Below, piece after piece: positions 1 through 64,000 of a DNA stretch of 64,000 bases. Both the position numbers and the translations under genes were made by a program. Position 1 is the first letter of the stretch; each line of letters starts with the position of its first letter. Where the stretch lies: positions 748,421-812,420 of the forward strand of contig JAKACP010000001.1 of assembly GCA_021821305.1 (NCBI GenBank). The letters are read 5' to 3'. The notes beneath the pieces were generated by a model. The model ran no database searches. It had not been told where the DNA came from and worked only from the letters and a program-made list of their open reading frames with translations. Source of the stretch: a bacterium (GTDB taxonomy: Bacteria; Patescibacteriota; Minisyncoccia; Moranbacterales; UBA1568).

Positions 1-105
1 GGCCGTCCATGACGATGCGATGTTCCCAGATCTCGAACGCGGTCAGCGGCAGGCCGAACACATCATAGTAGGCGATGGTGCCGAGAAGATCCTTGGAGAG
101 AGACA
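1..105 (-). CDS. partial CDS, N-terminal 35 codons only (gene continues past window start), unknown function
   Basis: Reverse strand ATG at 105-103 reads MSLSKDLLGTIAYYDVFGLPLTAFEIWEHRIVMDG and runs off the window. Upstream (106-174) has CTTGT/TGTCACA direct repeats. Confidence 0.3.
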
Positions 106-174
106 TAACGGGTGGCCTGTGACATGTGACAAGGAAGGAATCCTTTTTGTCGCTTGTTTCTTGTCACTTGTCCC

Positions 175-2964
175 TTACAGATATTTCGCGGTCGGGCTTT
201 TCTTGCAGGCCTTGAGCGCAGCCGGCGTGCCGGCGCAGATGAGCTCCCCGCCCCTCTGGCCGCCGTCGGGCCCGAGCTCGATCACCCAGTCCGCGTGGTT
301 GATGACATCGGTGCTGTGTTCGACGACGAGTACGGTGTTGCCCTTGTCGACGAGCGCGTCGAGCACGTCGAGGAGCCGCCTCGTGTCCTCGAAATGGAGT
401 CCGATCGTCGGTTCGTCGAGGATATAGAGCGTGTTGCCGCTCGACTTGCGGGCGAGTTCGGTCGCGAGCTTGACGCGCTGCGCCTCGCCGCCGGAGAGCG
501 TCGGCGCGGATTGTCCGAGCACGAGGTACCCTAAGCCCACATCCTCGAGCGTCCGGAGCTTCTCCTCGATCTGCGGCTGGTCGAGAAAGAACGTGCGCGC
601 TTCGGAGACGGTCATGGAAAGCACTTCGGAGATGTTCATGCCGCGCCACTCGATCGAAAGCGTCTTCTGGTTGTAGCGGCTGCCGCCGCAGGTCTCGCAC
701 GGCGCGTACATGTCCGGCAAGAGGTACATCTCGATCTTGCGCATGCCGGCGCCCTGGCAGGCCTCACAGCGGCCTCCGCGCATATTGAAGGAGAAATGGC
801 TCGCGTCGAACCGTTCGCGCTCGGCTTCGGGCGTCGCGGCGAACAGGTCGCGGATATGGTTGAAGACGCCCGTATAGGTCGCGGCATTCGAACGCGGCGT
901 GCGCCCGATGGGATCCTGGTTCACCGTGATGACCTTGTCGATATGCTCGAGCCCCTCGACCCGATCATGCGCGCCGGGAACCGCGAGCGCGCCGTAGAAA
1001 TGGGCGGCGAGGACGCGGGAAAGGATATCATCGACGAGCGAGGATTTCCCCGAGCCGGACACGCCAGACACCGCGACGAACATCCCGAGCGGGATGTGCG
1101 CGTCCACGCCCTTCAAGTTGTGTTCCGTCGCCCCGATTATGGAAAGGAAGCGTCCGTTCCCCTTGCGGACGGTCTTCTTGTTCGAAACCTGCTGTTTGCC
1201 GGAAAGATAGAGGCCGGTCGTCGATTTCGAAGCCATGAGTTTTTCCGGACTGCCGGCGAAGATGACTTCGCCGCCCCGGCGCCCGGCACCCGGACCGAAG
1301 TCGATGATATGGTCGGCCTTCTTCATGATCGCGCGGTCATGCTCGACGACGACGAGCGAGTTGCCGCCTTCGCGGAGCTCGAGCATGGCATCGACGAGAC
1401 GGTCCGTATCCCGGCTGTGGAGACCGACCGACGGTTCGTCGAGGACATAGAGGATTCCGGACAGTCCCGAACGCATCTGCACCGCGAGCCGTATGCGCTG
1501 TGCCTCCCCGCCGGAGACCGTATCCGCCCCGCGGGAGAGATCGAGATACCCGAGACCCACTTTTTCCACCGCGGCGAGCCGCGCGTCCATCTCGCGGAAA
1601 ATGATGTCGGTCACCCGCTTGGCTTCGCCCGTATACGTCTTGGCGAGCGTCCTGAAAAACGGCTGGAGGTCGGCGACGCTCCGCTTCGACATGTCATGGA
1701 TGGAAAGACCGTCGATCTTCACCGACAGCGATTCGGGCTTGAGCCGACGACCCTCGCATTCCGAACACGGTTTCTTCACCATGCACTCCTCGAGCTCCGA
1801 CCGGAAGTGATCCGATCGCGCCTCGCGGTACTTCTGGTCGAGGATGGAGAGCACGCCGGGGAAACCGCCCTCCTTGCCCTCGCCGGAAAGGATGATGCCG
1901 AGCTGTTTCCGCGTCAGCTTCTTCGTCGGGACGGTGAGCGGGATCCGATGCCGGGCGGCGACCTCCTCGAGCACCTTCATCGGGCCGTTGCCGTTGCCGC
2001 GTTCGCCGCCGGTCTTGGCGAGCGGGCGGATCGCGCCTTCGAGTATCGAAAGGTTGGGATTCGGGATCACGAGATCGGGATCGAACTCGAGCGTCACCCC
2101 GAGACCCGAGCACCGCTGGCACGCGCCGACGGGACTGTTGAACGAGAAATGGCTCGGCGTGAAATCGGCGAAGCTCGTGCCGCACGCCTCGCAGAGGAAG
2201 AGGTTCTTGTACGGATGTTCCACGTCGCCGGCGAGCAGGATCATCGAGCCGTTCCCGACCCGGAACGCCGTCTCGAGCGAGTCGAGTATGCGCTCCTTGT
2301 CCGGGCGGGCCGTATCGAGCACGAGGCGGTCGACGACGATGCCGATTTCCGGTCCGGCGTCCTTGCGGCCGGAGAGCGATTCTTCGGCTTCGCGGATCGT
2401 CATCACTTCCCCGTCGACGCGGACGCGGACATAGCCCCATTCGGACGCCTGCGCGAGCATGGCTTCGGGTTTCTTCCCGGAAAACGCTTCCGGAAAGGCG
2501 ACGAACGCGATCTGAGTGCCGTCCGGGAACGCGAGCATCTCGCCCAGTATTTCCATGGGCGTCTTTTTCGAGAGCGCCATGCCGCATCCCGGGCAGTGCG
2601 GGATGCCTTCTTTCGCGAACAGCAGTCGGAGGTAGTCGTAGATTTCCGTCATCGTGCCCACCGTGGAACGCGGACTGCGGGACACGGATTTCTGGTCGAT
2701 GGAGATGGCGGGGATGAGATTGTGTATCGCGTCGACATCCGGCTTGTCGAACGCCTCCATGAAGTTCCTCGCGTACGAGGAGAGCGATTCCATATACCGC
2801 CGGTTGGCTTCGGCGTAGAGCGTGTCGAACGCGAACGAGGATTTGCCGGATCCGGACAGCCCGGTGATGACGACGAAGGATTCCCGCGGGACGTCTGCGC
2901 TTACGTTCTTGAGATTATTCACTCTGGCTCCTCGGACTTCGATGACCGGTTTCTTCATACCCAT
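175..2964 (-). CDS. uvrA: excinuclease ABC subunit A (UvrA, class I, two ABC ATPase modules plus zinc fingers)
   Basis: The ORF 175..3372 translation contains GLSGSGKSS Walker A twice, LSGGE signature twice, Cys4 clusters, and the VRGARVNNLKNV N-terminus. The first 136 codons of the ORF track are low-complexity read-through. Start set at the MGMKKPVIEV Met (2964, or 2958). Confidence 0.9.
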   Translation of the reverse strand: MGMKKPVIEVRGARVNNLKNVSADVPRESFVVITGLSGSGKSSFAFDTLYAEANRRYMESLSSYARNFMEAFDKPDVDAIHNLIPAISIDQKSVSRSPRSTVGTMTEIYDYLRLLFAKEGIPHCPGCGMALSKKTPMEILGEMLAFPDGTQIAFVAFPEAFSGKKPEAMLAQASEWGYVRVRVDGEVMTIREAEESLSGRKDAGPEIGIVVDRLVLDTARPDKERILDSLETAFRVGNGSMILLAGDVEHPYKNLFLCEACGTSFADFTPSHFSFNSPVGACQRCSGLGVTLEFDPDLVIPNPNLSILEGAIRPLAKTGGERGNGNGPMKVLEEVAARHRIPLTVPTKKLTRKQLGIILSGEGKEGGFPGVLSILDQKYREARSDHFRSELEECMVKKPCSECEGRRLKPESLSVKIDGLSIHDMSKRSVADLQPFFRTLAKTYTGEAKRVTDIIFREMDARLAAVEKVGLGYLDLSRGADTVSGGEAQRIRLAVQMRSGLSGILYVLDEPSVGLHSRDTDRLVDAMLELREGGNSLVVVEHDRAIMKKADHIIDFGPGAGRRGGEVIFAGSPEKLMASKSTTGLYLSGKQQVSNKKTVRKGNGRFLSIIGATEHNLKGVDAHIPLGMFVAVSGVSGSGKSSLVDDILSRVLAAHFYGALAVPGAHDRVEGLEHIDKVITVNQDPIGRTPRSNAATYTGVFNHIRDLFAATPEAERERFDASHFSFNMRGGRCEACQGAGMRKIEMYLLPDMYAPCETCGGSRYNQKTLSIEWRGMNISEVLSMTVSEARTFFLDQPQIEEKLRTLEDVGLGYLVLGQSAPTLSGGEAQRVKLATELARKSSGNTLYILDEPTIGLHFEDTRRLLDVLDALVDKGNTVLVVEHSTDVINHADWVIELGPDGGQRGGELICAGTPAALKACKKSPTAKYL

Positions 2965-3049
2965 AGGAAACGCTCGCGCGGAATAAAAGTCGTTCTCCAG
3001 CATACACCGGAATCCGTCCGCTGTAAACCGCCGCCCCGGCGCAGGGATT

Positions 3050-4339
3050 TCAGGCAAGGAAGTCCTTGCCGCGACGGCGCCGATGGTACCCGATCGCGAA
3101 CCGGTGTGCTTCGGCGTTGGCAAGGAGGATGTCCCGGCGATACTCGGCGATCGCCGTCCCGTCGCCCTCGAGACGTTCCGGCTGGTGCTTGCGGTTCTTG
3201 ACCACGCCGACGATCCGGACATCGCTCCAATCGGCACCCGCGAAGAGGCGCTCGGCGACGCCGAGCTGGAGGAACGATCCGTCCACGACGACGATGTCCG
3301 GCTTCGGCCATTCACGGTGCCGGAGCCGCCTCCGCAGGATCTCCTCGAGCGCGGTGAGATCGTTGCCGGCATGCCCGCCGCGGAGAAAGAATTTCCGGTA
3401 CTCGTCCGTATCCGACACGCCGTCTCGGGTCACCGTCATCACCCCCACGCTCGACTTCCCCCCGAGGTGCGCCACGTCATATGCCTCGATGCGTATTCCT
3501 CCCGTTTCCGCGTCCGCGGATCCGGCTTCCCGTTTCAGGAGGGAGACGTCCCGGATATGCCCGAGCGCGAATATGGTCGCCTTGGTATCGTTCGCCCGCT
3601 CGAACTCGAGCCGCGACGCTGCGGCATGCATCTCGCGCGTAAGCTTCCGCACGATTTCGGATTTCTTGCCCTCGAAAAAGAGTTCGATGTTCCGGATGAT
3701 GCGCCCGTATTCCCGGGCGGATATCTCGCCGGTACAGACGCCGGGGCAGAGTCCGATCTGTCGATGGAAGCACGGCTTCCCTTTTTTTCGTATCTCGTGT
3801 CCTGTATCTCGTGTCTTTCCGATTATCGGGACGCACTTGTCACGGAAGGGAAATATCGTCCGGACGATGCGCACCGCTTCCCGAAGCTGGGTGCCGTGCG
3901 GGAACGGGCCGTAGACGGATCGGATCGGCGCCACGAACTTCCCCTCCGCGAGGTCGCGCCCGCGCACGACGAGCACGCGCGGATATTCCTCGTCCGTGAT
4001 GACGACGTGATTGAAACTCTTGTCGTCCTTGGCGTCGGTATTGTACGGAGGCTGGTGCTCCCTGATGAGCCCGGACTCGAGCACGATCGCCTCGAGGACC
4101 GAGTCGACCCCCTGCCAGGATACGCTCCGGACGAGCTCGAGCATCTTCGCGATCTTGGGGCCGCGCGTCGCGAGGATGTCGGACGCGAAATAGCTCCGGA
4201 CCCGGTCGCGCAGACTCGTCGCCTTGCCGATATACAGGATACGACCGTCCTCATCCAGGAAGAAATAGACCCCCGGGGTATCCGGCAGTTTTTTGAGGTT
4301 TCCCGTATCCGTCGTGCCGTCGAATCTCGGTGATTTCAT
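3050..4339 (-). CDS. uvrC: excinuclease ABC subunit C, short form (GIY-YIG + UvrBC-interaction + RNaseH-like endonuclease domains, no C-terminal HhH)
   Basis: GVYFFLDEDGRILYIGKATSLRDRVRSYF GIY-YIG motif. The true start is MKSPRFDG at 4339 with an AAGGGGAA SD. 430 aa against ~600 for canonical UvrC. Confidence 0.85.
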   Translation of the reverse strand: MKSPRFDGTTDTGNLKKLPDTPGVYFFLDEDGRILYIGKATSLRDRVRSYFASDILATRGPKIAKMLELVRSVSWQGVDSVLEAIVLESGLIREHQPPYNTDAKDDKSFNHVVITDEEYPRVLVVRGRDLAEGKFVAPIRSVYGPFPHGTQLREAVRIVRTIFPFRDKCVPIIGKTRDTGHEIRKKGKPCFHRQIGLCPGVCTGEISAREYGRIIRNIELFFEGKKSEIVRKLTREMHAAASRLEFERANDTKATIFALGHIRDVSLLKREAGSADAETGGIRIEAYDVAHLGGKSSVGVMTVTRDGVSDTDEYRKFFLRGGHAGNDLTALEEILRRRLRHREWPKPDIVVVDGSFLQLGVAERLFAGADWSDVRIVGVVKNRKHQPERLEGDGTAIAEYRRDILLANAEAHRFAIGYHRRRRGKDFLA

Positions 4340-4378
4340 AGGTATTCCCCTTGTACCACGCCCACCGCGACAAGGCAC

Positions 4379-4407
4379 TTTACATTCGTAAAAAAATATG
4401 TTATAAT
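4379..4407 (+). promoter_or_regulatory. sigma70-type promoter TTTACA-17-TATAAT for the 4443 gene
   Basis: tttaca at 4379-4384, 17-nt spacer, tataat at 4402-4407, then GGAAGGAG SD and ATG at 4443. Confidence 0.55.
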
Positions 4408-4442
4408 GATATTTCGTAACTTGAAAAGGGAAGGAGCGGAAA

Positions 4443-4760
4443 ATGGCCGTACACGACCATGAAGTGGTAGGACTGGCGAACAAAGTCATCGAGTTTCTCG
4501 GAAAAACACCCGAGGATGCGAAGCGGGCCCTTGGGCAGGGAAGCTACACCGATGCGCTGCTCGAGAAGGCGGCGTCGGAACTGAACATCACGTTTCGCGA
4601 CCGGGCACGGCACATCTACGTGGCGGGAGCCGTCCGGGACAGGATCACGAGAATCCTCTCCCGACGGACGCGCGGAGAAACGAAACCGGGCCCGATGGGC
4701 AAACCCCCGTCGCCACGCAGGACGCGTATCGAATACACGCTCACTCCGGAAGACGATTGA
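4443..4760 (+). CDS. small hypothetical protein (105 aa), monocistronic
   Basis: Strong promoter and SD upstream, intrinsic terminator immediately downstream. No family recognised. Confidence 0.6.
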   Translation: MAVHDHEVVGLANKVIEFLGKTPEDAKRALGQGSYTDALLEKAASELNITFRDRARHIYVAGAVRDRITRILSRRTRGETKPGPMGKPPSPRRTRIEYTLTPEDD

Positions 4761-4767
4761 ACGGCTG

Positions 4768-4797
4768 CAGGCAAGCAACGACTTGCCTGTTTTTTTC
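4768..4797 (+). terminator. Rho-independent terminator (caggcaag-loop-cttgcctg + T8)
   Basis: 8-bp GC-rich stem at 4768-4775 / 4782-4789 followed by tttttttcg. Confidence 0.6.
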
Positions 4798-4848
4798 GTC
4801 GAAAAAAAGAAAAGGCCCGAGCGTGGTCGGACCTTACGAAGACGGGAG

Positions 4849-5298
4849 TCAGTAGAATTCGGATGAGCGGATATTCTTCTCCCTGATGATTGCTGCAAGT
4901 TTCTCGAGCCGTAAGGCGACATAGCTGTCGGCTCCGCGCTTGTCGCGTATGCCGGTATGCCGCGAGAACGCCCCCATATCCCCGGCGAAGTAATCGAGCA
5001 GAGCCCGCGATTCGGTCGGCGACACGCTCTTGAGAAGGAGGCCGATCAGGAACTCGACCGCCTCCACCCGTTGGATGATCGATTCGGGACTTTCCGATTC
5101 GACGCCCATCGACCTCAATGATGTCTCGGCCGACGCGCAGCCGGGGTCCCCGCAGAATTCCGGAAGTCCGCATCCGCAGACCCCCTGGGCGTGCGGGATT
5201 CCCAGCTGTTCCGCCCGTGAAGCGGCCGCATCGGCGAACAGCGCCAATATCCTCCGTTCCCCGGTCCGGTGATTCCCTGCCAGTGCGAAGTCACTCAT
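4849..5298 (-). CDS. hypothetical Cys-rich protein (149 aa; GVCGCGLPEFCGDPGC cluster)
   Basis: GAAAGGGGAA SD 6 nt before the ATG at 5298. Possible metal-binding Cys cluster. No confident family. Confidence 0.5.
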   Translation of the reverse strand: MSDFALAGNHRTGERRILALFADAAASRAEQLGIPHAQGVCGCGLPEFCGDPGCASAETSLRSMGVESESPESIIQRVEAVEFLIGLLLKSVSPTESRALLDYFAGDMGAFSRHTGIRDKRGADSYVALRLEKLAAIIREKNIRSSEFY

Positions 5299-5329
5299 CT
5301 CATTCCCCTTTCCCTTCGGTGTGAAAACA

Positions 5330-5359
5330 ACAAAAAAACCATCGGATTATCCGATGGTT
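5330..5359 (-). terminator. Rho-independent terminator for the 5387..5722 gene
   Basis: aaccatcgg-attat-ccgatggtt hairpin followed, on the minus strand, by T7. Confidence 0.55.
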
Positions 5360-5386
5360 CAGGAATAACACGGGCGCGGACACCCG

Positions 5387-5722
5387 TCAAACGGTTTTCG
5401 TGTTCCGCCGAAGCGTCGCGAGGCCGGATTTCGCTTTTTTGACCGACGACGAAGGTTTTTTACCGCACATCCGATCGGCGATGCCCGTCACGTTACGAGG
5501 CGTTCCGTCCCTGCCGATACGGTTGTACACGGAAAACGACATCGATCCGTTCCTCAGTTCATAGAGACTCCTGATGAACGACCACTCCACCCGATACATG
5601 CGCTCCCCCGCTCTCGACCGGATTTCGGTGTCGGACGCGCGGCCGGATGCGGCAAGCTCCGCGGCGATCGCCTCGTTCGTGAGGCTGTTCTTCGGTTCGA
5701 CGAACCACTGATACTCGGACAT
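5387..5722 (-). CDS. hypothetical protein (111 aa), second gene of a two-gene operon
   Basis: AAAGGAG SD 6 nt before the ATG at 5722. 18-nt gap after the upstream gene stop. Terminator follows. Confidence 0.55.
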   Translation of the reverse strand: MSEYQWFVEPKNSLTNEAIAAELAASGRASDTEIRSRAGERMYRVEWSFIRSLYELRNGSMSFSVYNRIGRDGTPRNVTGIADRMCGKKPSSSVKKAKSGLATLRRNTKTV

Positions 5723-5743
5723 CACACACTCCTTTCATCGACT

Positions 5744-6088
5744 CTACTCATCCCCGTAAAAATACACGTCCCGCCCATGGGCGATATCGGCGAACATCGC
5801 GCGGATCACCGGACGGTCCTCCTCCGGGATGGCATCTATGTCTTCCACTTTCTTGCCTCCCTCATCCGCATAGGGTTCCGAACCCGTTCTCCGATATCCG
5901 GCCACGACGACATAGCGGCTTTCGGCGGGGTGCGAGCGCACATGATGATAGAGGATCATCCGCTCCGTCGCATCATCCTTGAAAACGATCTCCTCCGCGG
6001 GCGAGGCTACGCTATACCCGCCGCTCGGATCGACGTAATCCGTGATATCCCACCCGTCGAGCAAGCACCTCCATCTGGCGACTGTCAT
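5744..6088 (-). CDS. hypothetical protein (114 aa), first gene of a two-gene operon
   Basis: AAGGAG SD 6 nt upstream of the ATG at 6088 (MTVARWRCLLDGWDITDY...). No family recognised. Confidence 0.55.
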   Translation of the reverse strand: MTVARWRCLLDGWDITDYVDPSGGYSVASPAEEIVFKDDATERMILYHHVRSHPAESRYVVVAGYRRTGSEPYADEGGKKVEDIDAIPEEDRPVIRAMFADIAHGRDVYFYGDE

Positions 6089-6158
6089 GATATGACTCCT
6101 TTCGCAATGTAAAGAACAGCGGGAATATCCTGTCACGAAAAGACCGGGGCGTCAACGG

Positions 6159-6602
6159 TCAGAGGTCCTCGTCGATCTCGAGGCGATCGGTGCCGTGCCG
6201 ATCGAACTCGTGTCGGTATTTCCGATAGTACCACTCGACGCGCTCCGGGAGCTTGCCGGTCTTCTCGGCCGTATCGATTTCCTCGTCCGAACCGTAGAGG
6301 AAGAAGTCCCGCTCGCCGAGCCGTCCCTCGAGCTCGATCCAGAAGGTATCGTCGTCATACGCGCCGAGCACGCTCTCGACGAGATCGTCGAACGCTTCGC
6401 TCGGAACCGTCTTCCCTTCCTTTTCCTCGAGCCAGTCGTCGATACCCGCCCGGAGCGCCGCGCCGAAGAGCGCCTGCCTGGCCGCGCGCGCCGGACCCAT
6501 GTCGGCACCCGTCACCTCACCGACCGCCTCGCGCATACGGAACCCCGCCTCGGCGGAGAGGAGGATTTCGCGCAGCTCTGCATCGGTGAATTCGTTTTTC
6601 AT
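6159..6602 (-). CDS. hypothetical acidic protein (147 aa, D/E-rich)
   Basis: Start at internal Met (MKNEFTDAELREILL...). The upstream part of the ORF track is Arg/Pro-rich read-through. Confidence 0.45.
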   Translation of the reverse strand: MKNEFTDAELREILLSAEAGFRMREAVGEVTGADMGPARAARQALFGAALRAGIDDWLEEKEGKTVPSEAFDDLVESVLGAYDDDTFWIELEGRLGERDFFLYGSDEEIDTAEKTGKLPERVEWYYRKYRHEFDRHGTDRLEIDEDL

Positions 6603-6661
6603 AGTCTTGAAGCGTACCTCGTTTCCGGGGAGGCGGCAAGCGCCGGGTCCTACGATCGGGG

Positions 6662-7222
6662 TCACCGCATCCTCTTCCGGATCTCGCGATGGTCCGGTAT
6701 CGTCCGCGCGACGAGATCCCAGAACGCCTCGGAATGATCGAACGAGGCGAGGTGGCAGAGCTCGTGCACGACGACATAGTCGGCCATCTCGGGCGGAAGA
6801 AAGAGAAGCCGCCAGTTGAAGGAGAGATTCCCTTGTTTTGAACAGCTCCCCCACCGGGTCTTCTGGTTCCGGACGGAAATACGGCCATACTCGAACCCGT
6901 AGAACCGGTTCCAATGGCGCACGCGTTCGGTGATGAAGGCGAGCGCGCGTTCGCGGTGCCGCCCGTAGTCATCCGTTCCGCCGCGGGAAAAGAGCGACGA
7001 CGGGTCCCGCACGGGTCGATCGAGTTTGCCGAATATCCACTCCGCCTTCTCACGGAGGAACCGTTCCGCGAAAAACGTCGGAACGAAGCGCGGCATGCTC
7101 ACCGCCACCCGGCCGTCGCACGATATGCTCATCCGGATGCGCGTCGAGCGGCCGCTCCGCCTGAGCTCATAGGTCAACGTCCGGTCTCCGAGGAGGATGG
7201 TCTTGCGTGCCGATCGGCGCAT
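6662..7222 (-). CDS. DUF45/YgjP-family zinc-dependent hydrolase (HExxH, SprT/WLM-like fold)
   Basis: HELCHL zinc motif, WGSCS and FNWRLL motifs typical of the YgjP/DUF45 family. Start at MRRSARKT (7222). Confidence 0.7.
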   Translation of the reverse strand: MRRSARKTILLGDRTLTYELRRSGRSTRIRMSISCDGRVAVSMPRFVPTFFAERFLREKAEWIFGKLDRPVRDPSSLFSRGGTDDYGRHRERALAFITERVRHWNRFYGFEYGRISVRNQKTRWGSCSKQGNLSFNWRLLFLPPEMADYVVVHELCHLASFDHSEAFWDLVARTIPDHREIRKRMR

Positions 7223-7486
7223 AGGCGAAATATGAGACTGTCCGCTCGAGCGGAAAGAGCCGTCAATGGAATGTCGGCGCCTTCGGGCCGTCCTCGTCCT
7301 CGCCGGTACCGGGATCGGTCTTCCCGTCGTCGATCTGTCTGATGAGATCATCCACGAGATCCGGCGGGATGGGAAGTTCGTGCCGCTGTCGATCGGGGGC
7401 GGCGTCAGGCACGGTCTCCTGGAGGCCCGGACGCACCTCCGGGATTTCGAAATTGTTTTCCGGGTTCATCATAGAGGCAGGACGGA

Positions 7487-8119
7487 TCACTGTCCCATCA
7501 TATTTTTCACGTCTTCCGGCAGTTCCGGCATCTGTTCCTGGTACTGCTTCATCATCTCCGTCTGCTGTTTCAGCATCGCGCACTGATCCGTGAAGACGAT
7601 GTCGGATGGGACGGAGACATCGACCGAATCGGCTTCCCGGCACGAGATACCCGGGATATTGCCGATGGCTTCCTCGGGCGCCGCGTACTGCTCCTGCACC
7701 GGTGCGTCGCCGGTCTTGGGGAGATCGTCCGCCAGATCCTTCATGCAGTCCATATCCATCTTCATCCCCTGCTTCGAACCCTCGAGGAAGCTGTGGATGG
7801 TTTTCCCGTCGGAAATCGAGATATAGGTCCCCTGCGGAGTCTCCACCTCGGTCCGATAGCGGTCACGCTCGGCATACATTTTCACGGACGTTTCCTGGGC
7901 GTCACCGCCCGTCACCCGATATTCGCACACCATGGACTTCCCGGCCGCGAGCCCCTCTATCCACTGCGCGATACCGCTCTCCTCCTGCGACTGCTCCACG
8001 ACCGACGGCTGCTCGTCGCCCGCCTGCGGAGACGCGTCATCCCGCATCATGAAAAATGCCGCCGATGCGGCTCCGACCAGCAGGATGAACGCTCCCGCCG
8101 CTATCATCGCCTTGTTCAT
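7487..8119 (-). CDS. hypothetical membrane-anchored/secreted protein (N-terminal TM helix, 210 aa)
   Basis: MNKAMIAAGAFILLVGAASAAFF hydrophobic N-terminus followed by an acidic soluble domain. Confidence 0.5.
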   Translation of the reverse strand: MNKAMIAAGAFILLVGAASAAFFMMRDDASPQAGDEQPSVVEQSQEESGIAQWIEGLAAGKSMVCEYRVTGGDAQETSVKMYAERDRYRTEVETPQGTYISISDGKTIHSFLEGSKQGMKMDMDCMKDLADDLPKTGDAPVQEQYAAPEEAIGNIPGISCREADSVDVSVPSDIVFTDQCAMLKQQTEMMKQYQEQMPELPEDVKNMMGQ

Positions 8120-8251
8120 AGGTATGCGTTACCGGTTACGATGTCAGTATACTCCTCCGCGGCCTGTCGAGAAAGCCTCCCGACGCTCCCATGAAACGCG
8201 GCCGTCGGATTTCTTTACGGGGGCAGGAAAATCCGTTACACTGACCGCGTT

Positions 8252-8794
8252 ATGGTCAAAAAACAGCAGCCAACCGAACAACGCCCGCATGAAAGCCGTC
8301 TGGAGCGGCTCGCGCTCGACGCCCCGAAGCGCGTCGGCTCCCCCGAATCGCTCCTCTTCCACACGATATTCTTCGTGGGGATTTTTTCCCTGGAATGGTT
8401 CGGCGTCCCGTTCGAGCGGATCCTCCTCGTCCTGACCACGGTCGTCTCGCTTGAGGCGATCTACCTCGCGATCTTCATCCAGATGACGGTGAACCGCCAG
8501 GCGGCCCAGATCGAGGAAGTGAGCGAGGACGTGGAAGAACTCTCGGAAAACGTCGAGGACATATCCGAGGATGTCGAGGAGATTTCCAAGGATATCGACA
8601 CCATCCAGGAAGACGTGAAGGAGATCAGCGAGGATGTCGAAGAGATCAGCGAGGATGTCGAAGAACTCGGCGAAGAGATCGAAAAGGACGACAAGGAGGA
8701 CGCGGCGGAACGCCATCAGGACCTGCGCCGTATCGAGCGCGTGGAATCCGTCCTCGAGGAGCTGCTCCGGGAAATCCGTGACATGAAAAAATGA
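8252..8794 (+). CDS. DUF1003 family membrane protein with C-terminal acidic coiled-coil
   Basis: LEAIYLAIFIQMTVNRQAAQ matches the DUF1003 signature (TM + SQNRQ-like motif). TTTACG-17-TACACT promoter 9 nt upstream of the ATG (near-leaderless). Confidence 0.7.
   Translation: MVKKQQPTEQRPHESRLERLALDAPKRVGSPESLLFHTIFFVGIFSLEWFGVPFERILLVLTTVVSLEAIYLAIFIQMTVNRQAAQIEEVSEDVEELSENVEDISEDVEEISKDIDTIQEDVKEISEDVEEISEDVEELGEEIEKDDKEDAAERHQDLRRIERVESVLEELLREIRDMKK
8524..8690 (+). repeat. imperfect 21-bp tandem repeats (heptad EDVEEIS units) inside the DUF1003 gene
   Basis: gaggatgtcgaagagatcagc repeated back to back at 8631-8672, with degenerate copies upstream. Encodes an (E-D-V-E-E-I/L-S)n coiled coil. 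Confidence 0.7.
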
Positions 8795-8861
8795 TCGACG
8801 CCGCGCCGATGCCGGGCGGACACAAAAAGGCCCCGACTGATTCCAGTCGGGGCCGAACGTT

Positions 8862-9773
8862 TCAGAAGAACGATTCCCTCGAGTATCCGCGGCTCTCGAG
8901 ATGCTTCCGGAGCGCCAGCTTCGAGCGGGCGATGCGGCCCTGTGCCACGACAACCGAAATCCCATGCTCGCGGGAGACATCCGCCACGGATTCGTCGCCC
9001 GCACAGCATTCACGTACGATCGAACCCGAAATCGGATTGAGCGATGTCCGTATCGTGTCATCGAGGATCCCGCGCAATTCGGCGCGATACCGCTCCTCCT
9101 CCGGGGACACCCCTTCGTCGGGGAAGAATTCCTCGAGTTCGGAATATTCGCCGCAGTGGTCCGGAACAACGATTGGAGCATTGGACGAGACCGCTTCCGA
9201 CGCGAGACTTCTCAGCCTGATCGCCTTGTCGGCGGTGACGCCGAGCCGATCGGCGATTTCCCGGATACCGGGTCGTCGCATGCTTTCGCGTTCCAAAGCG
9301 GATACGGCCCGAGCATACTTGCCGAGATCCTTCTCGACATTGACGGGATACCGGACGACCCGACCTTCTTCCATCGCCGCCTTCCGCATGGACATCTCTA
9401 TCCATCGATAGGCGTACGTCGAGAGCCGGCTCCCGTACTTTTCCGGATCGAACCGGCCGATCGCCTCGAGGAGACCGACGTTTCCGGCCTGAACGAGGTC
9501 ATGGATCGTCAGCGTGAATATCGGATTCTTTTTGGAAAACGATCGCGCGCATGCGACGACGAGCCGGAGATTCCTGACACAGAGCTCCTGTTTCGCATCC
9601 TCGTCCCCGCGGAACACACGGAAGAGAAGATCGCGTTCCTCCTGCCGGGAGGGCACATCATGACGCTTGATCCGTGACAGATACCACGAGAACGAGTCTT
9701 CGTCCATCGCATCGTTTTTCCCGCTACCGGATGGTCGGTCGTGGTCGCCCCAAGCGTCCATGGCAAATTCCAT
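8862..9773 (-). CDS. alternative sigma-70 family sigma factor (regions 2, 3 and 4; group 3-like)
   Basis: DLVQAGNVGLLEAIGRFDP...STYAYRWI (region 2) and ISVVVAQGRIARSKLALRKHL (region 4 HTH). AAGGAG SD 6 nt before the ATG at 9773. Confidence 0.85.
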   Translation of the reverse strand: MEFAMDAWGDHDRPSGSGKNDAMDEDSFSWYLSRIKRHDVPSRQEERDLLFRVFRGDEDAKQELCVRNLRLVVACARSFSKKNPIFTLTIHDLVQAGNVGLLEAIGRFDPEKYGSRLSTYAYRWIEMSMRKAAMEEGRVVRYPVNVEKDLGKYARAVSALERESMRRPGIREIADRLGVTADKAIRLRSLASEAVSSNAPIVVPDHCGEYSELEEFFPDEGVSPEEERYRAELRGILDDTIRTSLNPISGSIVRECCAGDESVADVSREHGISVVVAQGRIARSKLALRKHLESRGYSRESFF

Positions 9774-9915
9774 CGTATTCTCCTTTTCGATTTTCAAGTG
9801 AACAAAAAACCGCCCCACACGTCAGGGACGGATTCCGAGAGTACCATGGAAACGGGTCCCTGTCAATGGCCCGTGAAACCCCTCCGAAAAGCCGAAGGAT
9901 GCGCCTCGGCGCGGC

Positions 9916-12486
9916 TCAAGCCTTCCTCAAGGCTTTCTTCAGGTATCTCCCCGTATGTGATGTCCCGCTCCGCGCCACCTCCTCGGGCGTACCATGCGCC
10001 ACGACCCGGCCGCCGCCGACCCCGCCCTCCGGGCCGATGTCGATCACGTAGTCGGCCGACTTGATGAAATCCATGTTGTGCTCGATGACGAGCACGGTAT
10101 TGCCCTTGGCGACAAGCGTGTCGAGTATCTCGAGGAGCTTCTTCACGTCCTCGTAGTGGAGACCGATGGTCGGCTCGTCGAGGAGGTAGATGGTCCGCTC
10201 CGTATGCTGACGGTAGAGTTCGCTCGCGATCTTGACCCGCTGGGCCTCGCCGCCGGAGAGCGTCGTGGCCGACTGGCCGAGCTCGAGATATCCGAGGCCG
10301 ACCTCATTGAGCGTCTTCAACCGATCGGCGATGGCGGGAATGTCCTTGAAGAAGACGTGCGCCTCCTCGATCGTCATCGACAGGACATCCGCCACATCCC
10401 TGTCCTTGTATTCTATCTCGAGCGTCTCCTTGGTGAACCGTTTTCCCTGGCAGACGTCGCACGGCACGTATACCGTCGGGAGGAAGTGCATCTCGACCGC
10501 GATGAAACCGTTGCCCTCGCAGGTCTCACAGCGTCCGCCGGGACGGTTGAAGGAGAATCGGCCGGCCTTCCACCCGCGCACCCGCGCTTCCTCGGTCGAC
10601 GCGAAGAGATCACGGATATGCGTCCACGCGCCGGTATAGGTCGCCGGATTGGAACGCGGCGTCCGGCCGATCGGGCTCTGGTCGATCAGGACCGCGCGGG
10701 AGAGATACTCCGAACCGGCGAAGCTCGTGCAGTTGAACGTCTCGTTCGAACGATACCGCCGGTCGAAGCGCGCCTGGAGATTCTTGTGCACGATCTCGTA
10801 GAGGAGCGACGATTTGCCCGAACCGGACACCCCGGTGATCACGTCGAACCGTCCGAGCGGGATATCGACGTTCATGTTCTTTATATTGAAGACGGCGCCC
10901 CCGCGGATTTTCAGCTCGCCCTTGTCGCCCGAACGGCGCTTTGGCACCGGTATCGACGTCTCGCCGCGCAGATAGGAGAGCGTCAGCGATTTCGAGACGT
11001 TCTTCGTCGCGGTCAAAAGCTCCTCGAGCCATCCGGACACGACGACCTCGCCGCCATGCACTCCCGCGCCCGGACCGATATCGACAATATAGTCGGAAGC
11101 GAAGATCGTGTCCTCGTCGTGCTCGACGACGATGATGGTGTTGCCGAGGTCGCGCAGGTCGCGCAGGGTCGCGATCAGCCGGTCGTTGTCCCGGCTGTGG
11201 AGACCGATGGTCGGCTCGTCGAGGACATAGAGTGCACCGACGAGCTGACTGCCGAGCTGGGAGGCGAGCCGGATGCGCTGGGCCTCGCCGCCGGAGAGCG
11301 TGTTCGCCCGCCGATCGAGTGTGAGGTAATCGAGGCCCACATTGAGGAGGAACGACAGGCGGTTGCCTATCTCGCGGAAGACGACCGCGGCGATCTGCCG
11401 CTCGCGCTCCGAGAGTTCCAATGTTTCGAAGAAATCATACGCGTCGCGAGTCGTCATCGCGGAAAGCTCGACGATGTTTTTCCCGCCCACCTTCACGTGA
11501 AGCGCTTCCTCGCGGAGCCGGGACCCATGACATACCGGGCACGGTTCGCCGCCGAAGAAGTGCTTGGTCCCGAGACCGTTGCAGGCGGCGCAGGCGCCGT
11601 AGGGCGAGTTGAAGGAAAAGAGACGCGGCTCGATTTCCGGATAGGAAAATCCGTCGTAGGCGCAGGAATATTTCGAGGAGAATATCCGCGGCTTGCCGTC
11701 GAGCACGATCCGCAACAGGCCGTCGCCCTCCTCGAGCGCGCGATCGACCGCCTCGCGGAGCCGTTCGGCGCTGGTCTGCGGGAACTGGTCGAACTCGCGG
11801 ATCGGTATCTCATCGACGATGAGATCGATATCGTGTTTCTTGTTCTTCGAAAGGACGATCTGCTCCCGCAGGCTCTTGCGTTCCCCGTCGAGGAGTATTT
11901 CCGAAAATCCCCTGCCGAGCGCATCGTAGAGCAGCTGGTAATATTCCCCTTTGCGGCCGCGGACGACGGGCGCCGCGAGCAGGATCGTAGCCTTGGCGGG
12001 GCGGCTCTTTTTCGTAGAGAATCCCTTCACCGCGTCTTCCACGAGCCGGAGCATCTCGTCGGGAGCGAGCTTCTCGATCGGCCGGCCGCATTCGAGACAG
12101 TGCGGCTTACCGAGCCGGGCGAAGAGCACGCGCAGATAGTCGTAGATCTCGGTCACCGTGGCGACCGTCGAGCGCGGGTTACGGCTCGCGGATTTCTGAT
12201 CGATGGAGATGGCGGGCGACAGGCCGGCGATCTCATCCACGTCCGGCTTCTGCATGGTATTCAAGAACTGCCGGGCATACGCGGAGAGCGACTCGACATA
12301 CCGGCGCTGTCCCTCGGCGAATATCGTATCGAACGCGAGCGACGACTTCCCGGAACCCGAAAGACCCGTGAACACGATCATGCGGTTCCGGGGCATCTTC
12401 ACGGTGATATTCTTGAGATTGTGCGTCCGGGCTCCCTTGACGACGATCCAGTCGGAGGGGGTCGGCGAGGCTTTTTTCGCGGTCAT
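9916..12486 (-). CDS. UvrA paralog (second excinuclease ABC subunit A-like protein, 856 aa)
   Basis: TGLSGSGKSSLAFDTIFAEGQRRY and LSGGEAQR twice, Cys4 zinc fingers, N-terminus VVKGARTHNLKNI. Start at MTAKKA (12486). Confidence 0.85.
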   Translation of the reverse strand: MTAKKASPTPSDWIVVKGARTHNLKNITVKMPRNRMIVFTGLSGSGKSSLAFDTIFAEGQRRYVESLSAYARQFLNTMQKPDVDEIAGLSPAISIDQKSASRNPRSTVATVTEIYDYLRVLFARLGKPHCLECGRPIEKLAPDEMLRLVEDAVKGFSTKKSRPAKATILLAAPVVRGRKGEYYQLLYDALGRGFSEILLDGERKSLREQIVLSKNKKHDIDLIVDEIPIREFDQFPQTSAERLREAVDRALEEGDGLLRIVLDGKPRIFSSKYSCAYDGFSYPEIEPRLFSFNSPYGACAACNGLGTKHFFGGEPCPVCHGSRLREEALHVKVGGKNIVELSAMTTRDAYDFFETLELSERERQIAAVVFREIGNRLSFLLNVGLDYLTLDRRANTLSGGEAQRIRLASQLGSQLVGALYVLDEPTIGLHSRDNDRLIATLRDLRDLGNTIIVVEHDEDTIFASDYIVDIGPGAGVHGGEVVVSGWLEELLTATKNVSKSLTLSYLRGETSIPVPKRRSGDKGELKIRGGAVFNIKNMNVDIPLGRFDVITGVSGSGKSSLLYEIVHKNLQARFDRRYRSNETFNCTSFAGSEYLSRAVLIDQSPIGRTPRSNPATYTGAWTHIRDLFASTEEARVRGWKAGRFSFNRPGGRCETCEGNGFIAVEMHFLPTVYVPCDVCQGKRFTKETLEIEYKDRDVADVLSMTIEEAHVFFKDIPAIADRLKTLNEVGLGYLELGQSATTLSGGEAQRVKIASELYRQHTERTIYLLDEPTIGLHYEDVKKLLEILDTLVAKGNTVLVIEHNMDFIKSADYVIDIGPEGGVGGGRVVAHGTPEEVARSGTSHTGRYLKKALRKA

Positions 12487-12611
12487 ATGGTCACGACATT
12501 GTACGGTGCAACGGGCAAAAGGGCAAGGGGCGATCTCCGCCCCGCTCTTGTGCTTTCCGCCGGAAAGCCGTATGTTCATGGTATCGTTCTTTGACGAAGA
12601 AAGGGAAAGCC

Positions 12612-13118
12612 ATGTCGGACGACCTCTATATCCTCGCGGCGACCGCCACGAAACGAAACGGGCTGGTGGTGGAACGGAACATCATCCTCGAATTCATCCT
12701 CGCCGATTCCAAGGAACAGGCGATCAAGCAAGGAGGCCGCCATATCCTCGAACGACGCTTCCCGCCTGCGGTCTGGTGCGACCCGATACTCAGGACGGAA
12801 AGCATCCCCCTCCCCCGCATACAGTGGTACCGGAAAGAGCTCAGGGTCCGTGATGATTCGCTTACGCGGCTCACCTTCCTCTGGGCGTACGCCATCTTCT
12901 ACCACGAATCGTCCTCACTCGAGTGCGGCACGGTCATAGCCCAGACCAAGCAGGCCGCCGAAGAAGGCATCATGCGCGGACCGGGAAAATACACCCGTGG
13001 ACGGAAGGACTTTTCCGTGGAAAAGATCCCCTCGAGGCTCATACTTCCCCGGCCGTCAGGGCATGAGGATCCCGCGGAAACTCTCCGGAAAAAATTCGCC
13101 CTCATGACGGACAAGTGA
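12612..13118 (+). CDS. hypothetical protein (168 aa)
   Basis: GAAAGGGAAAG SD before the ATG at 12612. Strong terminator directly after the stop. Confidence 0.5.
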   Translation: MSDDLYILAATATKRNGLVVERNIILEFILADSKEQAIKQGGRHILERRFPPAVWCDPILRTESIPLPRIQWYRKELRVRDDSLTRLTFLWAYAIFYHESSSLECGTVIAQTKQAAEEGIMRGPGKYTRGRKDFSVEKIPSRLILPRPSGHEDPAETLRKKFALMTDK

Positions 13119-13124
13119 AAGACC

Positions 13125-13158
13125 CGCCCCGACGAACATTCGTCGGGGCGTTTTTCTT
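13125..13158 (+). terminator. Rho-independent terminator
   Basis: 12-bp perfect stem cgccccgacgaa / ttcgtcggggcg with 3-nt loop, followed by TTTTT. Confidence 0.7.
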
Positions 13159-13259
13159 TATGATGATACCTGCACCTGACTCGTGGACAAAGCATGACGC
13201 CTCGGCGAAATGTCGAGGCGTCGTGTGTTCGATTCCGAAAATACCGTCCGCACGGTCCC

Positions 13260-14144
13260 CTACTCGTTCGTATCGGTCTCGGTCTCGACGGATGCTCCGA
13301 ATACCGTCCGGAGTTTCGTCCGCGCTTCTTCCGCGGTCTTCCGGAAAGTTTCCATCGCCGACTTGATCGCCGCGTTCTTGGCCGCCGCAAGTGCCTTCAC
13401 ATCCTCACCGATACCGACAACCGACTTCCGGGTATCCTGCAGATCGCCGCGCGCGTCCTTCATGGCATCCATGAAAACGCTCCGGACGGCTTTTGGATCG
13501 GGGTTCTCCCCTTCGCAGGAGCTCTTCGCATCCGCGATCGCCTTGTCATATGCGGTCTTGAAAGACGCCGCGGCATCATCGGCGCCGGTCTTCTTGCCCG
13601 CTACCAGCTTGTCGACTTCGGTACGGAAGGTCGAAAGCGCGGCATCCACCGCGGCGCGACGGGTCGCGACCGCCTGCTCCATCGTGGCTTTGAATTCGGC
13701 TATGGCGGCCCGTTCCGCATCGGTGTCGGCCTTGGCAGAGAGCTCATCATACCATTCCGCCCGCTTGGCATCCTGCTCGGCCCGGGTCTCATCGAGCTTC
13801 GCGTCGCGATTCTTCCGACGCTCATCGGCTTTACCGAAGCGGTCGGAACGCTTTTCCATCGCATTCTGATACCGCTCCGTGAGCCGGTTCTTCTGCTCCT
13901 CCATGTTGGAGACGAATCGGGTACAGAACTGTTGCTGGCGCTCATCCTGCGCCTCCTCGCGCTTCTGTACCATCTCGGCCTTGCGCTCCTCCATCGCCGC
14001 CTGACGATTTTCTATCTTTTCTTTCGCCTGTTCGGCGCGATCCTTCGCTTCAGGCCAGAGTGCCGACGCCGGCGAGACGGCCACGCCGAACACCGCCACG
14101 GCGGAAATGATCGAGACGAAACCCTTAGTATGTGCTCTCATCAT
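13260..14144 (-). CDS. secreted coiled-coil protein (signal peptide; charged A/E/K/R-rich helical repeats)
   Basis: MMRAHTKGFVSIISAVAVFGVAVSPASA signal peptide, then a long low-complexity helical region. Overlaps the upstream gene's stop by 20 nt. Confidence 0.5.
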   Translation of the reverse strand: MMRAHTKGFVSIISAVAVFGVAVSPASALWPEAKDRAEQAKEKIENRQAAMEERKAEMVQKREEAQDERQQQFCTRFVSNMEEQKNRLTERYQNAMEKRSDRFGKADERRKNRDAKLDETRAEQDAKRAEWYDELSAKADTDAERAAIAEFKATMEQAVATRRAAVDAALSTFRTEVDKLVAGKKTGADDAAASFKTAYDKAIADAKSSCEGENPDPKAVRSVFMDAMKDARGDLQDTRKSVVGIGEDVKALAAAKNAAIKSAMETFRKTAEEARTKLRTVFGASVETETDTNE

Positions 14145-14454
14145 ATGTTTCGTTAAGTTCATCAAGCGATTTAACTTCCTCTTCGTTGGCCGCGGCCTCG
14201 GCCGCCACCTCCGTGTCGAACGCCCGCTCCTCGTCGGCGAGCTGGGCGTCGATCGCCAGCATGACGTCTTCCGGTGTCTGTGGTTTGGCGACCACCTCCG
14301 GAACGTTCTGCCCGGGCGCGCTCTTGGGCAGAGGAGCGTTCATCGTCGTAGGCGCGGATGCCGGCTTGGCGGCATATTGCGCGTAGACGACCACGAACAG
14401 TCCGAGCACCGCGACGATACCGAGTCCGGCGATCGCCGATTGCTTGTTATCCAT
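14125..14454 (-). CDS. small membrane-anchored protein (109 aa, single N-terminal TM)
   Basis: IAGLGIVAVLGLFVVVYA hydrophobic segment. Translationally coupled with the 13260..14144 gene. Confidence 0.45.
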   Translation of the reverse strand: MDNKQSAIAGLGIVAVLGLFVVVYAQYAAKPASAPTTMNAPLPKSAPGQNVPEVVAKPQTPEDVMLAIDAQLADEERAFDTEVAAEAAANEEEVKSLDELNETYDESTY

Positions 14455-14631
14455 ATTGCGTGATGTTTTTGTGGGTTATCCTTCGGTCTCGGGAAGGCCG
14501 ACCATGCTCCCCGCAGACACACCGATTATACCACGTATCCTATTTGACGAAAACGGTCGGAAATGTTTTCATTCCGGCGAGAGGGAAGCCCTCTTTTTTT
14601 GTCCCTGAACAATCGAAAAAAGGAGTCTTGA

Positions 14632-15498
<867 letters not shown>

Positions 15499-15563
15499 AC
15501 CCCGCCCGGCCTCCCATCGCGGAGCCGAATATCTTTTCCGAAACATCCGCAAAAGGAGATACG

Positions 15564-15743
15564 ATGAAAGGCCTCGATATACGGCTGAAAAACGGAAGCG
15601 CGAAAAAAGGACCGGAGGCCACGATACAGGTGGCTCTCAACGGAAAGGTGTTGAAGACGATCGTCGCGGACATCCGCCAGGTGCCAGGTGCGGACGGAAC
15701 GGTCCGTTCCGTCATCAAGCTTATGCGACAGCGACAAAAATGA
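15564..15743 (+). CDS. small basic hypothetical protein (59 aa) downstream of thyA
   Basis: AAAGGAG SD 6 nt before the ATG at 15564. Below the ORF-track length cutoff. Terminator follows. Confidence 0.4.
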   Translation: MKGLDIRLKNGSAKKGPEATIQVALNGKVLKTIVADIRQVPGADGTVRSVIKLMRQRQK

Positions 15744-15748
15744 ACCAC

Positions 15749-15784
15749 CCTCCCCTGCCAAACGGCAGTGGGAGGATTTTTTTA
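15749..15784 (+). terminator. Rho-independent terminator after thyA operon
   Basis: cctcccctgcc-aaac-ggcagtgggagg hairpin followed by T7. Confidence 0.6.
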
Positions 15785-15912
15785 TCACGTGAACGGAAAA
15801 TCCCCGCGAAGAAATTTCAGCGACCGTTCAATTCCGATTGAGGAAGTCGAAATTTTTTTCGCGAGGATTTTCCATCTTTCAGAAAGTCTTCGCTTGTGCG
15901 AATATTTCCAGG

Positions 15913-17943
15913 TCACTTCTTTTTCGCGGATCCCGAACGCCGTTCCTCGAGCGCGCGAATCTCGTCTCGCAGGATCGCGGCCGTCTCGAAATCGAGGAGT
16001 TTCACCGCCGCCTTCATCTCCCGTTCCTTCCGCCGGATGACCCGATCGGGATGTTCGGCGAACCCGACCGCGTCGAGCGCGAGGGATACCTTCACCGCCT
16101 TGTCATGTTCGCTCTCGAGCTGTTCGGTGATGTCGTGAATGTTCTTCTCGATCGTGGCCGGCGTGATGCCGTGCTCGGCGTTGTACGCGAGCTGTCTTGT
16201 CCGCCGCCTTGCGGTCTCGCCGATCGCGCGTTCCATGGAGTCGGTCACGGTGTCGGCATAGAGCGTGACGCGTCCCGAGACGTTTCGGGCGGCACGGCCG
16301 ATGATCTGTATGAGCGAAGTCTCGGACCGCAGGAATCCTTCCTTGTCGGCGTCGAGCACGCCGATGAAGGTCACCTCCGGCAGGTCGAGTCCTTCGCGGA
16401 GGAGGTTCACGCCGACGATACAGTCGAACGTACCCTTGCGGAATTCGGTCAGGATCTTGATACGCTCGATGGTCTTGATGTCGCTGTGGAGATATTCCGC
16501 CTTCATGCCCTTTTCCTTGAGGTAGCGCGAGAGGTCCTCGGCCATGCGTTTGGTGAGGGTCGTCGCGATGACGCGGCCGCCTCGGGACACCTCGAGTTCC
16601 GCCTCGCGGATGAAGTCGCCGATCTGGCCCGGGTAAACGCCCGCCTCGCGGATCGGACGGACGGTGATTTCCGGATCGACGAGTCCCGTCGGACGGATCA
16701 CCTGCTCGACGATATTGCCGCTCACCTCACGCTCGTACTCCGCCGGTGTCGCCGAGGTGAAGATCACGCTTCCGACGCGTTCGTCGAATTCCTCGAACCG
16801 CAGCGGCCGGTTGTCGAGCGCGGAAGGCAGGCGGAATCCGTATTCGACGAGGTTCTTCTTGCGGGCCTGGTCGCCCGCGTACATGCCACGGATCTGCGGC
16901 ACCGTCACGTGCGATTCGTCGATGATGGTCAGGAAATCGGGCGTACCGTCGGGGAGGTGCGGGAAATAGTCGAGGAGCGTCTCGGGCGGCGCGCCCGGTT
17001 CGCGGAGGGAGAGCTGGCGGGAATAGTTCTCGATGCCGTTGCAATATCCGATCTCGGCCATCATCGCGAGGTCGTAGTTCGTCCGGCGTTTGAGCCGCTC
17101 CGCTTCGAGCGGCTTGCCCTCGCCCGCGAATTTCGCGAGCTGTTCCTCGAGTTCGGCGCGGATGTTCGCGATCGCGGTCTCCTGTTTCGCCTTGTCGGTG
17201 ATGAAGTGCTTGGCCGGAAAGAGGAATATCGCGGGAGGGGTGCCGAGGATCTTCTGCGTGACCGGATCGATCTTGGTGATGGCACCGAGCGTCTCTCCCG
17301 AAATCTCGAGGAGGTAGACGGACTTCTCGGATATCGGCATGACCTCGACGCGGTTGCCGATGGCCCGGAACGTCCCCGGGGCGAGGTCCGCGTTCGTCCG
17401 CTCGAAGAAGATGGAGACCAGGGAACGGAGGAGCTCCGTCCGCGAACACCGCGCCCCGACCTCGAGCCTGAGGTTCTCCTTCTCGTATTCCGCGGGACTG
17501 CCGAGCCCGTAGATGCACGAGACCGACGCGACGATGATCGTGTCGCGACGGGTGAGGAGCGACTGCGTCGACGCGTGCCGCAGGCGGTCGATCTCGGCGT
17601 TGATCTGCGCGTCCTTCTCGATGTAGGTGTCGGTGATCGGCATGTACGCTTCCGGCTGGTAGTAGTCGTAGTAGGAGACGAAATAGTGCACGGCGTTGTC
17701 CGGGAAGAACGCCTGGTACTCCTGCGCGAGCTGTGCGGCGAGCGTCTTGTTGTGCGCGATGACGAGCGTCGGCTTGCCATGGGCGGCGATGACGTTGGCC
17801 GCGGTGAACGTCTTGCCGGAGCCGGTCACGCCGAGGAGCGTCTGGCGTGGCACACCGCGGGATAGCCCGTCCAAGAGGGAGGCGATAGCGACCGGCTGAT
17901 CGCCGGCAGGCTCATATGGGGACTGAAGGTTGAAGACGGACAT
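15913..17943 (-). CDS. uvrB: excinuclease ABC subunit B (UvrB)
   Basis: LLGVTGSGKTFT Walker A, beta-hairpin/helicase motifs. Start at MSVFNLQSPYEPAGDQP (17943), preceded by TTGTGT-17-TATAAA only 4 nt upstream (leaderless). Confidence 0.95.
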   Translation of the reverse strand: MSVFNLQSPYEPAGDQPVAIASLLDGLSRGVPRQTLLGVTGSGKTFTAANVIAAHGKPTLVIAHNKTLAAQLAQEYQAFFPDNAVHYFVSYYDYYQPEAYMPITDTYIEKDAQINAEIDRLRHASTQSLLTRRDTIIVASVSCIYGLGSPAEYEKENLRLEVGARCSRTELLRSLVSIFFERTNADLAPGTFRAIGNRVEVMPISEKSVYLLEISGETLGAITKIDPVTQKILGTPPAIFLFPAKHFITDKAKQETAIANIRAELEEQLAKFAGEGKPLEAERLKRRTNYDLAMMAEIGYCNGIENYSRQLSLREPGAPPETLLDYFPHLPDGTPDFLTIIDESHVTVPQIRGMYAGDQARKKNLVEYGFRLPSALDNRPLRFEEFDERVGSVIFTSATPAEYEREVSGNIVEQVIRPTGLVDPEITVRPIREAGVYPGQIGDFIREAELEVSRGGRVIATTLTKRMAEDLSRYLKEKGMKAEYLHSDIKTIERIKILTEFRKGTFDCIVGVNLLREGLDLPEVTFIGVLDADKEGFLRSETSLIQIIGRAARNVSGRVTLYADTVTDSMERAIGETARRRTRQLAYNAEHGITPATIEKNIHDITEQLESEHDKAVKVSLALDAVGFAEHPDRVIRRKEREMKAAVKLLDFETAAILRDEIRALEERRSGSAKKK

Positions 17944-18100
17944 ACTTTTATAGAGACACAAAACACGGAACACAAACATCCAAACCAACTGAAGTTAATC
18001 CTTTTAATTTTTTGTTTTTGGTTTTGTTTGGCTTTTTGCGCTTTGGGTTTTGTGTTTTCTTGAAAAGACTCTTCCGCACCGTCCCTGACACCACTGCCAC
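17944..18100. repeat. intergenic imperfect-palindromic repeat, copy A (AAAACACAAA ... TTTGTTTGGCTTTTTGCGCTTTGGGTTTTGTGTTTT)
   Basis: Shares a ~45-nt core and inverted AAAACAC/GTGTTTT arms with the copies at 40811 and 51141. Sits between the DedA stop and the uvrB start. Confidence 0.7.
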
Positions 18101-18744
18101 AGCCATATCCCCCGCTTGCGATGATACCAGAGCAGGAACAGGAGGGCGACGAACGAGACGGCGATCGTGATATCGGCATAGTACTTGAGCCCGATCACGG
18201 TATGGAAGAATTTCCGCAGGGCGACGATGCCAGTATACCCGATGAGGAGATAGACGAAGTCCTTGAGGAAGTTGCCGAGAAAGGTCGCGATGAGGAAGGT
18301 GCGCTTCGACATCTTGATGACGCCGGCGGCGATCGATATCGGCGCGGTCGGGAGGAACGGGACGAGGCGGAGCGAGAAGAGGATCAATCCGTCCTTCCAG
18401 TGACCGGTGAATTTCGCGCCGATGCTCTCGATTCCCGCGTGCGTCACGCCGAAGAACCGCCCGATCTTCCTCACCGCGAAGTCTTCCATCTTGTCCCCGA
18501 GCACGTAGTAGAAGAACGACCCGATGATCTTTCCCGCATTGCCGATGACGGACAACCAGACGAGGAAAAGGAGCGTCTTGGCATCCGCCGCCGCGAGCGA
18601 CCCGGCAAGCCCCATGATGAGGGTCGATGGGATCGGACTGATCACTTCCTCGAGAAACGACCCGATGAACACGAACGCTTCGAGCGGAACCGTCTGGGAA
18701 AACGCTTGGAGCCACGATTCGACGATCGCAAGGATATTCATCAT
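18004..18744 (-). CDS. DedA/VTT-domain family membrane protein; C-terminal ~35 aa tail encoded by repeat copy A
   Basis: Typical DedA core (GSFLEEVISPIP...LRLVPFLP...). After ...LLFLLWYHRKRG the frame continues through the repeat, giving a K/T/Q-rich tail to the stop at 18004. Confidence 0.8.
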   Translation of the reverse strand: MMNILAIVESWLQAFSQTVPLEAFVFIGSFLEEVISPIPSTLIMGLAGSLAAADAKTLLFLVWLSVIGNAGKIIGSFFYYVLGDKMEDFAVRKIGRFFGVTHAGIESIGAKFTGHWKDGLILFSLRLVPFLPTAPISIAAGVIKMSKRTFLIATFLGNFLKDFVYLLIGYTGIVALRKFFHTVIGLKYYADITIAVSFVALLFLLWYHRKRGIWLWQWCQGRCGRVFSRKHKTQSAKSQTKPKTKN

Positions 18745-19000
18745 ACCGGACCAGTATACCATGTGCAAGCCGTGCTGTCGGCCCCGCGGTCACGGCGGAA
18801 CTGAGGTGAGGACGGGAAAAATGAAGAGCCGCCCGGAATGTTTCCGTGCGGCTTTATTTGGTTGCAGCGAGAGCCCGTCACCGGCATTATCACGACCTTG
18901 TGAGTCGGATACGGGCCTATTAAGCCCGGTCTAGAACAGTGGATTTCTCCGACACTCGCTGCAACTGGAATATTATACCACTTATTTAAATATAAGTCAA

Positions 19001-21049
19001 CTATAGTCCGAGCTCGCCTTTCTTCCCCCAGGTATCGATATCATAGGCATAGGCCGCGTCCTCGCTCACGATATAGAAGACATCGTCGATGAACAGCGCC
19101 CGTTTGATACGGTCGCCCTTGGCAGCTTTCGCGAGCGAGAGCTCATTCCCCTCATGCGAGAAGGCGTATCCTCCCTGATATCCCGGAATGAAGAAGATGT
19201 CGTGTGCCGGATCGGCGAGGAAGGCGTGGTGGTTCTGCATGGCTTCCGACCAGTACTCATCGAGGACGTATTTCGAGACCTCGCGCGGCTCATCCGGAGA
19301 CGACACGTCGAACAAGGAGAGTTTCACCTTGTCATCCTCCTTGCCGACACCGAGGATCAGATCATCGCCGAGCGGGTGCAGATAGGACGAGTATCCCGGA
19401 ATCTTCAGTTCCCCGGCCAGGCGCGGTTTATCCGGATCGGAGAGATCGAGCACGTAGAACGGATCGGTCTCCTTGAACGTCACGAGGTATCCGGTCTCAC
19501 CGATGAACCGCGCGGCGTAGATCCGCTCGCCCTGACCCAGGTCGAGCAGGCGGCCTTCCCGATCGAGATCCGCGTCGAGCACGTAGACATCGTTGGCGCT
19601 CGCATCGCTGTTCACCCATCCGAACCCGAACGATTGCCGGCCGCCGACCGTCGTCGCGACGCGCAGGCGACCGTCATATTCGTCGAGCGAGAACTGGTTG
19701 AGGAGATACCCGGGAACCGATCCCTCCGCCGCGAGCGACAGATCCGACAACGAGAGCTTCGCGATGCCGGTCGACCCGAGTTCCCGGAGATGGGTCTTGG
19801 CGTAGTCGGTCATCCGGTTCTGCACCTCGCTTTGGAATCGGAGACGGTCGTCGGCATCGCGCGAAAAGAGCGCCTGTTCCATGATCCGCGAGAACTCCGT
19901 CATCTTCGCGTCCTGGCCGATATCGTAGCCGGCAAGCTTCTCGAGCCGCTCGAATATCCCTTCGGGAAGCAGATCGCGGTTGCCGCGGAAAAATCCGAGG
20001 ATGTACCCCATCGGGTCACCCGCCTCCGGGAAGGTCGCGTAGACGGCGTTCTCGCTCATATAGACCGTCGACTGGCCGGAGGACCCGACGAACGACGTCT
20101 TCGCCTTGGCGGCGCCGGTCTTCGGGTCGACCGCGACCGCGGCGAACACCGCGTCCACGAAGGACGGGACGGCCGGCCGATAGATATCGACGCAGGCGAT
20201 CGAGAGCTTCTCGGCGCCGACCGAAAACGGGGTTATCGGACACGGGGAGGATTCGTTCACCCAGGTTTTTTCGACGAGGTAGAGCGTATCTCCGTATTTC
20301 CTCGCCGCGAGAAGCTCGGTCCCGTCGGTCTGCCGGAGCACCCATTTTTCCTTCGGGTTCGCCTTGTCCGAGATATCGAAGGCGGCGATATCGCGCCGCG
20401 ACAGATCGAACACGACGAGCGTGTCACCGAAGAGGAGCATCTCTCCGCTCCGTCCCAGCGAAGCCACCTTCGACATCGCTTCCGCCGGAACCGCGGAGAT
20501 GATATCCGTCCGTCCCGTCGGAACGTATGCCGGGACGGTACCGCTCTCCCCCGGAGCGAGCAGACTCGCTTCCGTATCGGCGGCGCGCTTTTCCATGACC
20601 GGGCTGTCGAGTATGCGGTAGTCCGGTTCACGCGAGAAATATATGGTCGATCCGTCCGTCTTCACGATATCCGGCTCGTCGATCCCCGCGACCTGGACGT
20701 TCGTCTCGGAAAATCGTTCCGGTGTCGCGGTGGATTTCACGGAGGTCTCCGGTGTCGCGGCATCCAGGGTCATGACGTCGCCCCCCATCCGTCCGCCCAT
20801 ACCGAACCCGGACGATTGGGCCGCTCGGGCCGCGACGAGGTAGCTTCTGAACTCCTCCTCGCTTCCGAACTTCCCGATATCCCCGACACGACCCGCGTCG
20901 GGCGAACCCGCCTTCGGCAGGACATCCGACAGACGGCCTTTCATGTTCCCGATCTCGCGTATCGATGGTATGAGCGCGACGATCGCCGCGAGTATCCCGA
21001 ACAGCGCGAGGAGCAACCCGAGCGCGAGGAGAAGTCGTTTCGTTTGCAT
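19001..21049 (-). CDS. membrane-anchored beta-propeller domain protein (Beta_propel / PF09826-like)
   Basis: N-terminal TM (LLLALGLLLALFGILAAIVALIP) and recurrent YVLD/LSLFDVS/FYVLDLSDP blade-like motifs. 682 aa. Confidence 0.65.
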   Translation of the reverse strand: MQTKRLLLALGLLLALFGILAAIVALIPSIREIGNMKGRLSDVLPKAGSPDAGRVGDIGKFGSEEEFRSYLVAARAAQSSGFGMGGRMGGDVMTLDAATPETSVKSTATPERFSETNVQVAGIDEPDIVKTDGSTIYFSREPDYRILDSPVMEKRAADTEASLLAPGESGTVPAYVPTGRTDIISAVPAEAMSKVASLGRSGEMLLFGDTLVVFDLSRRDIAAFDISDKANPKEKWVLRQTDGTELLAARKYGDTLYLVEKTWVNESSPCPITPFSVGAEKLSIACVDIYRPAVPSFVDAVFAAVAVDPKTGAAKAKTSFVGSSGQSTVYMSENAVYATFPEAGDPMGYILGFFRGNRDLLPEGIFERLEKLAGYDIGQDAKMTEFSRIMEQALFSRDADDRLRFQSEVQNRMTDYAKTHLRELGSTGIAKLSLSDLSLAAEGSVPGYLLNQFSLDEYDGRLRVATTVGGRQSFGFGWVNSDASANDVYVLDADLDREGRLLDLGQGERIYAARFIGETGYLVTFKETDPFYVLDLSDPDKPRLAGELKIPGYSSYLHPLGDDLILGVGKEDDKVKLSLFDVSSPDEPREVSKYVLDEYWSEAMQNHHAFLADPAHDIFFIPGYQGGYAFSHEGNELSLAKAAKGDRIKRALFIDDVFYIVSEDAAYAYDIDTWGKKGELGL

Positions 21050-21118
21050 GGCATTTGTATGAACGTATTCGCCTCCAGTATATCAGAAACTGTCCGACAT
21101 GAGATCTCGGGCAGTTTC

Positions 21119-22654
21119 TTATAACCCGAGCTTCGCGAGCCGCGAGCGTATGCCGCCCGGCTCGCGGCCGAGGATCGCGGCGATCTCGGCGACGGAAAGT
21201 TCCTTGCGATGCATCGCACGCAGTTCCGCCTCCTCCTCTTCGCTCCATCGCCGATAGGCGCCGGGACGTTTTTCCTTCCTTTGTTTTCCCGGAACGGTTT
21301 TCTTCTTCGGTTTCGCCTTTTCGCTCGACCGCACCTCGCCACCGCTCCGCCTTATGAACGTTTCGGACTGGTCCCGAAGCTCCGTTTCGGAGAGAGCGGC
21401 GTATCGGGCCCGCGCCTCGTCGGACGCGGCTCGGAAGAGTGCATCCTGCTCCGATACCCCGGGATGGACGCGGAACGCCTGCGCGGAAACGCCGAGAAGA
21501 TGTACTCCCTCGAGTGTCCGCACCCGGGAGAGCGCGACATACCCCTGTCCGAACTCGAATACCCGGGAGAGGTCCATCACCGCGGCGTCGAGGCTCATGC
21601 CCTGGCTCTTGTGTATCGTCATGGCCCAGGCCAATCGGAGCGGAATCTGTATGATCTTGGCGAGCGGTTCCCCGTCCTCCTCGAGCAGCCACTCCATCGG
21701 TTCGACCGTGATGCGCTTGCCTTCCCGTGTCTCGATGATCGGGTAGCGGCGTTCATCGGCGAATCCGACCACCGTACCGAGCGTGCCGTTTACGAACCCG
21801 GCGCTCGGATTGTTCTTGGTGCAGACGACGGACGCGCCCTCCTTGAGCTCGAGACGTTCCGGAGACAGGCATCCCTTCTTGAGCGAGGCGACGAGCCCCT
21901 CGGGGCCGCGTTCCGCCATGACGAATACCCATGTCTTCCCGGAAAGGCGCGCGAGTTCGCGCGCGTTAAGCGTGTCCACGTTGGTGTTGTGCGAATACAG
22001 CCGCACGACCTCGGGAGGAACCGGCAACCGTACCGAGAGCCGCGCCTCGATGCGCTCGAAATGCGTCTCGTCGAATTCGTCCCGGCGGATCGCTCCGAGC
22101 ACCTCGAGAAACGCCCGGTCCTCCTGCCGGTACTGTTCCTCGAGATAACAGACGGCGGGCGAAAGCGATCGCCACGCGGCCGACTCGAACGCGAAGGTGA
22201 CCCGCTCCCCTCCCCGCGATACCGGCGGAAGCTGAAAGAAATCGCCAACGAAGACGACCTGCATGCCGCCCCACGGCTCCTCGGACTTGCGTGCCCTGCG
22301 GCAGACCCTCTCGACCATGTCGAGCGTGTCGCCGTCTATCATCGACACCTCGTCGATGATGAGCGTGCGGCAGTTCTTGATGCGGCGCGCGATGTATCTC
22401 CCGCGGGCGATGTCGGTTATATCCCCGTCGGTAAGATGCCGGCGGATGCCGATACCGCTCCACGAGTGGAGCGTCATGCCGTGGATATGCGTCGCGGCGA
22501 TGCCCGTCGATGCCGTGATGGCGGGTTCGATGCCGCGGTCGCGCAGGTAGCGGACGTAGCGGTTTACGGTATGCGTCTTTCCCGATCCGGGCTCTCCGGT
22601 CAGAAACACGCTCGCTCCGGTCTTGAGTATGGTCAGAGCCTCTTCTTGGGTCAT
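21119..22654 (-). CDS. PIF1/RecD-like SF1 helicase with C-terminal sigma70-region-4-like HTH
   Basis: LTGEPGSGKTH Walker A, LIIDEVSMID Walker B, QGMSLD and YVALSRVR Pif1 motifs. C-terminal WSEEEEAELRAMHRKELSVAEIAAILGREPGGIRSRL HTH. Confidence 0.8.
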   Translation of the reverse strand: MTQEEALTILKTGASVFLTGEPGSGKTHTVNRYVRYLRDRGIEPAITASTGIAATHIHGMTLHSWSGIGIRRHLTDGDITDIARGRYIARRIKNCRTLIIDEVSMIDGDTLDMVERVCRRARKSEEPWGGMQVVFVGDFFQLPPVSRGGERVTFAFESAAWRSLSPAVCYLEEQYRQEDRAFLEVLGAIRRDEFDETHFERIEARLSVRLPVPPEVVRLYSHNTNVDTLNARELARLSGKTWVFVMAERGPEGLVASLKKGCLSPERLELKEGASVVCTKNNPSAGFVNGTLGTVVGFADERRYPIIETREGKRITVEPMEWLLEEDGEPLAKIIQIPLRLAWAMTIHKSQGMSLDAAVMDLSRVFEFGQGYVALSRVRTLEGVHLLGVSAQAFRVHPGVSEQDALFRAASDEARARYAALSETELRDQSETFIRRSGGEVRSSEKAKPKKKTVPGKQRKEKRPGAYRRWSEEEEAELRAMHRKELSVAEIAAILGREPGGIRSRLAKLGL

Positions 22655-22687
22655 AGGTATCAGGGCGATGAGATATCGGACGGTTAC

Positions 22688-23047
22688 TTAGCTCATGAAA
22701 TCGGGATCGCCGTCCAAGCGGGCATGCCAGGCGGCCACGTTGGTATAGACATAGAGGACGAGCACGACCAGAAAGAGTCCGGACAGATGTTCCGCATCGG
22801 GAGCGGCCGCGCCGATGAGGAGAACGGTCATGGGAAAAGAGATGAGCGGAAGCGCTATGTCGCTCGCCACGTTCCACGATGCCTCACGGAGACGGAAGCG
22901 CATCTCCAGAAGTTCCCAAAAAACCGCGAACGCGAAGGTGAGGAAAAACATGGGCAGTACCGGCAACGCGAACACGGCCGCGAACAGCGCGGCCACCGCC
23001 CCGGACAGGAAGTGCGGTATGGACCAGAAGTCGAGCAGTGTCTTCAT
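22688..23047 (-). CDS. small integral membrane protein (3-4 TM), unknown function
   Basis: Hydrophobic throughout. Start at MKTLLDFWSIPHFL (23047). Confidence 0.45.
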   Translation of the reverse strand: MKTLLDFWSIPHFLSGAVAALFAAVFALPVLPMFFLTFAFAVFWELLEMRFRLREASWNVASDIALPLISFPMTVLLIGAAAPDAEHLSGLFLVVLVLYVYTNVAAWHARLDGDPDFMS

Positions 23048-23141
23048 ATGGGTCCACTGTACCATATTCGACCACCCGCGAACAAAGAAAACGAAAAATC
23101 CGCCGTGAAGGCGGATTTTCGATCGTCAGTTAGGCGAAGCT

Positions 23142-24416
23142 CTACGCTCGGAATTTGTCGATGAAAGTGAGGGCGCTTCCCGATTTGCTCCCGCGACCGG
23201 TCCGACCGATACGGTGGATATAGTCCTCGTAGGTCGCCGGCAGATCGTAGTTGATGACATGCGTCACGCCATCGATATCGAGGCCGCGCGCCGCCACATC
23301 GGTCGCGACGAGCACGCTGACCTTCCCCGCGCGGAAGCCGTCGAGCGCGCGCTTGCGCTGACCCTGTGACAGATCGCCATGGATGGCGTCGGCCTGGAAG
23401 CCGCGGATCTTGAGCGTCTTCGCGAGCTTGGCCGCGCCGTACTTGGTACGCAGGAAGATGATCGACTTCTCGAACTCGGGCTTGAGGAGGAGATCATGGA
23501 GTATCTCGACCTTCTTCTCCCGGCTCTCGGAATAGATGACGTCCTGGTCGACGTTCTCGGAGGTGGCACGGGACGACGGGATGGAGATCATGATCGGGTC
23601 CTGGAGGAACTTCATCGCGAGGTCCTTGGCTCCGCGCTCGAGCGTAGCCGAAAAGAAGAGCGACTGCCGCTTCTCGGGAAGCAGGGAGAGGAGATGTCGG
23701 ATTTCCTTGACGAATCCCATGTCGAGCATGCGGTCCACCTCATCGAGGACGACATTGCTGTAATCGGGCATCATGAGGAACTTCCGATCGATCAGGTCCT
23801 TGACCCGTCCCGGGGTACCGATGACGAAGTTCGGCGAGCGACGCACGTCGCGCGCCTGCTTATCGAGATGCACGCCGCCGATCGTGAGCACGGAGGCAAG
23901 GTTCATCCCGCGCGCGAATTCCTTGAATTCCTCCTCGATCTGGACGGCGAGTTCACGCGTCGGGACGAGGATGATCGCGCGTTCCTTGGGATGGAGGAGC
24001 GCCTTGTTGATGAGCGGAATGAGGAACGCGGCGGTCTTGCCGGTTCCGGTATTGGCGATACCGATGAGGTCGCGTCCCTTCAGGATATGCGGGATCGCAC
24101 CGTCCTGGATCGGGGTCGGATGCTCGTAGTTCCGCCGTGCGATGGACGCCTTGAGGCGTTCCTCTATATGGAAATCGGCGAAGCGATGCTCCGGATGGAA
24201 AGCGACGGTCTCGGTCTTCTCTATCGCCTTGCGGACGAACATGGAGACGTCGAGGCCAAGCTGACCCTTCTGCTTCTTGGCACCGCGCTTCATGTCGCGG
24301 AACGTGAACGGATTGTTCCCCTTCTTGACCGGACCGGTGTATTTCTTCGGCCCGCGCGACCCGCCGAATCCCCCGGATCCGGTCTTTTTTGCTCCCGTAT
24401 AAGATTTCTTGTACAT
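23142..24416 (-). CDS. DEAD-box ATP-dependent RNA helicase with basic G/K-rich N-terminal extension
   Basis: Q-motif (PTPIQ), NTGTGKTAAF, VPTRELA, DEVD, SAT and HRIGRTGR motifs. Confidence 0.9.
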   Translation of the reverse strand: MYKKSYTGAKKTGSGGFGGSRGPKKYTGPVKKGNNPFTFRDMKRGAKKQKGQLGLDVSMFVRKAIEKTETVAFHPEHRFADFHIEERLKASIARRNYEHPTPIQDGAIPHILKGRDLIGIANTGTGKTAAFLIPLINKALLHPKERAIILVPTRELAVQIEEEFKEFARGMNLASVLTIGGVHLDKQARDVRRSPNFVIGTPGRVKDLIDRKFLMMPDYSNVVLDEVDRMLDMGFVKEIRHLLSLLPEKRQSLFFSATLERGAKDLAMKFLQDPIMISIPSSRATSENVDQDVIYSESREKKVEILHDLLLKPEFEKSIIFLRTKYGAAKLAKTLKIRGFQADAIHGDLSQGQRKRALDGFRAGKVSVLVATDVAARGLDIDGVTHVINYDLPATYEDYIHRIGRTGRGSKSGSALTFIDKFRA

Positions 24417-24496
24417 GATTCTCTATGATTATCTACTAAAAAAGCGCCTGTGAGGCACTTGTTCAATAGATGAAAAAAGATACCATACAGCGATTC

Positions 24497-24525
24497 ACTA
24501 TATCACTTCCTCGTTGCGATGTCAA
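24497..24525 (-). promoter_or_regulatory. sigma70 promoter TTGACA-17-TATAGT driving the DEAD-box helicase gene
   Basis: Reverse strand ttgaca (24525-24520), 17-nt spacer, tatagt (24502-24497). About 80 nt upstream of the ATG at 24416. Confidence 0.6.
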
Positions 24526-24605
24526 GTGCGCACGACCCGACGCCCGGAGCGCGAACCCCGGAGAAAACAGAAATCCCGATCGGACGGACCGAACGGGATC
24601 CTTGT

Positions 24606-24630
24606 TCTTGGCGGGGACGAAGGGACTCGG
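24606..24630. repeat. 25-bp direct repeat copy of the tRNA-Asp 3' end (att-like)
   Basis: tcttggcggggacgaagggactcgg is identical to 24802-24826, i.e. the T-loop, acceptor 3' strand and CCA plus 3 flanking nt of tRNA-Asp, 175 bp downstream of the tRNA. Confidence 0.75.
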
Positions 24631-24804
24631 TCACGGATAATCCGCTCGCCGTCGCGACCGGATTTCCGCGACCCCGGCTCGCGGTTTCGCGTGCTCGCGA
24701 AACATCGCTCCGCCTTCCTCGTCCCTACGCAAGCGAAGCAGTTCGCTTGCTTCGTCTTCCGAAAGAAAACGAAATCCTGACCATATGGTCGGGATTTGTG
24801 ATCT

Positions 24805-24881
24805 TGGCGGGGACGAAGGGACTCGGACCCTCGACCTCCACAGTGACAGTGTGGCGCTCTAACCAGCTGAGCTACGCCCCC
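24805..24881 (-). tRNA. tRNA-Asp (GTC), CCA encoded
   Basis: Manual cloverleaf: GGGGGCG acceptor, anticodon loop CTGTCAC, TTCGAGT-type T-loop. 77 nt. Confidence 0.85.
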
Positions 24882-24987
24882 AAGATGACTTCCTCGTATA
24901 TCCGATACCACAATCCAATCACCAAACAATCACTCCGTTTGGTTGTTGGAGCCTGGTCCCCGGTCTTTTTTCAAGAGTACCAGGGGA

Positions 24988-25061
24988 GAGATTCGAACTC
25001 TCGACCCCGGGCTTATGAGTCCCGTGCTCTAACCAACTGAGCTACCCTGGCGATAGATAGT
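24988..25061 (-). tRNA. tRNA with CAT anticodon (elongator Met or lysidine-type Ile2), no encoded CCA
   Basis: GCCAGGG acceptor, anticodon loop CTCATAA, TTCGAAT T-loop. Confidence 0.75.
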
Positions 25062-25095
25062 TCAAACCCGATTCCCACATTTTGCACTAACTATG

Positions 25096-25169
25096 TTGCG
25101 GGGGTGGGATTCGAACCCACGACCTCCTGGTTATGAGCCAGACGAGCTGCCAGACTGCTCTACCCCGCT
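25096..25169 (-). tRNA. initiator tRNA-fMet (CAT)
   Basis: Near-identical to the E. coli initiator over the D-arm, anticodon arm (GGCTCATAACC) and T-arm. Unpaired 1:72 (A:A). Confidence 0.8.
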
Positions 25170-25184
25170 GTATTGACCGCCTTG

Positions 25185-25258
25185 TGGGTGATCCAAGATT
25201 CGAACTTGGGACCTCGACATTATCAGTGTCGCGCTCTAACCAACTGAGCTAATCACCC
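25185..25258 (-). tRNA. tRNA-Ile (GAT)
   Basis: GGGTGAT acceptor, anticodon loop CTGATAA, TTCGAAT T-loop. Confidence 0.85.
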
Positions 25259-25335
25259 GTATTTGGTTGCGGCCGAGAATACCAAAAAGAGCTCAGTGCC
25301 GAGCCCGTACACTGTACACTATCCCGAGAAAAAGT

Positions 25336-26004
25336 TCAAGGGGTTCGTCCGGTGTCGGCGTTTTCCGCGAGGAATTTCGCGGCCGAAGGGCAGATATTCG
25401 CGATCGGACACTCCCCGCACTTCGGTTTCCGTGGGATACAGATGGCGCGGCCGTGGGTGATGAAGAGCTCGTTTATGAGGAGATAATCCTTCGGTGCGAA
25501 CAGCTTCCCGAGATCCTCGGACATCCTGTCCGCCGTCGTAGCGTTCGAGAGCCCGAGCCGCGGCGCGACCCGGAAGACATGCGTGTCGACCGCGACGCCG
25601 AGGTGCTTGCCGAACGCCTTGGCGAGCACGATGTAGGCAGTCTTGTGCGAAACGCCGGGGAGTGAGAGCAATCCCTCGAGCGTGTTCGGGACTTCACCGC
25701 CATACTTTTCGACGAGGATCTTCCCGAGCCCCTTCAGATGCTTCGCCTTGTTCCGATAGAATCCCGTCGAATAGATCTCCTTCTCGAGCGTCGCGAGGTC
25801 CGCCGTCGCGTACGCGTCCGCGGTCCGGTATTTCGCGAAAAGCGTCTCGGTCACCCGGTTCACCCGCTCGTCCGTGCACTGTGCCGAGAGTACCGTTCCC
25901 ACCACCAATTCCAATGGCGTGGACCATGCGACGAACGGCCCAGGTTCGGGGTAGGCCTTCTTGAGGCATTTCATTATTTCCCGGATGCGGTCTTTCTCGG
26001 TCAT
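25336..26004 (-). CDS. nth: endonuclease III (Nth), HhH-GPD with C-terminal 4Fe-4S cluster
   Basis: HhH-GPD motif (LPGVSHKTAYIVL...VDTHVFRV) and CX6CX2CX5C at the C-terminus. Start at MTEKDRIREI (26004), overlapping the SulP stop by 4 nt. Confidence 0.9.
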   Translation of the reverse strand: MTEKDRIREIMKCLKKAYPEPGPFVAWSTPLELVVGTVLSAQCTDERVNRVTETLFAKYRTADAYATADLATLEKEIYSTGFYRNKAKHLKGLGKILVEKYGGEVPNTLEGLLSLPGVSHKTAYIVLAKAFGKHLGVAVDTHVFRVAPRLGLSNATTADRMSEDLGKLFAPKDYLLINELFITHGRAICIPRKPKCGECPIANICPSAAKFLAENADTGRTP

Positions 26005-27773
26005 ACGCCGCCTGTCCGTTCGGGGCATTCATGGAAAATCCTCGCCGTGCACGAGGCGCATATCTCGTGGCTCAGTTTCTTCCTCACGATCGCGGCGAGC
26101 GCTTCGCTCTTGGACGTGAAGATGTTCTCCTCGCCCAGGACATCGACATATCCGCCGCTCTCGAGCACTTCCAGGACGACCGGATTCACGTTCGACAAGA
26201 AGAGATCGCCTCCCGCCTTCCGGAGACGTTCCGCGCGATGGACCAGCATGTCCGCGCCGGCAAGATCGATATGGCTGATCCCCGTACAGACCAGGAGTAG
26301 GAACTTCCTCCCCTTCCCGGCCGATTCCAATCTCAGGAATTCGCTTTCGACATGCTCCACCGAACCGAAAAAGAGCGAACCGTCGATACGGACCGTCTCG
26401 AGCTGCGGACACAGCGGAAGATTTTCCACCACTGAGAACTTCCGTTTCGGATGTTCCGGGTCCGGAACGTATCTGACGACGGCCGGACGGGCTGCCCGGC
26501 GGAGGTAGAGCGCGAGCGACAGGAGTATGCCGATGAAGATGGCGAACTCGAGTTCGATCAGAAGCGTGGAGACGAACGTCACCAGAAGGAGCGCGGACTC
26601 GGATCGGCTCGCCTTCACGATCGAGCGGATGTGATGGAAGTCGACGAGACCCCACGCGACCAGGAACAATACCGCCGCCATCACCGCGAGCGGCAGGAAT
26701 GCCGCGAGCGGCGCCACGAACAGCACGATCACGGCGAGGAACACGGATGCGAACACGGAAGCGAGCGGCGTCTTGGCTCCCGCCTCGAAATTGAGTCCGC
26801 TCCGGTTGAAGGATCCGCTCGACGGATAGGCGGAAAAGAAGCTCCCGATCACATTGGAAGCGCCCTGCCCTATGAATTCCTGATTCCCGTCGATATGCTG
26901 GCCGGATTTCAGGCCGACGGCCCGCGCGATGGCGACCGCTTCGGTGAGCGCGAGGAGCGTGATCGCGAGCGCCGACGAGGAGAGCATCCCCACCGTCTCG
27001 AGATCGAGCTCGGGAAGCGACACGGGCGGCAGGGTCGCCGGGATACTGCCGACGGTCCGGATACCCGTCATCGCCGCGCCGTAATGTTCATTGAGGAAGA
27101 ATCCGAGCACGCTTCCCGCGAGAATCGCCGGAATCATATACGGGATCCGCCGGAACCATGTCTTGACGGCGATACCGACCACGAGCGTCACCGCGCCGAC
27201 GAGCACGACGTACCAGTTCATGGAAGCGAGGTTCGTGAAGAAATAGTGCCACGTCTCGGAAAACGAACTTCCCTGCGGAACCGCTATCCCGAAAAAATTC
27301 TTCACCTGGTTGGAGGCGATGAGAATAGCCGCGCCGGCGGTGAATCCGATCACGACCGTATGCGAGATGAAGTTCACGAGCGACCCGAGCTGCATCCATC
27401 CCATGATGAGCTGGATGGCACCGACCAAAAACGAGAGCGTGATCGCGAGGCCGACGTATTCGGCGCTTCCGACGGCCGCCATCGGACTCACCGACGCGAA
27501 GACGACGAGCGAGATCGCGGTGGTCGGCCCGGAGACGAGGTGCCACGACGACCCCCAGAGCGCCGCGATGATGGCCGGGACGATCGCGGAATAGAGACCG
27601 TACTCGGGAGGGAGCCCGGCGATCGTCGCGAAGGCCACGCCCTGCGGAAGGACGATGATCGCGCCGACCAGCCCCGCCAGGGTATCTTTGCGGAGCGAAA
27701 AACGGTTCACCTGCGACTTCCACGTCAGGAAAGGGAATATCTTGCTAAGACGCTGTTCCATAGGACAAAACAT
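26001..27773 (-). CDS. SulP-family anion transporter with C-terminal STAS domain
   Basis: SulP TM core (IVLPQGVAFATIAGLPPEYGLYSAIVPAIIAALWGSS) and STAS domain at the C-terminus. Confidence 0.85.
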   Translation of the reverse strand: MFCPMEQRLSKIFPFLTWKSQVNRFSLRKDTLAGLVGAIIVLPQGVAFATIAGLPPEYGLYSAIVPAIIAALWGSSWHLVSGPTTAISLVVFASVSPMAAVGSAEYVGLAITLSFLVGAIQLIMGWMQLGSLVNFISHTVVIGFTAGAAILIASNQVKNFFGIAVPQGSSFSETWHYFFTNLASMNWYVVLVGAVTLVVGIAVKTWFRRIPYMIPAILAGSVLGFFLNEHYGAAMTGIRTVGSIPATLPPVSLPELDLETVGMLSSSALAITLLALTEAVAIARAVGLKSGQHIDGNQEFIGQGASNVIGSFFSAYPSSGSFNRSGLNFEAGAKTPLASVFASVFLAVIVLFVAPLAAFLPLAVMAAVLFLVAWGLVDFHHIRSIVKASRSESALLLVTFVSTLLIELEFAIFIGILLSLALYLRRAARPAVVRYVPDPEHPKRKFSVVENLPLCPQLETVRIDGSLFFGSVEHVESEFLRLESAGKGRKFLLLVCTGISHIDLAGADMLVHRAERLRKAGGDLFLSNVNPVVLEVLESGGYVDVLGEENIFTSKSEALAAIVRKKLSHEICASCTARIFHECPERTGGV

Positions 27774-27908
27774 AAGAACATCCGGTCAGGATGTACTGAT
27801 ACCTCCGAAGACTCGGCCGGAAAGAAAGCCGACGAACGAGGAAATCGTAGCGGAAATCGACGGATTTGTCCATGAAGGACCATCCGAGGAGCGAACTCAT
27901 TCCCCTCC

Positions 27909-28304
27909 CTATCGGGGACTCTCCAGTCTACGGATCATCTTCTTGATCTCCTCGAGATCCGCCTGCATGTCGCGGATTTCCGATTCGGCCTTCCTGTCGA
28001 CGGCGAAATCCTGCGCCGCCTTGGCGCGGTCGCGTTCGGCGGTCCGGTTCTGGCTCATAAGGATGACCGGCGCCTGGAACGCCGCCATCATGGACAGGAA
28101 GAGATTGAGCAGGATGAACGGATACGGATCCCAGTGCGCGATCGCACCGACGACATTCACGATCATCCAGATCACGAGCAGTCCCATGAGAGTGAGGATG
28201 AACGTCCAACTCCCGGCCCATTTCGTGAGCGTGTCCGCCGCCTTCTGTCCGGGCGTTCTCCGCCTCCGGTCCACGTCGCCGTTTTTTCTCTGCTCCTGTG
28301 ACAT
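27909..28304 (-). CDS. DUF1003 family membrane protein (second paralog)
   Basis: FQAPVILMSQNRTAERDRAKAAQDF canonical DUF1003 motif. Start at 28304 or 28337 (the ORF track N-terminus overlaps tRNA-Ala). Confidence 0.7.
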   Translation of the reverse strand: MSQEQRKNGDVDRRRRTPGQKAADTLTKWAGSWTFILTLMGLLVIWMIVNVVGAIAHWDPYPFILLNLFLSMMAAFQAPVILMSQNRTAERDRAKAAQDFAVDRKAESEIRDMQADLEEIKKMIRRLESPR

Positions 28305-28381
28305 ATGTTTTTCGGATGAAAGAAGGATCGATATCATTGTAGCATGAAAAAACGGGACTGAGCCCGTTTTCATCATATTCG

Positions 28382-28454
28382 TGGACCGTACAGGATTCGA
28401 ACCTGCGACCCCCGCATTGCAAATGCGGTGCTCTACCAACTGAGCTAACGGCCC
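28382..28454 (-). tRNA. tRNA-Ala (TGC) with G3:U70
   Basis: GGGCCGT/ACGGTCC acceptor with the G3:U70 identity pair, anticodon loop TTTGCAA. No encoded CCA. Confidence 0.85.
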
Positions 28455-28509
28455 ATCTTCGAACGGATATTTCGCTTCAGCATCCTAGCGAAAAGCCCGG
28501 GTTTTGTCT

Positions 28510-29646
28510 ATGCTGGAAAATGAACCCGTCGAAACTCCTTTCACTATGGATGGAAATATCTACTGGCACTCGTTCCTCAGGACACCCGGTCTCGGACAGC
28601 AGGGCCTCCGTCTCCTCGCGGAACATTTCGGGGACGGTGAAGCGGCATGGAACGCCGACGCGGAGGCGTACCGCGAAGCCGGTGTCAGCGAGACACTCGT
28701 CCGAAAAATGATGGAAACGAAACGCTCCGTTTCTCCGGAAACGGAATACGGACTCCTCTCCGAGGCGGACATCGATATCATCGCCGACACCGATCCGGAA
28801 TTCCCCGCGCTCCTTCGGGAAATCCCACGGCCGCCGTTCCTCCTCTATACGAGAGGAACGATCAAGGATTGGAACACGCGCAGATGCGTCTCGATCGTCG
28901 GATCGCGCAAATACACGAATTACGGCCGACAGGCCGCGGAGCACATCGCCGAGGGACTCGCGCACGCCGGATTCACCGTGGTGTCCGGACTCGCGTTCGG
29001 CATCGACCGGATCGCCCATGAGGCGGCCTTGCGTGCCGGCGGCGAGACCGTAGCCGTGCTCGCCGACAGCCTCGACGACCGGTCGATCGCGCCGCAATCA
29101 CACCTCGCGCTCGCCCGAGAAGTCACGCGACAGGGGTCGCTCCTCTCCGAATACCCGCCCGTGACCGCCGCCAGCCCCTGGTTCTTTCCGGCGCGCAACC
29201 GCTTCATCGCGGGAATCTCCCTCGGAACCGTCGTCATCGAGGCAGCCGAGAAGAGCGGGTCGCTCATCACGGCCTCGCTCGCGCTCGATTTCGACCGCGA
29301 CGTGTTCGCGGTCCCGGGATCGATCTTCTCGCCCGCCTCATCCGGCACGAACGAGCTCATCCGAAACGGCGCCACCATCGTCAGGAACATCTCCGACATC
29401 ATCGGGGAATTCTCGCCCGTTCCGGGCCCGCTCCGCCTCTTCGAGGAGGCTGTCCCCGCCCTCCCGGGAAACCTGTCCCGCGACGAGGAAACCGTCTTCC
29501 GGCTCCTTTCCCACGAAGCCCTCGCAGTTGACGAAATCATCAAATCGTCGCATCTTGGAGCAAGCGCCGCGAGTTCGGCGATCACGATGCTCGAGCTGAA
29601 AGGCCTCGCGAAGAACATCGGAAGGAACCATTATATAAGGACATAA
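28510..29646 (+). CDS. dprA: DNA processing protein DprA (Smf)
   Basis: Rossmann-like DprA core (IVGSRKYTNYG...GLAFGIDRIAHEAAL...AVLADSLD). ATG at 28510 (the ORF track used TTG at 28504). Confidence 0.85.
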   Translation: MLENEPVETPFTMDGNIYWHSFLRTPGLGQQGLRLLAEHFGDGEAAWNADAEAYREAGVSETLVRKMMETKRSVSPETEYGLLSEADIDIIADTDPEFPALLREIPRPPFLLYTRGTIKDWNTRRCVSIVGSRKYTNYGRQAAEHIAEGLAHAGFTVVSGLAFGIDRIAHEAALRAGGETVAVLADSLDDRSIAPQSHLALAREVTRQGSLLSEYPPVTAASPWFFPARNRFIAGISLGTVVIEAAEKSGSLITASLALDFDRDVFAVPGSIFSPASSGTNELIRNGATIVRNISDIIGEFSPVPGPLRLFEEAVPALPGNLSRDEETVFRLLSHEALAVDEIIKSSHLGASAASSAITMLELKGLAKNIGRNHYIRT

Positions 29647-29738
29647 ACATAAAAACAGGTGACGATAAACAAAAGAACGTGCCGGATCCGACCCTGTCCG
29701 CTCTTGTGTCGATCGTTGTCCGCTAACCGCTGACTGCC

Positions 29739-31925
29739 ATGAAACTCCTCGTCGTCGAGTCGCCATCGAAGGCCAAGACCATCAACAAATATCTCGGGAA
29801 GGACTACACGGTCGTCGCGTCCGTCGGCCATGTCCGCGATCTCCCGAAATCGAACAGGAACGCCATCGACATCGAGGGCGGTTTCGTGCCGCGCTACGAG
29901 GTGAGCCCCGGCAAGGAAAAGGTCATCCGCGAGATATCCGCGCTCGCCAAGAAGGCGGACGAGATCTACCTCGCGACCGACCCCGACCGCGAAGGCGAAG
30001 CGATCGCCTGGCATGTCGCCGACGCCTGCAGGATCAAGGATCCGCGGCGCGTCCTCTTCTACGAGATCACGAAGAGCGGCGTCGAGACGGCGCTCCGCGA
30101 ACCTCGTCCGCTCGACGAGAACCTCCGTCGCGCCCAGGAAGCCCGGCGCATCCTCGACCGTCTCGTCGGCTACGACCTCTCCGGGCTCATCTGGAAGAAG
30201 GTCCGCTACGGACTCTCCGCCGGCCGCGTCCAGTCCCCCGCGCTCCACATCATCGCGGAGCGAGAGCGCGAGATCACGGCGTTCATCCCGGAAATCTATT
30301 CCGTATTCTCCGCCGAATGTTCGACGAAGGGATCGGGAACGCTCACGCTTCTCCACACGACGAAACCGCGCCCGCAATCGGAACGCGAGGCGGTCCTCAA
30401 GGAAACCGAGGCGATCCTCTCGATCGCGCGGGAGCAGGATTGGGAAGTCGTCGACGTGAAGGAGACCGAGGCCCTGCGGCACCCGTCGCCCCCGTTCACG
30501 ACCTCGACCCTGCAGCAGTCGGCGAGCTCACGGCTCGGCATGTCGCCGTCGCGGACCATGCGCGTCGCCCAGAAACTCTACGAGGCGGGACACATCACCT
30601 ATATGCGGACCGACTCGGTCACGCTCTCGTCCGACGCGATCGCGGACATCGCCGCCGAGGTGAAAAAGTCCTTCGGGGAGAACTACCTCGAGACACGGCA
30701 GTTCAAGACGAAGTCGAAAAACGCCCAGGAGGCGCACGAAGCCGTACGGCCGACGGACTTCGGCACGATACCGAAACTCGCAGGCGAGGAACAGAAACTC
30801 TATTCCCTCATCCGCACCCGCGCGATCGCCTCGCAGATGAAGTCGGCACAGCTCCTGCGGACGAAAGTCACCGCGAACACCGTCGACCGGACACTCCCCG
30901 ATTTCACTGCGACCGGATCGCGTCTCACGTTCGACGGATGGCTCGCGCTCGACAAGGCGGCCCGCAGCGACGACATCGAGCTCCCCGAGGCCAAGACGGG
31001 CGAAGCGCTCACGCTCAAGGATATCACCGTCGAGGAGAAACGGACGGAACCGCCGAAACGCTACTCCGAGGCCGGACTCGTCAAGGAGCTGGAGAAGCGC
31101 GGGATCGGACGCCCGTCCACCTACGCCTCGATCATCAAGACCATCATCGACCGCGGCTACGTCGAGAAGGAAGGCCGATCGCTCAAGGCGACCGAGACCG
31201 GCGATGTCGTCGATTCGTTCCTCTCCGAGCATTTTCCCGACGTGGTCTCCGACACGCTGACCGCGGACATGGAAAACAAGCTCGACGAGATCGCTCGAGG
31301 CGAACGCGAATACGCGAAGACGCTCGGAGATTTCTATACGCCGTTCGCGAAAGAAGTGAAGGAGAAAGACAAATCGACCGGGAAAGCGACCCACCTCGGT
31401 GAGGCCGACGCCGCTCACGTCTGCCCGAAATGCGGGTCGTCCATGGTCATCAAGCTCGGCCGCTCCGGGAAATTCCTTTCCTGCGCGAAGTACCCGGAGT
31501 GCGACGGAGCCCTCACGATCGAGGGAAACGTGATCGAGGGGCCGAAGGCGACCGGCGAGAAATGTCCCGAGTGCGGTGGAGACCTCGTCGAACGGACCGG
31601 ACGCTACGGCAAGTTCGTCTCCTGCGGAAACTACCCGAAATGCAAATACATCAAGAAGGACGACCCGGCCAATCCGATGAACGGAACGGGCGTGAAATGC
31701 CCGGTCTGCAAGGAAGGCGAGATGGTCGAGAAGAAGGGGCGCTTCGGCATCTTCTACGCCTGCTCCAACTATCCGAAATGCCGGCACGCGATCAAGGCCA
31801 AGCCCACCGGGAAACTCTGCGATCTCTGCGGATCGCTCATGATGGAAGGGACGAAAACGATACCGGACCGATGCAGCAGCAAAACGTGCCCCAACCACAA
31901 TCCTCATAAGCTACAAAAGTCCTAA
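29739..31925 (+). CDS. topA: DNA topoisomerase I (TopA) with four C-terminal Cys4 zinc ribbons
   Basis: Toprim N-terminus (LLVVESPSKAKTI), active-site Tyr region, and four CxxC...CxxC zinc fingers. Conserved dprA-topA adjacency. Confidence 0.95.
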   Translation: MKLLVVESPSKAKTINKYLGKDYTVVASVGHVRDLPKSNRNAIDIEGGFVPRYEVSPGKEKVIREISALAKKADEIYLATDPDREGEAIAWHVADACRIKDPRRVLFYEITKSGVETALREPRPLDENLRRAQEARRILDRLVGYDLSGLIWKKVRYGLSAGRVQSPALHIIAEREREITAFIPEIYSVFSAECSTKGSGTLTLLHTTKPRPQSEREAVLKETEAILSIAREQDWEVVDVKETEALRHPSPPFTTSTLQQSASSRLGMSPSRTMRVAQKLYEAGHITYMRTDSVTLSSDAIADIAAEVKKSFGENYLETRQFKTKSKNAQEAHEAVRPTDFGTIPKLAGEEQKLYSLIRTRAIASQMKSAQLLRTKVTANTVDRTLPDFTATGSRLTFDGWLALDKAARSDDIELPEAKTGEALTLKDITVEEKRTEPPKRYSEAGLVKELEKRGIGRPSTYASIIKTIIDRGYVEKEGRSLKATETGDVVDSFLSEHFPDVVSDTLTADMENKLDEIARGEREYAKTLGDFYTPFAKEVKEKDKSTGKATHLGEADAAHVCPKCGSSMVIKLGRSGKFLSCAKYPECDGALTIEGNVIEGPKATGEKCPECGGDLVERTGRYGKFVSCGNYPKCKYIKKDDPANPMNGTGVKCPVCKEGEMVEKKGRFGIFYACSNYPKCRHAIKAKPTGKLCDLCGSLMMEGTKTIPDRCSSKTCPNHNPHKLQKS

Positions 31926-31932
31926 TCATTCA

Positions 31933-31982
31933 CCCTGTGTAATCCGGCTCTGCCGGTCCGCCTTTGGCGGAATTACACAGGG
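31933..31982 (+). other. 50-nt structured element: 11-bp perfect inverted repeat enclosing two hairpins, immediately after the topA stop
   Basis: ccctgtgtaat...attacacaggg enclosing ccggctctgccgg and tccgcctttggcgga. Confidence 0.45.
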
Positions 31983-32054
31983 CAAGCCCTCACCAAGAAG
32001 ACGGCATGATCATCGGATGCGGCATACGGAGCCGCCGGCGTGCTTGAGAAAAAG

Positions 32055-32092
32055 ACCTTCTCCACAAAAAACGCCCGTCCGATACCGGAAGG
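32055..32092. terminator. bidirectional Rho-independent terminator between convergent topA and the pilin-like gene
   Basis: aacgccc...gggcgtt stem flanked by A6 on one side and T4-5 on the other. Confidence 0.55.
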
Positions 32093-32131
32093 GCGTTTTC
32101 CATCATGGCATTCCGACGGCTATCGTCGCTC

Positions 32132-32914
32132 CTAGCGATACACCGACACGCTCACGAGCCGATGATCGGATGTGCCGTAAAAATCCGAGTTGGTGTAGAT
32201 CTTCACGTAACTCGCATCGACATCGGGAGTGTCCGACCCGGTCTCATTGTCCACCGAGGCGATACACCCGTAGTTGTTCAGGTTTTTCCTCGAACAGGTG
32301 GCAAAGGCCGCGAAGTCCGAATCCGACAGATTCGATTGGAAGTTTATCTTGTATCGTCCGGCTGCGGTACGTTCTACGCTCGAGACATTGTAGCTGGCAC
32401 GGATCGAGCACATGCCACCAGGGCAGGATGTCCCGTCGAAGTTCACCCACGCCTTCGCTTGGCCGTCCGTCGCCTGCGCCACCGCCACTTCCACCGCCCG
32501 CGCAGTGGATCCGGCGATACCCTCGGATTTGATCTTGACCACGCGATCTCGCCAGTTCGTGGCTGTACAGTCCGTGAAGACCGTCGTCTCATCCTCGTAG
32601 AAAGCGACCTTCGCGGTCCCGCCCGCGGCATTGAAGGTGATCGTGCCGGCACTGCAGGAAGTGCCGAGGTTTCCGGCGAGCGCATCGAGGCTTCCTGGGC
32701 TGACCTTGTAGATCTGGTAGAGCACCTCCTCCACCCCGGAATCCGCCACCTGGAAGGAGCGGGCGGAACTGCCGGTGGAGAGCGAGGCTTTGCGGTCGAG
32801 GAGGGCCGTGGAGAGGATCGTGAGCGAGGTCACGAGGAGGATCGAGAGGATGAGAAGGGAAAAGACGAGTACGGAGCCTTTGGGGAGAACCTTGGAGAAA
32901 CGGGCGGTTTTCAT
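32132..32914 (-). CDS. secreted/membrane-anchored protein with pilin-like hydrophobic N-terminus (possible type IV pilin or pseudopilin)
   Basis: MKTARFSKVLPKGSVLVFSLLILSILLVTSL N-terminus: short basic leader, Gly, then ~22 hydrophobic residues. Extended -10 (TGGTATATT) ~30 nt upstream. Confidence 0.45.
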   Translation of the reverse strand: MKTARFSKVLPKGSVLVFSLLILSILLVTSLTILSTALLDRKASLSTGSSARSFQVADSGVEEVLYQIYKVSPGSLDALAGNLGTSCSAGTITFNAAGGTAKVAFYEDETTVFTDCTATNWRDRVVKIKSEGIAGSTARAVEVAVAQATDGQAKAWVNFDGTSCPGGMCSIRASYNVSSVERTAAGRYKINFQSNLSDSDFAAFATCSRKNLNNYGCIASVDNETGSDTPDVDASYVKIYTNSDFYGTSDHRLVSVSVYR

Positions 32915-33052
32915 AATCGTATTTACTCAATTATTTGTCCTCAATATACCACAAAAATCGGAATTTCGATATCAGGCTCCCAAGTAAAAGACCAGACATC
33001 TCGTCGCCTGGTCCTTATCCGCTCATCCGACATGCATAACCCGCTCCGTCCC

Positions 33053-34465
33053 TTATACCGTCCGCACCATGAGGAGATTGGTCCCGCCTCGCTGTCCGAA
33101 CGGCACGCCGGCGGATACCACGAAGCGATCCCCCTTCTTGGCGAGTTTTTCCTTGACGAGGATATTTTTCGTGCGCTCCATGACTTGGCTCGTATATTTG
33201 AACGGGGCCACGTGGTAGCCGTAGCATCCGTAAGAGAGGCAGACACGGCGTATGGCGTAATCCCAGGGAGTGAAGACGATGATCGGCTGACTCGGACGAT
33301 ACCGGGATACGGATCGCGGAGTGAAACCGGACTCAGTGAGCGCGACGATGACCTTGGCATTCGTCTCACGCGCTACCGCTACGACCGCCTCGCTCACCGA
33401 TTCGGCGATCGAATCGAGGCCGAGCGCGTCATCGCGCGACAACGGACGACGGAACGGTTCGGCTTCGACCGTCTCGGCGACCCGCGCCATCGTGGCGACC
33501 GCCTCGACCGGGAATTCCCCGAGCGTCGTCTCCTCGGAGAGCATGACGGCGTCCGTCCCGTCGAGGATGGCGTTGGCGATATCGTTGACTTCGGCACGCG
33601 TCGGCACCGGCGCGTGTATCATCGATTCGAGCATCTGCGTCGCGACGATGACCGGCTTGCCGAGTTCGCGCGCCATGTGGACGATCCGCTTCTGGAGGAG
33701 CGGTACCTGCTCCATCGGCATCTCGACCGCGAGATCGCCGCGCGCGACCATCACGCCGTCCGCCGCGAGAAGGATCCCGTCGAGATTCTCGATCGCCTGC
33801 TCGGTCTCGATCTTGGCGATGATCAGCGCTTTGGACTTTTTCTTGTTCAGGATCGCACGGAGTTCGTGCACGTCCTCGGCCCGCCGCACGAAGGAAAGCG
33901 CCACGAAATCGACCTCCTGCGAAAGGCCGAACTCGAGATCCTTCCGGTCCTTGGCGGTGAGTGAACTTATCTTCAGCTCGGTCCCCGGCAGGTTGACACC
34001 CCGGCGGCCCTTGGTCTCCCCTCCGACGACGATCCGGCAGTGGATATCGGTCCCGGACACCTTGAGCACCTCGAGTTTCTTCTTGCCGTCGTCGAGCAGG
34101 ATGAATTTTCCGGGCTTGATCTCCTTGGGGAGCGCCGCATAGTTCACGAACGCCCGATGCTCGTCACCAACGCACTTCTTGGTCGTCAGCGTGAAGTCGT
34201 CGCCGTTTTTGAGCATGACACGATCCTGATAGAAATCCCCGATACGGATCTTCGGCCCCGAGAGATCCTGGAGTATCGCGATCGGCGTCTTCAGCCGTTT
34301 CGAGACCTTTCGGACGATACCGAGGGACCGAGTATGCTCCTCATGGCTCCCATGGGAGAAATTGAGCCTGGCCACGTTGAGCCCGGCCGACACCATTTTC
34401 GAGAATACCGCCTCGTCGGCCGATACCGGTCCGATCGTCGCGACGATCTTGGTCTTTTTCAACAT
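33053..34465 (-). CDS. pyk: pyruvate kinase
   Basis: MLKKTKIVATIGP..NFSHG...MVARGDLAVE motifs. Start at 34465. Confidence 0.9.
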   Translation of the reverse strand: MLKKTKIVATIGPVSADEAVFSKMVSAGLNVARLNFSHGSHEEHTRSLGIVRKVSKRLKTPIAILQDLSGPKIRIGDFYQDRVMLKNGDDFTLTTKKCVGDEHRAFVNYAALPKEIKPGKFILLDDGKKKLEVLKVSGTDIHCRIVVGGETKGRRGVNLPGTELKISSLTAKDRKDLEFGLSQEVDFVALSFVRRAEDVHELRAILNKKKSKALIIAKIETEQAIENLDGILLAADGVMVARGDLAVEMPMEQVPLLQKRIVHMARELGKPVIVATQMLESMIHAPVPTRAEVNDIANAILDGTDAVMLSEETTLGEFPVEAVATMARVAETVEAEPFRRPLSRDDALGLDSIAESVSEAVVAVARETNAKVIVALTESGFTPRSVSRYRPSQPIIVFTPWDYAIRRVCLSYGCYGYHVAPFKYTSQVMERTKNILVKEKLAKKGDRFVVSAGVPFGQRGGTNLLMVRTV

Positions 34466-34554
34466 AGATACGATTAAGTGATTATCCTGGATACCGGAGA
34501 CGCGCCATGGAGGAATATACCCCGTTCGAGCGCCGAAAGCAAGACTCGGTCGGC

Positions 34555-35379
34555 TCATCGGAGGATCCGGAACAGCTTGCCGATCGCGAGCGCCGCGACG
34601 AACAACGCCCCGGCGGAGAGCACGATCGTCCCACCGGACGGGAGATCGAACGCGTAGGACAGGAAAAATCCGATGAGGAACGCCGTGATCGAGAATCCGA
34701 TCGAAAGCAGTATCGTCGTGCGGAACCCCCTTCCGAACTGGAGCGCCGAGAGCACCGGTATCACCATGAGCGCTCCGAGGAGAAGCACGCCGACGATCTG
34801 GAGCGAGGCGGCCGCGGTGAGCGCGGTGAGGCCCACGAAGGCGGTATTCACGAGCCCGACCCGGACACCCGACACCTTCGCGAGATCCTCGTCGAGCGAG
34901 AGCAGGAACAGCGGCCGGTAGAATCGGAAGAAAAATAGCAGGGCCGCGATGGCGAGCCCCGCGAGGAACAGGAGTTCGGCCTCCGACACCGTCGCGAGAC
35001 TCCCGAAGAGGTAGCTCATGAGATTGACGTTGGAGACGCCGGAAAGCGACACGATCACGACCGCGGCCGCGAGACTCACCGAGAGGAACAGCACGAGCAC
35101 CGCTTCCGTCATGACGCGCCCCGACAAGCGGAGGCGATCCACCCCGAGCGCCGCGAGAAGCGAGACGGCCACCGCACCGACCGCAGGCGATATCCCGAAG
35201 AAGATCGATCCGGCGACCCCGAGAAGCGAGACATGCGCGAGCGTGTCCGCGAGGAACGAGAGCCTGCGGACGACGAGGAACATGCCGACCGCCGGCGCGA
35301 GCACCGAGATCACGAGGCCCGCGGAAAACGCCCGGGCGAGAAAATCATATTGGAAGAGGTCCTGTATGAGCATATACAT
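34555..35379 (-). CDS. znuB: metal (Zn/Mn) ABC transporter permease, ABC-3 family
   Basis: ABC-3 permease fold with 8-9 TM. Contiguous with znuC and znuA. Confidence 0.8.
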   Translation of the reverse strand: MYMLIQDLFQYDFLARAFSAGLVISVLAPAVGMFLVVRRLSFLADTLAHVSLLGVAGSIFFGISPAVGAVAVSLLAALGVDRLRLSGRVMTEAVLVLFLSVSLAAAVVIVSLSGVSNVNLMSYLFGSLATVSEAELLFLAGLAIAALLFFFRFYRPLFLLSLDEDLAKVSGVRVGLVNTAFVGLTALTAAASLQIVGVLLLGALMVIPVLSALQFGRGFRTTILLSIGFSITAFLIGFFLSYAFDLPSGGTIVLSAGALFVAALAIGKLFRILR

Positions 35380-35382
35380 ATG

Positions 35383-36096
35383 TCAGTGTGACAGGTGAGC
35401 CGCCGCGACGTCCGCGTCAGTTTTCTTCGAATGGAACGCCCCCTTCTCGAGCGAGAAGACGGATCCGGCTTCCTCGAAGACGGTGTCGAGGTCGTGCGAG
35501 ACGAGGACGATAGTCATACCGGAACGGTTGAGCGACGAGAGGAACGCGAAGAATCTCTCCTGTGACGCCGCATCGACGCTCGCCGTCGGTTCGTCGAGCA
35601 CGAGGAGCCGCGGTCTCGACACGAGGGCGCGCGCGATGAACACCCGCTGACGCTCGCCACCGGACAATTCCCCGATCCTCCGATGGGCGAGATGTCCGAT
35701 CTCCGCGATCCGGAGTGCCTCATCCACCGGCTGACAGTATTCCATGCCGAACTGACAGAGCGATGCGCCTTTTTTTGCCATATGCCCGCTCTCCACGATC
35801 TCCCTCACCGTCGCGGGGAATTCCCGCTCACGCTGAAGGACGTACTGAGGGACATAGCCGATCGACGCCCAATCGGAAAACTCCCGGATCGGCGTCCCGA
35901 ACAGGCTGATCTCCCCTTCGGAAGGACGGAGCAATCCGAGCAGGAGTCGGAGCGCGGTCGTCTTCCCCGCTCCGTTCCCGCCGACGATCCCGACATAGTC
36001 GCCATCCTTGATCGAGAACGAAAGATCCTTGAACAGCGGCTCCGCGCCCTCATAGGCGAACACGACTCCCTTGAATTGTATGGCGAGAGAATTCAT
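35383..36096 (-). CDS. znuC: metal ABC transporter ATP-binding protein
   Basis: GGNGAGKTT Walker A, LSGGERQR signature, LLVLDEPT Walker B. Start at MNSLAIQFKGVVFAYEG. Confidence 0.85.
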   Translation of the reverse strand: MNSLAIQFKGVVFAYEGAEPLFKDLSFSIKDGDYVGIVGGNGAGKTTALRLLLGLLRPSEGEISLFGTPIREFSDWASIGYVPQYVLQREREFPATVREIVESGHMAKKGASLCQFGMEYCQPVDEALRIAEIGHLAHRRIGELSGGERQRVFIARALVSRPRLLVLDEPTASVDAASQERFFAFLSSLNRSGMTIVLVSHDLDTVFEEAGSVFSLEKGAFHSKKTDADVAAAHLSH

Positions 36097-36116
36097 AGGT
36101 AATAGGAGGATAGGTT

Positions 36117-37091
36117 CTATAAGCTCGCTTTGCACTCGAGCGCCTTGGAAAGATTCGCAAGATTCTCGCGCATCACGGAGAAATAATCCTCTCCTCGGGC
36201 GACAGCTTCGGGAGACAGCCCCTCGAGCGGATCGAAGACGAGCGTCTCAGCTCCGATCTCGCGTGCAAGCGTCTCCGACACCTTCGGCGAGACGAGCGTC
36301 TCGAAGAAAATATACCGTATATTCTCCTTTTTCGCGAGGTCGACAAGATCCGCCATCCGGCCGGCCGACGGTTCCATCTCGGGAGAAAGACCGGAGATCG
36401 AATGCGCGGTGAACCCGTAGCGTTCCGAAAGGTAGGCGAACGCGTTGTGCGAGGCGATCACCTCATGCCGGACGCAGGACGAAAGCGTCGTCCGATACTC
36501 CGCATCAAGCGCCGCAAGTCCGGACATCGCTTCCGCCGCCGACGACTCGTACGCTTCCGTGTGGGCCGGATATTTCCCGGAAAGCGCGTCTCGGATCGAA
36601 CCGACGATGCCCGCGGCGAACACCGGATCGAGCCAGAAGTGCGGGTCGTATGTCCCGCGTGCCTCTTCCGTTTCCTCTTCGTGTTCCTCCTTCACGAGAA
36701 GTGAGACCGACCGGGACGCGTCGATGACGATCACGCCCTTCCCCCGGAGCGACCGGGCGAGATTCTCCGCCCACGGATCCATGCCGGCCCCGTTCATGAC
36801 GAAGATATCCGCCTGTTCGATCGAGATGAGGTCCCGGGGCGTCGGTTCATACTCGTGCGGCTCGATGCCCGAGGGGACGATCGACGATACCTCCACGGCC
36901 TCACCGCCGGCCATGCGGGAAAATTCCGCGAGCGGATAGAATGTCGCGATGATCCGCGGCTTCCCCTCGCCCGCTATCCCGTTTTCCGTCACGATCGGCG
37001 CGTCGCTCCGAAAGGAGAAGACGCTCAGGGCGACGAGCGCGATCACGCCCAGGGCGATGAGGATGATTTTTTTCATGTCGGTCATATTCAT
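36117..37091 (-). CDS. znuA: metal-binding periplasmic/lipoprotein solute-binding protein (ZnuA/TroA family, His/Glu-rich loop)
   Basis: Signal peptide. TroA-like fold motifs (ATFYPLAEF, EPHEYEPTPRD, DPHFWLDP). Acidic EEHEEETEE loop. Confidence 0.85.
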   Translation of the reverse strand: MNMTDMKKIILIALGVIALVALSVFSFRSDAPIVTENGIAGEGKPRIIATFYPLAEFSRMAGGEAVEVSSIVPSGIEPHEYEPTPRDLISIEQADIFVMNGAGMDPWAENLARSLRGKGVIVIDASRSVSLLVKEEHEEETEEARGTYDPHFWLDPVFAAGIVGSIRDALSGKYPAHTEAYESSAAEAMSGLAALDAEYRTTLSSCVRHEVIASHNAFAYLSERYGFTAHSISGLSPEMEPSAGRMADLVDLAKKENIRYIFFETLVSPKVSETLAREIGAETLVFDPLEGLSPEAVARGEDYFSVMRENLANLSKALECKASL

Positions 37092-37101
37092 ATGATTCTC
37101 G

Positions 37102-37524
37102 TCACTGACAGCTTCCGCACAATCCGAAAAATTCGAGCGAATGGTCGAGAACGCGGAATCCTTCTTTTTTCTCGATCCTCCGTTCCTCGCATTCCCACGA
37201 CTCCTCCTTCACCGCGACATCCCGGACCGTGCCGCAATCGACGCAGACGAGATGGTGGTGGTGCGGCCCGGCGAGCTCATAGAGCGCCACATCGTTGCGG
37301 AGCGTGAGTTCGGACACGTACCCGGCGGTCTTCAGGAACTCGATTTCGCGATACACCGTCGTCTTGTTGAAACTCCGCGGACCGGACGCGAGGCGCCGCT
37401 CGATATCCGGCACCGAAAGAGGGGACTGCGCCGTTTCGAGCGTCCGAAGAAGCGCCTCCCGGGCCGCCGATCGGCGGAAACCATTCGTTTTCAATTCATC
37501 GAGTATCCGTTTCGTCGTTTCCAT
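37102..37524 (-). CDS. zur: Fur-family metalloregulator, probably Zur
   Basis: Fur-family DNA-binding domain, HHHH and CxxC...CxxC motifs. First gene of the zur-znuACB operon. Start at METTKRIL (37524). Confidence 0.85.
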   Translation of the reverse strand: METTKRILDELKTNGFRRSAAREALLRTLETAQSPLSVPDIERRLASGPRSFNKTTVYREIEFLKTAGYVSELTLRNDVALYELAGPHHHHLVCVDCGTVRDVAVKEESWECEERRIEKKEGFRVLDHSLEFFGLCGSCQ

Positions 37525-37530
37525 ATCCGC

Positions 37531-37560
37531 ACTATAACGCAACTCGGTTGCGTTTGTAAA
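37531..37560 (-). promoter_or_regulatory. zur operon promoter (TTTACA-18-TATAGT) with embedded 8-3-8 palindrome AACGCAAC-CGA-GTTGCGTT (candidate Zur box)
   Basis: Perfect inverted repeat at 37536-37554 lies in the spacer between the -35 and -10. The -10 ends 6 nt before the ATG (leaderless-type). Confidence 0.6.
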
Positions 37561-37808
37561 GGGGAGCGGCTTGCCGAAAGAAGGGTTCGATACCTATACT
37601 GTAGTATATACGTACGTCGACCCGAGCACCTGCCGAACCGGATAAGCGCTCTTCTCGGAGAAAATCCCTCGATACGCGGCCCCTGCCCGGTGTGGGCTCC
37701 CCCGTATATGCCGCCCGCACTCCCCTCACGAGCCCCTTATTTTCAGACGACAAGCAAAAAGTCTTTCTCTTATTTCAGGCATTGAGATATGAGACAGGCT
37801 CCAACACT

Positions 37809-39320
37809 ATGCAACCCATATTCACGCTCGATGAGGTATTCTCCTCCGCGCGTCGCGAGTATTCCTCCGACGATCGGAAGTTCATCGCGGCTGCGTTCCG
37901 CTTCGCCGACGAGGCCCATCACGGGCAATCGCGCAAATCCGGCGAGCCCTATGTCACCCACAGCCTCGCGGTAGCCAAGATCCTCGCGGATATCGGTATG
38001 GACAAGGTGACGATCGCTGCGGGACTCCTCCATGACGTCCCGGAAGATACCGAACGGACGCTCACCGAGATAGAGAAAAGATTCGGATCGGAAGTGGCGC
38101 ACCTCGTCGACGGCATCACCAAACTCGGCAAGATCAAGCTCCGCGGATCGCGCGAGGAGTATTTCCTCGAGAACCTGCGCAAGATGTTCCTCGCCATGGC
38201 GACCGACATCCGCGTCGTGATCATCAAGCTCGCGGACCGGCTCCACAACATGCGCACGCTCGGTGCCGTACGACCGGACAAACAGGAGCGTATCGCCCGG
38301 GAGACGATGGAAATCTACGCGCCGCTCGCGAACCGGCTCGGTATCGGCGAGATCAAGGGAGAGCTCGAGGACCTTTCGTTCCGCTATCTCGAACCGGAAC
38401 ACTACGAGGAGGCGAAAAAGATCGAGGACGCGCACGTTCGGGAAGGGAAATCCTACCTCGACCGGGTCATGGAACAGTTCAAAGTCGAGCTCGCGGAAGA
38501 CAACATCAAGATCGTCACCATCAACGGACGGGCGAAACACCTGTACCGTCTCTACCAGAAACTGAAGAAGCACGACATGGACCCGGGCCGCATCCACGAC
38601 CTCATCGCGGTGCGCATCATCGTTCCGGAAATCATCGATTGCTACGAGACGCTCGGCGCCATACACAAGCGATATCGTCCGCTCGTCGGCCGCATCAAGG
38701 ACTACATCTCGCTCCCGAAGCCCAACGGCTACCAGTCGCTCCATACCACCATCTTCGGTCCCGAGGGCCGCATCCTCGAGGTGCAGATCCGGACGCCGAA
38801 AATGCACGACGAGGCGGAGTTCGGTATCGCGGCGCACTGGATCTATACCGAGAAGGAACGCGGCGGATGGCGATCGCTCATCTTCGGAAAGAAAGCCTCG
38901 GCCGAGGCGAAGCCCAAGGATGTGGCCTGGGTCAAACAGCTCCAGGAATGGCAGAAGGAGATCGGCAAGGACAACGAGGAGTTCTGGCAGGGGCTCAGGA
39001 TAGAATTCTTCAAGAACCATATCTTCGCCTTCACGCCGAAAGGCGACATCATCCAGCTCCCCGAGGAGGCTACGCCGGTCGATTTCGCCTACGCGATCCA
39101 TTCGGAAATCGGAGATCATATCGTCGGCGCCAAGGCCGATCGGAAGATCGTCCCTCTCGACTATCAGATACGGAACGGACAGGTCATCGAGATCCTCGTC
39201 TCCAAGGAACGGAAGAAACCGAACCAGGACTGGCTCCGGTTCGTGAAGACTTCGAGCGCCAAGTCCCGCATCCGGCACTCCGGTCGCGAGGAGGACGCGC
39301 AGGCCGCCAAAGGACACTGA
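37809..39320 (+). CDS. rel: RelA/SpoT-family (p)ppGpp synthetase/hydrolase, short form (HD + synthetase + TGS; no ACT/ZFD C-terminus)
   Basis: HD motif (HDVPEDT), synthetase motifs (RIKD..SLH...RTPKMHDEAE), TGS (FTPKGDIIQLPEEATPVDFAYAIHS). Start at MQPIFTLDEV (37809). 503 aa. Confidence 0.85.
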   Translation: MQPIFTLDEVFSSARREYSSDDRKFIAAAFRFADEAHHGQSRKSGEPYVTHSLAVAKILADIGMDKVTIAAGLLHDVPEDTERTLTEIEKRFGSEVAHLVDGITKLGKIKLRGSREEYFLENLRKMFLAMATDIRVVIIKLADRLHNMRTLGAVRPDKQERIARETMEIYAPLANRLGIGEIKGELEDLSFRYLEPEHYEEAKKIEDAHVREGKSYLDRVMEQFKVELAEDNIKIVTINGRAKHLYRLYQKLKKHDMDPGRIHDLIAVRIIVPEIIDCYETLGAIHKRYRPLVGRIKDYISLPKPNGYQSLHTTIFGPEGRILEVQIRTPKMHDEAEFGIAAHWIYTEKERGGWRSLIFGKKASAEAKPKDVAWVKQLQEWQKEIGKDNEEFWQGLRIEFFKNHIFAFTPKGDIIQLPEEATPVDFAYAIHSEIGDHIVGAKADRKIVPLDYQIRNGQVIEILVSKERKKPNQDWLRFVKTSSAKSRIRHSGREEDAQAAKGH

Positions 39321-39338
39321 TATTCATTTCCGGGCCGT

Positions 39339-39794
39339 CTATTTTTCTTTCCCGGGCAACCGGACCTCGTCACCGACCTCGATGCCGTCGAGGTCGCCCG
39401 CGGCGGTTTCCAGGACGTCGGTCGCTTCCGCGGACGGATGGAGCACGCCCTGAAAATCGGGAGCCACGCGCCGTTCGATATGGACGATGCGCCCGTCCCG
39501 GATCCACGCGATATCGATGGCGAATCGCATGTCCGGCATCCAGAATCCGTACGCGCCAGGAGTATCGAACCGGAAGAGCATCGCACATCCCCCGCAGAGA
39601 CCGTCCCGACCGGAAAGCCCGCGGGTCCGTGCGGCCGCGGTATCGGCTATCTCGACCGAAAACGACCGCTCACCGACGGATACGGTCGGCCCCTGTCCGG
39701 TATCCGTATCTTTTCGTTCCATGAAAAAGAGCGCGACCGCGATGAGGATCGGGATCCAGATGAACGTGAGCATTTTTGCCAGGGTGTGATTCAT
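39339..39794 (-). CDS. DUF192-family secreted protein (COG1430)
   Basis: N-terminal TM/signal. MLFRFD...GFWMPDMRFAIDIAW signature of DUF192. Start overlaps the GT4 stop (ATGA). Confidence 0.7.
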   Translation of the reverse strand: MNHTLAKMLTFIWIPILIAVALFFMERKDTDTGQGPTVSVGERSFSVEIADTAAARTRGLSGRDGLCGGCAMLFRFDTPGAYGFWMPDMRFAIDIAWIRDGRIVHIERRVAPDFQGVLHPSAEATDVLETAAGDLDGIEVGDEVRLPGKEK

Positions 39795-40810
39795 GAGCGT
39801 TGCCCGATGATCTTTTCCATCCTCGACACGAGGAAGATGAACGCCGCGGCAAGCGCGGCGAGGAACAGGAATTTCCCGGCCGCCTGAAACGACAGCGCGG
39901 CGAGGGCGGCGAGGGCGGAGACACCGGTATAGAGAACCGCTACCCGGCGATCGGACCAGCCCAAGAGCCGCAACCGGTCATGGAGATGCCGTCCGTCCCC
40001 GCCGCGGAAGGGCGACGCTCCGGCGCGGACGCGCGCGCGTATGACATAGGCCGCATCGAGCACCGGTACCGCGAGGACGAGGAGGGTCGTGGCTATCTTG
40101 GCCCCGGCGAAGAGCGACAGCGCCGCGACCGAAAACCCGATGAAATACGAACCGGCGGTTCCGGCCATGAGCGACGCCTTGGGAAAATTGAAAAGGAGGA
40201 AGGAGAACGACAGCCCCGCGAGGATCGCGGCGAGGATCGCCACGGCCGGCTGATTCACTTCCGGCCGGAGACTCACGAGGAAGATCGCCGAAAACGCCAC
40301 CGTCGCCACGCCTCCGAGGAGGCCGTCGACGCCGTCCGCCCAATTGACCGCGTTCATGACGAGCACCGTGAACGCGAGACCGACGAGGAAGCTCGGCAAG
40401 AACCACGAATCCGGATGGAGAAACAGCGGTTCCCCGAAGGGATTGGTCAGGACCCATGCACGCATGCCGGAAAGGAAGATGATCGAGGCGAGCGCGAGCT
40501 GGAACAGGAGCTGTGCGGGCCAACCGATCGGAACGATATCGTCCCACGCACCGACGAGGAGGACGAACGCCGCACCGACGAGGAGTCCGATGAGTTGCGG
40601 CGTCGGCTCGAGGTCGGGGTTCGCGGCGACTCCCGCGAGGAACGCGAGAACGAGCGCGACACCGCCGAAACGCGACACCGCCTTGTGCGTCCGCCCGGGT
40701 TCATCGCGGACCATCGGGGCGAATCGACGGGACAGGAACAGGACGAATGAAAGGAGCGCGGCGGAGAGAATGAATGAGAGAAGGAATGGAAAAAGGAATT
40801 TTTCAGGCAT
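39791..40810 (-). CDS. glycosyltransferase family 4 polyprenyl-phosphate sugar-1-phosphate transferase (MraY/WecA-like)
   Basis: AWDD, NAVNWADGVDGL motifs and ~10 TM helices. Start at MPEKFLFPFLL (40810), which lies at the edge of repeat copy B. Confidence 0.8.
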   Translation of the reverse strand: MPEKFLFPFLLSFILSAALLSFVLFLSRRFAPMVRDEPGRTHKAVSRFGGVALVLAFLAGVAANPDLEPTPQLIGLLVGAAFVLLVGAWDDIVPIGWPAQLLFQLALASIIFLSGMRAWVLTNPFGEPLFLHPDSWFLPSFLVGLAFTVLVMNAVNWADGVDGLLGGVATVAFSAIFLVSLRPEVNQPAVAILAAILAGLSFSFLLFNFPKASLMAGTAGSYFIGFSVAALSLFAGAKIATTLLVLAVPVLDAAYVIRARVRAGASPFRGGDGRHLHDRLRLLGWSDRRVAVLYTGVSALAALAALSFQAAGKFLFLAALAAAFIFLVSRMEKIIGQRS

Positions 40811-40943
40811 AAAACACAAAGCATAAAAACACAAAAATCAAAACAAAGCCCAAACCCCTAAAAACACAAAATACAAATCGGATCTCGTTTGATTCCCGTG
40901 TTTCGTGTTTTGTTTGGATTTTTGTACACTGGGTTTTGTGCTT
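40811..40943. repeat. intergenic imperfect-palindromic repeat, copy B
   Basis: AAAACACAAA arms plus core TTTTGTTTGGATTTTTGTACACTGGGTTTTGTGCTTTT homologous to copies A and C. Between the GT2 stop and the GT4 start. Confidence 0.7.
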
Positions 40944-42662
40944 TTACTTCTTCCGTATCTTCTCCGTCACCCAGAATTCGCCGAAATATTTCTTAAGTAG
41001 GATGCGCGTCTGGGAATCGATGGCCGGGATCGCGCCGAGGAGCGCGATGACCGGGGCGAGGAACCACTGCGCGAACATGAGTACGTTGCGCATCGGTCCG
41101 TATTTCTTGGGACGCGGCGGCAGCATGAGGAACGAGAGGAACATGAATATGACGAGGCCGCCCATGGCGAGCGTCATGAGGATGCGGGTGACGAAGGGCA
41201 GATTGTGCGCGAGCACGCTCTCATTGAATGCGGGACCGCCGAGAAAAAGCGGAAGCCATCCGAGGAACGCGAGGATGAGCGGGGCCGTCGCCCAGGAAAA
41301 GTGCCCCTCGATCATCTCGATGGTGACGCGGATCTTCTTCCACAGCGGCATCAGCCGGTCCGGCCAGATCGCGCGCATGGTCACGGGAAAGTTCTCGATG
41401 CCGTACGCCCAGCGACGCTTCTGTTTGTACTCGTTCTTGAGGGTCTTCCAGTACGTGTCGGCAAGGACGGCATCGAGCGAGATCGGAAGCAGTATCGGGG
41501 TCACCTTGTAATCGCCGTGGAAATATGACAGCGCCTTCCAGTAGATGACCGAGTCCTCGCTGATCATGTTGACCGGCCAGAAATTGACGCGCACGAGCGT
41601 ATCGAACGGTTCGGAGTGCGACGAGAAGGTCACCATGTCCTTGCGCGTGCTCTGGTACATGTGCCAGAACGACGACCCCGTGACCATGACGCGCACGAAC
41701 GCGTTCGTATCCCAGAGGTTGTTGTGATACATGGGCAACGGTTGGTAGGCGCGCTGCAGCCGATTCGGATCGGTGATGTAGGCGTAGGTGAGCGCCGAGA
41801 AATACTCCGGGTGGACGACCGAGTCGCAGTCGAAGTTCGAGAAGATGACCCGCTTATAGTCGATATTCCGCTCATCGAGGTAGGTCATGAGCTTGCGCGC
41901 CGCGTATCCGGCATTCGACGCCTTGCAGCGCATCTCGCCTGAAGCCACCTCGTGCGTCGTCACGATGAAATCGCGGAACACGCCGCGGAATTTCTCCTCG
42001 AGGTATTTCACCTTGGGGAGCCGCGTCTCCTCCGGCTCGCGTTCCTCGGTCGCGAGCAGGATGATGACCTGCGACTTCGGGAAGCTGGATTCGGCGATGG
42101 ACCGTATCGACGGCTCGATGATTTCCGGTCCCTCGTTCGCGGTCGGAAGCAGCACCACGTGGACGATATCGCGATAGTCGAGAATCTGCTCCCGTATCGG
42201 TTCGAGTTCGCGGAGCTCCGCGGCATACCGCACGAGTTCCCGGCGCTCCTTGCGGATGATGCGGCGTTCGCGAAAGGAGAGTTTCTCCTCGCGGAGCATC
42301 GCGCGGAGATGTTCGGATCGTTCGAGGAGCTCCGCACGATACTTTCCGGGGTCGCGGACCTGGACCACGCGCTCCCACCAGTTTATCCGTACGCCCCTGC
42401 GGAGCCCGCGATAAGCCATGATGGAGAAGAAGGCCACGTACACGGTGAGGTAGATCCAGTAGATGTCGAACACGATGACGAATACGGCCGCGCCGACCGG
42501 AGCGAGCCACGATCCGACGAACATACCGAGTATGGTCGCCCAGGTGAGCGTACCGGGAATGAGCTCGAGCGCGCGCTGGGCGAAACGGCCACGAGGCTCG
42601 ACGGTTTTCGGATCCGGAAACGTGAACGAGGTTTTCTGCGCGGCCATACCGGTGCGGTCCAT
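40944..42662 (-). CDS. processive family-2 glycosyltransferase (cellulose/chitin-synthase-like, membrane-embedded; QxxRW motif)
   Basis: D, DxD-like (FDCDS) and QKRRWAYG motifs between N- and C-terminal TM bundles. 572 aa. Confidence 0.75.
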   Translation of the reverse strand: MDRTGMAAQKTSFTFPDPKTVEPRGRFAQRALELIPGTLTWATILGMFVGSWLAPVGAAVFVIVFDIYWIYLTVYVAFFSIMAYRGLRRGVRINWWERVVQVRDPGKYRAELLERSEHLRAMLREEKLSFRERRIIRKERRELVRYAAELRELEPIREQILDYRDIVHVVLLPTANEGPEIIEPSIRSIAESSFPKSQVIILLATEEREPEETRLPKVKYLEEKFRGVFRDFIVTTHEVASGEMRCKASNAGYAARKLMTYLDERNIDYKRVIFSNFDCDSVVHPEYFSALTYAYITDPNRLQRAYQPLPMYHNNLWDTNAFVRVMVTGSSFWHMYQSTRKDMVTFSSHSEPFDTLVRVNFWPVNMISEDSVIYWKALSYFHGDYKVTPILLPISLDAVLADTYWKTLKNEYKQKRRWAYGIENFPVTMRAIWPDRLMPLWKKIRVTIEMIEGHFSWATAPLILAFLGWLPLFLGGPAFNESVLAHNLPFVTRILMTLAMGGLVIFMFLSFLMLPPRPKKYGPMRNVLMFAQWFLAPVIALLGAIPAIDSQTRILLKKYFGEFWVTEKIRKK

Positions 42663-42665
42663 AGG

Positions 42666-43097
42666 TCAGGAGTTGATGGATGAGAGCGCGGCGACCGCGA
42701 CGGCGCCCGACAGCGCGGCGAAAAACGACGAGAAGAGGACGATATGGGCGGCGATACGTTCCCGCATCGAATAAAGCTTCCGGGCGAGGATGAAATCGAT
42801 GAGGAAGAAGGAGAGCGCCGACGCCGGAATCAGGAGCACCTGCCACGGATCACCGACGATATCCACGCCGAAGTAGGAGTTGTAGTGAAGCACGATCACC
42901 CCCTCCTCGCCCCGGACGACGAAAACGTACGCGGCGATCGCGGAGAGGGCGATGAGGAGAAGCGACAGTGAGGAGGAAAAACGGACCAGCGGATTCTCCG
43001 AGAACGAAAAGCCCTCGTCCTCCTGGAGAAAGCTCCGGCCGAAATCGTGCGTCGGCAACGATCCTATCTTTTCCCGAAATCCGAATGTCCATGCCAT
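42666..43097 (-). CDS. small membrane protein (143 aa) upstream of and coupled to the GT2 gene
   Basis: 3 predicted TM helices. Stop is 3 nt before the GT2 ATG. Confidence 0.45.
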   Translation of the reverse strand: MAWTFGFREKIGSLPTHDFGRSFLQEDEGFSFSENPLVRFSSSLSLLLIALSAIAAYVFVVRGEEGVIVLHYNSYFGVDIVGDPWQVLLIPASALSFFLIDFILARKLYSMRERIAAHIVLFSSFFAALSGAVAVAALSSINS

Positions 43098-43107
43098 AGG
43101 GTTGGAT

Positions 43108-44199
43108 TTATACCTCGTCCTCGATCACCGGGAGTACGGCGGCCACATGCGCCTCCTCGATGTCCGAGAACGCCTGCACGCGGTCGAGCTGATCATCGAC
43201 CTTGCCGAGGCGCTTCTCCGCATCCTCGTATTTCTTCTGCGCGTTGCCGATATGGCTCCCGAGCACCTCGAATTCCCGGAGGAACTTCCCATGCTCGATC
43301 GAGAGCCGCTCGAGATGTCCGAGTATCTCCTTGGCGCGCTTCTCGATCTGCATTCCCTGCAGCCCGATCATGATCGTCTGGAGGTACGAATAGAGCGAGT
43401 TGGGCGATACCGGTATGACCTTTTTCCGGAAGAGGTACTCGGCGATACCCGTCTCCTCGCCGTCCTTGATGATGATCTCGTAGTAGACGTTCTCCGCCGG
43501 GATATACATGAGCGCGAAGCCGAGCGTCCCCTCCTCGGGGAGGATATATTTCGTCGCGATCGCGTCGACGTGCTTTTTGACATCGGAGATGAACTGTCGC
43601 CGCGCGACCTTGCGGTCCTCGTCGCTGTTCGACTCCACGATGCGCTTGAAATTCTCGAGCGGGAACTTGGAGTCGATACTGATATCGCCGCCCTTGAGCT
43701 GGATCAGGGCGTCCACGATTTCCCCGCTTCGGAACGAATGCTGGAGGGTGAAGTGGTCCTTCGGAAGCATCTGCCCGAGAATGTCCTGAAGCATGAGTTC
43801 GCCGAATCCGCCGCGGAGCTTCGGCGCCTTGAGGATCTCCTGGAGCGAGGCCACTTCCTTGCCGACCTCGAATATCTTCTGGTTGGATTCCTTGACTTCC
43901 GCGAGTGCGGCACGCACCTCCGCGAACGATCGCGAGGCGCCCTCGAGCCGGTCGTCGAGACGCTTGGTGTTGTCCCCGAGCCGCCGGTCGAGGGCGGCAT
44001 TGAGACCGCCGATCTGTCCGACGAGCGAGGAAGAGAACTGGTGCATCTCCTGGCTCATGCGCCGGTCGAGGTTCTCCATCCGGTCGAGCAGGAACTTCCG
44101 TTCATGCTCGGACTGCCGCCGGAGGTCACGCAGGAAAAAAAACCCGGCACCGACGAAGACGGCGAGGGCGACGGATGTCAGAAGTACGGTCAGGGACAT
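43108..44199 (-). CDS. rmuC: DNA recombination protein RmuC
   Basis: N-terminal TM, long coiled coil, conserved RmuC C-terminal domain ([14 protein letters not shown]...[13 protein letters not shown]). Confidence 0.85.
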
Positions 44200-44299
44200 A
44201 GGAGACGAAGGATAAAGGACGCAAGATACAAGATAAATGATGGATCAAGAAAAATCAGTCTTTTCTTTTGTCACGCATCATGCATCCCGCATCACGACA

Positions 44300-44905
44300 T
44301 CATTTCTTGAGTCCCGAGATGAATCGCTTGAGCTCGGGAATACGGTTGGTGACTTCCTGGTAGGGGCCTTCCAGGAACTCGATAAGGAACCGGTCGAGCA
44401 TATTGAGTCGGTAATGGAGATCCTCCGCGTCCATGAGCACGAAACGGACGTCCCGGCCGATCTCCGCCTCGAGCTTGGCTATCACTCCTTGGAGCTTGGA
44501 CCGATGGGCGTTGTTTATGACGAGTATCATGTCCGCCTTGCTCTTCGGATGGTTCAGGAACAGGCCGCTCACGAGAATCAGCTTGACCTCGCCGACCATG
44601 CGGAGCTTCTGGAACATCTGGCTGGGCACGTTCACGTTCGACTTGGACACGAGGCTCTTCAATTCGGGAAAGAACGGGAACGTCGGATGCATCTGGTATC
44701 GTTTCACGCGCTTCCGCGAGGATTCCTTCACGAAGCCCATTTTTTTCAGGCGCATGAGCTCGCGCGACACCTCGGGTCGTGGGAGGAGCGTCTTTTCGGC
44801 GACATCGGCGGAGGAATACTCGACCTCCGGATTGAGGATGAAGAAGCGGATGAGCCGGGCGCGGGACTTTGATCCGAACAGCGACTCGAAGATGGCGAAT
44901 GACAT
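44300..44905 (-). CDS. winged-helix (ArsR/MarR-like) DNA-binding protein with uncharacterised C-terminal domain
   Basis: KSRARLIRFFILNPEVEYSSADVAEKTLLPRPEVSRELMRLKKMGFV wHTH. Start at MSFAIFESLF (44905). Divergent from the 45033 gene. Confidence 0.55.
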   Translation of the reverse strand: MSFAIFESLFGSKSRARLIRFFILNPEVEYSSADVAEKTLLPRPEVSRELMRLKKMGFVKESSRKRVKRYQMHPTFPFFPELKSLVSKSNVNVPSQMFQKLRMVGEVKLILVSGLFLNHPKSKADMILVINNAHRSKLQGVIAKLEAEIGRDVRFVLMDAEDLHYRLNMLDRFLIEFLEGPYQEVTNRIPELKRFISGLKK

Positions 44906-45011
44906 ATGCGGAAGACCTATAAGAAAATCCACCTCCTCCCCCACTCTACTCAACACGCGGAGAAAAGTCAAAGCGGAGCCAAAAAACGCCGTGATTCCCC
45001 TGTGGAAAATG

Positions 45012-45020
45012 TGGTATAAT
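45012..45020 (+). promoter_or_regulatory. extended -10 promoter element TGGTATAAT
   Basis: tggtataat at 45012-45020, 12 nt upstream of the ATG at 45033. Confidence 0.5.
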
Positions 45021-45032
45021 GGAAAAAACGGT

Positions 45033-47408
45033 ATGCCCCAACGGAAAAACGGGAAAGTCGAGCCGCAGAAGATGATAGAGGTGCGCGCCGCGGACATTTT
45101 TGTCGCGAGAAACCGGTCCGCCGAACCCTATATCAAATCGTTCATAGCGGCGCCGGAAAACCTCGCCCAGGAAGGTCTCGGTACGATCGTGGGCGTCTTT
45201 TCCGTGTCCGATCGGTCGGAATCGTCCGCCTATGTGGTGAACGCCCTCGCCTCGGTAGCGAAGAAGGAATATTTCGCGAATCCGCGCCGCGGGTCGCTCG
45301 AGAGCTTCGAGGCGACGCTCCACAAGATGAACGTGACGCTCGCCGAACTCGTGAAGAACGGCCAGACGGAATGGATCGGAAATCTCCACGGGGCGATCGC
45401 GGTCGTCGAGAAGCACACCCTCCACTTCTCGGTCACCGGAGAAGGCGCCATACTCCTCTTCCGCGGCGGCACGCTCTCCGATATCGGCGAAGGACTCGCT
45501 TCCGAAGAGGCCAAGCTTCACCCCCTCAAGACGTTCGTCGAGATCTCGAGCGGCCGGCTCGCCGCGGAAGACTACATACTCCTCTCCTCGCCGGAACTGT
45601 TCGCGCTCTTCGAACCAGGCGAGCTCGAACGGAGCGCCCGGCGTATCGGGATAGGAAGGAAGTTCTCGCAGTTTCTCGAGACCGCCATGGTAAACGAGCT
45701 CAAGACCGGGGCCGTCGTGATACTCGATGTCTTCGAGAAACTCGTCGAATCGGTCCCGGAGCGGAAATCGGCGCGACGACACCAAGCGAAACCCCGCGTC
45801 GTGAACGCATGGAGCGCGCAGGCATTCGAGGAAAAAAGGAACGAGAATTCCTCCTATTTCCGCGAAGAAATCCCGGAAGAGGCGATGTCGGTCGAACCCC
45901 CCGCCCCGACGGAAGATACCCGCTTCGGCGAAATCTACGTCCGAGGGGAAGCATCCGGCAAACACGACGAGCATCCGACCATCACCAAATGCCGCTGGAT
46001 CCTCGAGGATCTGCTGTCCCGATACGAGGCCGCGAAAGTCAGGGCGAAGGAACGCCTGAGACGACAGGCCGAATCGATATCCGCCTCCGTTTCCGAAAAC
46101 GTCTCTTCTTCGCTTTCGAAAATGAAGGCGGCGGCGCCATCCCTTCGGAAACCCGCGGACTCAGCTCCCGCCCAGGAAGCGGAACGGGAAACGCCTCCCG
46201 AAGAGGAGCCGTCACCCGAGCGGGCCGCGCCCGCGGCAAGCCGACTCCGTCTCCCCGAGCTTCCCCGCATCACCCTACCGAAGATTTCCGTCCCCGCCCT
46301 TCCGAAAGTCGATACCTCGCGATACGCGGAAATCTCGAGACGGCATGCCGGCCGCATCGGCGGAAACATCGCCCGGTTCGCCAGGATCGCCTCTGCCGAT
46401 TTCATCCTCCCGGGACTGCGCGGGCTGGGCTCCTCGATCCGCGCCGCGGCCGCTTTCCTGAAGCGGCGGTTCCTCGCGCTCTCCCCGAAACGACAGCTGC
46501 TCGTCGCGAGCGGCGCGACCTTCGCGCTCACGATCGGCATCATCGTCATGTGGAATTGGGGTGCCGAAGAGAACGCGGAATCTGTCCCGGTCGTGGTCAC
46601 CGAAGCTCCGGCGCCGGCATTCCCCCCGGAAAACGAAAAAAGCGCCGTACTCGCTTCGCCCGAGGCGGTCACCGGAACACCCGAAAACATGATCACGCCT
46701 GTCTTCCTCAATGGCCGCCTTTTCCTCGTCGCCGAGCGGACACTCGTCGATGCCCAGGACGGGACGTCCTATCCGTCGCCCTCCGAGAGCAGGGTCCGCT
46801 ACGCGGCTGGCATGGACGATCTCAATCTCATTTTCCTCTCCCTGGAAAACGGCGAGCTCTACTCCTTCGCGCCCGCGAACCGCTCCTTCGTGAAGAACGC
46901 GATTCCGCTTCCCGCGGGATTCAGGACGGCCGGCATCGGATCCTTCCTCACCTACCTCTACTTCCTCGAGGACGAGACGGGCAACGTGTACCGATACCCG
47001 CGCGCCGAGGGCGGTTTCGGCGAAGGCCTGCTCTGGACGCGCGAGGCCATGCCCGGTGACACGACGGCGATAGCCGTCAGCGAGGCGATCTATGGCACCA
47101 CCGGTTCCTCCGTCTCCGCATTCCTCCGGGGACGGCCATCCGCCGGGTTTTCTCCCGAGGCGCCGTCCACGCCTCTTTCCGTCACCGCGCTCTGCGCCAA
47201 CCCCAATGTGCCCGGCATCGTCGCTGTCGTCGACGCTCCCGCGAAACGGATCATCGTCTTCTCGGACTCCGGCTCCATCGTGCGGCAATTCTTCAGCGAA
47301 TCGTTCACGGATGCCGCCGCCTGCTCGCTGCGGGACGACGGCTCCGCGGTCGCCGTATCGACCGGACGGGGGGCGTGGATCCTCCCCCTCGCGGAAAACG
47401 GGCAATAG
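45033..47408 (+). CDS. large hypothetical membrane-spanning protein (cytoplasmic N-domain ~260 aa, P/E/A/R-rich linker, one TM, extracytoplasmic C-domain ~330 aa)
   Basis: In-frame ATG 12 nt after the extended -10. TM LLVASGATFALTIGIIVMWNW. The ORF-track N-terminus (44433-45032) is antisense to the wHTH gene and was rejected. Confidence 0.55.
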   Translation: MPQRKNGKVEPQKMIEVRAADIFVARNRSAEPYIKSFIAAPENLAQEGLGTIVGVFSVSDRSESSAYVVNALASVAKKEYFANPRRGSLESFEATLHKMNVTLAELVKNGQTEWIGNLHGAIAVVEKHTLHFSVTGEGAILLFRGGTLSDIGEGLASEEAKLHPLKTFVEISSGRLAAEDYILLSSPELFALFEPGELERSARRIGIGRKFSQFLETAMVNELKTGAVVILDVFEKLVESVPERKSARRHQAKPRVVNAWSAQAFEEKRNENSSYFREEIPEEAMSVEPPAPTEDTRFGEIYVRGEASGKHDEHPTITKCRWILEDLLSRYEAAKVRAKERLRRQAESISASVSENVSSSLSKMKAAAPSLRKPADSAPAQEAERETPPEEEPSPERAAPAASRLRLPELPRITLPKISVPALPKVDTSRYAEISRRHAGRIGGNIARFARIASADFILPGLRGLGSSIRAAAAFLKRRFLALSPKRQLLVASGATFALTIGIIVMWNWGAEENAESVPVVVTEAPAPAFPPENEKSAVLASPEAVTGTPENMITPVFLNGRLFLVAERTLVDAQDGTSYPSPSESRVRYAAGMDDLNLIFLSLENGELYSFAPANRSFVKNAIPLPAGFRTAGIGSFLTYLYFLEDETGNVYRYPRAEGGFGEGLLWTREAMPGDTTAIAVSEAIYGTTGSSVSAFLRGRPSAGFSPEAPSTPLSVTALCANPNVPGIVAVVDAPAKRIIVFSDSGSIVRQFFSESFTDAAACSLRDDGSAVAVSTGRGAWILPLAENGQ

Positions 47409-47426
47409 AAACTTATTCGAAAGGAA

Positions 47427-47454
47427 AAGCCCGGCGCATGCCGGGTTTTCTTCG
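47427..47454. terminator. bidirectional Rho-independent terminator between convergent 45033 gene and pilB
   Basis: gcccggc-gcat-gccgggt stem flanked by A-run and T-run. Confidence 0.65.
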
Positions 47455-47488
47455 TACTTTCGGAATTATATGGACTCCTCTCCCCTTC

Positions 47489-49237
47489 CTACTCCTTCGT
47501 CACGCGGAGGATCTCCTCGATGGTCGTGATACCCTGGACGGCCTTGCAGAACCCGTCCTCGGACATCTTCGACATACCGTTCTTCTTCGCCTCCGCCTCG
47601 ATCACCTCCGACGTCGCGGACTGGGTCACGAGCTTGCGGATATTCGTCTCCATCGCGAGCACCTCGTAGACGCCGACCCGGCCGCGGTACCCTTCGCCGC
47701 CGCACTGATCGCAGCCGACGGGCTTGTAGAACGTGAGGTCCGTGAGCGACTTCGCGTTTCCCATGACGTTCCTGATACTCTCCTGCGACCGGAGGTACGT
47801 GAAAATCTCACCGGTGTCGACGCTCTTCTCGAGCGCCTTCGCTTCGTCCGGATCGAGGGTATAGGGTTTCTTGCATTCCTGGCAGAGCTTGCGCGCGAGC
47901 CGCTGGGCGATGATGATGTTGACCGTCGAAGCGATCAGGAACGGCTCGGCGCCCATGTCGAGCATGCGCGGAAGCGTCGCGGCGGCGCTGTTGGTATGGA
48001 GTGTCGAGAGCACGAGGTGTCCGGTCATCGCGGCGTGGAGCGCGATCTCGAGGGTCTCCTCGTCACGGATCTCGCCGACCATGAGGATGTCCGGGTCCTG
48101 CCGGAGCAACGAGCGGAGCGCGGCCGCGAAAGTCATCCCGACCTTCGGATTGATCTGCGTCTGATTCACGCGCGGCATCCGGTATTCCACCGGATCCTCG
48201 ACGGTCGAGATGTTCACCTCCGGGGTATTGAGGATATCCATGATGGTGTAGAGCGTCGTCGTCTTGCCGGAGCCCGTCGGACCGGTGACGAGGATGATGC
48301 CGTTGGGCTTCTTGATCTCGCGGTGCACGACCTCGAGCGATTCGCCGACGAGCCCCATCTTCTCGAGCGTGAGCCCCTTCGCGGATTCGTCGAGGAGACG
48401 CATGACGATCTTTTCCCCGTCGAACACGGGCAGCATGGAGACGCGGAAGGAGATCTTGTAGTCGTCCTTCTCGATCTTGAAGCGGCCGTCCTGCGGGGAA
48501 CGGTGCTCGTCGAGCTTGAGATTCGAGAGCACCTTGATGCGCGCCACGATGCCGGCCGCGGCGTCCTTGGGCAGGGTCATAGCGTCATGAAGCACGCCGT
48601 CGATCCGGTAGCGGACGCGGACCTCCTTCTCATCGGGCTCGATGTGGATATCGGAGGCGGATTGGAGGATCGCATGTTTGAGGAGGGTGTCCACGATACG
48701 GACGACGGGCAGATCCGTCGCCATCTTCTCGAGATTGCCGTGGTCATCACCTTCCTTGGGATTCTCCGCGGTGATCTCGAGCATGTCGCCGAATTCGGCC
48801 TTGAGACTCTTCTCGTAGGATCGGAGCGTCGCTTGGATGCTTTCCCTCGTCGTGAGGCACGGGACGATCTTCAGTCCGCTCTTCTTCTTGATGAAGTCGA
48901 TCGTCTGGAGATCCTCCGGGTTGAGCATGGCGACCTTGAGGTTCTGCCCCTGTTTCTCGAACGAGACGATATTGTATTTGCGGGCGATCGGCTCGGGCAC
49001 GATCTGGAGGATGTCGAGCGGGACGGCCTCCTTGGTAAGGTCGACGAACGGGATGCCGAGCACGTAGGCATAGACCTTCTGGAGGCCCGCCTCATCGATC
49101 AGTTTCGATGCGAGAAGGGTTTCGCCGAGCTTCTTCTGCTGTTTCACGGCCTCCGCCGCCGCTTCCTCGAGCTTGTCCTTGGGGACGAGATTCGAGTCGA
49201 GGAGAAACAGCTTCAACTGGTCATCGGTGATTCTCAT
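47489..49237 (-). CDS. pilB: type IV pilus assembly ATPase PilB / GspE-family secretion ATPase
   Basis: N-terminal GSPII_E_N-like domain, GPTGSGKTTT Walker A, Asp box, His box, tetracysteine CDQCGGEGYRGRVGVYE. Extended -10 (TGATATAAT) at 49284-49292. Confidence 0.9.
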   Translation of the reverse strand: MRITDDQLKLFLLDSNLVPKDKLEEAAAEAVKQQKKLGETLLASKLIDEAGLQKVYAYVLGIPFVDLTKEAVPLDILQIVPEPIARKYNIVSFEKQGQNLKVAMLNPEDLQTIDFIKKKSGLKIVPCLTTRESIQATLRSYEKSLKAEFGDMLEITAENPKEGDDHGNLEKMATDLPVVRIVDTLLKHAILQSASDIHIEPDEKEVRVRYRIDGVLHDAMTLPKDAAAGIVARIKVLSNLKLDEHRSPQDGRFKIEKDDYKISFRVSMLPVFDGEKIVMRLLDESAKGLTLEKMGLVGESLEVVHREIKKPNGIILVTGPTGSGKTTTLYTIMDILNTPEVNISTVEDPVEYRMPRVNQTQINPKVGMTFAAALRSLLRQDPDILMVGEIRDEETLEIALHAAMTGHLVLSTLHTNSAAATLPRMLDMGAEPFLIASTVNIIIAQRLARKLCQECKKPYTLDPDEAKALEKSVDTGEIFTYLRSQESIRNVMGNAKSLTDLTFYKPVGCDQCGGEGYRGRVGVYEVLAMETNIRKLVTQSATSEVIEAEAKKNGMSKMSEDGFCKAVQGITTIEEILRVTKE

Positions 49238-49408
49238 ATTTTCGGTGTGTGTTTTTCGCTTCCATCCGCGACGGTACGATTTCATTATATCACACGTAAC
49301 GGACAGAAAAAGACCGCCCCTGTCCGGGACGGCCCTTTTTCCGAGGAGCGCGTTTTCGCCATCAGCCTCTGTCACCCTATCGATCTGCTCACGATTCTCT
49401 GAACAGAA

Positions 49409-51058
49409 TCACATCATTCCGCCCATGTCCATGCCGCCGCCATGGGGGTGTTCCTTCTTCTCCTCGGGAAGGTCGACGATCGCCGCCTCGGTGGTGAGGA
49501 GCAATGCCGCGACCGATACCGCGTTCTCGAGCGCGGTCCGCGTCACCTTCAAGGGATCGATGATCCCCGCCTTCACCATGTCCTCCTCGTACGTGTCATT
49601 CGAGGCGTTGTAGCCGAAATTGACGCCTTTTGCCTCGACCACCTTGGCCAGGACGACCGCCGGATCCTGTTCGCCCGCGTTCGCGGCGATCTGCCGCAAC
49701 GGGTCGGAAAGGGCGCGCAGGAGCGTCTCATAGCCCGCCTTGTACTCGTGGCTCTCATATTCCTTCTTCGCGTGGGCCAACGACACGGCCGCCGCCGCCT
49801 TGGCGAGCGCGGTCCCACCGCCGGCGACGATGCCCTCCTCGATCGCCGCGCGGGTCGCGTTCACCGCGTCCTCCATCTTATGCTTCATGTAGGTGAGCTC
49901 GGTCTCGGTCGAAGCGCCCACACGGATCACCGCGACGCCGCCCGAGAGTTTCGCCATGCGCTTCTTGGACTTGTCACGGTCGTATTCGCTCTCCGTCCGG
50001 TCGGCCTGCGCCCGGATCTCCGCGACGCGCGCGTCGATATCCTTCTTCTTCCCCTTGCCACCGACGATGGTCGTGTCGTCCTTGGTCGCGATCACCTTGG
50101 AGGCGCGGCCGAGCTGGTCGATCGTCGCCGCCTCGAGTTTCATCCCGGTCTCCTCCGAGATCACGGTAGCGCCGGTCAGGATCGCGATATCGCGAAGCAT
50201 CGCCTTCTTGTTCTCGCCGAACTCCGGCGCCTTGACCGCGAGCACGGAGAGCACGCCGCGAAGCCGGTTCACCACGAGCGTCGCGAGCGCCTCGCCGTCC
50301 ACGTCCTCGGCGATGATGACGATATCCTTCTTGCCCGACTGCGCGAGCGCGTTCAGTATCGGCACGATGTCATTGATGGCCGATATCTTCCGGTCGGTGA
50401 TGAGGATGTACGGATCGTTCACCTCCGCCGTCTGCGCTTCCGCGTCGGTCATCATATACGGCGAGATATAGCCCTTGTCGAAATTCATGCCCTTCACGAT
50501 CTCCTTGGAGAGACCGAGGGTATTGGACTGCTCGGTCGTCACGACGCCGTCCGATCCCACTTCATCGATCACCGACGCGATCATCTCGCCCATCTCGCGC
50601 GACTCCGCGGATATCGTCGCGACCTGCGTGATCTCCGCCTGGGACGAGATCTTCTTCGAATTCTTGGCGAGTACCGCCGTCACTTCCCGGAGCGCGCCTT
50701 CCATGCCCCGGCGGATGCCGATCGGATTGATGCCGGTCTCGACGAACTTGAGCCCCTCGCGGATGAGCGCGGATGCCACGACGGTCGCCGTCGTCGTCCC
50801 GTCGCCCGCGATGTCATTGGTCTTCTCGGCGACCTGTTTGATGAGCTCGGCGCCGAGGTTCTCATACTTGTCGGGCAGTTCGACTTCCTTGGCGATGGAT
50901 ACGCCGTCGTTGGTGATGGTCGGTCCGCCGAACGACTTGCCCAGGATCACGTTGCGCCCCTTGGGCCCGAGCGTCATCCGGACCGCGTTCGCGACCTTGT
51001 CGACTCCGATCTTGATACGCTTGCGCGCATCCTCGCTGTAGGCGATCTGTTTTGGCAT
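49409..51058 (-). CDS. groEL: chaperonin GroEL (60 kDa), C-terminal GGM tail
   Basis: Full-length GroEL, ending ...GGGMDMGGMM. Confidence 0.97.
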   Translation of the reverse strand: MPKQIAYSEDARKRIKIGVDKVANAVRMTLGPKGRNVILGKSFGGPTITNDGVSIAKEVELPDKYENLGAELIKQVAEKTNDIAGDGTTTATVVASALIREGLKFVETGINPIGIRRGMEGALREVTAVLAKNSKKISSQAEITQVATISAESREMGEMIASVIDEVGSDGVVTTEQSNTLGLSKEIVKGMNFDKGYISPYMMTDAEAQTAEVNDPYILITDRKISAINDIVPILNALAQSGKKDIVIIAEDVDGEALATLVVNRLRGVLSVLAVKAPEFGENKKAMLRDIAILTGATVISEETGMKLEAATIDQLGRASKVIATKDDTTIVGGKGKKKDIDARVAEIRAQADRTESEYDRDKSKKRMAKLSGGVAVIRVGASTETELTYMKHKMEDAVNATRAAIEEGIVAGGGTALAKAAAAVSLAHAKKEYESHEYKAGYETLLRALSDPLRQIAANAGEQDPAVVLAKVVEAKGVNFGYNASNDTYEEDMVKAGIIDPLKVTRTALENAVSVAALLLTTEAAIVDLPEEKKEHPHGGGMDMGGMM

Positions 51059-51081
51059 AATATCGTGTCGTTACGTGTTAG

Positions 51082-51108
51082 TTGGCACTCTCAGTTGATG
51101 ATTGCCAA
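51082..51108. promoter_or_regulatory. CIRCE-like inverted repeat (TTGGCACTC-N9-GATTGCCAA), HrcA operator candidate
   Basis: 9-N9-9 inverted repeat matching TTAGCACTC-N9-GAGTGCTAA at 15/18 positions. Located between the groEL -10 and the start codon. Confidence 0.65.
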
Positions 51109-51111
51109 TCC

Positions 51112-51140
51112 ATTCTAGAAACTTCCTTCTCCTCTGTCAA
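51112..51140 (-). promoter_or_regulatory. groEL promoter TTGACA-17-TAGAAT
   Basis: Reverse strand ttgaca (51140-51135), 17-nt spacer, tagaat (51117-51112). The -35 abuts/overlaps the end of repeat copy C. Confidence 0.6.
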
Positions 51141-51272
51141 GAAAACACAAACGGCCAGAACACAAACATCCAAAGAAAACACGGATTACAAACGGGATCC
51201 TGTTTGTGCTTTTGTTTTTTGTGTTTTTTTTGGCTTTTTGCGCACTGTGTTTTGTGTTTTCATTTTCAAGAT
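51141..51272. repeat. intergenic imperfect-palindromic repeat, copy C
   Basis: GAAAACACAAAC...GAACACAAACATCCAAA (shared with copy A), GGATCC-centred inner palindrome (shared with copy B), core TTGGCTTTTTGCGCACTGTGTTTTGTGTTTTC. Between the ychF stop and the groEL promoter. Confidence 0.7.
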
Positions 51273-52325
51273 TCATATCTTGAAAACGATGACATCCCCG
51301 TCCGCCACGACATAGTCCTTGCCTTCAAGTCGCAAGGTCCCCTCCTCGCGCGCGGCGGCCCAGGAGCCCGCGGCGATGAGCGCCTCGTAGCCGACCACCT
51401 CGGCGCGGATGAATTTCTCCTCGAAATCGCCGTGGATCGCGGCGCCGGCCTGCGGCGCGGTCGAACCCTGGCGTATCGTCCAGGCGCGCGTCTCCACCTC
51501 GCCGGTCGTGAAAAACGTCTCGAGACCGAGGAGCGAGTATGCCTCACGGATGAGTTCTCCGAGCCGCGAGACCATGCCGAGTTCCGCCGCTTCCTCGGCC
51601 GTCATCGTCCCGAGCTCCTCCTCGAGTTTGATATCGAGCCGGACATGCGGGAGGGCGGCGAGTTCCGCTGGAAGCGCGGCATCCGTATCGCTCATATTGT
51701 AGACATAGAGGAATGGTTTCGCCGTGAGAAGCGAGAGTCCTTTCATGAATCTCCCCGACTCTTCCGCATCGCCCGAAAGCGCGACCGTATTCGCGAGCCG
51801 CCCGACCTCCAGCACGGATTCTATCTCCTCGAGCCATTTCATCTCCTGTTCGGCGCCCTTGGCCCGGGCGCGCACGTCCTTGACGGTCTTTTCCTTGCGC
51901 CGGATCACCGTCTCGAGGTCGGCCAACACGAGCTCGGTGTTCACGATATCGATGTCCTCCTTCGGATCGACACGGTTGTGGACGTGGATGATATTGCCGT
52001 TCTCGAATACGCGCACCACCTGGACGATCGCATCCACCTCGCGGATGTTCGCGAGGAACTTGTTGCCGAGACCCTCGCCCTCCGACGCGCCCTTGACCAG
52101 CCCGGCGATATCGACGAATTCGAATACGGCAGGGATGAGCTTCTTGCTCCCGGAAAGCGCGGACAATGCGGCGAGCCGCGCGTCCGGAACCTCGACGACG
52201 CCGACATTGGGCTCGATCGTGCAGAAGGGATAGTTGTTGATATCGACCTGTTTCTTGGTCAACGCCGAAAACAGGGTCGATTTCCCCACGTTCGGAAGTC
52301 CGACGATACCGGCTTTCAGTGCCAT
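51273..52325 (-). CDS. ychF: ribosome-binding ATPase YchF (Obg-like GTPase family, C-terminal TGS/MoaD-like domain)
   Basis: [15 protein letters not shown]1 motif, NxxE/YchF signature, C-terminal TGS-like domain. Confidence 0.9.
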
Positions 52326-52327
52326 AT

Positions 52328-52582
52328 TTACCCTGTGAAATACGATTTGAGCCTATTTCTCAAAAACATCTTTCCTTTATAACTTTTTAGATATTTTTCC
52401 CTATGGGTAGCATCCTGTTGGAACAAACATGCCTCGTAGTAAATCAGCTTCAGGGGTCTACGATCTTTAGTTGATGGAACCAGACCCTTATTGTGCCGCT
52501 CAAATCGTAATTGCAAATCCTTAGTGTATCCTGTGTACATCTTTCCATCTTTTTTACTTAACAACACATATGTATAAAACAT
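52328..52582 (-). CDS. small stand-alone GIY-YIG nuclease-domain protein (UPF0213/YhbQ-like, 84 aa) in a low-GC patch
   Basis: YVLLSKKDGKMYTGYTKDLQLRFERHN GIY-YIG motif. Local GC is far below that of the surrounding window (52326-52790). Confidence 0.75.
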   Translation of the reverse strand: MFYTYVLLSKKDGKMYTGYTKDLQLRFERHNKGLVPSTKDRRPLKLIYYEACLFQQDATHREKYLKSYKGKMFLRNRLKSYFTG

Positions 52583-52790
52583 ATGAACAGGATTTGCAAT
52601 ATTTCACAGGGCAGGCAAGATATTCCCTTATTCTGCCAAAAAAAAGCCTTTCGGTCAACAAAAAAGAGCGGCTATCCGAAGATATCGCCGCCCTTCACGA
52701 TCGCGCGAAAAAAAAGACTGATCTTTGCCGCAGACTCTCTTGTCGAGAATATGCGGAAAAATCAGTCTGTCATGAAGCCTACGCGAAGTG

Positions 52791-53756
52791 TTACTTCACG
52801 GCTTCGAGCTTCTTGCCATTCCCTTCGGCCGACGGCGGCATCGAACTTTTCACCAGTTCCTGGAAATACGCGGCGAATTCGCTGTCGCTGAACGGCGTGC
52901 CCGCTTCCGGAGTCTTCGGTTTCCCGAGCACCCAGTAGGTGGCGCCGATGCGTCCGTCAGGATGCGTGGAGGCCGCGCTCTTGGAAAATGCCGCCGCCAG
53001 ACCGAGAACCGCCCCCAGGGCAGGATTGCTGCTGCCGACGATGCCTGCCGCGGCGCCGCCGAGGGAAAAGCCGTTGCCTTCCGTGCCCACACCGAGTGCC
53101 GTACCGATCGACTGCTCCGGAGAAACGATATAGATCTCCGAATAGCCTTCCAGGTTGTTGAAGACATACTTCACCGTGTCGTCACGTACGACGTTGATGT
53201 TCACCTTGCTTTCCGAGCCCTTTTCGGCCGTCGTCATGATGACGCCGATGCACACGTAGTTGCCGGAAGCCGCAGGAAAGCGCGGAAGTACCCGCGCAGG
53301 CGAGCCGCTCCCGGCGCGCTTTTTCTTGTAGTCCGGGTAGGACGTGAACACGACTTCGGTCTTGCCGCTCCAGCCGGCACCCGCATCGGTATACGAGTCG
53401 TTTCCTTTTGTATATTCCGGCTGGCACTTCTTCTCGAAGTACATGCTCGGAGCGATGTTGTTGATGTTGGTCGGATTCGACAACGGGCCGAAGCTGAACA
53501 CCTGGGGTGTCGGAACCCCGACGCCCGGCATGCCGGGCAACGTCACGGGAATATCCGTACCCTCGCTGTTGAACTGCTGGTCGACATTGGCTCCCGCGAT
53601 ACCGAAGCCGCCGACATTGTTGCTTTGAGCGCCGATGGCGGCGGATCCTGAGACAGCCGTCGAACCGGATGTCGCCGTATTGTCCGCAAGGACGGTTCCG
53701 GCGGTCAGGAAACAGGATATCGCTATGAGCGACAGGGAAAGAGAACGTTTTTGCAT
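52791..53756 (-). CDS. secreted hypothetical protein (signal peptide; G/S/T-rich N-region), 321 aa
   Basis: MQKRSLSLSLIAISCFLTAGTVLA signal peptide. No family recognised. Confidence 0.55.
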   Translation of the reverse strand: MQKRSLSLSLIAISCFLTAGTVLADNTATSGSTAVSGSAAIGAQSNNVGGFGIAGANVDQQFNSEGTDIPVTLPGMPGVGVPTPQVFSFGPLSNPTNINNIAPSMYFEKKCQPEYTKGNDSYTDAGAGWSGKTEVVFTSYPDYKKKRAGSGSPARVLPRFPAASGNYVCIGVIMTTAEKGSESKVNINVVRDDTVKYVFNNLEGYSEIYIVSPEQSIGTALGVGTEGNGFSLGGAAAGIVGSSNPALGAVLGLAAAFSKSAASTHPDGRIGATYWVLGKPKTPEAGTPFSDSEFAAYFQELVKSSMPPSAEGNGKKLEAVK

Positions 53757-53887
53757 GACGGAATTGCTCCTCTATTATCTTGTTCAAGCAAGAAAAGAGG
53801 GTCAAGGGAATGTGTTCTTCCCCTGACCCTTTTGTTTCTGACCTCAGACCGAGACAGTCTCAGTTTAAAAGGTCATCGGCCCCTGCT

Positions 53888-54304
53888 TCAGAACCAGGAC
53901 GAGTATGCCATGCCGCCGGCGCCAGCGCCGGCGGTGCTCATCGCGGTACCGTTCATGACACCTGCGAACGAGCCGGTCATCGAACCTGCGGTCGTACCGG
54001 AGGAGCCACCGGACTGGTAGGCCATAGCGCCCGAAGTCGCGGTTCCCGAGGTAGTGCCCAGAGCGCCCATCACGTTGCCGCCGGTCATGCCTGCGGCATG
54101 AACCTGCGTCGCACCGGTCCAGGACATCGTTTGGGAACCGCCTTGATAGCCGGCGTTGAAGCCGCCTTGCCCGTGAAGGACGGAGGCCCCACCGTCGATG
54201 CCGCCGGAGACCCACGAGTTGCCGGCCGCAATCGATGCGGAGGCGGCGAGGACGAGGGCGAGAGCGCTGATGCCACTGATCACGTTCTTGATGCTTTTCT
54301 TCAT
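53888..54304 (-). CDS. small secreted Gly/Ser/Thr/Ala-rich low-complexity protein (138 aa)
   Basis: GAAGGGA SD. MKKSIKNVISGISALALVLAASASIAA signal peptide, then GGxxG-rich low complexity. Confidence 0.5.
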   Translation of the reverse strand: MKKSIKNVISGISALALVLAASASIAAGNSWVSGGIDGGASVLHGQGGFNAGYQGGSQTMSWTGATQVHAAGMTGGNVMGALGTTSGTATSGAMAYQSGGSSGTTAGSMTGSFAGVMNGTAMSTAGAGAGGMAYSSWF

Positions 54305-54598
54305 TTTGTATTTCCCTTCAGTTGGTTGAACGAACGATAACGACAAAGACGCGACCCTTCTCAAAACAGAACTTTTTTTTTCCTGTCGGAATGGACTGAA
54401 TTTTCAAAGAGCCGCTTGCACCGCTTAAAAAAAACAACGCTCCGAAGGAGCATCGTTCAATTCAGCGGTTTTCACACTTTAGCACACCAAGATATCCTTG
54501 TCAAGTCTCCATACTGCTTTTCTTCTGGACAATGCCTTCCGCATGAAGGAAACAATCGGCCTAAAAAACCGTATTTTGGCTATTAAAAGCCAATACTA

Positions 54599-54627
54599 TT
54601 GACAAGATACGGAAAACATGCTAGACT
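54599..54627 (+). promoter_or_regulatory. promoter TTGACA-17-TAGACT for the LysM-SLT gene, preceded by TTGGCT-N6-AGCCAA inverted repeat
   Basis: ttgaca at 54599-54604, tagact at 54622-54627. AAAGGAGGG SD at 54660-54668. Confidence 0.55.
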
Positions 54628-54674
54628 GTCCCTTCGGATCTTTCACAATTTTTCATCCGAAAGGAGGGCTTGAA

Positions 54675-55478
54675 ATGCTCAGATACGTCATGATTGTCCT
54701 GTGGCTCCTGATGTGCGCCCCGGCATCCGCCGCGGCCTACGTCGTGGAAAAGGGCGATACGCTCTCGCATATCGCCAAGCGCTTCGGCACGACCGTCGGA
54801 TCGCTCGTCGAGACCAACGGCATCGCCGACCCGGATCTCATCTTGGTCGGGCAGACGCTCGACATTCCATCATCAATCTCCACTCCGGAAAAATCTGTCG
54901 CGCAAGCGAAACAGAGTATTTATCCGGAGCCGACTGCGAAAGCAGCCACTCGGGATAAACACGCCGCTTCCTCTACCAATGCACCAACACAGCGCATTGC
55001 CAAGAAGAAGCACCGTGGCGTATCCCGCCACCCGGAAACCGCATTCAAACGCATCGATGCCATCGTGAAGGCATATGATCCGATCGTGGAACAAGCCTCG
55101 CTCCAATACGGAGTACCCAAACGATACATCTACGGACTCATCTATCATGAGTCGGGAGGCAACCCGTACGCCATCGGCGACCGCGGACGCTCCCGCGGAC
55201 TCATGCAGCTCCACGACCCCACGCGGATCAAGCTCGGCCTCACCAAGAAAGAGGCTCACGATCCGGCAAAGGCGATTCCCGCCGGAGCCCGATACCTGCG
55301 AGAACAGTACGACACGTTCGGCAAGGACCCTATCGCGGCCATCTCGGCCTACAACGCTCCGCTTCGCACGAAAAAGATGCTCGCGCGAGGAGCCGATCCG
55401 TCGAGTCGGGACTATGTCCGCAGGGTCAGAGCCGCCATGGATCTCTTCACGGAATACCATCGGGCCAAACAGGCCTGA
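54675..55478 (+). CDS. secreted LysM-domain lytic transglycosylase (LysM + SLT domain)
   Basis: Signal peptide. LysM (YVVEKGDTLSHIAKRFGTTVGSLVETNG). SLT catalytic motif (IYHESGGNPYAIG...GLMQL...AYNA). Confidence 0.85.
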   Translation: MLRYVMIVLWLLMCAPASAAAYVVEKGDTLSHIAKRFGTTVGSLVETNGIADPDLILVGQTLDIPSSISTPEKSVAQAKQSIYPEPTAKAATRDKHAASSTNAPTQRIAKKKHRGVSRHPETAFKRIDAIVKAYDPIVEQASLQYGVPKRYIYGLIYHESGGNPYAIGDRGRSRGLMQLHDPTRIKLGLTKKEAHDPAKAIPAGARYLREQYDTFGKDPIAAISAYNAPLRTKKMLARGADPSSRDYVRRVRAAMDLFTEYHRAKQA

Positions 55479-55594
55479 CGAAAGAATCGTCGCAAGCGGC
55501 GAAAGACCGAGCGACCCGAAAACCGCCATCCATAATGGACAAGGCGGTTTTTTCATACCCCGAAACATGCTAGAATAGGCGCGAAGGGAACCTC

Positions 55595-56947
55595 ATGAAT
55601 ACAACGTCTATGAACCCCGAAATCTTCAAGGCCTACGATATCCGCGGCATCTATCCGTCGGAAATGGACGAGGATACCGCATACCGCATCGGACGAGCTA
55701 CGGTCGAGCATTTCTCGCTCCGCTCGGTGGCCGTCGGCCGGGACATACGGACATCGAGCCCGGCCTTGTTCCGCGAGCTCGCGCGCGGGATCATGGATGC
55801 CGGGTGCGACATCCTGGATCTGGGACTCGTCACGACGCCGATGGTCTATTTCGCGGCGGGCCGGCTCGAGGTGGATGCGGCGATCTCGGTGACGGCCTCG
55901 CACAATCCCCCACAATACAACGGCATGAAGATCGCGCTCAAAGGCGCGCTCCCGGTCGGACTCGAGAGCGGCTTAGCCTCGATACGCGACATCGCTCTGC
56001 GTGGCGAGTTCGAGACGCCGGAACGGGTCGGAATCATGACCGAGCAGGATATCAAGCCCGCCTACTACAGCTATTTCGCCTCCTTCGCGGATATGCGGGA
56101 CAAGCGGTTCTCCGTCGTCATCGACACCGCGAACGCCATGGGCATACTCGAACTTCCGATTTACGACCAGTTCGCGGACAATGTCTCCGTCGTGAACCTC
56201 TACAACGACCTCACACGGCCGTTCGAGTGCCATGAGGCGAACCCGCTCAAGATCGAGACCATGGACGAGCTCCGGGAAAAGGTCATCGACACCGGCGCCG
56301 ACATCGGTATCGCCTACGACGGGGACGCCGACCGTATCGGCTTCGTCGACGAGCAGGGAACCCTCGTCCCCATGGACCTCGCGACCGCGCTCCTCGCGGA
56401 GATCATCCTCGCGAAAAAACCGGGAAGCACCATACTCTACGACCTCCGGTCGTCGCGCGCGGTCCGGGAGATCATCGAGGAAAACGGCGGACGGGCCCTC
56501 GAATGCCGGGTCGGCCACGCCAACATCAAGCGTCAGATGCGCACGGACGGAGCCGTCTTCGCGGGCGAGCTTTCCGGCCACTACTACTTCGAGGAGAACT
56601 CCTTCGCCGAAGCCGGGACGCTCCCCGCGATCCTCCTCCTCAACCTCATGGCCGAAACGGGGAAACCTCTCTCGGAACTCGTCAAGAAGACGCGCCGCTA
56701 CTTCCACTCCGGGGAAATAAACAGCGAGGTCGAGGACAAGGACGGCGTCCTCGCGACGCTCCGGGATCGGTACGCGGACGGGAGACAGCACGAGCTCGAC
56801 GGTCTCAAGGTCGAATACGACGACTGGTGGTTCAATGTCCGCCCGTCCAATACCGAACCCCTCCTCCGGCTCAACCTCGAGGCCGAGACGTCCGAGCTGA
56901 TGGAGGCGAAAAAATCCGAGCTCCTCGGTATCATCCGTGGGGAATAA
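55595..56947 (+). CDS. phosphoglucomutase/phosphomannomutase (alpha-D-phosphohexomutase family)
   Basis: Active-site ISVTASHNPPQYNGMK, metal-binding DGDADR, sugar-binding GELSGH-like motifs. Confidence 0.9.
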   Translation: MNTTSMNPEIFKAYDIRGIYPSEMDEDTAYRIGRATVEHFSLRSVAVGRDIRTSSPALFRELARGIMDAGCDILDLGLVTTPMVYFAAGRLEVDAAISVTASHNPPQYNGMKIALKGALPVGLESGLASIRDIALRGEFETPERVGIMTEQDIKPAYYSYFASFADMRDKRFSVVIDTANAMGILELPIYDQFADNVSVVNLYNDLTRPFECHEANPLKIETMDELREKVIDTGADIGIAYDGDADRIGFVDEQGTLVPMDLATALLAEIILAKKPGSTILYDLRSSRAVREIIEENGGRALECRVGHANIKRQMRTDGAVFAGELSGHYYFEENSFAEAGTLPAILLLNLMAETGKPLSELVKKTRRYFHSGEINSEVEDKDGVLATLRDRYADGRQHELDGLKVEYDDWWFNVRPSNTEPLLRLNLEAETSELMEAKKSELLGIIRGE

Positions 56948-57130
56948 GAGCCGGTCTAAAATCTCATGTCTTGGGAAAAGTCACTGATTTCGAGCGAAAA
57001 TCTTGAAAAGTGAGGAGGACTATCATGATAATCCGACGAGCTTTGAAAGGTTTGCAGCCGAAATCAGGGACTTTTACCAGACAAGCGAAGTTTTTTCCTT
57101 TACAAATGCGGTGAGATTTTAGACAGGCTC
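56948..57130. mobile_element. MITE-like element: 183 bp, 19-bp terminal inverted repeats (18/19 match), flanked by TAA/TAA, carrying SD + 29-codon ORF
   Basis: Left TIR gagccggtctaaaatctca (56948-56966). Right TIR tgagattttagacaggctc (57112-57130). TAA at 56945-47 and 57131-33. GAGGAGG-N6-ATG at 57012-57027, ORF 57025-57114 (MIIRRALKGLQPKSGTFTRQAKFFPLQMR). Confidence 0.6.
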
Positions 57131-57133
57131 TAA

Positions 57134-57165
57134 GAAAAAAACCCGTTCTCTATCGAGAACGGGTT
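57134..57165 (-). terminator. Rho-independent terminator for the 57186..57566 gene
   Basis: 11-bp stem aacccgttctc / gagaacgggtt with tatc loop, followed on the minus strand by T7. Confidence 0.65.
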
Positions 57166-57185
57166 CATGATTTCCGCCGCCACAT

Positions 57186-57566
57186 TCAGGAGGCGATTTT
57201 TATCTCCCGCATGAAGCTGTCCCATCGGGAGGAGCCTTTCTCACGGAATCGGACCGCCGTATAGAAACTGGCGACGCCGTCCCCCGGGATGAAGAGGCAT
57301 GGGTACGCTCCCATCTTCGGGCTTTCGAGACGGAGCATGTCCCCTGACTCGCTGTATGGGATATCTTCCTGCCAAAGGAAGCGTTTGACGCGCTCCGCGA
57401 TGTCCTCGGCGGTGCGCCACGGGAACTCGATCCGATACTCGATGATGCCCGCGGCCCGCATGATCACCTTGCGTACCCCTGGCAGGAGCGTTATCTCGCG
57501 GATTCCCAGTACGAATCGGGCGAATCGGGCGATCGTTTCGGAAAAACGTTTCGGAAAAGCCTTCAT
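57186..57566 (-). CDS. hypothetical protein (126 aa)
   Basis: ORF with downstream intrinsic terminator. No family recognised. Confidence 0.45.
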   Translation of the reverse strand: MKAFPKRFSETIARFARFVLGIREITLLPGVRKVIMRAAGIIEYRIEFPWRTAEDIAERVKRFLWQEDIPYSESGDMLRLESPKMGAYPCLFIPGDGVASFYTAVRFREKGSSRWDSFMREIKIAS

Positions 57567-57640
57567 GATGGTACTCCTTTCAAAAGAACTCTACCCCAAG
57601 AAAAGCACCGGGAAGGCCATCTGTCAAACCTCCATGAAAT

Positions 57641-57669
57641 TTGACATTGCATAGTGGTTGGAGTAGATT
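57641..57669 (+). promoter_or_regulatory. promoter TTGACA-17-TAGATT
   Basis: ttgaca at 57641-46, tagatt at 57664-69. The ATG of a 13-codon micro-ORF begins 8 nt after the -10 (leaderless). Confidence 0.55.
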
Positions 57670-57676
57670 GTACTCA

Positions 57677-57718
57677 ATGGAAAAGATCACCTCACATCCG
57701 AAGTGTCCGAAAGCGTGA
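57677..57718 (+). CDS. leaderless 13-codon micro-ORF (MEKITSHPKCPKA), candidate leader peptide
   Basis: Starts at the predicted TSS. The stop codon abuts an intrinsic terminator. 37 nt further is the SD of the 57783 gene. Confidence 0.3.
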   Translation: MEKITSHPKCPKA

Positions 57719-57745
57719 AACCCGACGTCGAGTCGGGTTTTTTCT
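57718..57745 (+). terminator. intrinsic terminator / attenuator (aaacccgac-gtcga-gtcgggttt + T6)
   Basis: 9-bp stem and T-run directly after the micro-ORF and before the 57783 gene. Confidence 0.6.
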
Positions 57746-57782
57746 TGTTCATTTCCAACCTGCCACCGAAAGGAGAATCATC

Positions 57783-58046
57783 ATGAACGCAACCGTCGCC
57801 TCCCTGTTCCACCGGGACGAGGATATCCCGCTTTGCCCACGGATGGTCGGACTCACCCGATCGGATCCCAAGGCATACCTCTGTGACATACCGGCCGATC
57901 TGCGCAAGCAGTTTCTCGGAAACACCCCGTGCTCCGCCCATGCGGGATGTGTCCCGAGAGAACGGGACCCCGAAGCCGTGCAGAACGCACAGCTCGATGG
58001 GGTCTATCGGATGTACCACCTTCGTACCCCGCACGGAACGAAGTGA
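57783..58046 (+). CDS. small Cys-rich hypothetical protein (87 aa, four Cys)
   Basis: AAAGGAG SD. C-x16-C-x19-C-x5-C pattern. Terminator follows at ~58050-58085. Confidence 0.55.
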   Translation: MNATVASLFHRDEDIPLCPRMVGLTRSDPKAYLCDIPADLRKQFLGNTPCSAHAGCVPRERDPEAVQNAQLDGVYRMYHLRTPHGTK

Positions 58047-58126
58047 AAGCCCCATCGGACAGAACTGTCCGGGGGCCTTTTTTTCTTTCCCGGCCACGAC
58101 GCACGATCCCGGAGCTCCGGAACGTA

Positions 58127-59383
58127 TCACGCCAGAAAACCGACCCGCTCCCTCACCTGCCGCATCTTGTCGCTTGCGACGGCGCGGGCCTTTTCTGCGC
58201 CGGCACGGAGGACGCTCATCGCCTCCTCGTCGGAGATACTGGACATCTTCGCCTGGAAACCAGCAAGAAACGACGCGACGACTTCGGCCAAGTCGCGCTT
58301 GAAATCGGCATACCCCTTCCCCGCATACAGGGAAACGATCTCCTCCGGCGTCTTCCCGTCGAGGAGCGAATAGATGGTGATGAGATTCCTGAGCGCGGGC
58401 TTGTCATCCTGATAGGCGATTTCGGTCCCGCTGTCCGTCACGGCTTTCATGATCTTCTTTCTCGCCTGCTCGGGATCGTCGGAGAGCGCGATGTAGTTGT
58501 ACTCGCTCGCCGCGGATTTGGACATCTTCTTGGTCGGGTCGTCGAGCCCCATGATCCGTGCGCCTTCTTTCATCACGCGCGGCTCGGGCACGACAAACGT
58601 CTCGCCGAAGCGGTCATTGAACCGCCGCGCGAGCGTACGGGTCAGCTCCACGTGCTGGACCTGATCGTCCCCCACTGGCACGACCGCCGCACCATAGAGC
58701 AGGATATCCGCCGCCATGAGCACGGGGTAGTCGAAGAGCCCAACGCCGATAGTTTCCCGCTGATCTTTGTATAGATCCTCCATCTTTACAAAGAGTGAAA
58801 CAATGGAACCTAAAGCCTGCATCGAACTCGTATATTGTTTTCTAAAATTCCCTTCATGGACAGACAAATCTAACAAAATAGAAGCGCCATTATCTGAATT
58901 TTTTGTCTCTAGCCACTCCCTAAGCTTAGAGTAGGATTCTTCCACTTTTTGATACAATCTATCATTCTCTCCTCTGGCAGAATTCAAACTATCTACCGAA
59001 GATTTTATAAACTCGTCTTTATCTCTTCGAAGAGAACTAAGCCCCGCCTTATCCTTAAACTGCGTCATCTTCTCAAGGTCTCCGAGGCGTGCCACGGTAT
59101 TGAGTATCCACATGAGCTCGGTATGCTCCGGGACATGCGATTGGACGAAGAGCGTCGCCTTGGACGGATCTATCCCCGCGGCGAGGTAAACCTTCGCGAT
59201 CTCGAGCGTCTTCCTGCGAAGTTCGGCCGGATCCTGAGGCACGGTGATCGCGTGGAGGTCGACCACGGAAAAGAACGCCTCACACTCGTCCTGGAGCGGG
59301 ATCCACTGCCGGATGGCGCCGAGATAGTTGCCGAGATGGAGGTTGCCCGAGGGCTGGATACCGGAAAACAGTCGCTTGTTCAT
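58127..59383 (-). CDS. trpS: tryptophan--tRNA ligase (TrpRS) carrying a ~100-aa low-GC in-frame insertion
   Basis: HLGNYLGA (HIGH), KMSKS, MTQFKDK...LFDYPVLMAADILLY. About 100 extra residues between FKDKAG and LFDYP are encoded by DNA of much lower GC (about 58750-59045). Extended -10 TGCTACAAT upstream. Confidence 0.85.
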   Translation of the reverse strand: MNKRLFSGIQPSGNLHLGNYLGAIRQWIPLQDECEAFFSVVDLHAITVPQDPAELRRKTLEIAKVYLAAGIDPSKATLFVQSHVPEHTELMWILNTVARLGDLEKMTQFKDKAGLSSLRRDKDEFIKSSVDSLNSARGENDRLYQKVEESYSKLREWLETKNSDNGASILLDLSVHEGNFRKQYTSSMQALGSIVSLFVKMEDLYKDQRETIGVGLFDYPVLMAADILLYGAAVVPVGDDQVQHVELTRTLARRFNDRFGETFVVPEPRVMKEGARIMGLDDPTKKMSKSAASEYNYIALSDDPEQARKKIMKAVTDSGTEIAYQDDKPALRNLITIYSLLDGKTPEEIVSLYAGKGYADFKRDLAEVVASFLAGFQAKMSSISDEEAMSVLRAGAEKARAVASDKMRQVRERVGFLA

Positions 59384-59474
59384 AGGAAAAACTGAGTAAT
59401 TCGCTTTCATTGTAGCATAAAAAGAAAAAAGGCGCTCCGATGTTTCGGAACGCCCTCGAGGCGGGACAGGAGGA

Positions 59475-59906
59475 TCACGCCATATCGTTTACGGCGAAAC
59501 CATAGCCTCGTTCTTCGATGACTCTGCCCTGTTCGGCGGCCTGTTCACGAACCACCTCGTGGTTCCGAGGAGATTTCTTGAGGTGGAGGATGGGACGACC
59601 GAAGCGGCCCATGTCCGGCAGCATGCCCGAGAGGACGGTGCGCGTCTCCCGTTCGGTCCCGTCCGGGCTCGTGAATTCGACCACGGCATGGGTGCTTGTT
59701 TGGCTTGCGACCCGATACGGCCAACCCCTTTCCACGAGCTCCACGACACCGGGCTTCGCGATCCTTTGTTTCTCCGGTTTTCTTGCGGGAGGAGGAGCGA
59801 CGGACACGGCGCGAGCCCGGTGGACGGGCTCCTGTTTTGATTTTGGTTTTTCGGACGAATGGAGTGTCCCGATACCGAGGTGCGGTGCGAAAATTTTCCG
59901 TGTCAT
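59475..59906 (-). CDS. hypothetical protein (143 aa)
   Basis: AAGGAGA SD 7 nt before the ATG at 59906. Own TTGACG-17-TATAAT promoter. The upstream part of ORF 59475..60881 overlaps rnj out of frame and was rejected. Confidence 0.55.
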   Translation of the reverse strand: MTRKIFAPHLGIGTLHSSEKPKSKQEPVHRARAVSVAPPPARKPEKQRIAKPGVVELVERGWPYRVASQTSTHAVVEFTSPDGTERETRTVLSGMLPDMGRFGRPILHLKKSPRNHEVVREQAAEQGRVIEERGYGFAVNDMA

Positions 59907-59990
59907 CTTGCTCTCCTTGCCGAAAATCCCCATGATTTCCGGACTGTACGAAGTGTGCGCATGGGGCGCGTCTGAAAGAACATAAAGTAC

Positions 59991-60019
59991 ATTATACATC
60001 TTTTTTCCCATTCCGTCAA
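59991..60019 (-). promoter_or_regulatory. promoter TTGACG-17-TATAAT for the 59906 gene
   Basis: Reverse strand ttgacg (60019-60014), 17-nt spacer, tataat (59996-59991). Confidence 0.6.
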
Positions 60020-60250
60020 GAGTCAAGACGAAAAACAGGCCCGAATGGACCTGCTTTTCAAAAAAGAATTCAAGAATCCTTCCGTATCGGCGAAGTTTTT
60101 CGGAGCGACCGGCTGTCTGAGCCGTCGTTCCGTTCTCGAAAAATAGCCTCGGGATGCCGTCGAATGAGGGATATTTTTCGTAGGAACGGAAGACGTCGAG
60201 TTTCGGTCGGAGGAAAAACTTGTGCCGATACGGAAGGAGACGGCTTCTCG

Positions 60251-62443
60251 CTAAACTTCGACGACCACCGGGAGGATCATCGGACGACGCTCCGTCTTGG
60301 TGAAGAGGAACTGTCCGATCGAGTCGCGGATCTCGTTGCGGATGAGATCCCAGTCGAGGGACGTCTCCTCCGAGGTATTCTTCTTGATGATGTCCTGCAC
60401 CTTGCGCTTGGTCTCGTTCACGAGGTCGAAATTTTCCTTGACGTGGATGAATCCGCGCGAAGTGATCTGGATATTCCCGATGACCTTCTTCTTCCGGCCG
60501 TCGACGACGACCGTGACGATCACCATGCCGTCGGCGGCGAGCATCTGCCGATCGCGGAGCACGACGTGCCCCACGTCGCCGATCCCGAGTCCGTCGACGA
60601 ACACATAGCTCGTATCGGCCTTCTCCTTGAGGATGTGCGGATGGACGCTCCGGTCCTTCGGTATCTCGAGAACATGGCCATTGTCGAGGACGAAGACGTT
60701 CTGCTCGGGATAGCCGAGTCGGTAGGCGATCTTGGCCGCTTCCTTGATGAAGAAGTGGTTCGCGTACACCGGCATGACGTAGTCGGCCTTGGCCTGGCGG
60801 ATGATCTCCTCGATCTCGAAGATGGTCCCGTGACCGCCGATGTGAATCTCCATGACCTCGCTGTGGATCACGTGGTCGCACTTTCGGTAGAGGTTGTCCT
60901 TGAGCCGCTGGATCGTGCGCTCGTTCCCCGGAATGACCGACGACGAGAAGACGATGGTGTCGCTCTTCTGCAGTTTGACGAAGCGATGATTGTCGGTGAC
61001 GATCCGCGAGAGCGCGGCGTTGGACTCGCCCTGCGCGCCCGTGCAGATGAGGACGAGCTCCTTGTCCGGGTACTTGTGCATGTCGTTCACCGTGATGAGC
61101 GTCTCCGGCTTGACCTTGAGGTAGCCGAGCTCCTTGGCGACCTCGATGTTCATCTTCATGCTGTAGCCCTCGAGCGCGACCTTCTTGCCGGCCTGCTCCG
61201 CGTACTCGATGAGATACGTGATGCGGCGGATCTGCGAGGCGAACGTACCGATGATGACGCGGCCGGGGGCGCTCCGGATGAGTTCCTGGAGATTGCGATG
61301 CACTTCCTGTTCCGACGGCGGCAGACCCTTCTTGAGGGCGCCGAGACTCTCGATCATGAGGAGCGTCGGACGCGGGAGCTCCTGGAGATGCTTGTAGGAG
61401 ATCTCCTCTTTCCGACTCTCGAGCGGTTCGTTGGATATCATCCAGTCACCCATATGGATGATGGATCCGGACGGCGTCACGAGCGCGATGCCCATCGAGT
61501 CCATGATCGAGTGTTCCACCTCGAAGAAGCGGACTTCGAACACGCCGAGCTTGAGCCGGTCGTCCACCGATTTGACGCGGATGGTCTTGAGGTACTTGGT
61601 ATCGCCCTTGTACTGGTCCTCGACCTTCCGTTTGATGAGCGCGAGCGTGAAATCACGGCTCACCACCACCGGGTACTTGAGCTGTTTGAGCAGGATCGGG
61701 GCGGCGCCGATATGGTCGAGGTGTCCGTGCGTGAACACGACGCCCCGGATACGGTCTTCCTTCCCCTTGAGATAGTCGACGTTCGGCACGATATAGTCGA
61801 TGCCGGGCATGTCTTCCTCGGGGAACTGCACGCCCATGTCGATGATGACGATATCGTTGCCGTATTCGAACACGGTCATGTTGCGGCCGACTTCCTCCTG
61901 TCCGCCGAGCGGGATGATGCGGAGCGTATCCTGGGGGATCGGCGGCACGGCGCGACTCCCTTCACGCCGGGCGTCCACGTTACGGCGCGATTCCGGAGTG
62001 ACGAACGCTTCCGGACGACGGCCACGGCCGCCGCGACGCCCGCCGGAAGACGGACGGGATGATTTCTTGGCGGCCGGTTTCTGCCCGGACGCCGGGACAG
62101 CGGTTCCCGGTTCCACTCTGGGCTTTCCCTCGGTATGCCGAGGATGCCTTTGCTGAAGGCCCGCGGGCTTGCCCTGGGGACTCCTCTGGGTACGGTCGCC
62201 ATACGGCCGTCGGTCCTGCTTCGGCGCTCCGCGCTCCGGCTTGTACGCCTGGCTTCGCGCGACGACGCCTTCGAGCGCCCCCACCGAGAGCGCGCTCTTG
62301 AGTCCGGCGGAGAGCACGTCTCCTCCGGTCGTTTTCCGGGAATCGCCCTCATTCCGAGGAATGGGAGCGGGGCCGCCCGGCCGGTTGGTGTTGCGGTCTC
62401 CCCGTTTCGGGAAATACCGTCTTTTTTTCTGTGATTCGATCAT
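60251..62443 (-). CDS. rnj: ribonuclease J (beta-CASP metallo-beta-lactamase RNase) with ~170-aa R/G/K/P-rich N-terminal extension
   Basis: IIPLGGQEEVGRNMTVFEYG, HTHGHLDHIGA, beta-CASP motifs. The only Met upstream of the core is at 62443. Confidence 0.85.
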   Translation of the reverse strand: MIESQKKRRYFPKRGDRNTNRPGGPAPIPRNEGDSRKTTGGDVLSAGLKSALSVGALEGVVARSQAYKPERGAPKQDRRPYGDRTQRSPQGKPAGLQQRHPRHTEGKPRVEPGTAVPASGQKPAAKKSSRPSSGGRRGGRGRRPEAFVTPESRRNVDARREGSRAVPPIPQDTLRIIPLGGQEEVGRNMTVFEYGNDIVIIDMGVQFPEEDMPGIDYIVPNVDYLKGKEDRIRGVVFTHGHLDHIGAAPILLKQLKYPVVVSRDFTLALIKRKVEDQYKGDTKYLKTIRVKSVDDRLKLGVFEVRFFEVEHSIMDSMGIALVTPSGSIIHMGDWMISNEPLESRKEEISYKHLQELPRPTLLMIESLGALKKGLPPSEQEVHRNLQELIRSAPGRVIIGTFASQIRRITYLIEYAEQAGKKVALEGYSMKMNIEVAKELGYLKVKPETLITVNDMHKYPDKELVLICTGAQGESNAALSRIVTDNHRFVKLQKSDTIVFSSSVIPGNERTIQRLKDNLYRKCDHVIHSEVMEIHIGGHGTIFEIEEIIRQAKADYVMPVYANHFFIKEAAKIAYRLGYPEQNVFVLDNGHVLEIPKDRSVHPHILKEKADTSYVFVDGLGIGDVGHVVLRDRQMLAADGMVIVTVVVDGRKKKVIGNIQITSRGFIHVKENFDLVNETKRKVQDIIKKNTSEETSLDWDLIRNEIRDSIGQFLFTKTERRPMILPVVVEV

Positions 62444-62611
62444 AACGTTATTACACTGTGCGATAAAAATAATTTGCTATACGGAACGCATCGTCCGGAC
62501 GGCGCGACTGCGCCGCCCTGTCGGACGGACATCGTCCCGAAAGAAGTAACACGGAAAGCCTTTTCTCGTCGACCGGGAAAATTCCCTCAAAAAGAGACCG
62601 TGAACATCGTG

Positions 62612-62695
62612 TGCCGAAGGGGAGACTCGAACTCCCATGCCCTTGCGAGCGCAGCGCCCTGAACGCTGTGTGTCTACCAATTCCACCACTTCGGC
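62612..62695 (-). tRNA. tRNA-Leu (CAG), type II with long variable arm
   Basis: GCCGAAG acceptor, anticodon loop TTCAGGG, ~15-nt variable arm, TTCGAGT T-loop. No encoded CCA. Confidence 0.8.
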
Positions 62696-62744
62696 CTCTG
62701 AAGAAACTCCGATCTCCGATCGGAAACAAGGATCTATGAAGAGA

Positions 62745-63764
62745 TTACGCCAGCAATTTTTTCAGCCGTTCCACCATCTCGACGGGTGTCGGATCGATAC
62801 CGTATCGGAGCGCGAGATGATAGGACGCGAAGTCGGCGAGCAGGATGCTCCCGAAGATCTTCCCGAACACGTCATCACTCTCCATGTCGATGATATCGAC
62901 CGTGATGCCTTTCTCGCGAAGGAGTCCGGCGGTCGCCTCGAACCGTGCCAGGTTCTTGGGATGATCCGACGGATCGCGGAGCATGACGACGGCGAACTGC
63001 GCCTGCGGATTCGTGAAGCCCACCATTTCGTTGTGGTTGAGCTCCGGGAAGAAATTCCAGAAAGCGGGCGTCTTGGCGTTTTCGTTCAACTTGATCTTCC
63101 ACACCATCGCCACCGCCTTGTACTTCACCGAAGCATACACGACCGGCGTCTTTCCCGCAAGGGTCGCGGCGATTTCCTTGCCCCGCGCCTCGGCGTCCTC
63201 CATTCCTGTCGAAAGGCGATCCGCCGCCGCGAGCACCTCCGCGCGCGCGTCGGGAATGAGTCCGTGATTCGCCAGGATCGCGAAGAGCGCACCGAAGAAA
63301 TAACCCGTTCCGATGCGTGGCTGGAAATCCGGGGACGGCATCGGAAGCTTCACGTGCGGTGTCCCGGTTTCCCGGCATCGCTCTTCCAGTTTCCCGCCGG
63401 CGGACAATCCGACCGTCGGGAGACCGGCGGCGATCCCCTCCTCGAACGCGGCTATCGTCTCCTCGGTGTTCCCCGAGTAGGAGCAGACGAGATTGAGACA
63501 GCGATCGAAACTCTCGGGCGGCAGACCGTAGAACCGGTTCTGGAATACTGGGAGCGGCTTCCGGCCGTCCTTGCGAAACAGATCGTTGAGGTAGATGCGG
63601 AAGAGGTTGCCCGGAAGCGCCGAACCGCCCATCCCCGAAATCATGATCTTGTCGAAATCACCCTCGACACGGATGCCGTCGGCGAGCTCCATGCCGGTCC
63701 GGAACTGCGCCGGGCTGTCGATGATCATCTGCCGGAAATTCGACGGGTCCTGTTCGTTTCGCAT
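62745..63764 (-). CDS. bifunctional phosphoglucose/phosphomannose isomerase (SIS-domain PGI/PMI family)
   Basis: SIS domains (ISGMGGSALPG, SYSGNTEET). Family typical of archaea and reduced-genome bacteria. Confidence 0.8.
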   Translation of the reverse strand: MRNEQDPSNFRQMIIDSPAQFRTGMELADGIRVEGDFDKIMISGMGGSALPGNLFRIYLNDLFRKDGRKPLPVFQNRFYGLPPESFDRCLNLVCSYSGNTEETIAAFEEGIAAGLPTVGLSAGGKLEERCRETGTPHVKLPMPSPDFQPRIGTGYFFGALFAILANHGLIPDARAEVLAAADRLSTGMEDAEARGKEIAATLAGKTPVVYASVKYKAVAMVWKIKLNENAKTPAFWNFFPELNHNEMVGFTNPQAQFAVVMLRDPSDHPKNLARFEATAGLLREKGITVDIIDMESDDVFGKIFGSILLADFASYHLALRYGIDPTPVEMVERLKKLLA

Positions 63765-63775
63765 ATGCGTTTCTT

Positions 63776-64000
63776 GGTTTCGGAATTATTTCTTGAAGAT
63801 CCGTTTCGTCTCGATATAGCGGTTCCGGAGATCCGAAAGCCGATACGAGGCGTTGTTGGCGATCGATACGTTCACCCCTTGGACCTCGTCCACCATCACG
63901 TACGAGACATCGGGACTGTAGAGGAACACGGCCGGGTCCTTGTCGGCGAGGATGGTGAGGAGCGAGCCGAGAAGCTCGCGACGCGGATCCGCCTCCGATT
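63776..64000 (-). CDS. partial CDS, C-terminal 74 codons only (gene starts beyond window end), unknown function
   Basis: Reverse frame reads ...LLGSLLTILADKDPAVFLYSPDVSYVMVDEVQGVNVSIANNASYRLSDLRNRYIETKRIFKK-stop (taa at 63778-63776). Confidence 0.4.

Follow-up and report, generated by a model that had tools for sequence, protein, structure and literature searches.

A 183-bp miniature inverted-repeat element with a one-strand interior fold at a mutase stop codon of a Moranbacteria-like Patescibacteria genome, probably mobilized by an IS1031-type transposase

Tourist-type miniature transposable elements with inverted repeats (MITEs) of eukaryotes carry a 3-bp TAA/TTA target duplication and are mobilized by PIF/Harbinger transposases, the eukaryotic relatives of those of IS5. 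Correia elements (CREE/NEMIS) of Neisseria are intergenic, multi-copy MITEs of ~100–200 bp that have terminal inverted repeats, duplicate TA, and contain documented promoters and an IHF site. The ERIC (IRU) sequences of enterobacteria are imperfect palindromes over their whole length; to our knowledge, ERIC shows no clear target duplication and has no identified transposase. Correia elements transcribed into neighboring mRNAs fold into a long hairpin that RNase III can cleave, and ERIC/IRU sequences, which occupy intergenic regions that are transcribed, and gene 3' ends, affect mRNA level (PMC10969869). The IS1031 subgroup of the IS5 family inserts at the target 5'-TNA-3' and creates exclusively a 3-bp repeat; its member ISLrh of Lacticaseibacillus rhamnosus has the terminal repeat GAACCTGTCTAGTATCT (PMC12016507). 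Prokaryotic MITEs span about 50–800 bp (PMC11602168). Neither a survey of 183,232 genomes (PMC11602168) nor a 2024 review of MITEs (PMC10969869) mentions Patescibacteria, and a full-text literature search joining 'miniature inverted-repeat' with 'Patescibacteria' returned incidental mentions only.

Here we describe an element in a Moranbacteria-like Patescibacteria genome, within a stretch of 64,000 nucleotides that we refer to as the window. The element belongs to a family that is previously undescribed and widely spread but of a known kind, the MITEs. We put at roughly 85% the probability that it is a 183-bp non-autonomous MITE mobilized in trans by an IS1031-type transposase, inserted at the stop codon of a mutase gene and containing an interior that is kept as a fold of one strand. 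Like IS1031 and ISLrh, the family uses a 5'-TNA-3' target with a 3-bp repeat and has terminal repeats of about 17–19 bp that start GA(A/G)CC.GTCT....ATCT; unlike them, it has no transposase gene (183 bp compared with about 860 bp), resides in Patescibacteria, and has a strand-specific hairpin interior. Size, multi-copy intergenic occurrence and terminal inverted repeats recall Correia elements, although the sequences themselves are not similar (no Rfam match), and the whole-length imperfect palindrome recalls ERIC, except that transposition of the present family is evident from target duplications and empty sites. The Tourist-type/PIF family, which an earlier note on this DNA had named, is likewise similar in its 3-bp duplication; it is eukaryotic, however, and the target here admits G or C as well at its middle base (TGA, TCA), as in IS1031. 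The features of the locus are as follows.

37740–37801, plus strand: relic of a second copy, cut down to the 3' ~60 nt (GACAAGC...TGAGATATGAGACAGGCTC)
55595–56947, plus strand: gene of the PGM/PMM (phosphoglucomutase/phosphomannomutase) family, 450 aa (Pfam PGM_PMM_I-IV, E 4.5e-34 to 3.6e-12)
56945–56947, unstranded: left target-site duplication TAA, doubling as the mutase stop codon
56948–57130, plus strand: MITE, 183 bp (family HMM E 3.4e-46; covariance model 186 bits)
56948–56966, plus strand: left terminal inverted repeat GAGCCGGTCTAAAATCTCA, 5' strand of helix 1
56967–57083, plus strand: internal hairpin module of ~117 nt, defined by covariation and G·U/A·C asymmetry
56967–56971/57079–57083, 56980–56995/57057–57071 and 56998–57004/57047–57053, plus strand: internal helices
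Inside the internal hairpin module, plus strand: conserved internal loop AGCGA / GCA
57005–57046, plus strand: apical region of the internal hairpin
57012–57114, plus strand: GAGGAGG (57012–57018) and an open reading frame (ORF; 57025–57114) of 29 aa, MIIRRALKGLQPKSGTFTRQAKFFPLQMR, whose stop codon TGA opens the right repeat
57084–57111, plus strand: asymmetric 3' bulge of 28 nt with a T-run; length and sequence vary in the family
57112–57130, plus strand: right terminal inverted repeat TGAGATTTTAGACAGGCTC, 3' strand of helix 1; one mismatch separates it from the left repeat
57131–57133, unstranded: right target-site duplication TAA
57139–57166, unstranded: bidirectional intrinsic-terminator hairpin of the host, between the convergent mutase and 126-aa genes

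The boundaries of the element are the points at which similarity among 60 copies begins and ends. Much of its outline had been read from the letters in the earlier note, namely 19-bp inverted repeats with one mismatch lying 145 nt apart, TAA on both sides with the left one serving as the stop codon of the mutase gene (pgm), and a Shine-Dalgarno sequence, GAGGAGG, followed 6 nt later by an ATG that opens 29 codons and stops at the first triplet of the right repeat; every one of these is present. At 183 bp, with a longest ATG-initiated ORF of 29 aa, the element falls within the size range of MITEs and contains no transposase gene, and its terminal inverted repeats (19–20 bp in the window copy) exceed the minimum of 10–15 bp usual for MITEs. 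Its GC content is ~42%, compared with 60% for the genome. The 19-mer of the terminal repeat has three matches with at most three mismatches in the window, where 0.01 would be expected, and the folding energy of the region is −102 kcal/mol compared with −58 ± 4.5 in shuffles (z = −9.75); inverted repeat and fold are thus far beyond chance. All 183 bp form a single long imperfect hairpin with the 28-nt bulge on its 3' arm, a structure of which the earlier note had seen the ends only.

About 70 related copies were found in Patescibacteria-type contigs, with full-length homologs in 58 metagenomic loci (nhmmer E 1e-17 to 1e-39); ten loci and two additional contigs, 12 cases in all, contain two copies each. 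The search for other copies of the repeat that the earlier note had proposed was thus answered. The window itself contributes the relic at 37740–37801, which lies just upstream of a RelA/SpoT-like gene, contains one of the 19-mer matches (three mismatches), and aligns with positions 125–183 of the family HMM (E 2.6e-5; E 0.016 by the covariance model). Subfamilies whose members are 97–99.5% identical occur in unrelated flanks, which argues for active, recent transposition of the family. The nearest relative of the window copy in our sample is only 76% identical to it, and the 64 kb of its genome contain one intact copy and one relic only; the window copy may be old and immobile. Among the variants are a ~105-nt deletion derivative that retains both ends and a TTA flank, and expanded forms whose arms both bear additional hairpin modules, which flank the conserved internal loop. 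Hosts span 33 to 60% GC while the element itself stays at ~40% GC, and the presence of the family in hosts of such different base composition points to horizontal spread. Viral contigs gave 81 matches to a 17-base two-block pattern, all of them chance (none matched the whole-element HMM), and no match to a specific three-block pattern; plasmid and phage collections contained no similarity to the element.

Evidence that these copies arose by insertion comes from their flanks. An identical T-N-A trinucleotide lies on both sides of 47 of the 60 copies (TAA/TAA in the window), whereas 10,000 permutations of the flanks gave on average 20, and at most 32, identical pairs. The middle base agrees in 47 of 51 copies, in the sense of a direct repeat and not of complementarity, and more than 85% of ends are flanked by TTA, TAA, TGA or TCA. 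Moreover, among copies with 99% mutual identity the flanks read TGA/TGA, TAA/TAA or TTA/TTA, each copy having a matched pair, which indicates that the target, and not the element, supplied the right trinucleotide. Filled and empty sites accompany these dispersed copies: the elements at L213:308–490 and L204:7827–8009 entered homologous sequence at a different TTA each, and each locus, once the element and one TTA are removed, aligns with uninterrupted copies, reciprocally. The proposal in the earlier note of a MITE with a TA or TAA duplication, for which it had offered IS630/Tc1-like or IS5/PIF-like families, is therefore borne out, TNA with a 3-bp repeat being the hallmark of the IS1031 subgroup of IS5. 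Its suggestion that relatives should contain an empty site held in part, in that L213 and L204 each have a single TTA and most mutase 3' regions are without the element, but no empty site was recovered for the window insertion, exact-protein look-ups having returned only the same strain (SRR13304626) with the same insertion. Two contigs of SRR13304626 overlap by 29 nt at the apex of the hairpin, and we attribute the break in that assembly to an assembler artefact caused by the palindrome rather than to polymorphism. A relative with 75–91% identical proteins (L162) has insertions absent from the window; its insertion site and the window gave no nucleotide-level alignment, the intergenic DNA being too diverged.

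The ends of the family also resemble those of a described insertion sequence. In particular, they are identical to the ISLrh repeat at 11–14 of 17 positions across copies, in register from base 1 (13 of 17 by direct comparison for the left repeat of the window copy), whereas random 17-mers match it at 4.3 positions on average and only 8.5e-5 of them reach at least 12; this one published repeat of the IS1031 group was the whole comparison set for the ends. Both traits of the IS1031 subgroup, insertion at TNA with a 3-bp direct repeat and similar terminal repeats (the latter against a single published repeat), are seen in the family, and together they point to that subgroup of IS5. The assignment rests on the target duplication and the one repeat because no cognate transposase was found. 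Indeed, about 1.1 Mb of fetched sequence yielded no autonomous element and no IS5-type transposase with these ends, either in a scan for inverted repeats 600–2600 bp apart with a TNA duplication or in a six-frame scan for an IS5-type C-terminal signature, and exact inner-end motifs outside the known copies revealed no autonomous partner; the full-length transposase with matching ends envisaged in the earlier note thus did not come to light. Additional left-end motifs in L181 and L162 were chance matches inside coding sequence, and another in L241 was a truncated end. We infer that an IS5-family DDE transposase of the IS1031 type would move the element in trans, binding both ~19-bp terminal inverted repeats as double-stranded DNA and making a 3-bp staggered cut at T-N-A, repair of which would duplicate the target.

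The interior of the element is constrained differently from its ends. Compensatory double changes occur in 40 of 56 pairs and 96.4% of cells are paired, values matched by none of 500 shuffles, and the covariation score is 0.452 compared with 0.18 in shuffles and 0.03–0.10 in slid registers. In the internal helices G·U pairs greatly outnumber A·C pairs (89 versus 12), whereas in the terminal helix, into which the terminal repeats pair in 51 copies, the two are nearly balanced (16 versus 13; Fisher p 2.5e-4 for the contrast, p-values being optimistic because the sequences are phylogenetically related). Private mutations in near-identical subfamilies gave 5 versus 2 for the G·U bias, too few to test. 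Consistent with these counts, the covariance model scores the window copy at 186 bits on the plus strand and 40 bits on the minus strand. The absence of asymmetry in the terminal helix indicates that it behaves as double-stranded DNA ends; by contrast, tolerance of G·U but not of A·C in the internal helices, together with covariation, means that selection acts on them as a plus-strand fold, on one strand only, for which RNA is the simplest form. This two-layer constraint, with DNA-type ends around a structured-RNA-type interior, is the unexpected part of the result. The loops GACAAGC, GACGA and GCGGTGAGAT, which lie outside the search pattern, are conserved; three further conserved blocks were required by that pattern, and their conservation is partly an ascertainment effect. 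In 45 of 51 copies the 3' bulge is T-rich (6 or more T within 8 nt), and the T-run most often begins 3–6 nt past the internal hairpin. We found no conserved promoter in the element; the sole σ70-like match in the window copy, TTGAAA-18-GATAAT at 57003–57032, is not conserved across subfamilies, including the largest. At E ≤ 1 the element is overlapped by no family of Rfam 15, a collection that includes 6S RNA, SRP RNA and IS-associated RNAs; the only matches in the window at the gathering score are tRNAs, and the elements in L066 and L020 likewise have no Rfam match.

At the window locus, the target was the TAA stop codon of the PGM/PMM-family gene. The empty site as reconstructed from the window reads GGGGAA-TAA-GAAAAAAACCCGTTCTC (also written GGGGAA-TAA-GAAAAAAACCCG), and before insertion the terminator hairpin at 57139–57166, which belongs to the host and lies outside the element, stood directly 3' of the mutase stop codon; the 126-aa gene that faces it occupies 57186–57566 on the minus strand. 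The target duplication recreated the stop codon, which alone accounts for its being intact, and the element now lies between stop codon and terminator, so that a long stable hairpin formed by the element should be part of the 3' untranslated region of the mutase mRNA. Correia elements serve best as a model of how this copy probably acts on the mutase transcript, with a possible effect on expression of the gene. Among 80 loci with mutase orthologs from Moranbacteria-type metagenome-assembled genomes (MAGs), 77 do not have the element. A homolog does lie 3' of the mutase gene in a distant MAG, L066, where it sits 40 nt after a TGA stop codon and at a different TAA, which marks it as an independent insertion.

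Several other readings of the locus can be weighed against this one. The hairpin could be a single-copy, vertically inherited gene that follows the mutase gene and encodes a structured RNA, for instance a diverged relative of 6S or some other housekeeping RNA; its ~185 nt and long-hairpin shape resemble 6S RNA, it covaries strongly, and it recurs 3' of the mutase in L066. A known RNA of this sort is refuted by the multi-copy status of the element, the empty sites and the lack of an Rfam match, and we consider any such gene exceedingly improbable: insertion is proved by the empty sites and by T-N-A duplications that match, contigs with two copies are common, the element is missing at 77 of the 80 orthologous loci, and the L066 copy inserted independently. 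Equally improbable in our estimation is the small-protein gene that the earlier note had offered as an alternative, in which the GAGGAGG-ATG would drive a 29-aa peptide under the control of the hairpin. A near-consensus Shine-Dalgarno sequence 6 nt before an ATG and 29 open codons speak for it, yet only 2 of the 60 copies have ATG at the start position (the others have GAG, GTC or AAG), frame, strand and length of the longest ORF vary from copy to copy, the peptide has no Pfam match, and Shine-Dalgarno sequence and ATG alike take part in base pairs of the apical stem; we judge them fortuitous by-products of the sequence of that stem, and no gene. Mobilization by a single-strand HUH/Y1 transposase, as for REP/RAYT or IS200/IS605-derived palindromic elements, is only slightly less implausible. 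A strand-specific fold would follow naturally from it, and a Y1-type motif, YCLSPNHYHLVL, is encoded beside the truncated left end in L241 (11.6–12.0 kb). HUH elements (IS200/IS605) have neither target duplications nor terminal inverted repeats, however, and the present family has both, with a true duplication that varies with the target among 99%-identical copies and a terminal helix that behaves as double-stranded DNA; the strand-specific fold is all that it shares with them.

A further reading extends the MITE interpretation and does not contradict it. In this scenario the terminal repeats would provide mobility only, the internal ~117-nt hairpin and T-run would be a functional small RNA, for example one with the cognate transposase under its control or one that ties up an RNase or RNA-binding protein of the host, and the family would spread because of, or together with, that RNA. 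The one-strand signature of the internal helices (missing in the terminal helix), the compensatory changes, the conservation of loops that the search pattern did not force, the T-run of the 3' bulge and the hairpin modules added on both arms of expanded variants all favor it. Orientation relative to flanking genes is unbiased (48 sense, 55 antisense, by crude gene calls), which fits an element-specific transcript but is awkward for a role at the RNA level that needs read-through transcription. Against it weigh the lack of a conserved promoter (Correia elements do have promoters), the ascertainment effect on the three blocks, the optimistic p-values, and the fact that stable stem-loop transcripts are general to MITEs (PMC10969869). 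On balance we regard a functional small RNA as a tentative possibility, well short of even odds, though far ahead of the readings above. That the family, with its IS1031-type ends and its one-strand hairpin and T-run, might be a mobile structured-RNA gene instead of a plain deletion derivative of an insertion sequence seems to us similarly doubtful, and we retain the trans-mobilized MITE as the preferred reading.

Genomes of CPR/Patescibacteria are very small, and the family described here documents active, recent transposition in them. For genome annotation, a strong Shine-Dalgarno sequence and an ATG inside such a repeat should not count as a gene. The symmetric pairing of the termini and the one-strand pairing of the interior offer a clean computational split of DNA-level and RNA-level constraint within one repeat, and they mark the element's interior as a candidate for a mobile structured RNA. 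If that interior is a functional RNA, whether a transposase regulator or a decoy for an RNase or RNA-binding protein, the family would represent a transposon-borne small RNA spreading horizontally through Patescibacteria.

The 183-bp element matches the description in an earlier note, which had claimed an inverted repeat (GAGCCGGTCTAAAATCTCA at 56948–56966, its reverse complement with one mismatch at 57112–57130, 145 nt between) and a TAA on either side, the left TAA being the pgm stop codon. That gene is the ORF at 55595–56947, whose 450-aa product contains all four PGM/PMM domains (Pfam). The 19-mer of the left repeat occurs three times in the window when up to three mismatches are allowed, against 0.01 expected, and the folding energy of the region is −102 kcal/mol compared with −58 ± 4.5 for shuffled sequences; inverted repeat and fold are thus not due to chance. 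Over its full length the element forms a single long hairpin, imperfect and with 28 nt bulged out of the 3′ arm, a feature absent from the earlier note. The features concerned are as follows.

37740–37801, + strand: relic of another copy, truncated to ~60 nt of its 3′ end (family HMM and covariance model)
55595–56947, + strand: mutase gene (PGM/PMM family)
56948–57130, + strand: the element, intact copy
57139–57166: host terminator hairpin, 3′ of the element

A family HMM and covariance model detected one intact copy in the 64-kb window (186 bits on the + strand, 40 bits on the − strand) and, beyond this copy and the relic, no further copies there. (The relic lies directly 5′ of the ATG, at 37810, of a RelA/SpoT-like gene, and is followed on the right by CAA instead of T-N-A.) When the element and one TAA are taken out of the window, the reconstructed empty site reads GGGGAA TAA GAAAAAAACCCGTTCTC, in which the terminator comes directly after the stop codon, as in the mutase loci of relatives. 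The same insertion is present in the one other assembly of the strain (SRR13304626, Logan), a short-read assembly that breaks exactly at the hairpin apex, its two contigs (L244 and L245) overlapping by 29 nt (window 57017–57045). This break is a k-mer palindrome artefact; since palindromic repeats fragment de Bruijn assemblies, such repeats are probably under-counted in MAGs.

By its mutase protein, the window belongs to Patescibacteria: the 80 best genomic matches to the mutase are from MAGs labelled Candidatus Moranbacteria or Moraniibacteriota. Almost none of these carries the element 3′ of the gene. A distant MAG (L066, mutase 56% identical) harbors a full-length homologue with compensatory stem changes and no ATG at the ORF position, but it lies 40 nt beyond a TGA stop codon, at another TAA, and is therefore an independent insertion rather than a case of synteny. 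A 6S-like or other housekeeping RNA, suggested by a hairpin of ~185 nt adjoining a terminator, was considered and rejected, no Rfam family matching at E ≤ 1. (The title “uncultured Bdellovibrionales bacterium” is borne by many MAGs with third-party annotation, for example L001, L002, L005 and L008, whose mutase is 70–82% identical to that of the window and which group with Moranbacteria MAGs; these organism labels look unreliable.) In many relatives (L001, L002, L003, L024, L032, L048, L061, L069 and L077), the first ~110 nt 3′ of the mutase hold a different small unit that the window lacks, made up of a TATACT-like box, an ORF of ~15 codons (METRKIHFRKFSKAS and MSHKHFIITGLNEAK, for example) and a strong GC hairpin bearing a T-run. 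This unit is possibly a small RNA, or else a leader peptide or micro-protein.

The earlier note had also described a GAGGAGG 6 nt 5′ of an ATG that opens a 29-codon ORF, whose stop codon is the triplet with which the right repeat begins. Both are present (GAGGAGG at 57012–57018; ATG at 57025; ORF at 57025–57114, encoding 29 aa), and the ORF is a by-product: its ATG is kept in only 2 of 60 copies (others having GAG, GTC, AAG and so on), the longest ORFs of the copies vary in frame, strand and length, and the purine-rich motif is part of the apical stem.

Copies elsewhere were collected by scanning metagenomes once, using a three-block pattern from the alignment of the window and L066 elements. 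The scan returned 82 stretches, of which 58 hold homologues of full length (nhmmer E from 1e-17 down to 1e-39). Across 60 copies, similarity starts at G(A/T)(G/A) and stops at (C/T)(T/A)C, and the trinucleotides outside the two ends are identical in 47, against a mean of 20 and a maximum of 32 in 10,000 permutations. The flanking trinucleotide is T-N-A at more than 85% of ends, and in 47 of 51 pairs its variable middle base is the same on both sides; this is a direct repeat, not a complement, and therefore not a stem extension. Because copies sharing 99% identity are flanked by TGA/TGA, TAA/TAA or TTA/TTA, the right-hand trinucleotide must be copied from the target. In two homologous sequences, L213 and L204, the insertions occupy different TTA sites, separated by 30 bp, and removal of the element and one TTA from either gives a base-for-base alignment with the other and with two uninterrupted L204 paralogues. 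(The ~229-bp sequence that holds these sites, each with an independent insertion, occurs in at least three repeats in L204, at 9695–9805, 9924–10034 and 7775–8060, and in L213:256–575; the sequence is therefore a local hot spot or else no more than an AT-rich, promoter-like region.) An internal-deletion derivative of ~105 nt (L182:5238–5345) has lost the apical half and kept both ends and the TTA flank. Together, these comparisons establish that the family transposes. Insertions are intergenic in 64 of 66 cases.

In ten loci, a pair of copies lies within 14 kb, and another two contigs carry a pair each; in copy-bearing contigs, further copies occur at about one per 37 kb. Subfamilies with 97–99.5% identity in unrelated flanks inside single metagenomes point to recent transposition bursts. 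The intact window copy shares only 76% identity with its closest relative in the sample, and a relative of the window organism (L162; proteins 75–91% identical, syntenic with window 10.4–18.7 kb) has two insertions missing from the window. Element GC is 40 ± 4% while host GC spans 33–60%, and the element was not found in viral contigs, plasmids or phages. Expanded variants of about 230–275 nt (L202:9881–10133, L241:3885–4153 and L016:560–795) bear extra GC-rich hairpin modules on both arms, beside the conserved internal loop, resembling gained expansion segments. A shorter (~140-nt), more diverged member, L044:471–612 (− strand; covariance model 34.5 bits, E 8e-6), lies directly 3′ of a TATACT box and is probably an old copy, as its flanks (TAA/TCA) no longer match. 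Some copies lie ~15–60 nt from tRNA genes or in tRNA clusters (L188:2529–2820, L190:4070–4472, L236:2843–3112 and L241:2237–2513), and a tRNA-Leu gene is preceded by a 5′ fragment-like match (L020:5941–5990).

The IS1031 subgroup of the IS5 family prefers 5′-TNA-3′ and makes exclusively a 3-bp repeat (PMC12016507), and the element has this target choice and end sequence in common with it: the family ends match the repeat of ISLrh, a Lacticaseibacillus rhamnosus member (GAACCTGTCTAGTATCT; PMC12016507), at 11–14 of 17 positions, aligned in register from the first base, compared with a mean of 4.3 for random 17-mers (8.5e-5 reach 12). Scans of about 1.1 Mb for inverted repeats plus TNA and for transposase motifs found no autonomous partner. 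At L241:11596–11994, a truncated left end of the element (TTA followed by GTATCTCTCTCAAATCTCATGTCGA) adjoins unrelated sequence that encodes a Y1/HUH transposase-like motif (YCLSPNHYHLVL), around which a 25-nt repeat (CCTTGTACTCAGGAGCTTAGCTCCT) recurs.

The consensus hairpin built on 51 distinct copies comprises 56 pairs (52 Watson–Crick and 2 G·U in the intact window copy), with 96.4% of cells paired. Double compensatory changes occur in 40 of the 56 pairs, and covariation scores 0.452, compared with 0.18 for shuffles (0 of 500 reaching 0.452) and 0.03–0.10 for slid registers. Once near-identical copies are grouped into 34 clusters, G·U versus A·C counts are 16 versus 13 in the terminal helix (p 0.71) and 89 versus 12 in the internal helices (p ~1e-15); the two differ at Fisher p 2.5e-4. 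The ends thus behave as double-stranded DNA sites, and the constraint on the interior is that of a fold of the + strand alone. In 45 of the 51 copies the 3′ bulge contains a T-run, starting most often 3–6 nt past the internal hairpin. With respect to flanking genes, the insertions show no orientation bias (48 sense, 55 antisense, by crude gene calls), so that read-through transcription alone does not account for the strand specificity, and no conserved promoter was found.

The element has every defining feature of a prokaryotic MITE, a kind already known. We rate the family as new, given that neither a 2024 review nor a MITE survey covering 183,232 genomes mentions Patescibacteria and that a full-text literature search for MITEs and Patescibacteria together returned only incidental papers. 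Like Correia and ERIC, which form a stable hairpin in mRNA and a possible RNase target (PMC10969869), the element probably acts on the host transcript in this way. The strand-specific interior is the feature that could lift it beyond a plain MITE family.

Follow-up and report, generated by a model that had tools for sequence, protein, structure and literature searches.

Within the window (the whole 64-kb stretch of DNA that was analysed), a sigma-70-type promoter leads directly into a 13-codon micro-ORF whose stop codon runs into an intrinsic terminator, and a gene for a Cys-rich protein of 87 aa follows with a terminator of its own. The features of the locus, all on the plus strand, are as follows:

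57641..57646, plus strand: -35 hexamer TTGACA, from a promoter scan; TTTGACA is invariant in eight of eight loci
57664..57669, plus strand: -10 hexamer TAGATT, from the promoter scan, at a 17-nt spacer from the -35
57677..57718, plus strand: micro-ORF MEKITSHPKCPKA, predicted to be leaderless, 13 codons and a TGA stop; the ATG is invariant
57717..57743, plus strand: intrinsic terminator with a 10-bp stem, a 5-nt loop and U6; the only conserved helix
57744..57763, plus strand: post-terminator block CTTGTTCATTTCCAACCTGC, conserved across loci
57770..57776, plus strand: Shine-Dalgarno (SD) sequence AAGGAGA of the 87-aa gene; AGGA is invariant in eight loci
57783..58046, plus strand: orphan Cys-rich protein of 87 aa (Cys18, Cys34, Cys50, Cys56), the putative regulated gene
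58049..58084, plus strand: terminator of the 87-aa gene, dG -18.8 kcal/mol, also present in relatives

The promoter TTGACA-17-TAGATT given in a preliminary description of this DNA is present and is conserved in the eight loci recovered from relatives. A consensus scan of 3 kb found two promoter-like sites vs. 1.3 expected; the promoter match is by itself not beyond chance, and it is conservation that lifts it above chance. The promoter type is used by the genome, with 16 sites found vs. 5.5 expected in the 44-64 kb portion of the window. The micro-ORF was also present as described, with its TGA stop at 57716-57718 and its ATG at 57677-57679, exactly 7 nt past the -10 hexamer, instead of at the ~57678 that the description implied. 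Based on the constancy of this 7-nt distance in the eight loci, transcription is predicted to start at 57676 or 57677, i.e., at or 1 nt before the micro-ORF ATG.

The stop codon does lie beside a T6 terminator, as had been stated; the stem comprises 10 pairs (including a basal G-U) rather than nine, and it shares two bases with the stop codon, G57717 and A57718 doubling as the first two bases of the stem. The arms of the stem (57717-57726 and 57732-57741) enclose a GTCGA loop, and the full hairpin, GAAACCCGAC / GTCGA / GTCGGGTTTT (57717-57741), runs into T6 (57738-57743) with a folding dG of -15.5 kcal/mol. Farther downstream, the SD core GGAG (57772-57775) lies ~28 nt beyond the T-run. The SD and start of the 87-aa gene are thus present as described, with the ATG (57783) being ~39 nt beyond the T-run rather than the 37 nt first given. 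The consensus scan returned no promoter-like site in the segment between the terminator and the SD, suggesting that the 87-aa gene depends on read-through of the terminator.

The description of the downstream product as an 87-aa, four-Cys protein with its own terminator (a hairpin at 58049-58076 followed by T7) was confirmed. Comparison of its homologues indicates selection on the protein: none of the four Cys residues (C18, C34, C50 and C56) varies, position 53 is either His or Cys, and the family carries the motif CSA[HC]xGC[VL]PR. No match to the protein was found in Pfam or NCBIfam, Foldseek against the PDB returned nothing below E = 7, and the AlphaFold pLDDT was 46 with four sequences and 62 with nine. 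The only sequence match, to the Cys-containing middle repeats of CagY, was weak and repeat-summed, and homology was not accepted.

Several other explanations for the features at this locus were considered and rejected. The neighbouring gene 5' of the promoter (57186-57566, 126 aa) is transcribed in the other direction, and this divergent orientation rules out the hairpin as the end of an upstream gene in the window. At the related locus L100, where the -35 begins 2 nt past the stop codon of PGM, it is possible that the terminator secondarily ends the upstream gene. An N-terminally extended ORF of 130 aa (from GTG 57654, in frame with the 87-aa gene) is broken by 1-nt indels in relatives. Rfam 15 returned only tRNAs when the whole window was searched at gathering score, and when 57500-58200 was searched at E up to 10, it returned only terminator-only chance matches, with a best E of at least 0.2. 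Additionally, neither a motif search nor a covariance model found a second copy of the element in the window, and the leader covariance model found no second copy in any retrieved relative locus either; a repeated or mobile element was rejected, as the element is single-copy.

Conservation of the leader in related loci

All relatives were obtained by looking up the protein in Logan and ENA assemblies, the underlying samples being SRR13958301, SRR24144931, SRR22388301, SRR21707647, SRR26425183 and ERZ19568239. Four clusters of the 87-aa protein were returned when 5.8 billion protein clusters were searched by a word index, three representative clusters by an HMM scan run exhaustively over 1.84 billion representatives, and nine clusters in total by a profile search of the 5.8-billion-cluster collection. 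The corresponding contigs yielded eight distinct loci that extend upstream of the gene, plus a truncated one; the lineages represented are few and partly close, forming three deep groups. Among GTDB species representatives, a gapped DNA pattern gave 0 matches and protein alignment gave 0 confirmed matches, and an 18-mer search of JGI metagenome contigs gave 93 loci, all of them chance matches by blastn. For the DEAD-box helicase that is also encoded in the window, the nearest named homologues are from Candidatus Moranbacteria, Moraniibacteriota and 'Patescibacteria group' MAGs, at no more than 69% identity, and in public data the 87-aa protein is encoded on a contig of 826 kb. The source is probably a deep-branching, Patescibacteria-like bacterium with a reduced genome.

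Across the eight related loci, the downstream proteins share 35-85% identity, and the synteny is the same in all of them: PGM/PMM, then the small Cys protein, then a convergent TrpRS. The element is linked to the 87-aa gene in every locus, and its layout is kept while the homologues of that gene fall to 35-42% identity. The -10 hexamer occurs as TAGATT, TAAATT, TACAGT, TAGAGT or TATCCT, with positions 1, 2 and 6 (T, A, T) invariant, and the sequence of the 17-nt spacer varies between loci. The 7 nt that separate the -10 from the invariant ATG in 8/8 loci are likewise fixed in length and variable in sequence (gtactca, ggattca, gaaacca, ggaacca, ggacccg, aacgaca or gacgaca). Six of the micro-ORFs have 13 codons and the remaining two have 15 and 16, respectively; the stop is TGA or TAA, the last two bases of which open the terminator stem in all eight; this overlap of stop and stem is kept even with a different stem sequence (L099, L100). 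Following the micro-ORF, each locus carries a stem of 9-10 bp, U6-7, TTCTkGyTCrTT, AGGA(G) and a start codon.

The peptides encoded by the micro-ORFs are MEKITSHPKCPKA, MKTITSHPKCPKA, METITSHLKRTKA (two loci), METITSHLKHTKA, MSTDTAHPKFSQA, METRKIHFRKFSKAS and METRKIHFKKVFSKAS. Their sequences are poorly conserved, the invariant positions being Met1, His7 (CAT) and the penultimate Ala codon, which lies within an invariant AAGCGT. The preliminary description had proposed that conservation of the micro-ORF and of its Cys codon be looked for in relatives. The former was borne out in start, frame, approximate length and the placement of the stop in the terminator (8/8 loci); the latter was not, the position being occupied by Cys, Arg, His, Phe or Lys. 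The statement that the peptide composition points to no known amino-acid attenuator also holds for the eight loci, as only His7 is invariant besides Met1 and Ala, and no residue is repeated in peptides such as MEKITSHPKCPKA, MSTDTAHPKFSQA and METRKIHFRKFSKAS, which hence lack a regulatory codon run.

RNAalifold, applied to the eight leaders, returned the terminator as the sole conserved helix. In a separate count of structure pairs the terminator was 97.5% paired, and its dG is -12 to -15.5 kcal/mol across loci. Two of its stem pairs are compensatory in L099 and L100, with C-G changing to A-U and A-U changing to C-G. The same analysis found no conserved structure in the 40 nt upstream of the terminator, as expected of a translated segment. 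An antiterminator pairing, for which the preliminary description had suggested constrained folding, did not appear in any credible or conserved form: MFE and constrained folds of three leaders together with RNAalifold on all eight gave nothing conserved, and the alternatives from constrained folding reached only -4.8 to -7.4 kcal/mol and were not common to the loci.

Beyond the terminator, GTTCAT (57747-57752) is able to pair with the start-codon region ATGAAC (57783-57788) of the 87-aa gene. The resulting GUUCAU x AUGRAY helix was paired in 91.7% of cells, with one-sided, wobble-compatible changes only and no double compensatory change. This helix lies outside the footprint of a ribosome at the micro-ORF stop, and a second, translational control layer through pairing of GUUCAU with the start codon is possible. 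No conserved pause signal was found among the leaders; U4-U6 runs upstream occur only in L099 and L100 and are absent from the window group, and the pause consensus G-10/Y-1/G+1 is matched in the window, with the match lost in L099 and L102.

Probable maintenance and plausible leaderless initiation of the micro-ORF

The distance from the ATG to the stop is 39, 45 or 48 nt across loci, and the three ORF indels deduced from a codon alignment are all multiples of 3. They are located between His7 and AAAGCG, at an extra TCG before the stop, and at GTT/TTT between L099 and L100. The stretch from the terminator to the start codon carries 1-nt indels in the same sequences. The ORF of L102 has retained its ATG, frame and stop despite changes at 13 of 42 positions (P = 0.067 under random placement); the same P was 0.35 for L001 and 0.53 for L003, and it ranged from 0.23 to 0.53 for the clades other than L102. 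The product of the roughly independent terms for ORF maintenance corresponds to a nominal probability of ~10^-3, which is suggestive only, given that the lineages are few and that other constraints, at the level of RNA or DNA, may act on the ATG and T[GA]A. The frame-1 stop is essentially the sole stop codon in any frame of the leader. A-rich sequence 5' of a terminator readily generates TAA or TGA.

The variable sites of the ORF are distributed over codon positions 1, 2 and 3 as 6, 5 and 5, respectively, without codon periodicity, and most ORF substitutions are non-synonymous; therefore, there is no sign of selection on the peptide. Conservation seems to apply to the fact that translation occurs and to where it starts and ends, rather than to its product.

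Translation from a 5'-terminal start codon is plausible in this genome because a Fur-family gene in the window (PF01475, E = 1.7e-22) starts 6-7 nt past the -10 of a TTTACA-18-TATAGT promoter. The Fur-family protein begins ATGGAAACGACG, and its ATGGAAACG also opens five of the eight micro-ORFs. Ordinary genes here have strong SDs, such as the AAAGGAGGG before a LysM/SLT gene.

Terminators close behind a promoter are found at three of the ~10 strong promoters in the window. The two cases other than the present one, within the 64 kb, are without a convincing ORF, and one of them is conserved in relatives, suggesting that this genome has, or at least could have, a mechanism independent of the ribosome. 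A second leaderless uORF, behind the promoter at 60019-59991, was rejected as not conserved (ATG to ACG plus indels), and a micro-ORF in the leader of the helicase was not robust, with the ATG in L104 being only 3 nt after the -10. An anti-SD mimic, GAUCACCUC, was also set aside. This motif, which we take to be identical to the 3' tail of the 16S rRNA, cannot pair with the downstream GGAG and is absent from L099, L100 and L102; no enrichment of sites complementary to it was found in the window, and no rRNA was found in the 64-kb window.

Proposed ribosome occlusion of the terminator and alternative readings

The preliminary description had left the choice between attenuation and an sRNA open. 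Conservation across the eight loci favours a translated, cis-acting leader over an independent sRNA, although the sRNA reading was neither supported nor disproved. A terminated RNA of ~67 nt would be released as a by-product under either reading. The best explanation, to which a rough probability of 0.55 is given, is that the element is a leaderless leader-ORF attenuator acting by direct occlusion of the 5' arm of the terminator by the ribosome. In this model, the sigma-70-type promoter would start the RNA at, or 1 nt before, the AUG of the micro-ORF, and a 70S ribosome loaded on the 5'-terminal AUG would trail RNA polymerase across the 13 codons. The ribosome would be on the stop codon as the polymerase, ~30 nt ahead, makes the 3' arm and the U-tract; the terminating ribosome would then cover the entire 5' arm (57717-57726), blocking the hairpin and allowing read-through into the 87-aa gene. 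If the ORF were untranslated or the ribosome lagged, the hairpin would form, transcription would stop at ~57743-57748, and an RNA of ~67-70 nt would be released. An antiterminator would be unnecessary, as the ribosome itself would take that role in a pyrBI-like manner. Since the element has no antiterminator, it lacks the geometry of trp-type attenuators, and any ribosome-mediated mechanism would have to be direct occlusion.

The dimensions of the element bear on this model. A ribosome with a stop codon in its A site protects ~12 nt further 3', so that coverage would extend from 57716 to ~57728, i.e., over the whole 5' arm. With the P site of the ribosome on codon 57713-57715, a polymerase that has reached the end of the U-tract would be ~33-35 nt away, which is near the minimum for a collided ribosome-polymerase pair and would make the micro-ORF about as long as possible. 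We infer the transcription start, the translation of the ORF, the occlusion and the direction of effect from sequence comparison, with the occlusion drawing additionally on the known ribosome footprint and on published stop-proximal terminators (PMC4824070). In that work, a stop codon placed 5 bp upstream of tR2 lowered termination from ~90% to below 10% in a translation-dependent manner, and termination became complete only beyond 27 nt (PMC4824070). A terminator within ~100 nt of the beginning of a coding region usually evades the ribosome, except where the polymerase pauses (PMC4824070); combined with the lack of a conserved pause signal, this suggests that the default state of the element is probably 'terminate'. 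The element would thus report the speed of ribosome initiation and elongation relative to that of the polymerase. Candidate inputs could be the capacity for leaderless/70S initiation, the speed of the ribosome relative to the polymerase, the NTP-dependent speed of the polymerase, RF2/RF1 activity at the stop codon, and His-tRNA at codon 7. The invariant nucleotides that fall outside the occlusion model are the AAGCGT before the stop, the CAT at codon 7 and the 20-nt post-terminator block.

The substitution pattern of the ORF, with third codon positions among the invariant nucleotides and substitutions without codon periodicity, would also suit an untranslated cis-regulatory leader, in which the terminator is conditional under a trans-acting factor and the ORF is incidental. 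Candidates for the factor are a general elongation factor and an RNA-binding protein, which might be the 87-aa product; the factor would recognise single-stranded motifs, namely a 5' AUGGAAAC, CAU and AAGCGU. The conservation of the post-terminator block agrees with such a leader, as do the two further promoter-proximal terminators of the window, which lack convincing ORFs and one of which is conserved in relatives. This reading is nonetheless regarded as unlikely: the multiple-of-3 indels, the fixed 7-nt spacing and the retention of the stop at the stem base are left unexplained, no conserved structure is available to serve as a binding hairpin or aptamer, no Rfam match was obtained, and the ~40 nt involved are too short for most riboswitch aptamers.

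The strong promoter and strong terminator that the element possesses would additionally be compatible with an independent or dual-function trans-acting sRNA of ~67-70 nt, with the 87-aa gene being expressed by incidental read-through. The conserved, unstructured 5' part resembles an sRNA seed, and attenuator-derived RNAs can act in trans, at least in the account given of rnTrpL (PMC6614838). Such a role is improbable here because conservation runs beyond the terminator up to the SD, the 87-aa gene is without a separate promoter, and the single-copy element is strictly tied to that gene in 8/8 loci. Additionally, the putative seed varies (13/42 nt changed in L102), and complementary targets are not enriched in the window. 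Finally, a constitutive leaky terminator or a 5' stabiliser against RNase J, giving low, fixed expression with nothing sensed, is very improbable, as a stabiliser does not need the U-tract, yet U6-7 is invariant, and a leaky terminator does not explain the kept ORF frame and the overlap of stop and stem, even though the same geometry occurs at three of the ~10 strong promoters of the window and RNase J is encoded near the element.

Relation to known attenuation systems

To our knowledge, regulation in bacteria of the candidate phyla radiation is almost unknown, since these bacteria are uncultivated and encode few regulators. In the literature that was searched, none of the top-ranked papers on leader peptides or transcription attenuation mentions the candidate phyla radiation, which is not proof of novelty. 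If the occlusion reading is true, the element would be a conserved attenuator with no requirement beyond RNA polymerase and the ribosome, having no antiterminator, SD or codon run, and it would show how such cells can couple a gene to their translational status. At a predicted ~110 nt, it would then be among the smallest ribosome-dependent switches described. The orphan Cys-rich family would also be flagged as a regulated gene and hence as probably functional. It is conceivable, though doubtful, that promoter-proximal terminators form a general, factor-poor control layer in this reduced-genome, Patescibacteria-like lineage, of which the element would be the minimal ribosome-sensing form. In that case, expression of an orphan protein of metal or disulfide type would read out the capacity for 70S leaderless translation or the activity of release factors, and not an amino acid.

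Among known systems, the model most resembles pyrBI of Escherichia coli, where tight coupling of ribosome and polymerase over the leader peptide prevents the terminator from forming (PMC5021804; PMC4824070). In both cases, the leader ORF reaches the terminator and there is no antiterminator, and the ribosome blocks the hairpin, as we infer for the element. The two differ in the leader ORF: pyrL is preceded by an SD, comprises 44 codons and extends across its terminator, whereas the ORF of the element is predicted to be leaderless and ends at the stem base after 13-16 codons. In addition, pyrL has UTP-sensitive, U-rich pause sites, which could not be made out in the window group, and the putatively regulated gene here has no connection with pyrimidine synthesis.

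Short leaderless ORFs have been linked to attenuation in other bacteria. In Deinococcus deserti, control of transcription attenuation has been predicted for 14 leaderless peptides, with transcription starting at, or 1 nt before, the AUG of an ORF of ~10-14 codons (PMC4007540); such a start is predicted for the element. Small leader peptides are also described in the 5' UTRs of trpE, leuA, ilvB and aroF of Corynebacterium glutamicum (PMC3890552), in a passage that does not state whether they are leaderless. The peptides of Deinococcus and Corynebacterium contain much of the cognate amino acid and are encoded ahead of genes for aminoacyl-tRNA synthetases or biosynthesis, whereas the element has no enriched residue and an orphan target. 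As in the mycobacterial polycysteine sORFs, a short leaderless ORF would act as a sensor in cis (bioRxiv 10.1101/834739). The mycobacterial sORFs act on translation, with a ribosome stalled in the Cys tract opening an RBS-sequestering duplex (bioRxiv 10.1101/834739); the element, unlike these, has an intrinsic terminator and no Cys tract, and its single Cys is not conserved.

With the trp and his attenuators, the element shares the order of a promoter-proximal short ORF, an intrinsic terminator and a structural gene. It is without their 2:3 antiterminator and codon run, and its predicted polarity is the opposite, translation to the stop codon favouring read-through. The engineered stop-proximal terminators of Li et al. 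2016 (PMC4824070), in which the stop lies 0-5 nt from the stem and suppression of termination is translation-dependent, have the same arrangement; that system is synthetic and located behind a long, SD-led gene, whereas the element occurs naturally, is conserved and lies no more than 70 nt from the predicted transcription start. Overall, the comparative sequence evidence points to ribosome-mediated transcription attenuation that would be mechanistically close to that of known attenuators.

Promoter-proximal terminators elsewhere in the window

The leader of a DEAD-box helicase gene may represent a second attenuator, of a type different from the micro-ORF element (the leaderless 13-codon ORF and terminator upstream of the 87-aa Cys-rich protein gene).

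23142-24416, minus strand: DEAD-box helicase gene
24525-24436, minus strand: its upstream leader region
24460-24442 plus T6, minus strand: intrinsic terminator of this leader, ~30 nt past the predicted TSS

A strong promoter (TTGACA-17-(TG)TATAGT) lies in the leader region; the GGTATCTTYTTTCATC motif and hairpin are kept in a relative with 69% identity (locus L104, 1400-1500), and a second compared locus (L105, 1378-1460) likewise carries a promoter-proximal terminator. The leader in the window also contains a 7-codon ORF (MVSFFIY) ending 2 nt short of the terminator stem, which was not robust in L104.

A third promoter-proximal terminator within 64 kb was found at 54504-54425.

Within 54504-54425, minus strand: promoter TTGACA-17-(TG)cTAAAGT, then ~12 nt to a hairpin

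This 12-bp hairpin is followed by T8, and a gene for a small secreted Gly/Ala/Ser-rich protein (ATG 54303) starts ~110 nt beyond it; no leader ORF is evident at this promoter and terminator.

Possible leaderless starts elsewhere in the window

A Fur-family gene on the minus strand appears to be leaderless, with its ATG positioned 6-7 nt downstream of the -10 element TATAGT, and it opens with ATGGAAACG, as the micro-ORF does.

37560-37102, minus strand: Fur-family gene (PF01475), ATG at 37524
36117-37091: ZnuA/TroA-like solute-binding protein gene, next after the Fur-family gene
Within 60019-59900, minus strand: promoter TTGACG-17-TATAAT, exactly 7 nt from the ATG of a 26-codon ORF

The 26-codon ORF ends in a TGA overlapping the start codon of the gene that follows (as ATGA). 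This ORF is not conserved in two related loci (L001 and L101), which have ACG in place of its ATG and 4-5 nt indels; conserved in its place is the motif GCGCCCCAYGCGC.

Genomic neighbourhood of the micro-ORF leader

In L100, a distant relative, the -35 element of the leader promoter begins 2 nt beyond the stop codon of PGM, the neighbouring PGM/PMM gene, with no other terminator intervening (960-1080); transcripts of PGM may therefore stop at the leader terminator in this locus as well. Where transcription reads in from PGM in this way, the micro-ORF would lie inside the RNA with no SD.

In the window, PGM is separated from the divergent 126-aa gene (minus strand) by a ~170-nt segment, 57003-57166, that is absent from L001. 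The segment holds a promoter-like site (TTGAAA-18-GATAAT) and a strong SD (GAGGAGG) with a 29-codon ORF (ATG 57026, MIIRRALKGLQPKSGTFTRQAKFFPLQMR).

57139-57166: hairpin, terminator of the 126-aa gene (minus strand), 3' of the 29-codon ORF
58127-59410, minus strand: TrpRS gene, including the segment 58750-59050

Among close relatives, the 5' region of the 126-aa gene (57567-57630) shows strong conservation (GATACTCCTTTTCAAAAGAAC...AAGAAAAGCA.CGGGA). No family matched the 126-aa protein, which is missing in L099 and L100, the two most distant loci. TrpRS comprises 427 aa in the window vs. 327-387 aa in relatives, and the extra segment (58750-59050) coincides with low GC (0.375-0.435, against ~0.6 in the flanks), which suggests a lineage-specific insertion.

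The 87-aa Cys-rich protein family

The family of the 87-aa protein (57783-58046) comprises only 9 clusters, sharing the motif PLC..x15..YxCD[IV]P..R..G..CSA[HC]xGC[VL]PR. Residue 53 alternates between His and Cys, the pattern expected of a metal ligand. For the C34-x21-C56 segment there is a weak resemblance to those middle repeats of Helicobacter CagY that contain Cys, with a summed E-value of 2.3e-5 (single repeats each ~10 or higher).

Follow-up and report, generated by a model that had tools for sequence, protein, structure and literature searches.

The trpS gene and its insertion

The window analysed here is a 64 kb stretch (64,000 nucleotides) of the 826-kb genome of a high-GC member of Candidatus Moranbacteria (Candidate Phyla Radiation, CPR). 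The trpS gene (58127..59410, reverse strand) encodes a class Ic tryptophanyl-tRNA synthetase (TrpRS) of 427 amino acids. The translation contains the HLGN and KMSKS motifs, matches PF00579 with E = 4.9e-73, and is similar to TrpRS chains from the PDB on both sides of the insertion described below (E about 1e-96). Foldseek comparison of the product with TrpRS structures gave a probability of 1.00. By domain, motifs and full-length similarity the product is a bacterial class Ic TrpRS. One database entry has an alternative start at M10, yielding 418 amino acids. P0001 is 100% identical to the trpS product. The identical protein is on record from NCBI, ENA and Logan, a collection assembled independently, and was placed on two contigs.

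The alignment to Bst TrpRS falls into two blocks, residues 12-123 corresponding to Bst 2-113 and residues 218-424 to Bst 115-323. The gap between these PDB-aligned blocks delimits an extra segment of 94 residues, L124-Q217 (58760..59041, reverse strand), which is missing from every solved TrpRS. An earlier note, made from the sequence alone, had placed some 100 extra residues at 58740-59045. The insertion is real, but this range is too wide and takes in seven native residues (RETIGVG); the 11 residues ascribed there to E. coli at this place come to about nine between the motifs by count.

The insertion is AT-rich, as the same note had observed, and its reading frame is continuous. In 150-nt windows the GC content drops from 0.60-0.66 outside to 0.37-0.39 over 58750-59050, and the insert as a whole has a GC content of about 0.37. 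GC content at third codon positions (GC3) is 0.33 in the 94 codons of the insert and 0.81 in the TrpRS core (Fisher p = 2e-17). The codon choice for the same amino acid flips: lysine is encoded by 18 AAG and three AAA codons in the core, and by six AAA and two AAG codons in the insert, and arginine mainly by CGG and CGC in the core and mainly by AGA in the insert. It was suggested previously that the only other low-GC patch is a gene for a GIY-YIG nuclease. However, we counted 22 patches below 45% GC (120-nt windows) in the 64 kb window, most of them intergenic. The trpS insert is the sole long within-gene drop of GC3 in the window. No internal promoter was found in the AT-rich tract of trpS.

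Near the 3' end of the insert there is a 13-bp inverted repeat with one mismatch and a 5-nt loop, GGAGG on the coding strand (58764..58794, reverse strand). This stem length is reached in only 0.4% of 500 codon shuffles; the repeat is not conserved in L001. A 14-nt palindrome at the 5' end of the insert and a 17-nt direct repeat flanking it (8-mer exact, spacing 296) were considered as signals, and both are at the level expected by chance.

Position in the enzyme and predicted fold

The insertion site is the CP1 loop, between the catalytic K121 and the pair E219 and I221. K121 (59048..59050, reverse strand), two residues before the insert, is equivalent to Bst K111 and E. coli K113, with a 10-residue alignment offset to 1i6k and 5dk4; in Bst TrpRS this is the catalytic lysine of the mobile loop. 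The triplet E219-T220-I221 (58748..58756, reverse strand) follows the insert, with E219 and I221 two and four residues behind it. These two residues presumably correspond to E119 and I121 of E. coli; the mapping agrees with the four residue identities, Y100, R106, E119 and I121, named in the paper cited next. The two E. coli residues touch the phosphates of C68 and C69 in the acceptor stem through water molecules (PMC12135181).

In the AlphaFold2 model, a two-helix arm emerges from the CP1 loop. The predicted first helix spans residues 124-169 (58904..59041), the tip loop NSDNG residues 170-174 (58889..58903), and the second helix, which re-enters the core, residues 175-220 (58751..58888), all on the reverse strand. 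Thus the insert is predicted, with moderate confidence, to fold as a hairpin of two antiparallel 46-residue helices; its estimated length is roughly 65-70 Angstrom. The pLDDT values of the hairpin are about 58-78, and the input alignment held a single insert homologue. An insert of type A from a relative is helical too.

Homologues of the insert and selection

The sole homologous insert that we found belongs to P0003. It shares 47% amino acid identity with the insert considered here and resides in a core that is just 72-73% identical. The block EGNFRKQY (residues 186-193; 58832..58855, reverse strand) is identical in the two proteins and is a candidate binding patch; six of its eight codons differ synonymously between this genome and the homologue. 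Over the insert, pN is 0.33 and pS is 0.91. As judged from these substitutions, the protein sequence of the insert is evidently under purifying selection. Its nonsynonymous rate is 2-4 times that of the core.

Other searches gave no further relatives. None was found for the insert in two scans of metagenome contigs or among viral contigs, phages and plasmids, and a search for a closer donor found none. Comparison with PDB sequence profiles yielded nothing significant, and the Pfam matches are weak and limited to DUF families (E 0.016 or worse). When the insert was compared by HMMER with 1.84 billion representative proteins, the only two matches were tandem-repeat proteins; repetition inflates their scores, and we do not consider them homologues. 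A word-index protein search with the insert alone or with 15-residue flanks produced zero matches; it missed the identical P0001 as well, and hence reflects a limit of the index and is no sign of absence. Our literature searches found no account of the TrpRS CP1-loop insertion.

Mobile elements

One explanation would make the insert a homing-type or otherwise selfish mobile element, complete or decayed; candidates are inteins, group I or II introns, in-frame repeats akin to Rickettsia palindromic elements or MITEs, and segments driven by the nearby GIY-YIG endonuclease. The foreign composition of the insert, its sporadic distribution, the inverted repeat near its 3' end and the presence of a low-GC GIY-YIG open reading frame 6 kb away all point in this direction. 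However, the details do not agree with any of these classes. The insert starts with L124 after a glycine and ends with K215-D216-Q217 followed by R218, so that Cys, Ser or Thr and His-Asn junction residues of inteins are missing, as the earlier note had already recognised; Pfam detects no Hint or endonuclease domain, and a helical hairpin is predicted instead. Rfam (E up to 1, positions 57000-60500) reports no intron, the frame is open, and the peptide is under purifying selection.

An in-frame selfish repeat is equally at variance with the data, as neither the 64 kb window nor 84 related loci hold a second copy of the insert DNA. A search for terminal inverted repeats at the insert found none. 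The only flanking direct repeat, the 8-mer mentioned above, has a spacing of 296 nt that is not a multiple of three, is expected by chance, and makes no meaningful target duplication. No match occurs in phage, plasmid or viral collections. Rickettsia palindromic elements are selfish repeats residing in frame within protein genes, and resemble the TrpRS insert in adding a peptide at surface positions of essential proteins where the fold tolerates it. In contrast to them, the insert belongs to no multi-copy family and is not palindromic overall, and the TrpRS inserts are diverse, lack a repeat consensus and all occupy one site of one gene.

The GIY-YIG open reading frame (52328-52582) encodes a stand-alone catalytic domain of 84 amino acids, and no GIY-YIG gene was found among the called genes flanking 11 other insert-bearing loci. 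The homing history that the earlier note had raised in connection with this gene is not supported; its view of the insert as an in-frame module of foreign composition within an essential protein is borne out. Taken as a whole, the selfish-element explanation is largely refuted and we regard it as scarcely credible.

Variable cassettes in related Moranbacteria

The uniqueness implied by the earlier note is not borne out: about 40% of the close Moranbacteria TrpRS have some insert at this loop. Inserts of 30-104 amino acids were observed at the same CP1 position in 47 of the 119 closest scorable TrpRS. Forty-six of them form 17 similarity clusters, which are scattered across the core tree. By sequence similarity, then, there are at least 17 unrelated insert types, and these do not follow the core phylogeny. 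The distribution among orthologs is sporadic, and a segment universal in the group and written in native codons, which the earlier note had named as the contrary case, is not what is seen on either count. All inserts but one (46/47) are net acidic; the insert considered here has a net charge of -2.

The similarity of inserts is not correlated with the similarity of cores (Spearman -0.07, 1035 pairs). Two TrpRS with cores that are 99% identical (P0009 and P0014) have unrelated inserts, whereas inserts that are 83% identical occur in cores of only 75% identity (P0041 and P0094). The protein database was clustered at 90% identity, and the counts of such discordant pairs are therefore inflated. 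The differences between cassettes are wholesale, involving both length and sequence; they are not adenine-specific, as variation in the target region of a diversity-generating retroelement would be, and the insert is unrepeated in the 64 kb window.

Recombination breakpoints

The closest relative found, L002, is insert-free. Its nucleotide identity to the locus is 92.5% and 88% up to the edges of the insert, and falls to 0.69-0.87 around the insert only; the alignment is interrupted between 59048 and 58757. With L015 and L016 as outgroups, the changes relative to L002 that arose in this genome are concentrated in codons 112-120 and 215-224, and several go towards A/T. The probable recombination tract (58739..59077, reverse strand) thus comprises the insert together with about 12 codons upstream and about seven downstream that carry genome-specific substitutions. 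All outgroups used are insert-free, which fits either a gain in this genome or a loss in L002.

A second case is provided by L088 and L018. At the DNA level, one flank shows 98.4% identity across 2836 nt and the other 99.8% across 1343 nt; between them lie non-homologous cassettes of 126 and 198 nt. The swapped tract extends about 25 codons further upstream and about ten downstream. L018 has a scaffold gap and a duplicated flank directly after the cassette.

This gap could be taken as a sign that the pattern is an artefact of metagenome assembly, with the trpS segment of a low-GC relative joined into a high-GC contig; the source is indeed a metagenome-assembled genome. However, the identical protein in NCBI, ENA and Logan comes from two contigs and an independent assembly, the junctions are in frame, the flanks of high- and low-GC alleles share too little nucleotide identity to give rise to k-mer chimeras, and the same pattern is seen in more than 20 independent assemblies. 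The probability of an artefact is next to nil.

Vertical inheritance was considered as well: the insert would be an ancient expansion of the loop that evolves fast and is repeatedly deleted, without any exchange, its low GC content being due to weak constraint. Many inserts share a loose common pattern, in which the N-terminal helix is acidic (D/E-x-F-E...) and the C-terminal one is amphipathic and ends with FNSVGVG, and the accelerated nonsynonymous evolution of the insert is also in line with such a history. It is contradicted by L088 and L018, with unrelated cassettes between almost identical flanks, by the unrelated cassettes in 99% identical cores and the 83% identical ones in distant cores, and by the lack of correlation between insert and core similarity. 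Moreover, insert-free relatives retain the exact ancestral loop GKSEKETVGVG, which deletion would rarely regenerate, and third positions at the least constrained sites of the core are rich in GC rather than AT. This history is highly unlikely.

What has to be explained, then, is an insert whose existence, position and composition are established, together with its sporadic, phylogeny-discordant distribution and the recombination breakpoints. The best explanation overall, and one that we consider rather probable, is a hypervariable cassette exchanged by homologous recombination and AT-rich by import from a low-GC pool. The insert, translated as part of the enzyme, would be one allele of such a cassette at this loop of the Candidatus Moranbacteria TrpRS; in related lineages the loop either is free of inserts or carries unrelated helical ones of 30-104 amino acids. 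Cassettes would be gained, lost and replaced through homologous recombination, with crossovers within the highly conserved flanks ...NT..GDL.KMTQFKDK and GVGLFDYPVLMAAD. Their source is likely a horizontally circulating pool, mostly in low-GC lineages, and the cassette likely is still low-GC in a high-GC genome for want of the residence time needed to drift to the host composition. The horizontally derived module of the earlier note is thus supported, if read as an exchange of cassettes through homologous recombination, given the insert-free L002 and the sole homologue in a distant core.

Origin of the AT-rich composition

The low GC content is common to the cassettes irrespective of the host. 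In all 24 carriers with available DNA, GC3 is lower in the insert than in the core, whatever the GC content of the genome. In the ten carriers of the high-GC clade, GC3 is 0.28-0.47 in the inserts and 0.69-0.83 in the cores. The composition of cassettes is alike in genomes of about 37% to 60% GC, and one insert type keeps its composition across hosts of differing GC content. Relaxed constraint, or selection for accurate codons at conserved sites, does not explain the low GC3 of the insert, since the least conserved core sites of trpS have the highest GC3, 0.92.

Simple non-amelioration meets a difficulty of its own: as the inserts are low-GC in 10/10 carriers of the high-GC clade, every import would need to be recent. 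In addition, L090 and L091 share a common type-A insert, and both copies still have low GC3 although pS between the cores is 0.65. An AT bias that is local and persistent accounts for this pattern more readily than a simple lack of amelioration.

An alternative is that the composition of the cassette is set by a local regime that persists, and that its low GC content is no mark of recent foreign origin; cassette exchange would be compatible with this. One possibility is that most recombining relatives offer the cassette no homologous partner, so that it is exempt from GC-biased gene conversion and drifts to an AT-rich mutational equilibrium. Another is that AT-rich or rare codons are selected, e.g. 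for a translation pause between the halves of the Rossmann fold. The lower GC3 of the insert in all 24 carriers, low-GC hosts included, speaks for such a regime, as do insert GC3 values of about 0.2-0.4 across a host GC3 range of 0.29-0.83, the homologous inserts of L090 and L091, the coincidence of composition boundaries with the limits of homology, and the intergenic DNA of the host, which also has about 40-45% GC. On the other hand, lineage-specific genes of the window without a Pfam match keep a high GC3 (e.g. 0.75 at 52791-53771), variable core sites are GC-rich (0.92), and recombination within the population ought to reach the insert as well. On balance we regard a local regime as possible but doubtful.

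Possible function of the arm

The arm emerges 2-4 residues from the equivalents of the E. coli acceptor-stem contacts and carries the conserved block EGNFRKQY. It probably is an accessory binding surface, most plausibly for tRNA along its acceptor/T-arm or for a partner protein. However, net acidity, seen in nearly all inserts including this one, is atypical of an RNA-binding arm and counts against the tRNA role.

Seryl-tRNA synthetase (SerRS) has an N-terminal antiparallel coiled-coil arm that binds tRNA and is universal and conserved. The AlphaFold model of the TrpRS insert likewise displays a long antiparallel coiled coil off the catalytic domain (helices 124-169 and 175-220 with a 5-residue tip), close to residues contacting the acceptor stem. 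In contrast to the N-terminally appended SerRS arm, this predicted arm lies within CP1 of a class Ic enzyme, is net acidic with only a putative tRNA contact, and is hypervariable, optional among near-identical strains and, as it appears, horizontally shuffled.

Other known systems share single features with the cassettes. The penicillin-binding-protein genes of Streptococcus and Neisseria are housekeeping genes made mosaic by interspecies homologous recombination; as in trpS, a divergent segment of foreign composition is set into an essential gene whose remainder is closely related, and the breakpoints fall in conserved sequence. However, the TrpRS block is an insertion cassette that varies in presence and length, whereas the mosaic genes exchange diverged forms of the same residues. 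Lineage-specific insertions in RNA polymerase beta and beta' and N-terminal insertions in Rho are generally fixed in a clade and vertically inherited. They are similar in being clade-restricted insertions at a permissive surface loop of a universally conserved enzyme, whereas the TrpRS insertion varies between strains with 98-99.8% identity in flanking DNA.

A speculative reading, which we consider unlikely, is that the CP1 arm is a recombination-shuffled module kept diverse by conflict, serving as a contact surface or decoy for something that targets TrpRS, be it a phage protein, a HipT-type toxin kinase, an effector from other bacteria or an inhibitory natural product. In another version, the arm could mediate a lineage-specific interaction in the episymbiotic life of these bacteria. 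If conflict were the cause, strains would swap arms in the manner of surface antigens, this would be the first antigen-like variable cassette described within an aminoacyl-tRNA synthetase, and uniform AT-richness in hosts of any GC content would be the mark of a mobile cassette pool that these hosts share.

Few proteins are as conserved as the synthetases, and their insertions are normally treated as fixed, clade-defining characters. Yet in strains with 98-99.8% identity of the flanking DNA, this large arm, two residues from the catalytic lysine and next to the acceptor-stem contacts, can be present, missing or entirely different. The cassettes thus constitute a natural experiment on the structural variation tolerated at the rim of the TrpRS active site. 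They also allow horizontal import to be told cleanly from forces that act locally on composition, e.g. escape from GC-biased gene conversion, in the high-GC genomes of the CPR. The CP1 loop may further be a place of molecular conflict, or of tRNA or partner recognition peculiar to the lineage, in organisms that are as yet unculturable. In practical terms, the loop breaks assemblies, as in L018, and phylogenies or indel markers based on trpS would be led astray by it.

Insertion in the tryptophanyl-tRNA synthetase gene

The trpS gene (58127..59410, minus strand) encodes a tryptophanyl-tRNA synthetase (TrpRS) of 427 residues (PF00579, class I W/Y synthetases, E = 4.9e-73). It matches solved bacterial TrpRS structures (E ~1e-96) in two separate blocks, residues 12-123 aligning with 2-113 of the Bacillus stearothermophilus (Bst) enzyme and 218-424 with Bst 115-323. 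Since the alignment splits at 123/218, the extra segment comprises residues 124-217 (94 residues; 58760-59041, minus strand). The earlier note rightly saw an extra segment here; its figure of about 100 residues included the seven residues RETIGVG, which are native. By our count the E. coli enzyme has about 9 residues between the same two motifs, not 11.

GC content is 0.37-0.39 over the insert and 0.60-0.66 around it (150-nt windows). The insert has a third-position GC (GC3) of 0.33, against 0.81 for the core, that is, the rest of the gene (Fisher p = 2e-17). Codon choice is reversed: lysine is encoded by 18 AAG and 3 AAA in the core and by 6 AAA and 2 AAG in the insert, the predominant arginine codons CGG/CGC of the core give way mainly to AGA, and the predominant leucine codon CTC to TTG/CTT/TTA/CTA. 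The AT-rich in-frame insertion is confirmed. The claim that the window has just one other low-GC patch did not hold: at a mean GC of 59.9%, there are 22 patches below 45%, nearly all intergenic. When 45 likely genes of the window were scanned codon by codon, no second long GC3 trough inside a gene was found.

The insert contains, close to its 3' end, an inverted repeat (58764-58794; 13 bp, one mismatch, 5-nt loop GGAGG on the coding strand). Its stem length is reached by only 0.4% of codon shuffles; the repeat is not kept in the homologous insert of L001, the trpS locus of a relative.

Distribution among relatives

The nearest proteins are TrpRS of Candidatus Moranbacteria / Moraniibacteriota (Candidate Phyla Radiation). 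The 120 best matches were aligned, and 119 could be scored. Extra segments of 30-104 residues were observed at exactly the same loop in 47 of the 119, whereas the others have the standard short loop, e.g. GKSEKETVGVG. Thus the insert is neither present throughout the lineage nor, as its description in the earlier note could suggest, confined to this genome. The identical protein occurs in NCBI, ENA and the independently assembled Logan collection (largest contig 826 kb), which disfavours an assembly chimera.

The inserts are very diverse, 46 of them falling into 17 BLAST clusters. On a neighbour-joining tree of the cores, insert types and empty sites are intermixed. Among the aligned relatives, the insert type of the query was found in one other protein only, P0003, with 47% identity in the insert and just 72-73% in the core; insert-free proteins are closer to the query in the core, at up to 90%. 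Small insertions occur elsewhere in TrpRS: P0024 has 15 extra residues (PARNDSQAKRSDSGG) after the QDE motif (alignment columns 70-84), and P0025 has 10 (SLHRGDSEAR) after RFG (columns 312-321). Thus loop insertions are not restricted to the CP1 site.

Probable exchange of cassettes

Similarity of inserts is uncorrelated with similarity of cores (Spearman -0.07, 1035 pairs). The cores of P0009 and P0014 are 99% identical, whereas their inserts (36 and 60 residues) are unrelated. Conversely, the inserts of P0041 and P0094 are 83% identical and the cores just 75%. The DNA of the P0009/P0014 loci, L088 and L018, shows 98.4% identity across 2836 nt upstream of the cassettes and 99.8% across 1343 nt downstream of them. 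The cassettes themselves, 126 nt and 198 nt long, are non-homologous; divergence starts about 25 codons ahead of the insert and stops about 10 codons past it. In pairs with core identity of at least 95%, the inserts are unrelated in 10, present in one member only in 19 and similar in just 2; these proportions are biased, as the database was clustered at 90% identity and pairs with identical inserts were merged. Cassettes are thus probably exchanged by homologous recombination at this TrpRS loop.

The sister locus L002 is insert-free and matches the window at 92.5% up to 59048 and again from 58757 at 88%. In 20-codon windows the identity is 93-98% over much of trpS and 0.69-0.87 around the insert. 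Substitutions derived in the window genome, several of them towards A/T, adjoin the insert (codons 112-120 and 215-224). Either gain of the cassette in the window genome or loss in L002 is compatible with this pattern; all outgroups are insert-free.

The helix upstream of the insert (alignment columns 140-165; window ~59060-59100) co-varies with insert type, not with core background. It reads NTITKNGDLTK in carriers of types A and B and, in the type-D carrier L018, the closely related NTITRNGDLTK; insert-free alleles have NTVARLGDLEK, as does the query's type. Either a recombination tract including the helix or structural co-adaptation would account for this. The helix is the counterpart of the E. 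coli helix with the acceptor-stem contacts Tyr100 and Arg106.

In L018 (CAYVDI010000024.1, 3618-3743), from a close relative, an N run immediately follows the trpS cassette, with a copy of the downstream flank (LMAADILLYDTAVVPVGD) on either side of this gap. Here the assembly broke at the hypervariable site, and that population may contain mixed alleles.

Composition of the cassettes

Insert GC3 is below core GC3 in all 24 insert-bearing genes with DNA obtained; in the high-GC clade, the ten carriers have 0.28-0.47 in the insert and 0.69-0.83 in the core. One insert type keeps one composition across hosts of differing GC. Type B has insert GC3 0.28 both in L086 (core 0.73) and in L092 (core 0.49), and type A has 0.34 in L091 (core 0.69) and L093 (core 0.54). 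Weak constraint is rejected as the cause of low insert GC3, since the least conserved core positions of trpS have the highest GC3, 0.92; window genes without any family match keep GC3 of about 0.75. Most simply, the cassettes would belong to a pool that circulates horizontally and has a low-GC composition of its own, together with fast turnover. However, L090 and L091 have a homologous insert in common at core pS (synonymous differences) of 0.65, and both inserts still have low GC3. This pair would be explained more naturally by a persistent local regime, with non-homologous cassettes excluded from GC-biased gene conversion or AT-rich codons selected.

Intergenic regions 51026-51344, 54257-54716, 56907-57212 and 40717-41027 have ~41-44% GC in this 60%-GC genome, with coding GC3 of ~0.8. 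Such AT-rich intergenic versus GC-rich coding DNA is relevant to the force holding coding GC high. The final ~32 codons (18004-18099, minus strand) of the membrane-protein ORF 18004-18768 have GC3 of ~0.24 and encode a tail rich in Lys, Thr and Gln; the ORF probably runs on into AT-rich intergenic DNA, the tail not being a true domain.

Mobile elements

The absence of intein signatures was borne out, as the insert has neither Cys/Ser/Thr and His-Asn junctions nor a Hint domain. An intron is rejected by the open frame, purifying selection on the peptide and lack of an Rfam match, and a palindromic or MITE-like selfish repeat by the lack of terminal inverted repeats and of a second copy in the window or 84 related loci. 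A flanking 8-mer direct repeat has an out-of-frame spacing of 296 nt and is at chance level. A phage or plasmid origin is rejected for lack of any match, and no internal promoter was found in the AT-rich tract.

The earlier note had raised homing linked to a GIY-YIG nuclease. The ORF in question (52328-52582, minus strand; 84 residues; PF01541, E = 6.7e-15) has ychF on one side and a gene of unknown function on the other, in a 457-nt low-GC patch (52261-52717), and seems to be a small gene acquired separately. It consists of the catalytic domain alone and is 6 kb off, and 11 other carriers with flanking genes listed have no counterpart near trpS; homing is rejected on these grounds. No link between this ORF and trpS was found.

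Structure and possible function

AlphaFold2 modelling, as suggested in the earlier note (50-sequence alignment; mean pLDDT 80 overall, ~58-78 in the insert), predicts two 46-residue helices, 124-169 and 175-220, with the tip NSDNG. We read this model as an antiparallel hairpin with an estimated length of roughly 65-70 Angstrom. The type-A insert is likewise predicted to be helical, at lower confidence. No counterpart was found at the same site in solved TrpRS structures, nor any match to Pfam domains or PDB sequences; 1.84 billion representative proteins yielded only two repeat-inflated chance matches.

Between the query and P0003, pN (non-synonymous differences) is 0.33 and pS 0.91 in the insert, with core pN of 0.18. 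The block EGNFRKQY is identical in both inserts, with 6 of 8 codons differing synonymously. Because of the low pN relative to pS and the retention of this block through synonymous change, the insert is a selected polypeptide, not junk.

At an offset of 10 residues, K121 corresponds to Bst K111, the mobile-loop lysine binding ATP phosphates. By sequence mapping, E219 and I221 are the counterparts of E. coli E119 and I121. In the crystal structure of E. coli TrpRS with tRNA(Trp), CP1 comprises residues 86-139, acceptor-stem phosphates are bound by Tyr100 and Arg106, and Glu119 and Ile121 contact C68 and C69 via water (PMC12135181). Given the positions of K121 and E219/I221, the arm leaves the core at a point flanked by the catalytic lysine on one side and the acceptor-stem contacts on the other. 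With the arm at this position, its most plausible function seems to be an accessory contact along the acceptor/T-arm. The net charge is acidic in 46 of the 47 inserts, however, and thus binding of a protein partner, discrimination or shielding are real alternatives.

SerRS has a coiled-coil arm, and the insert may work similarly to this and other synthetase appendages; it probably arose in the manner of mosaic housekeeping genes. Unlike both the SerRS arm and mosaic genes, it is an optional, length-variable, sequence-unrelated cassette that differs between near-identical strains, at a single loop on the active-site rim. Insertion and recombination are familiar categories. No earlier description of the insertion was found in the literature searched. 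For a synthetase such an evolutionary pattern is surprising, and it opens testable questions on conflict, tRNA recognition and the forces setting GC content.

Four tRNA genes (Asp, Met, Met, Ile) are clustered at 24805-25258 (minus strand); the window has no tRNA-Trp gene. Just upstream of the trpS start there is a 13-bp GC-rich hairpin with a T run (59428-59457, minus strand), probably the terminator of the gene upstream of trpS; Rfam detected no T-box or other leader there. In L091, trpS is directly preceded by a gene (827-1387) encoding a Trp-repressor domain (PF01371), a hint that in some Moranbacteria the regulation of trpS is linked to tryptophan.
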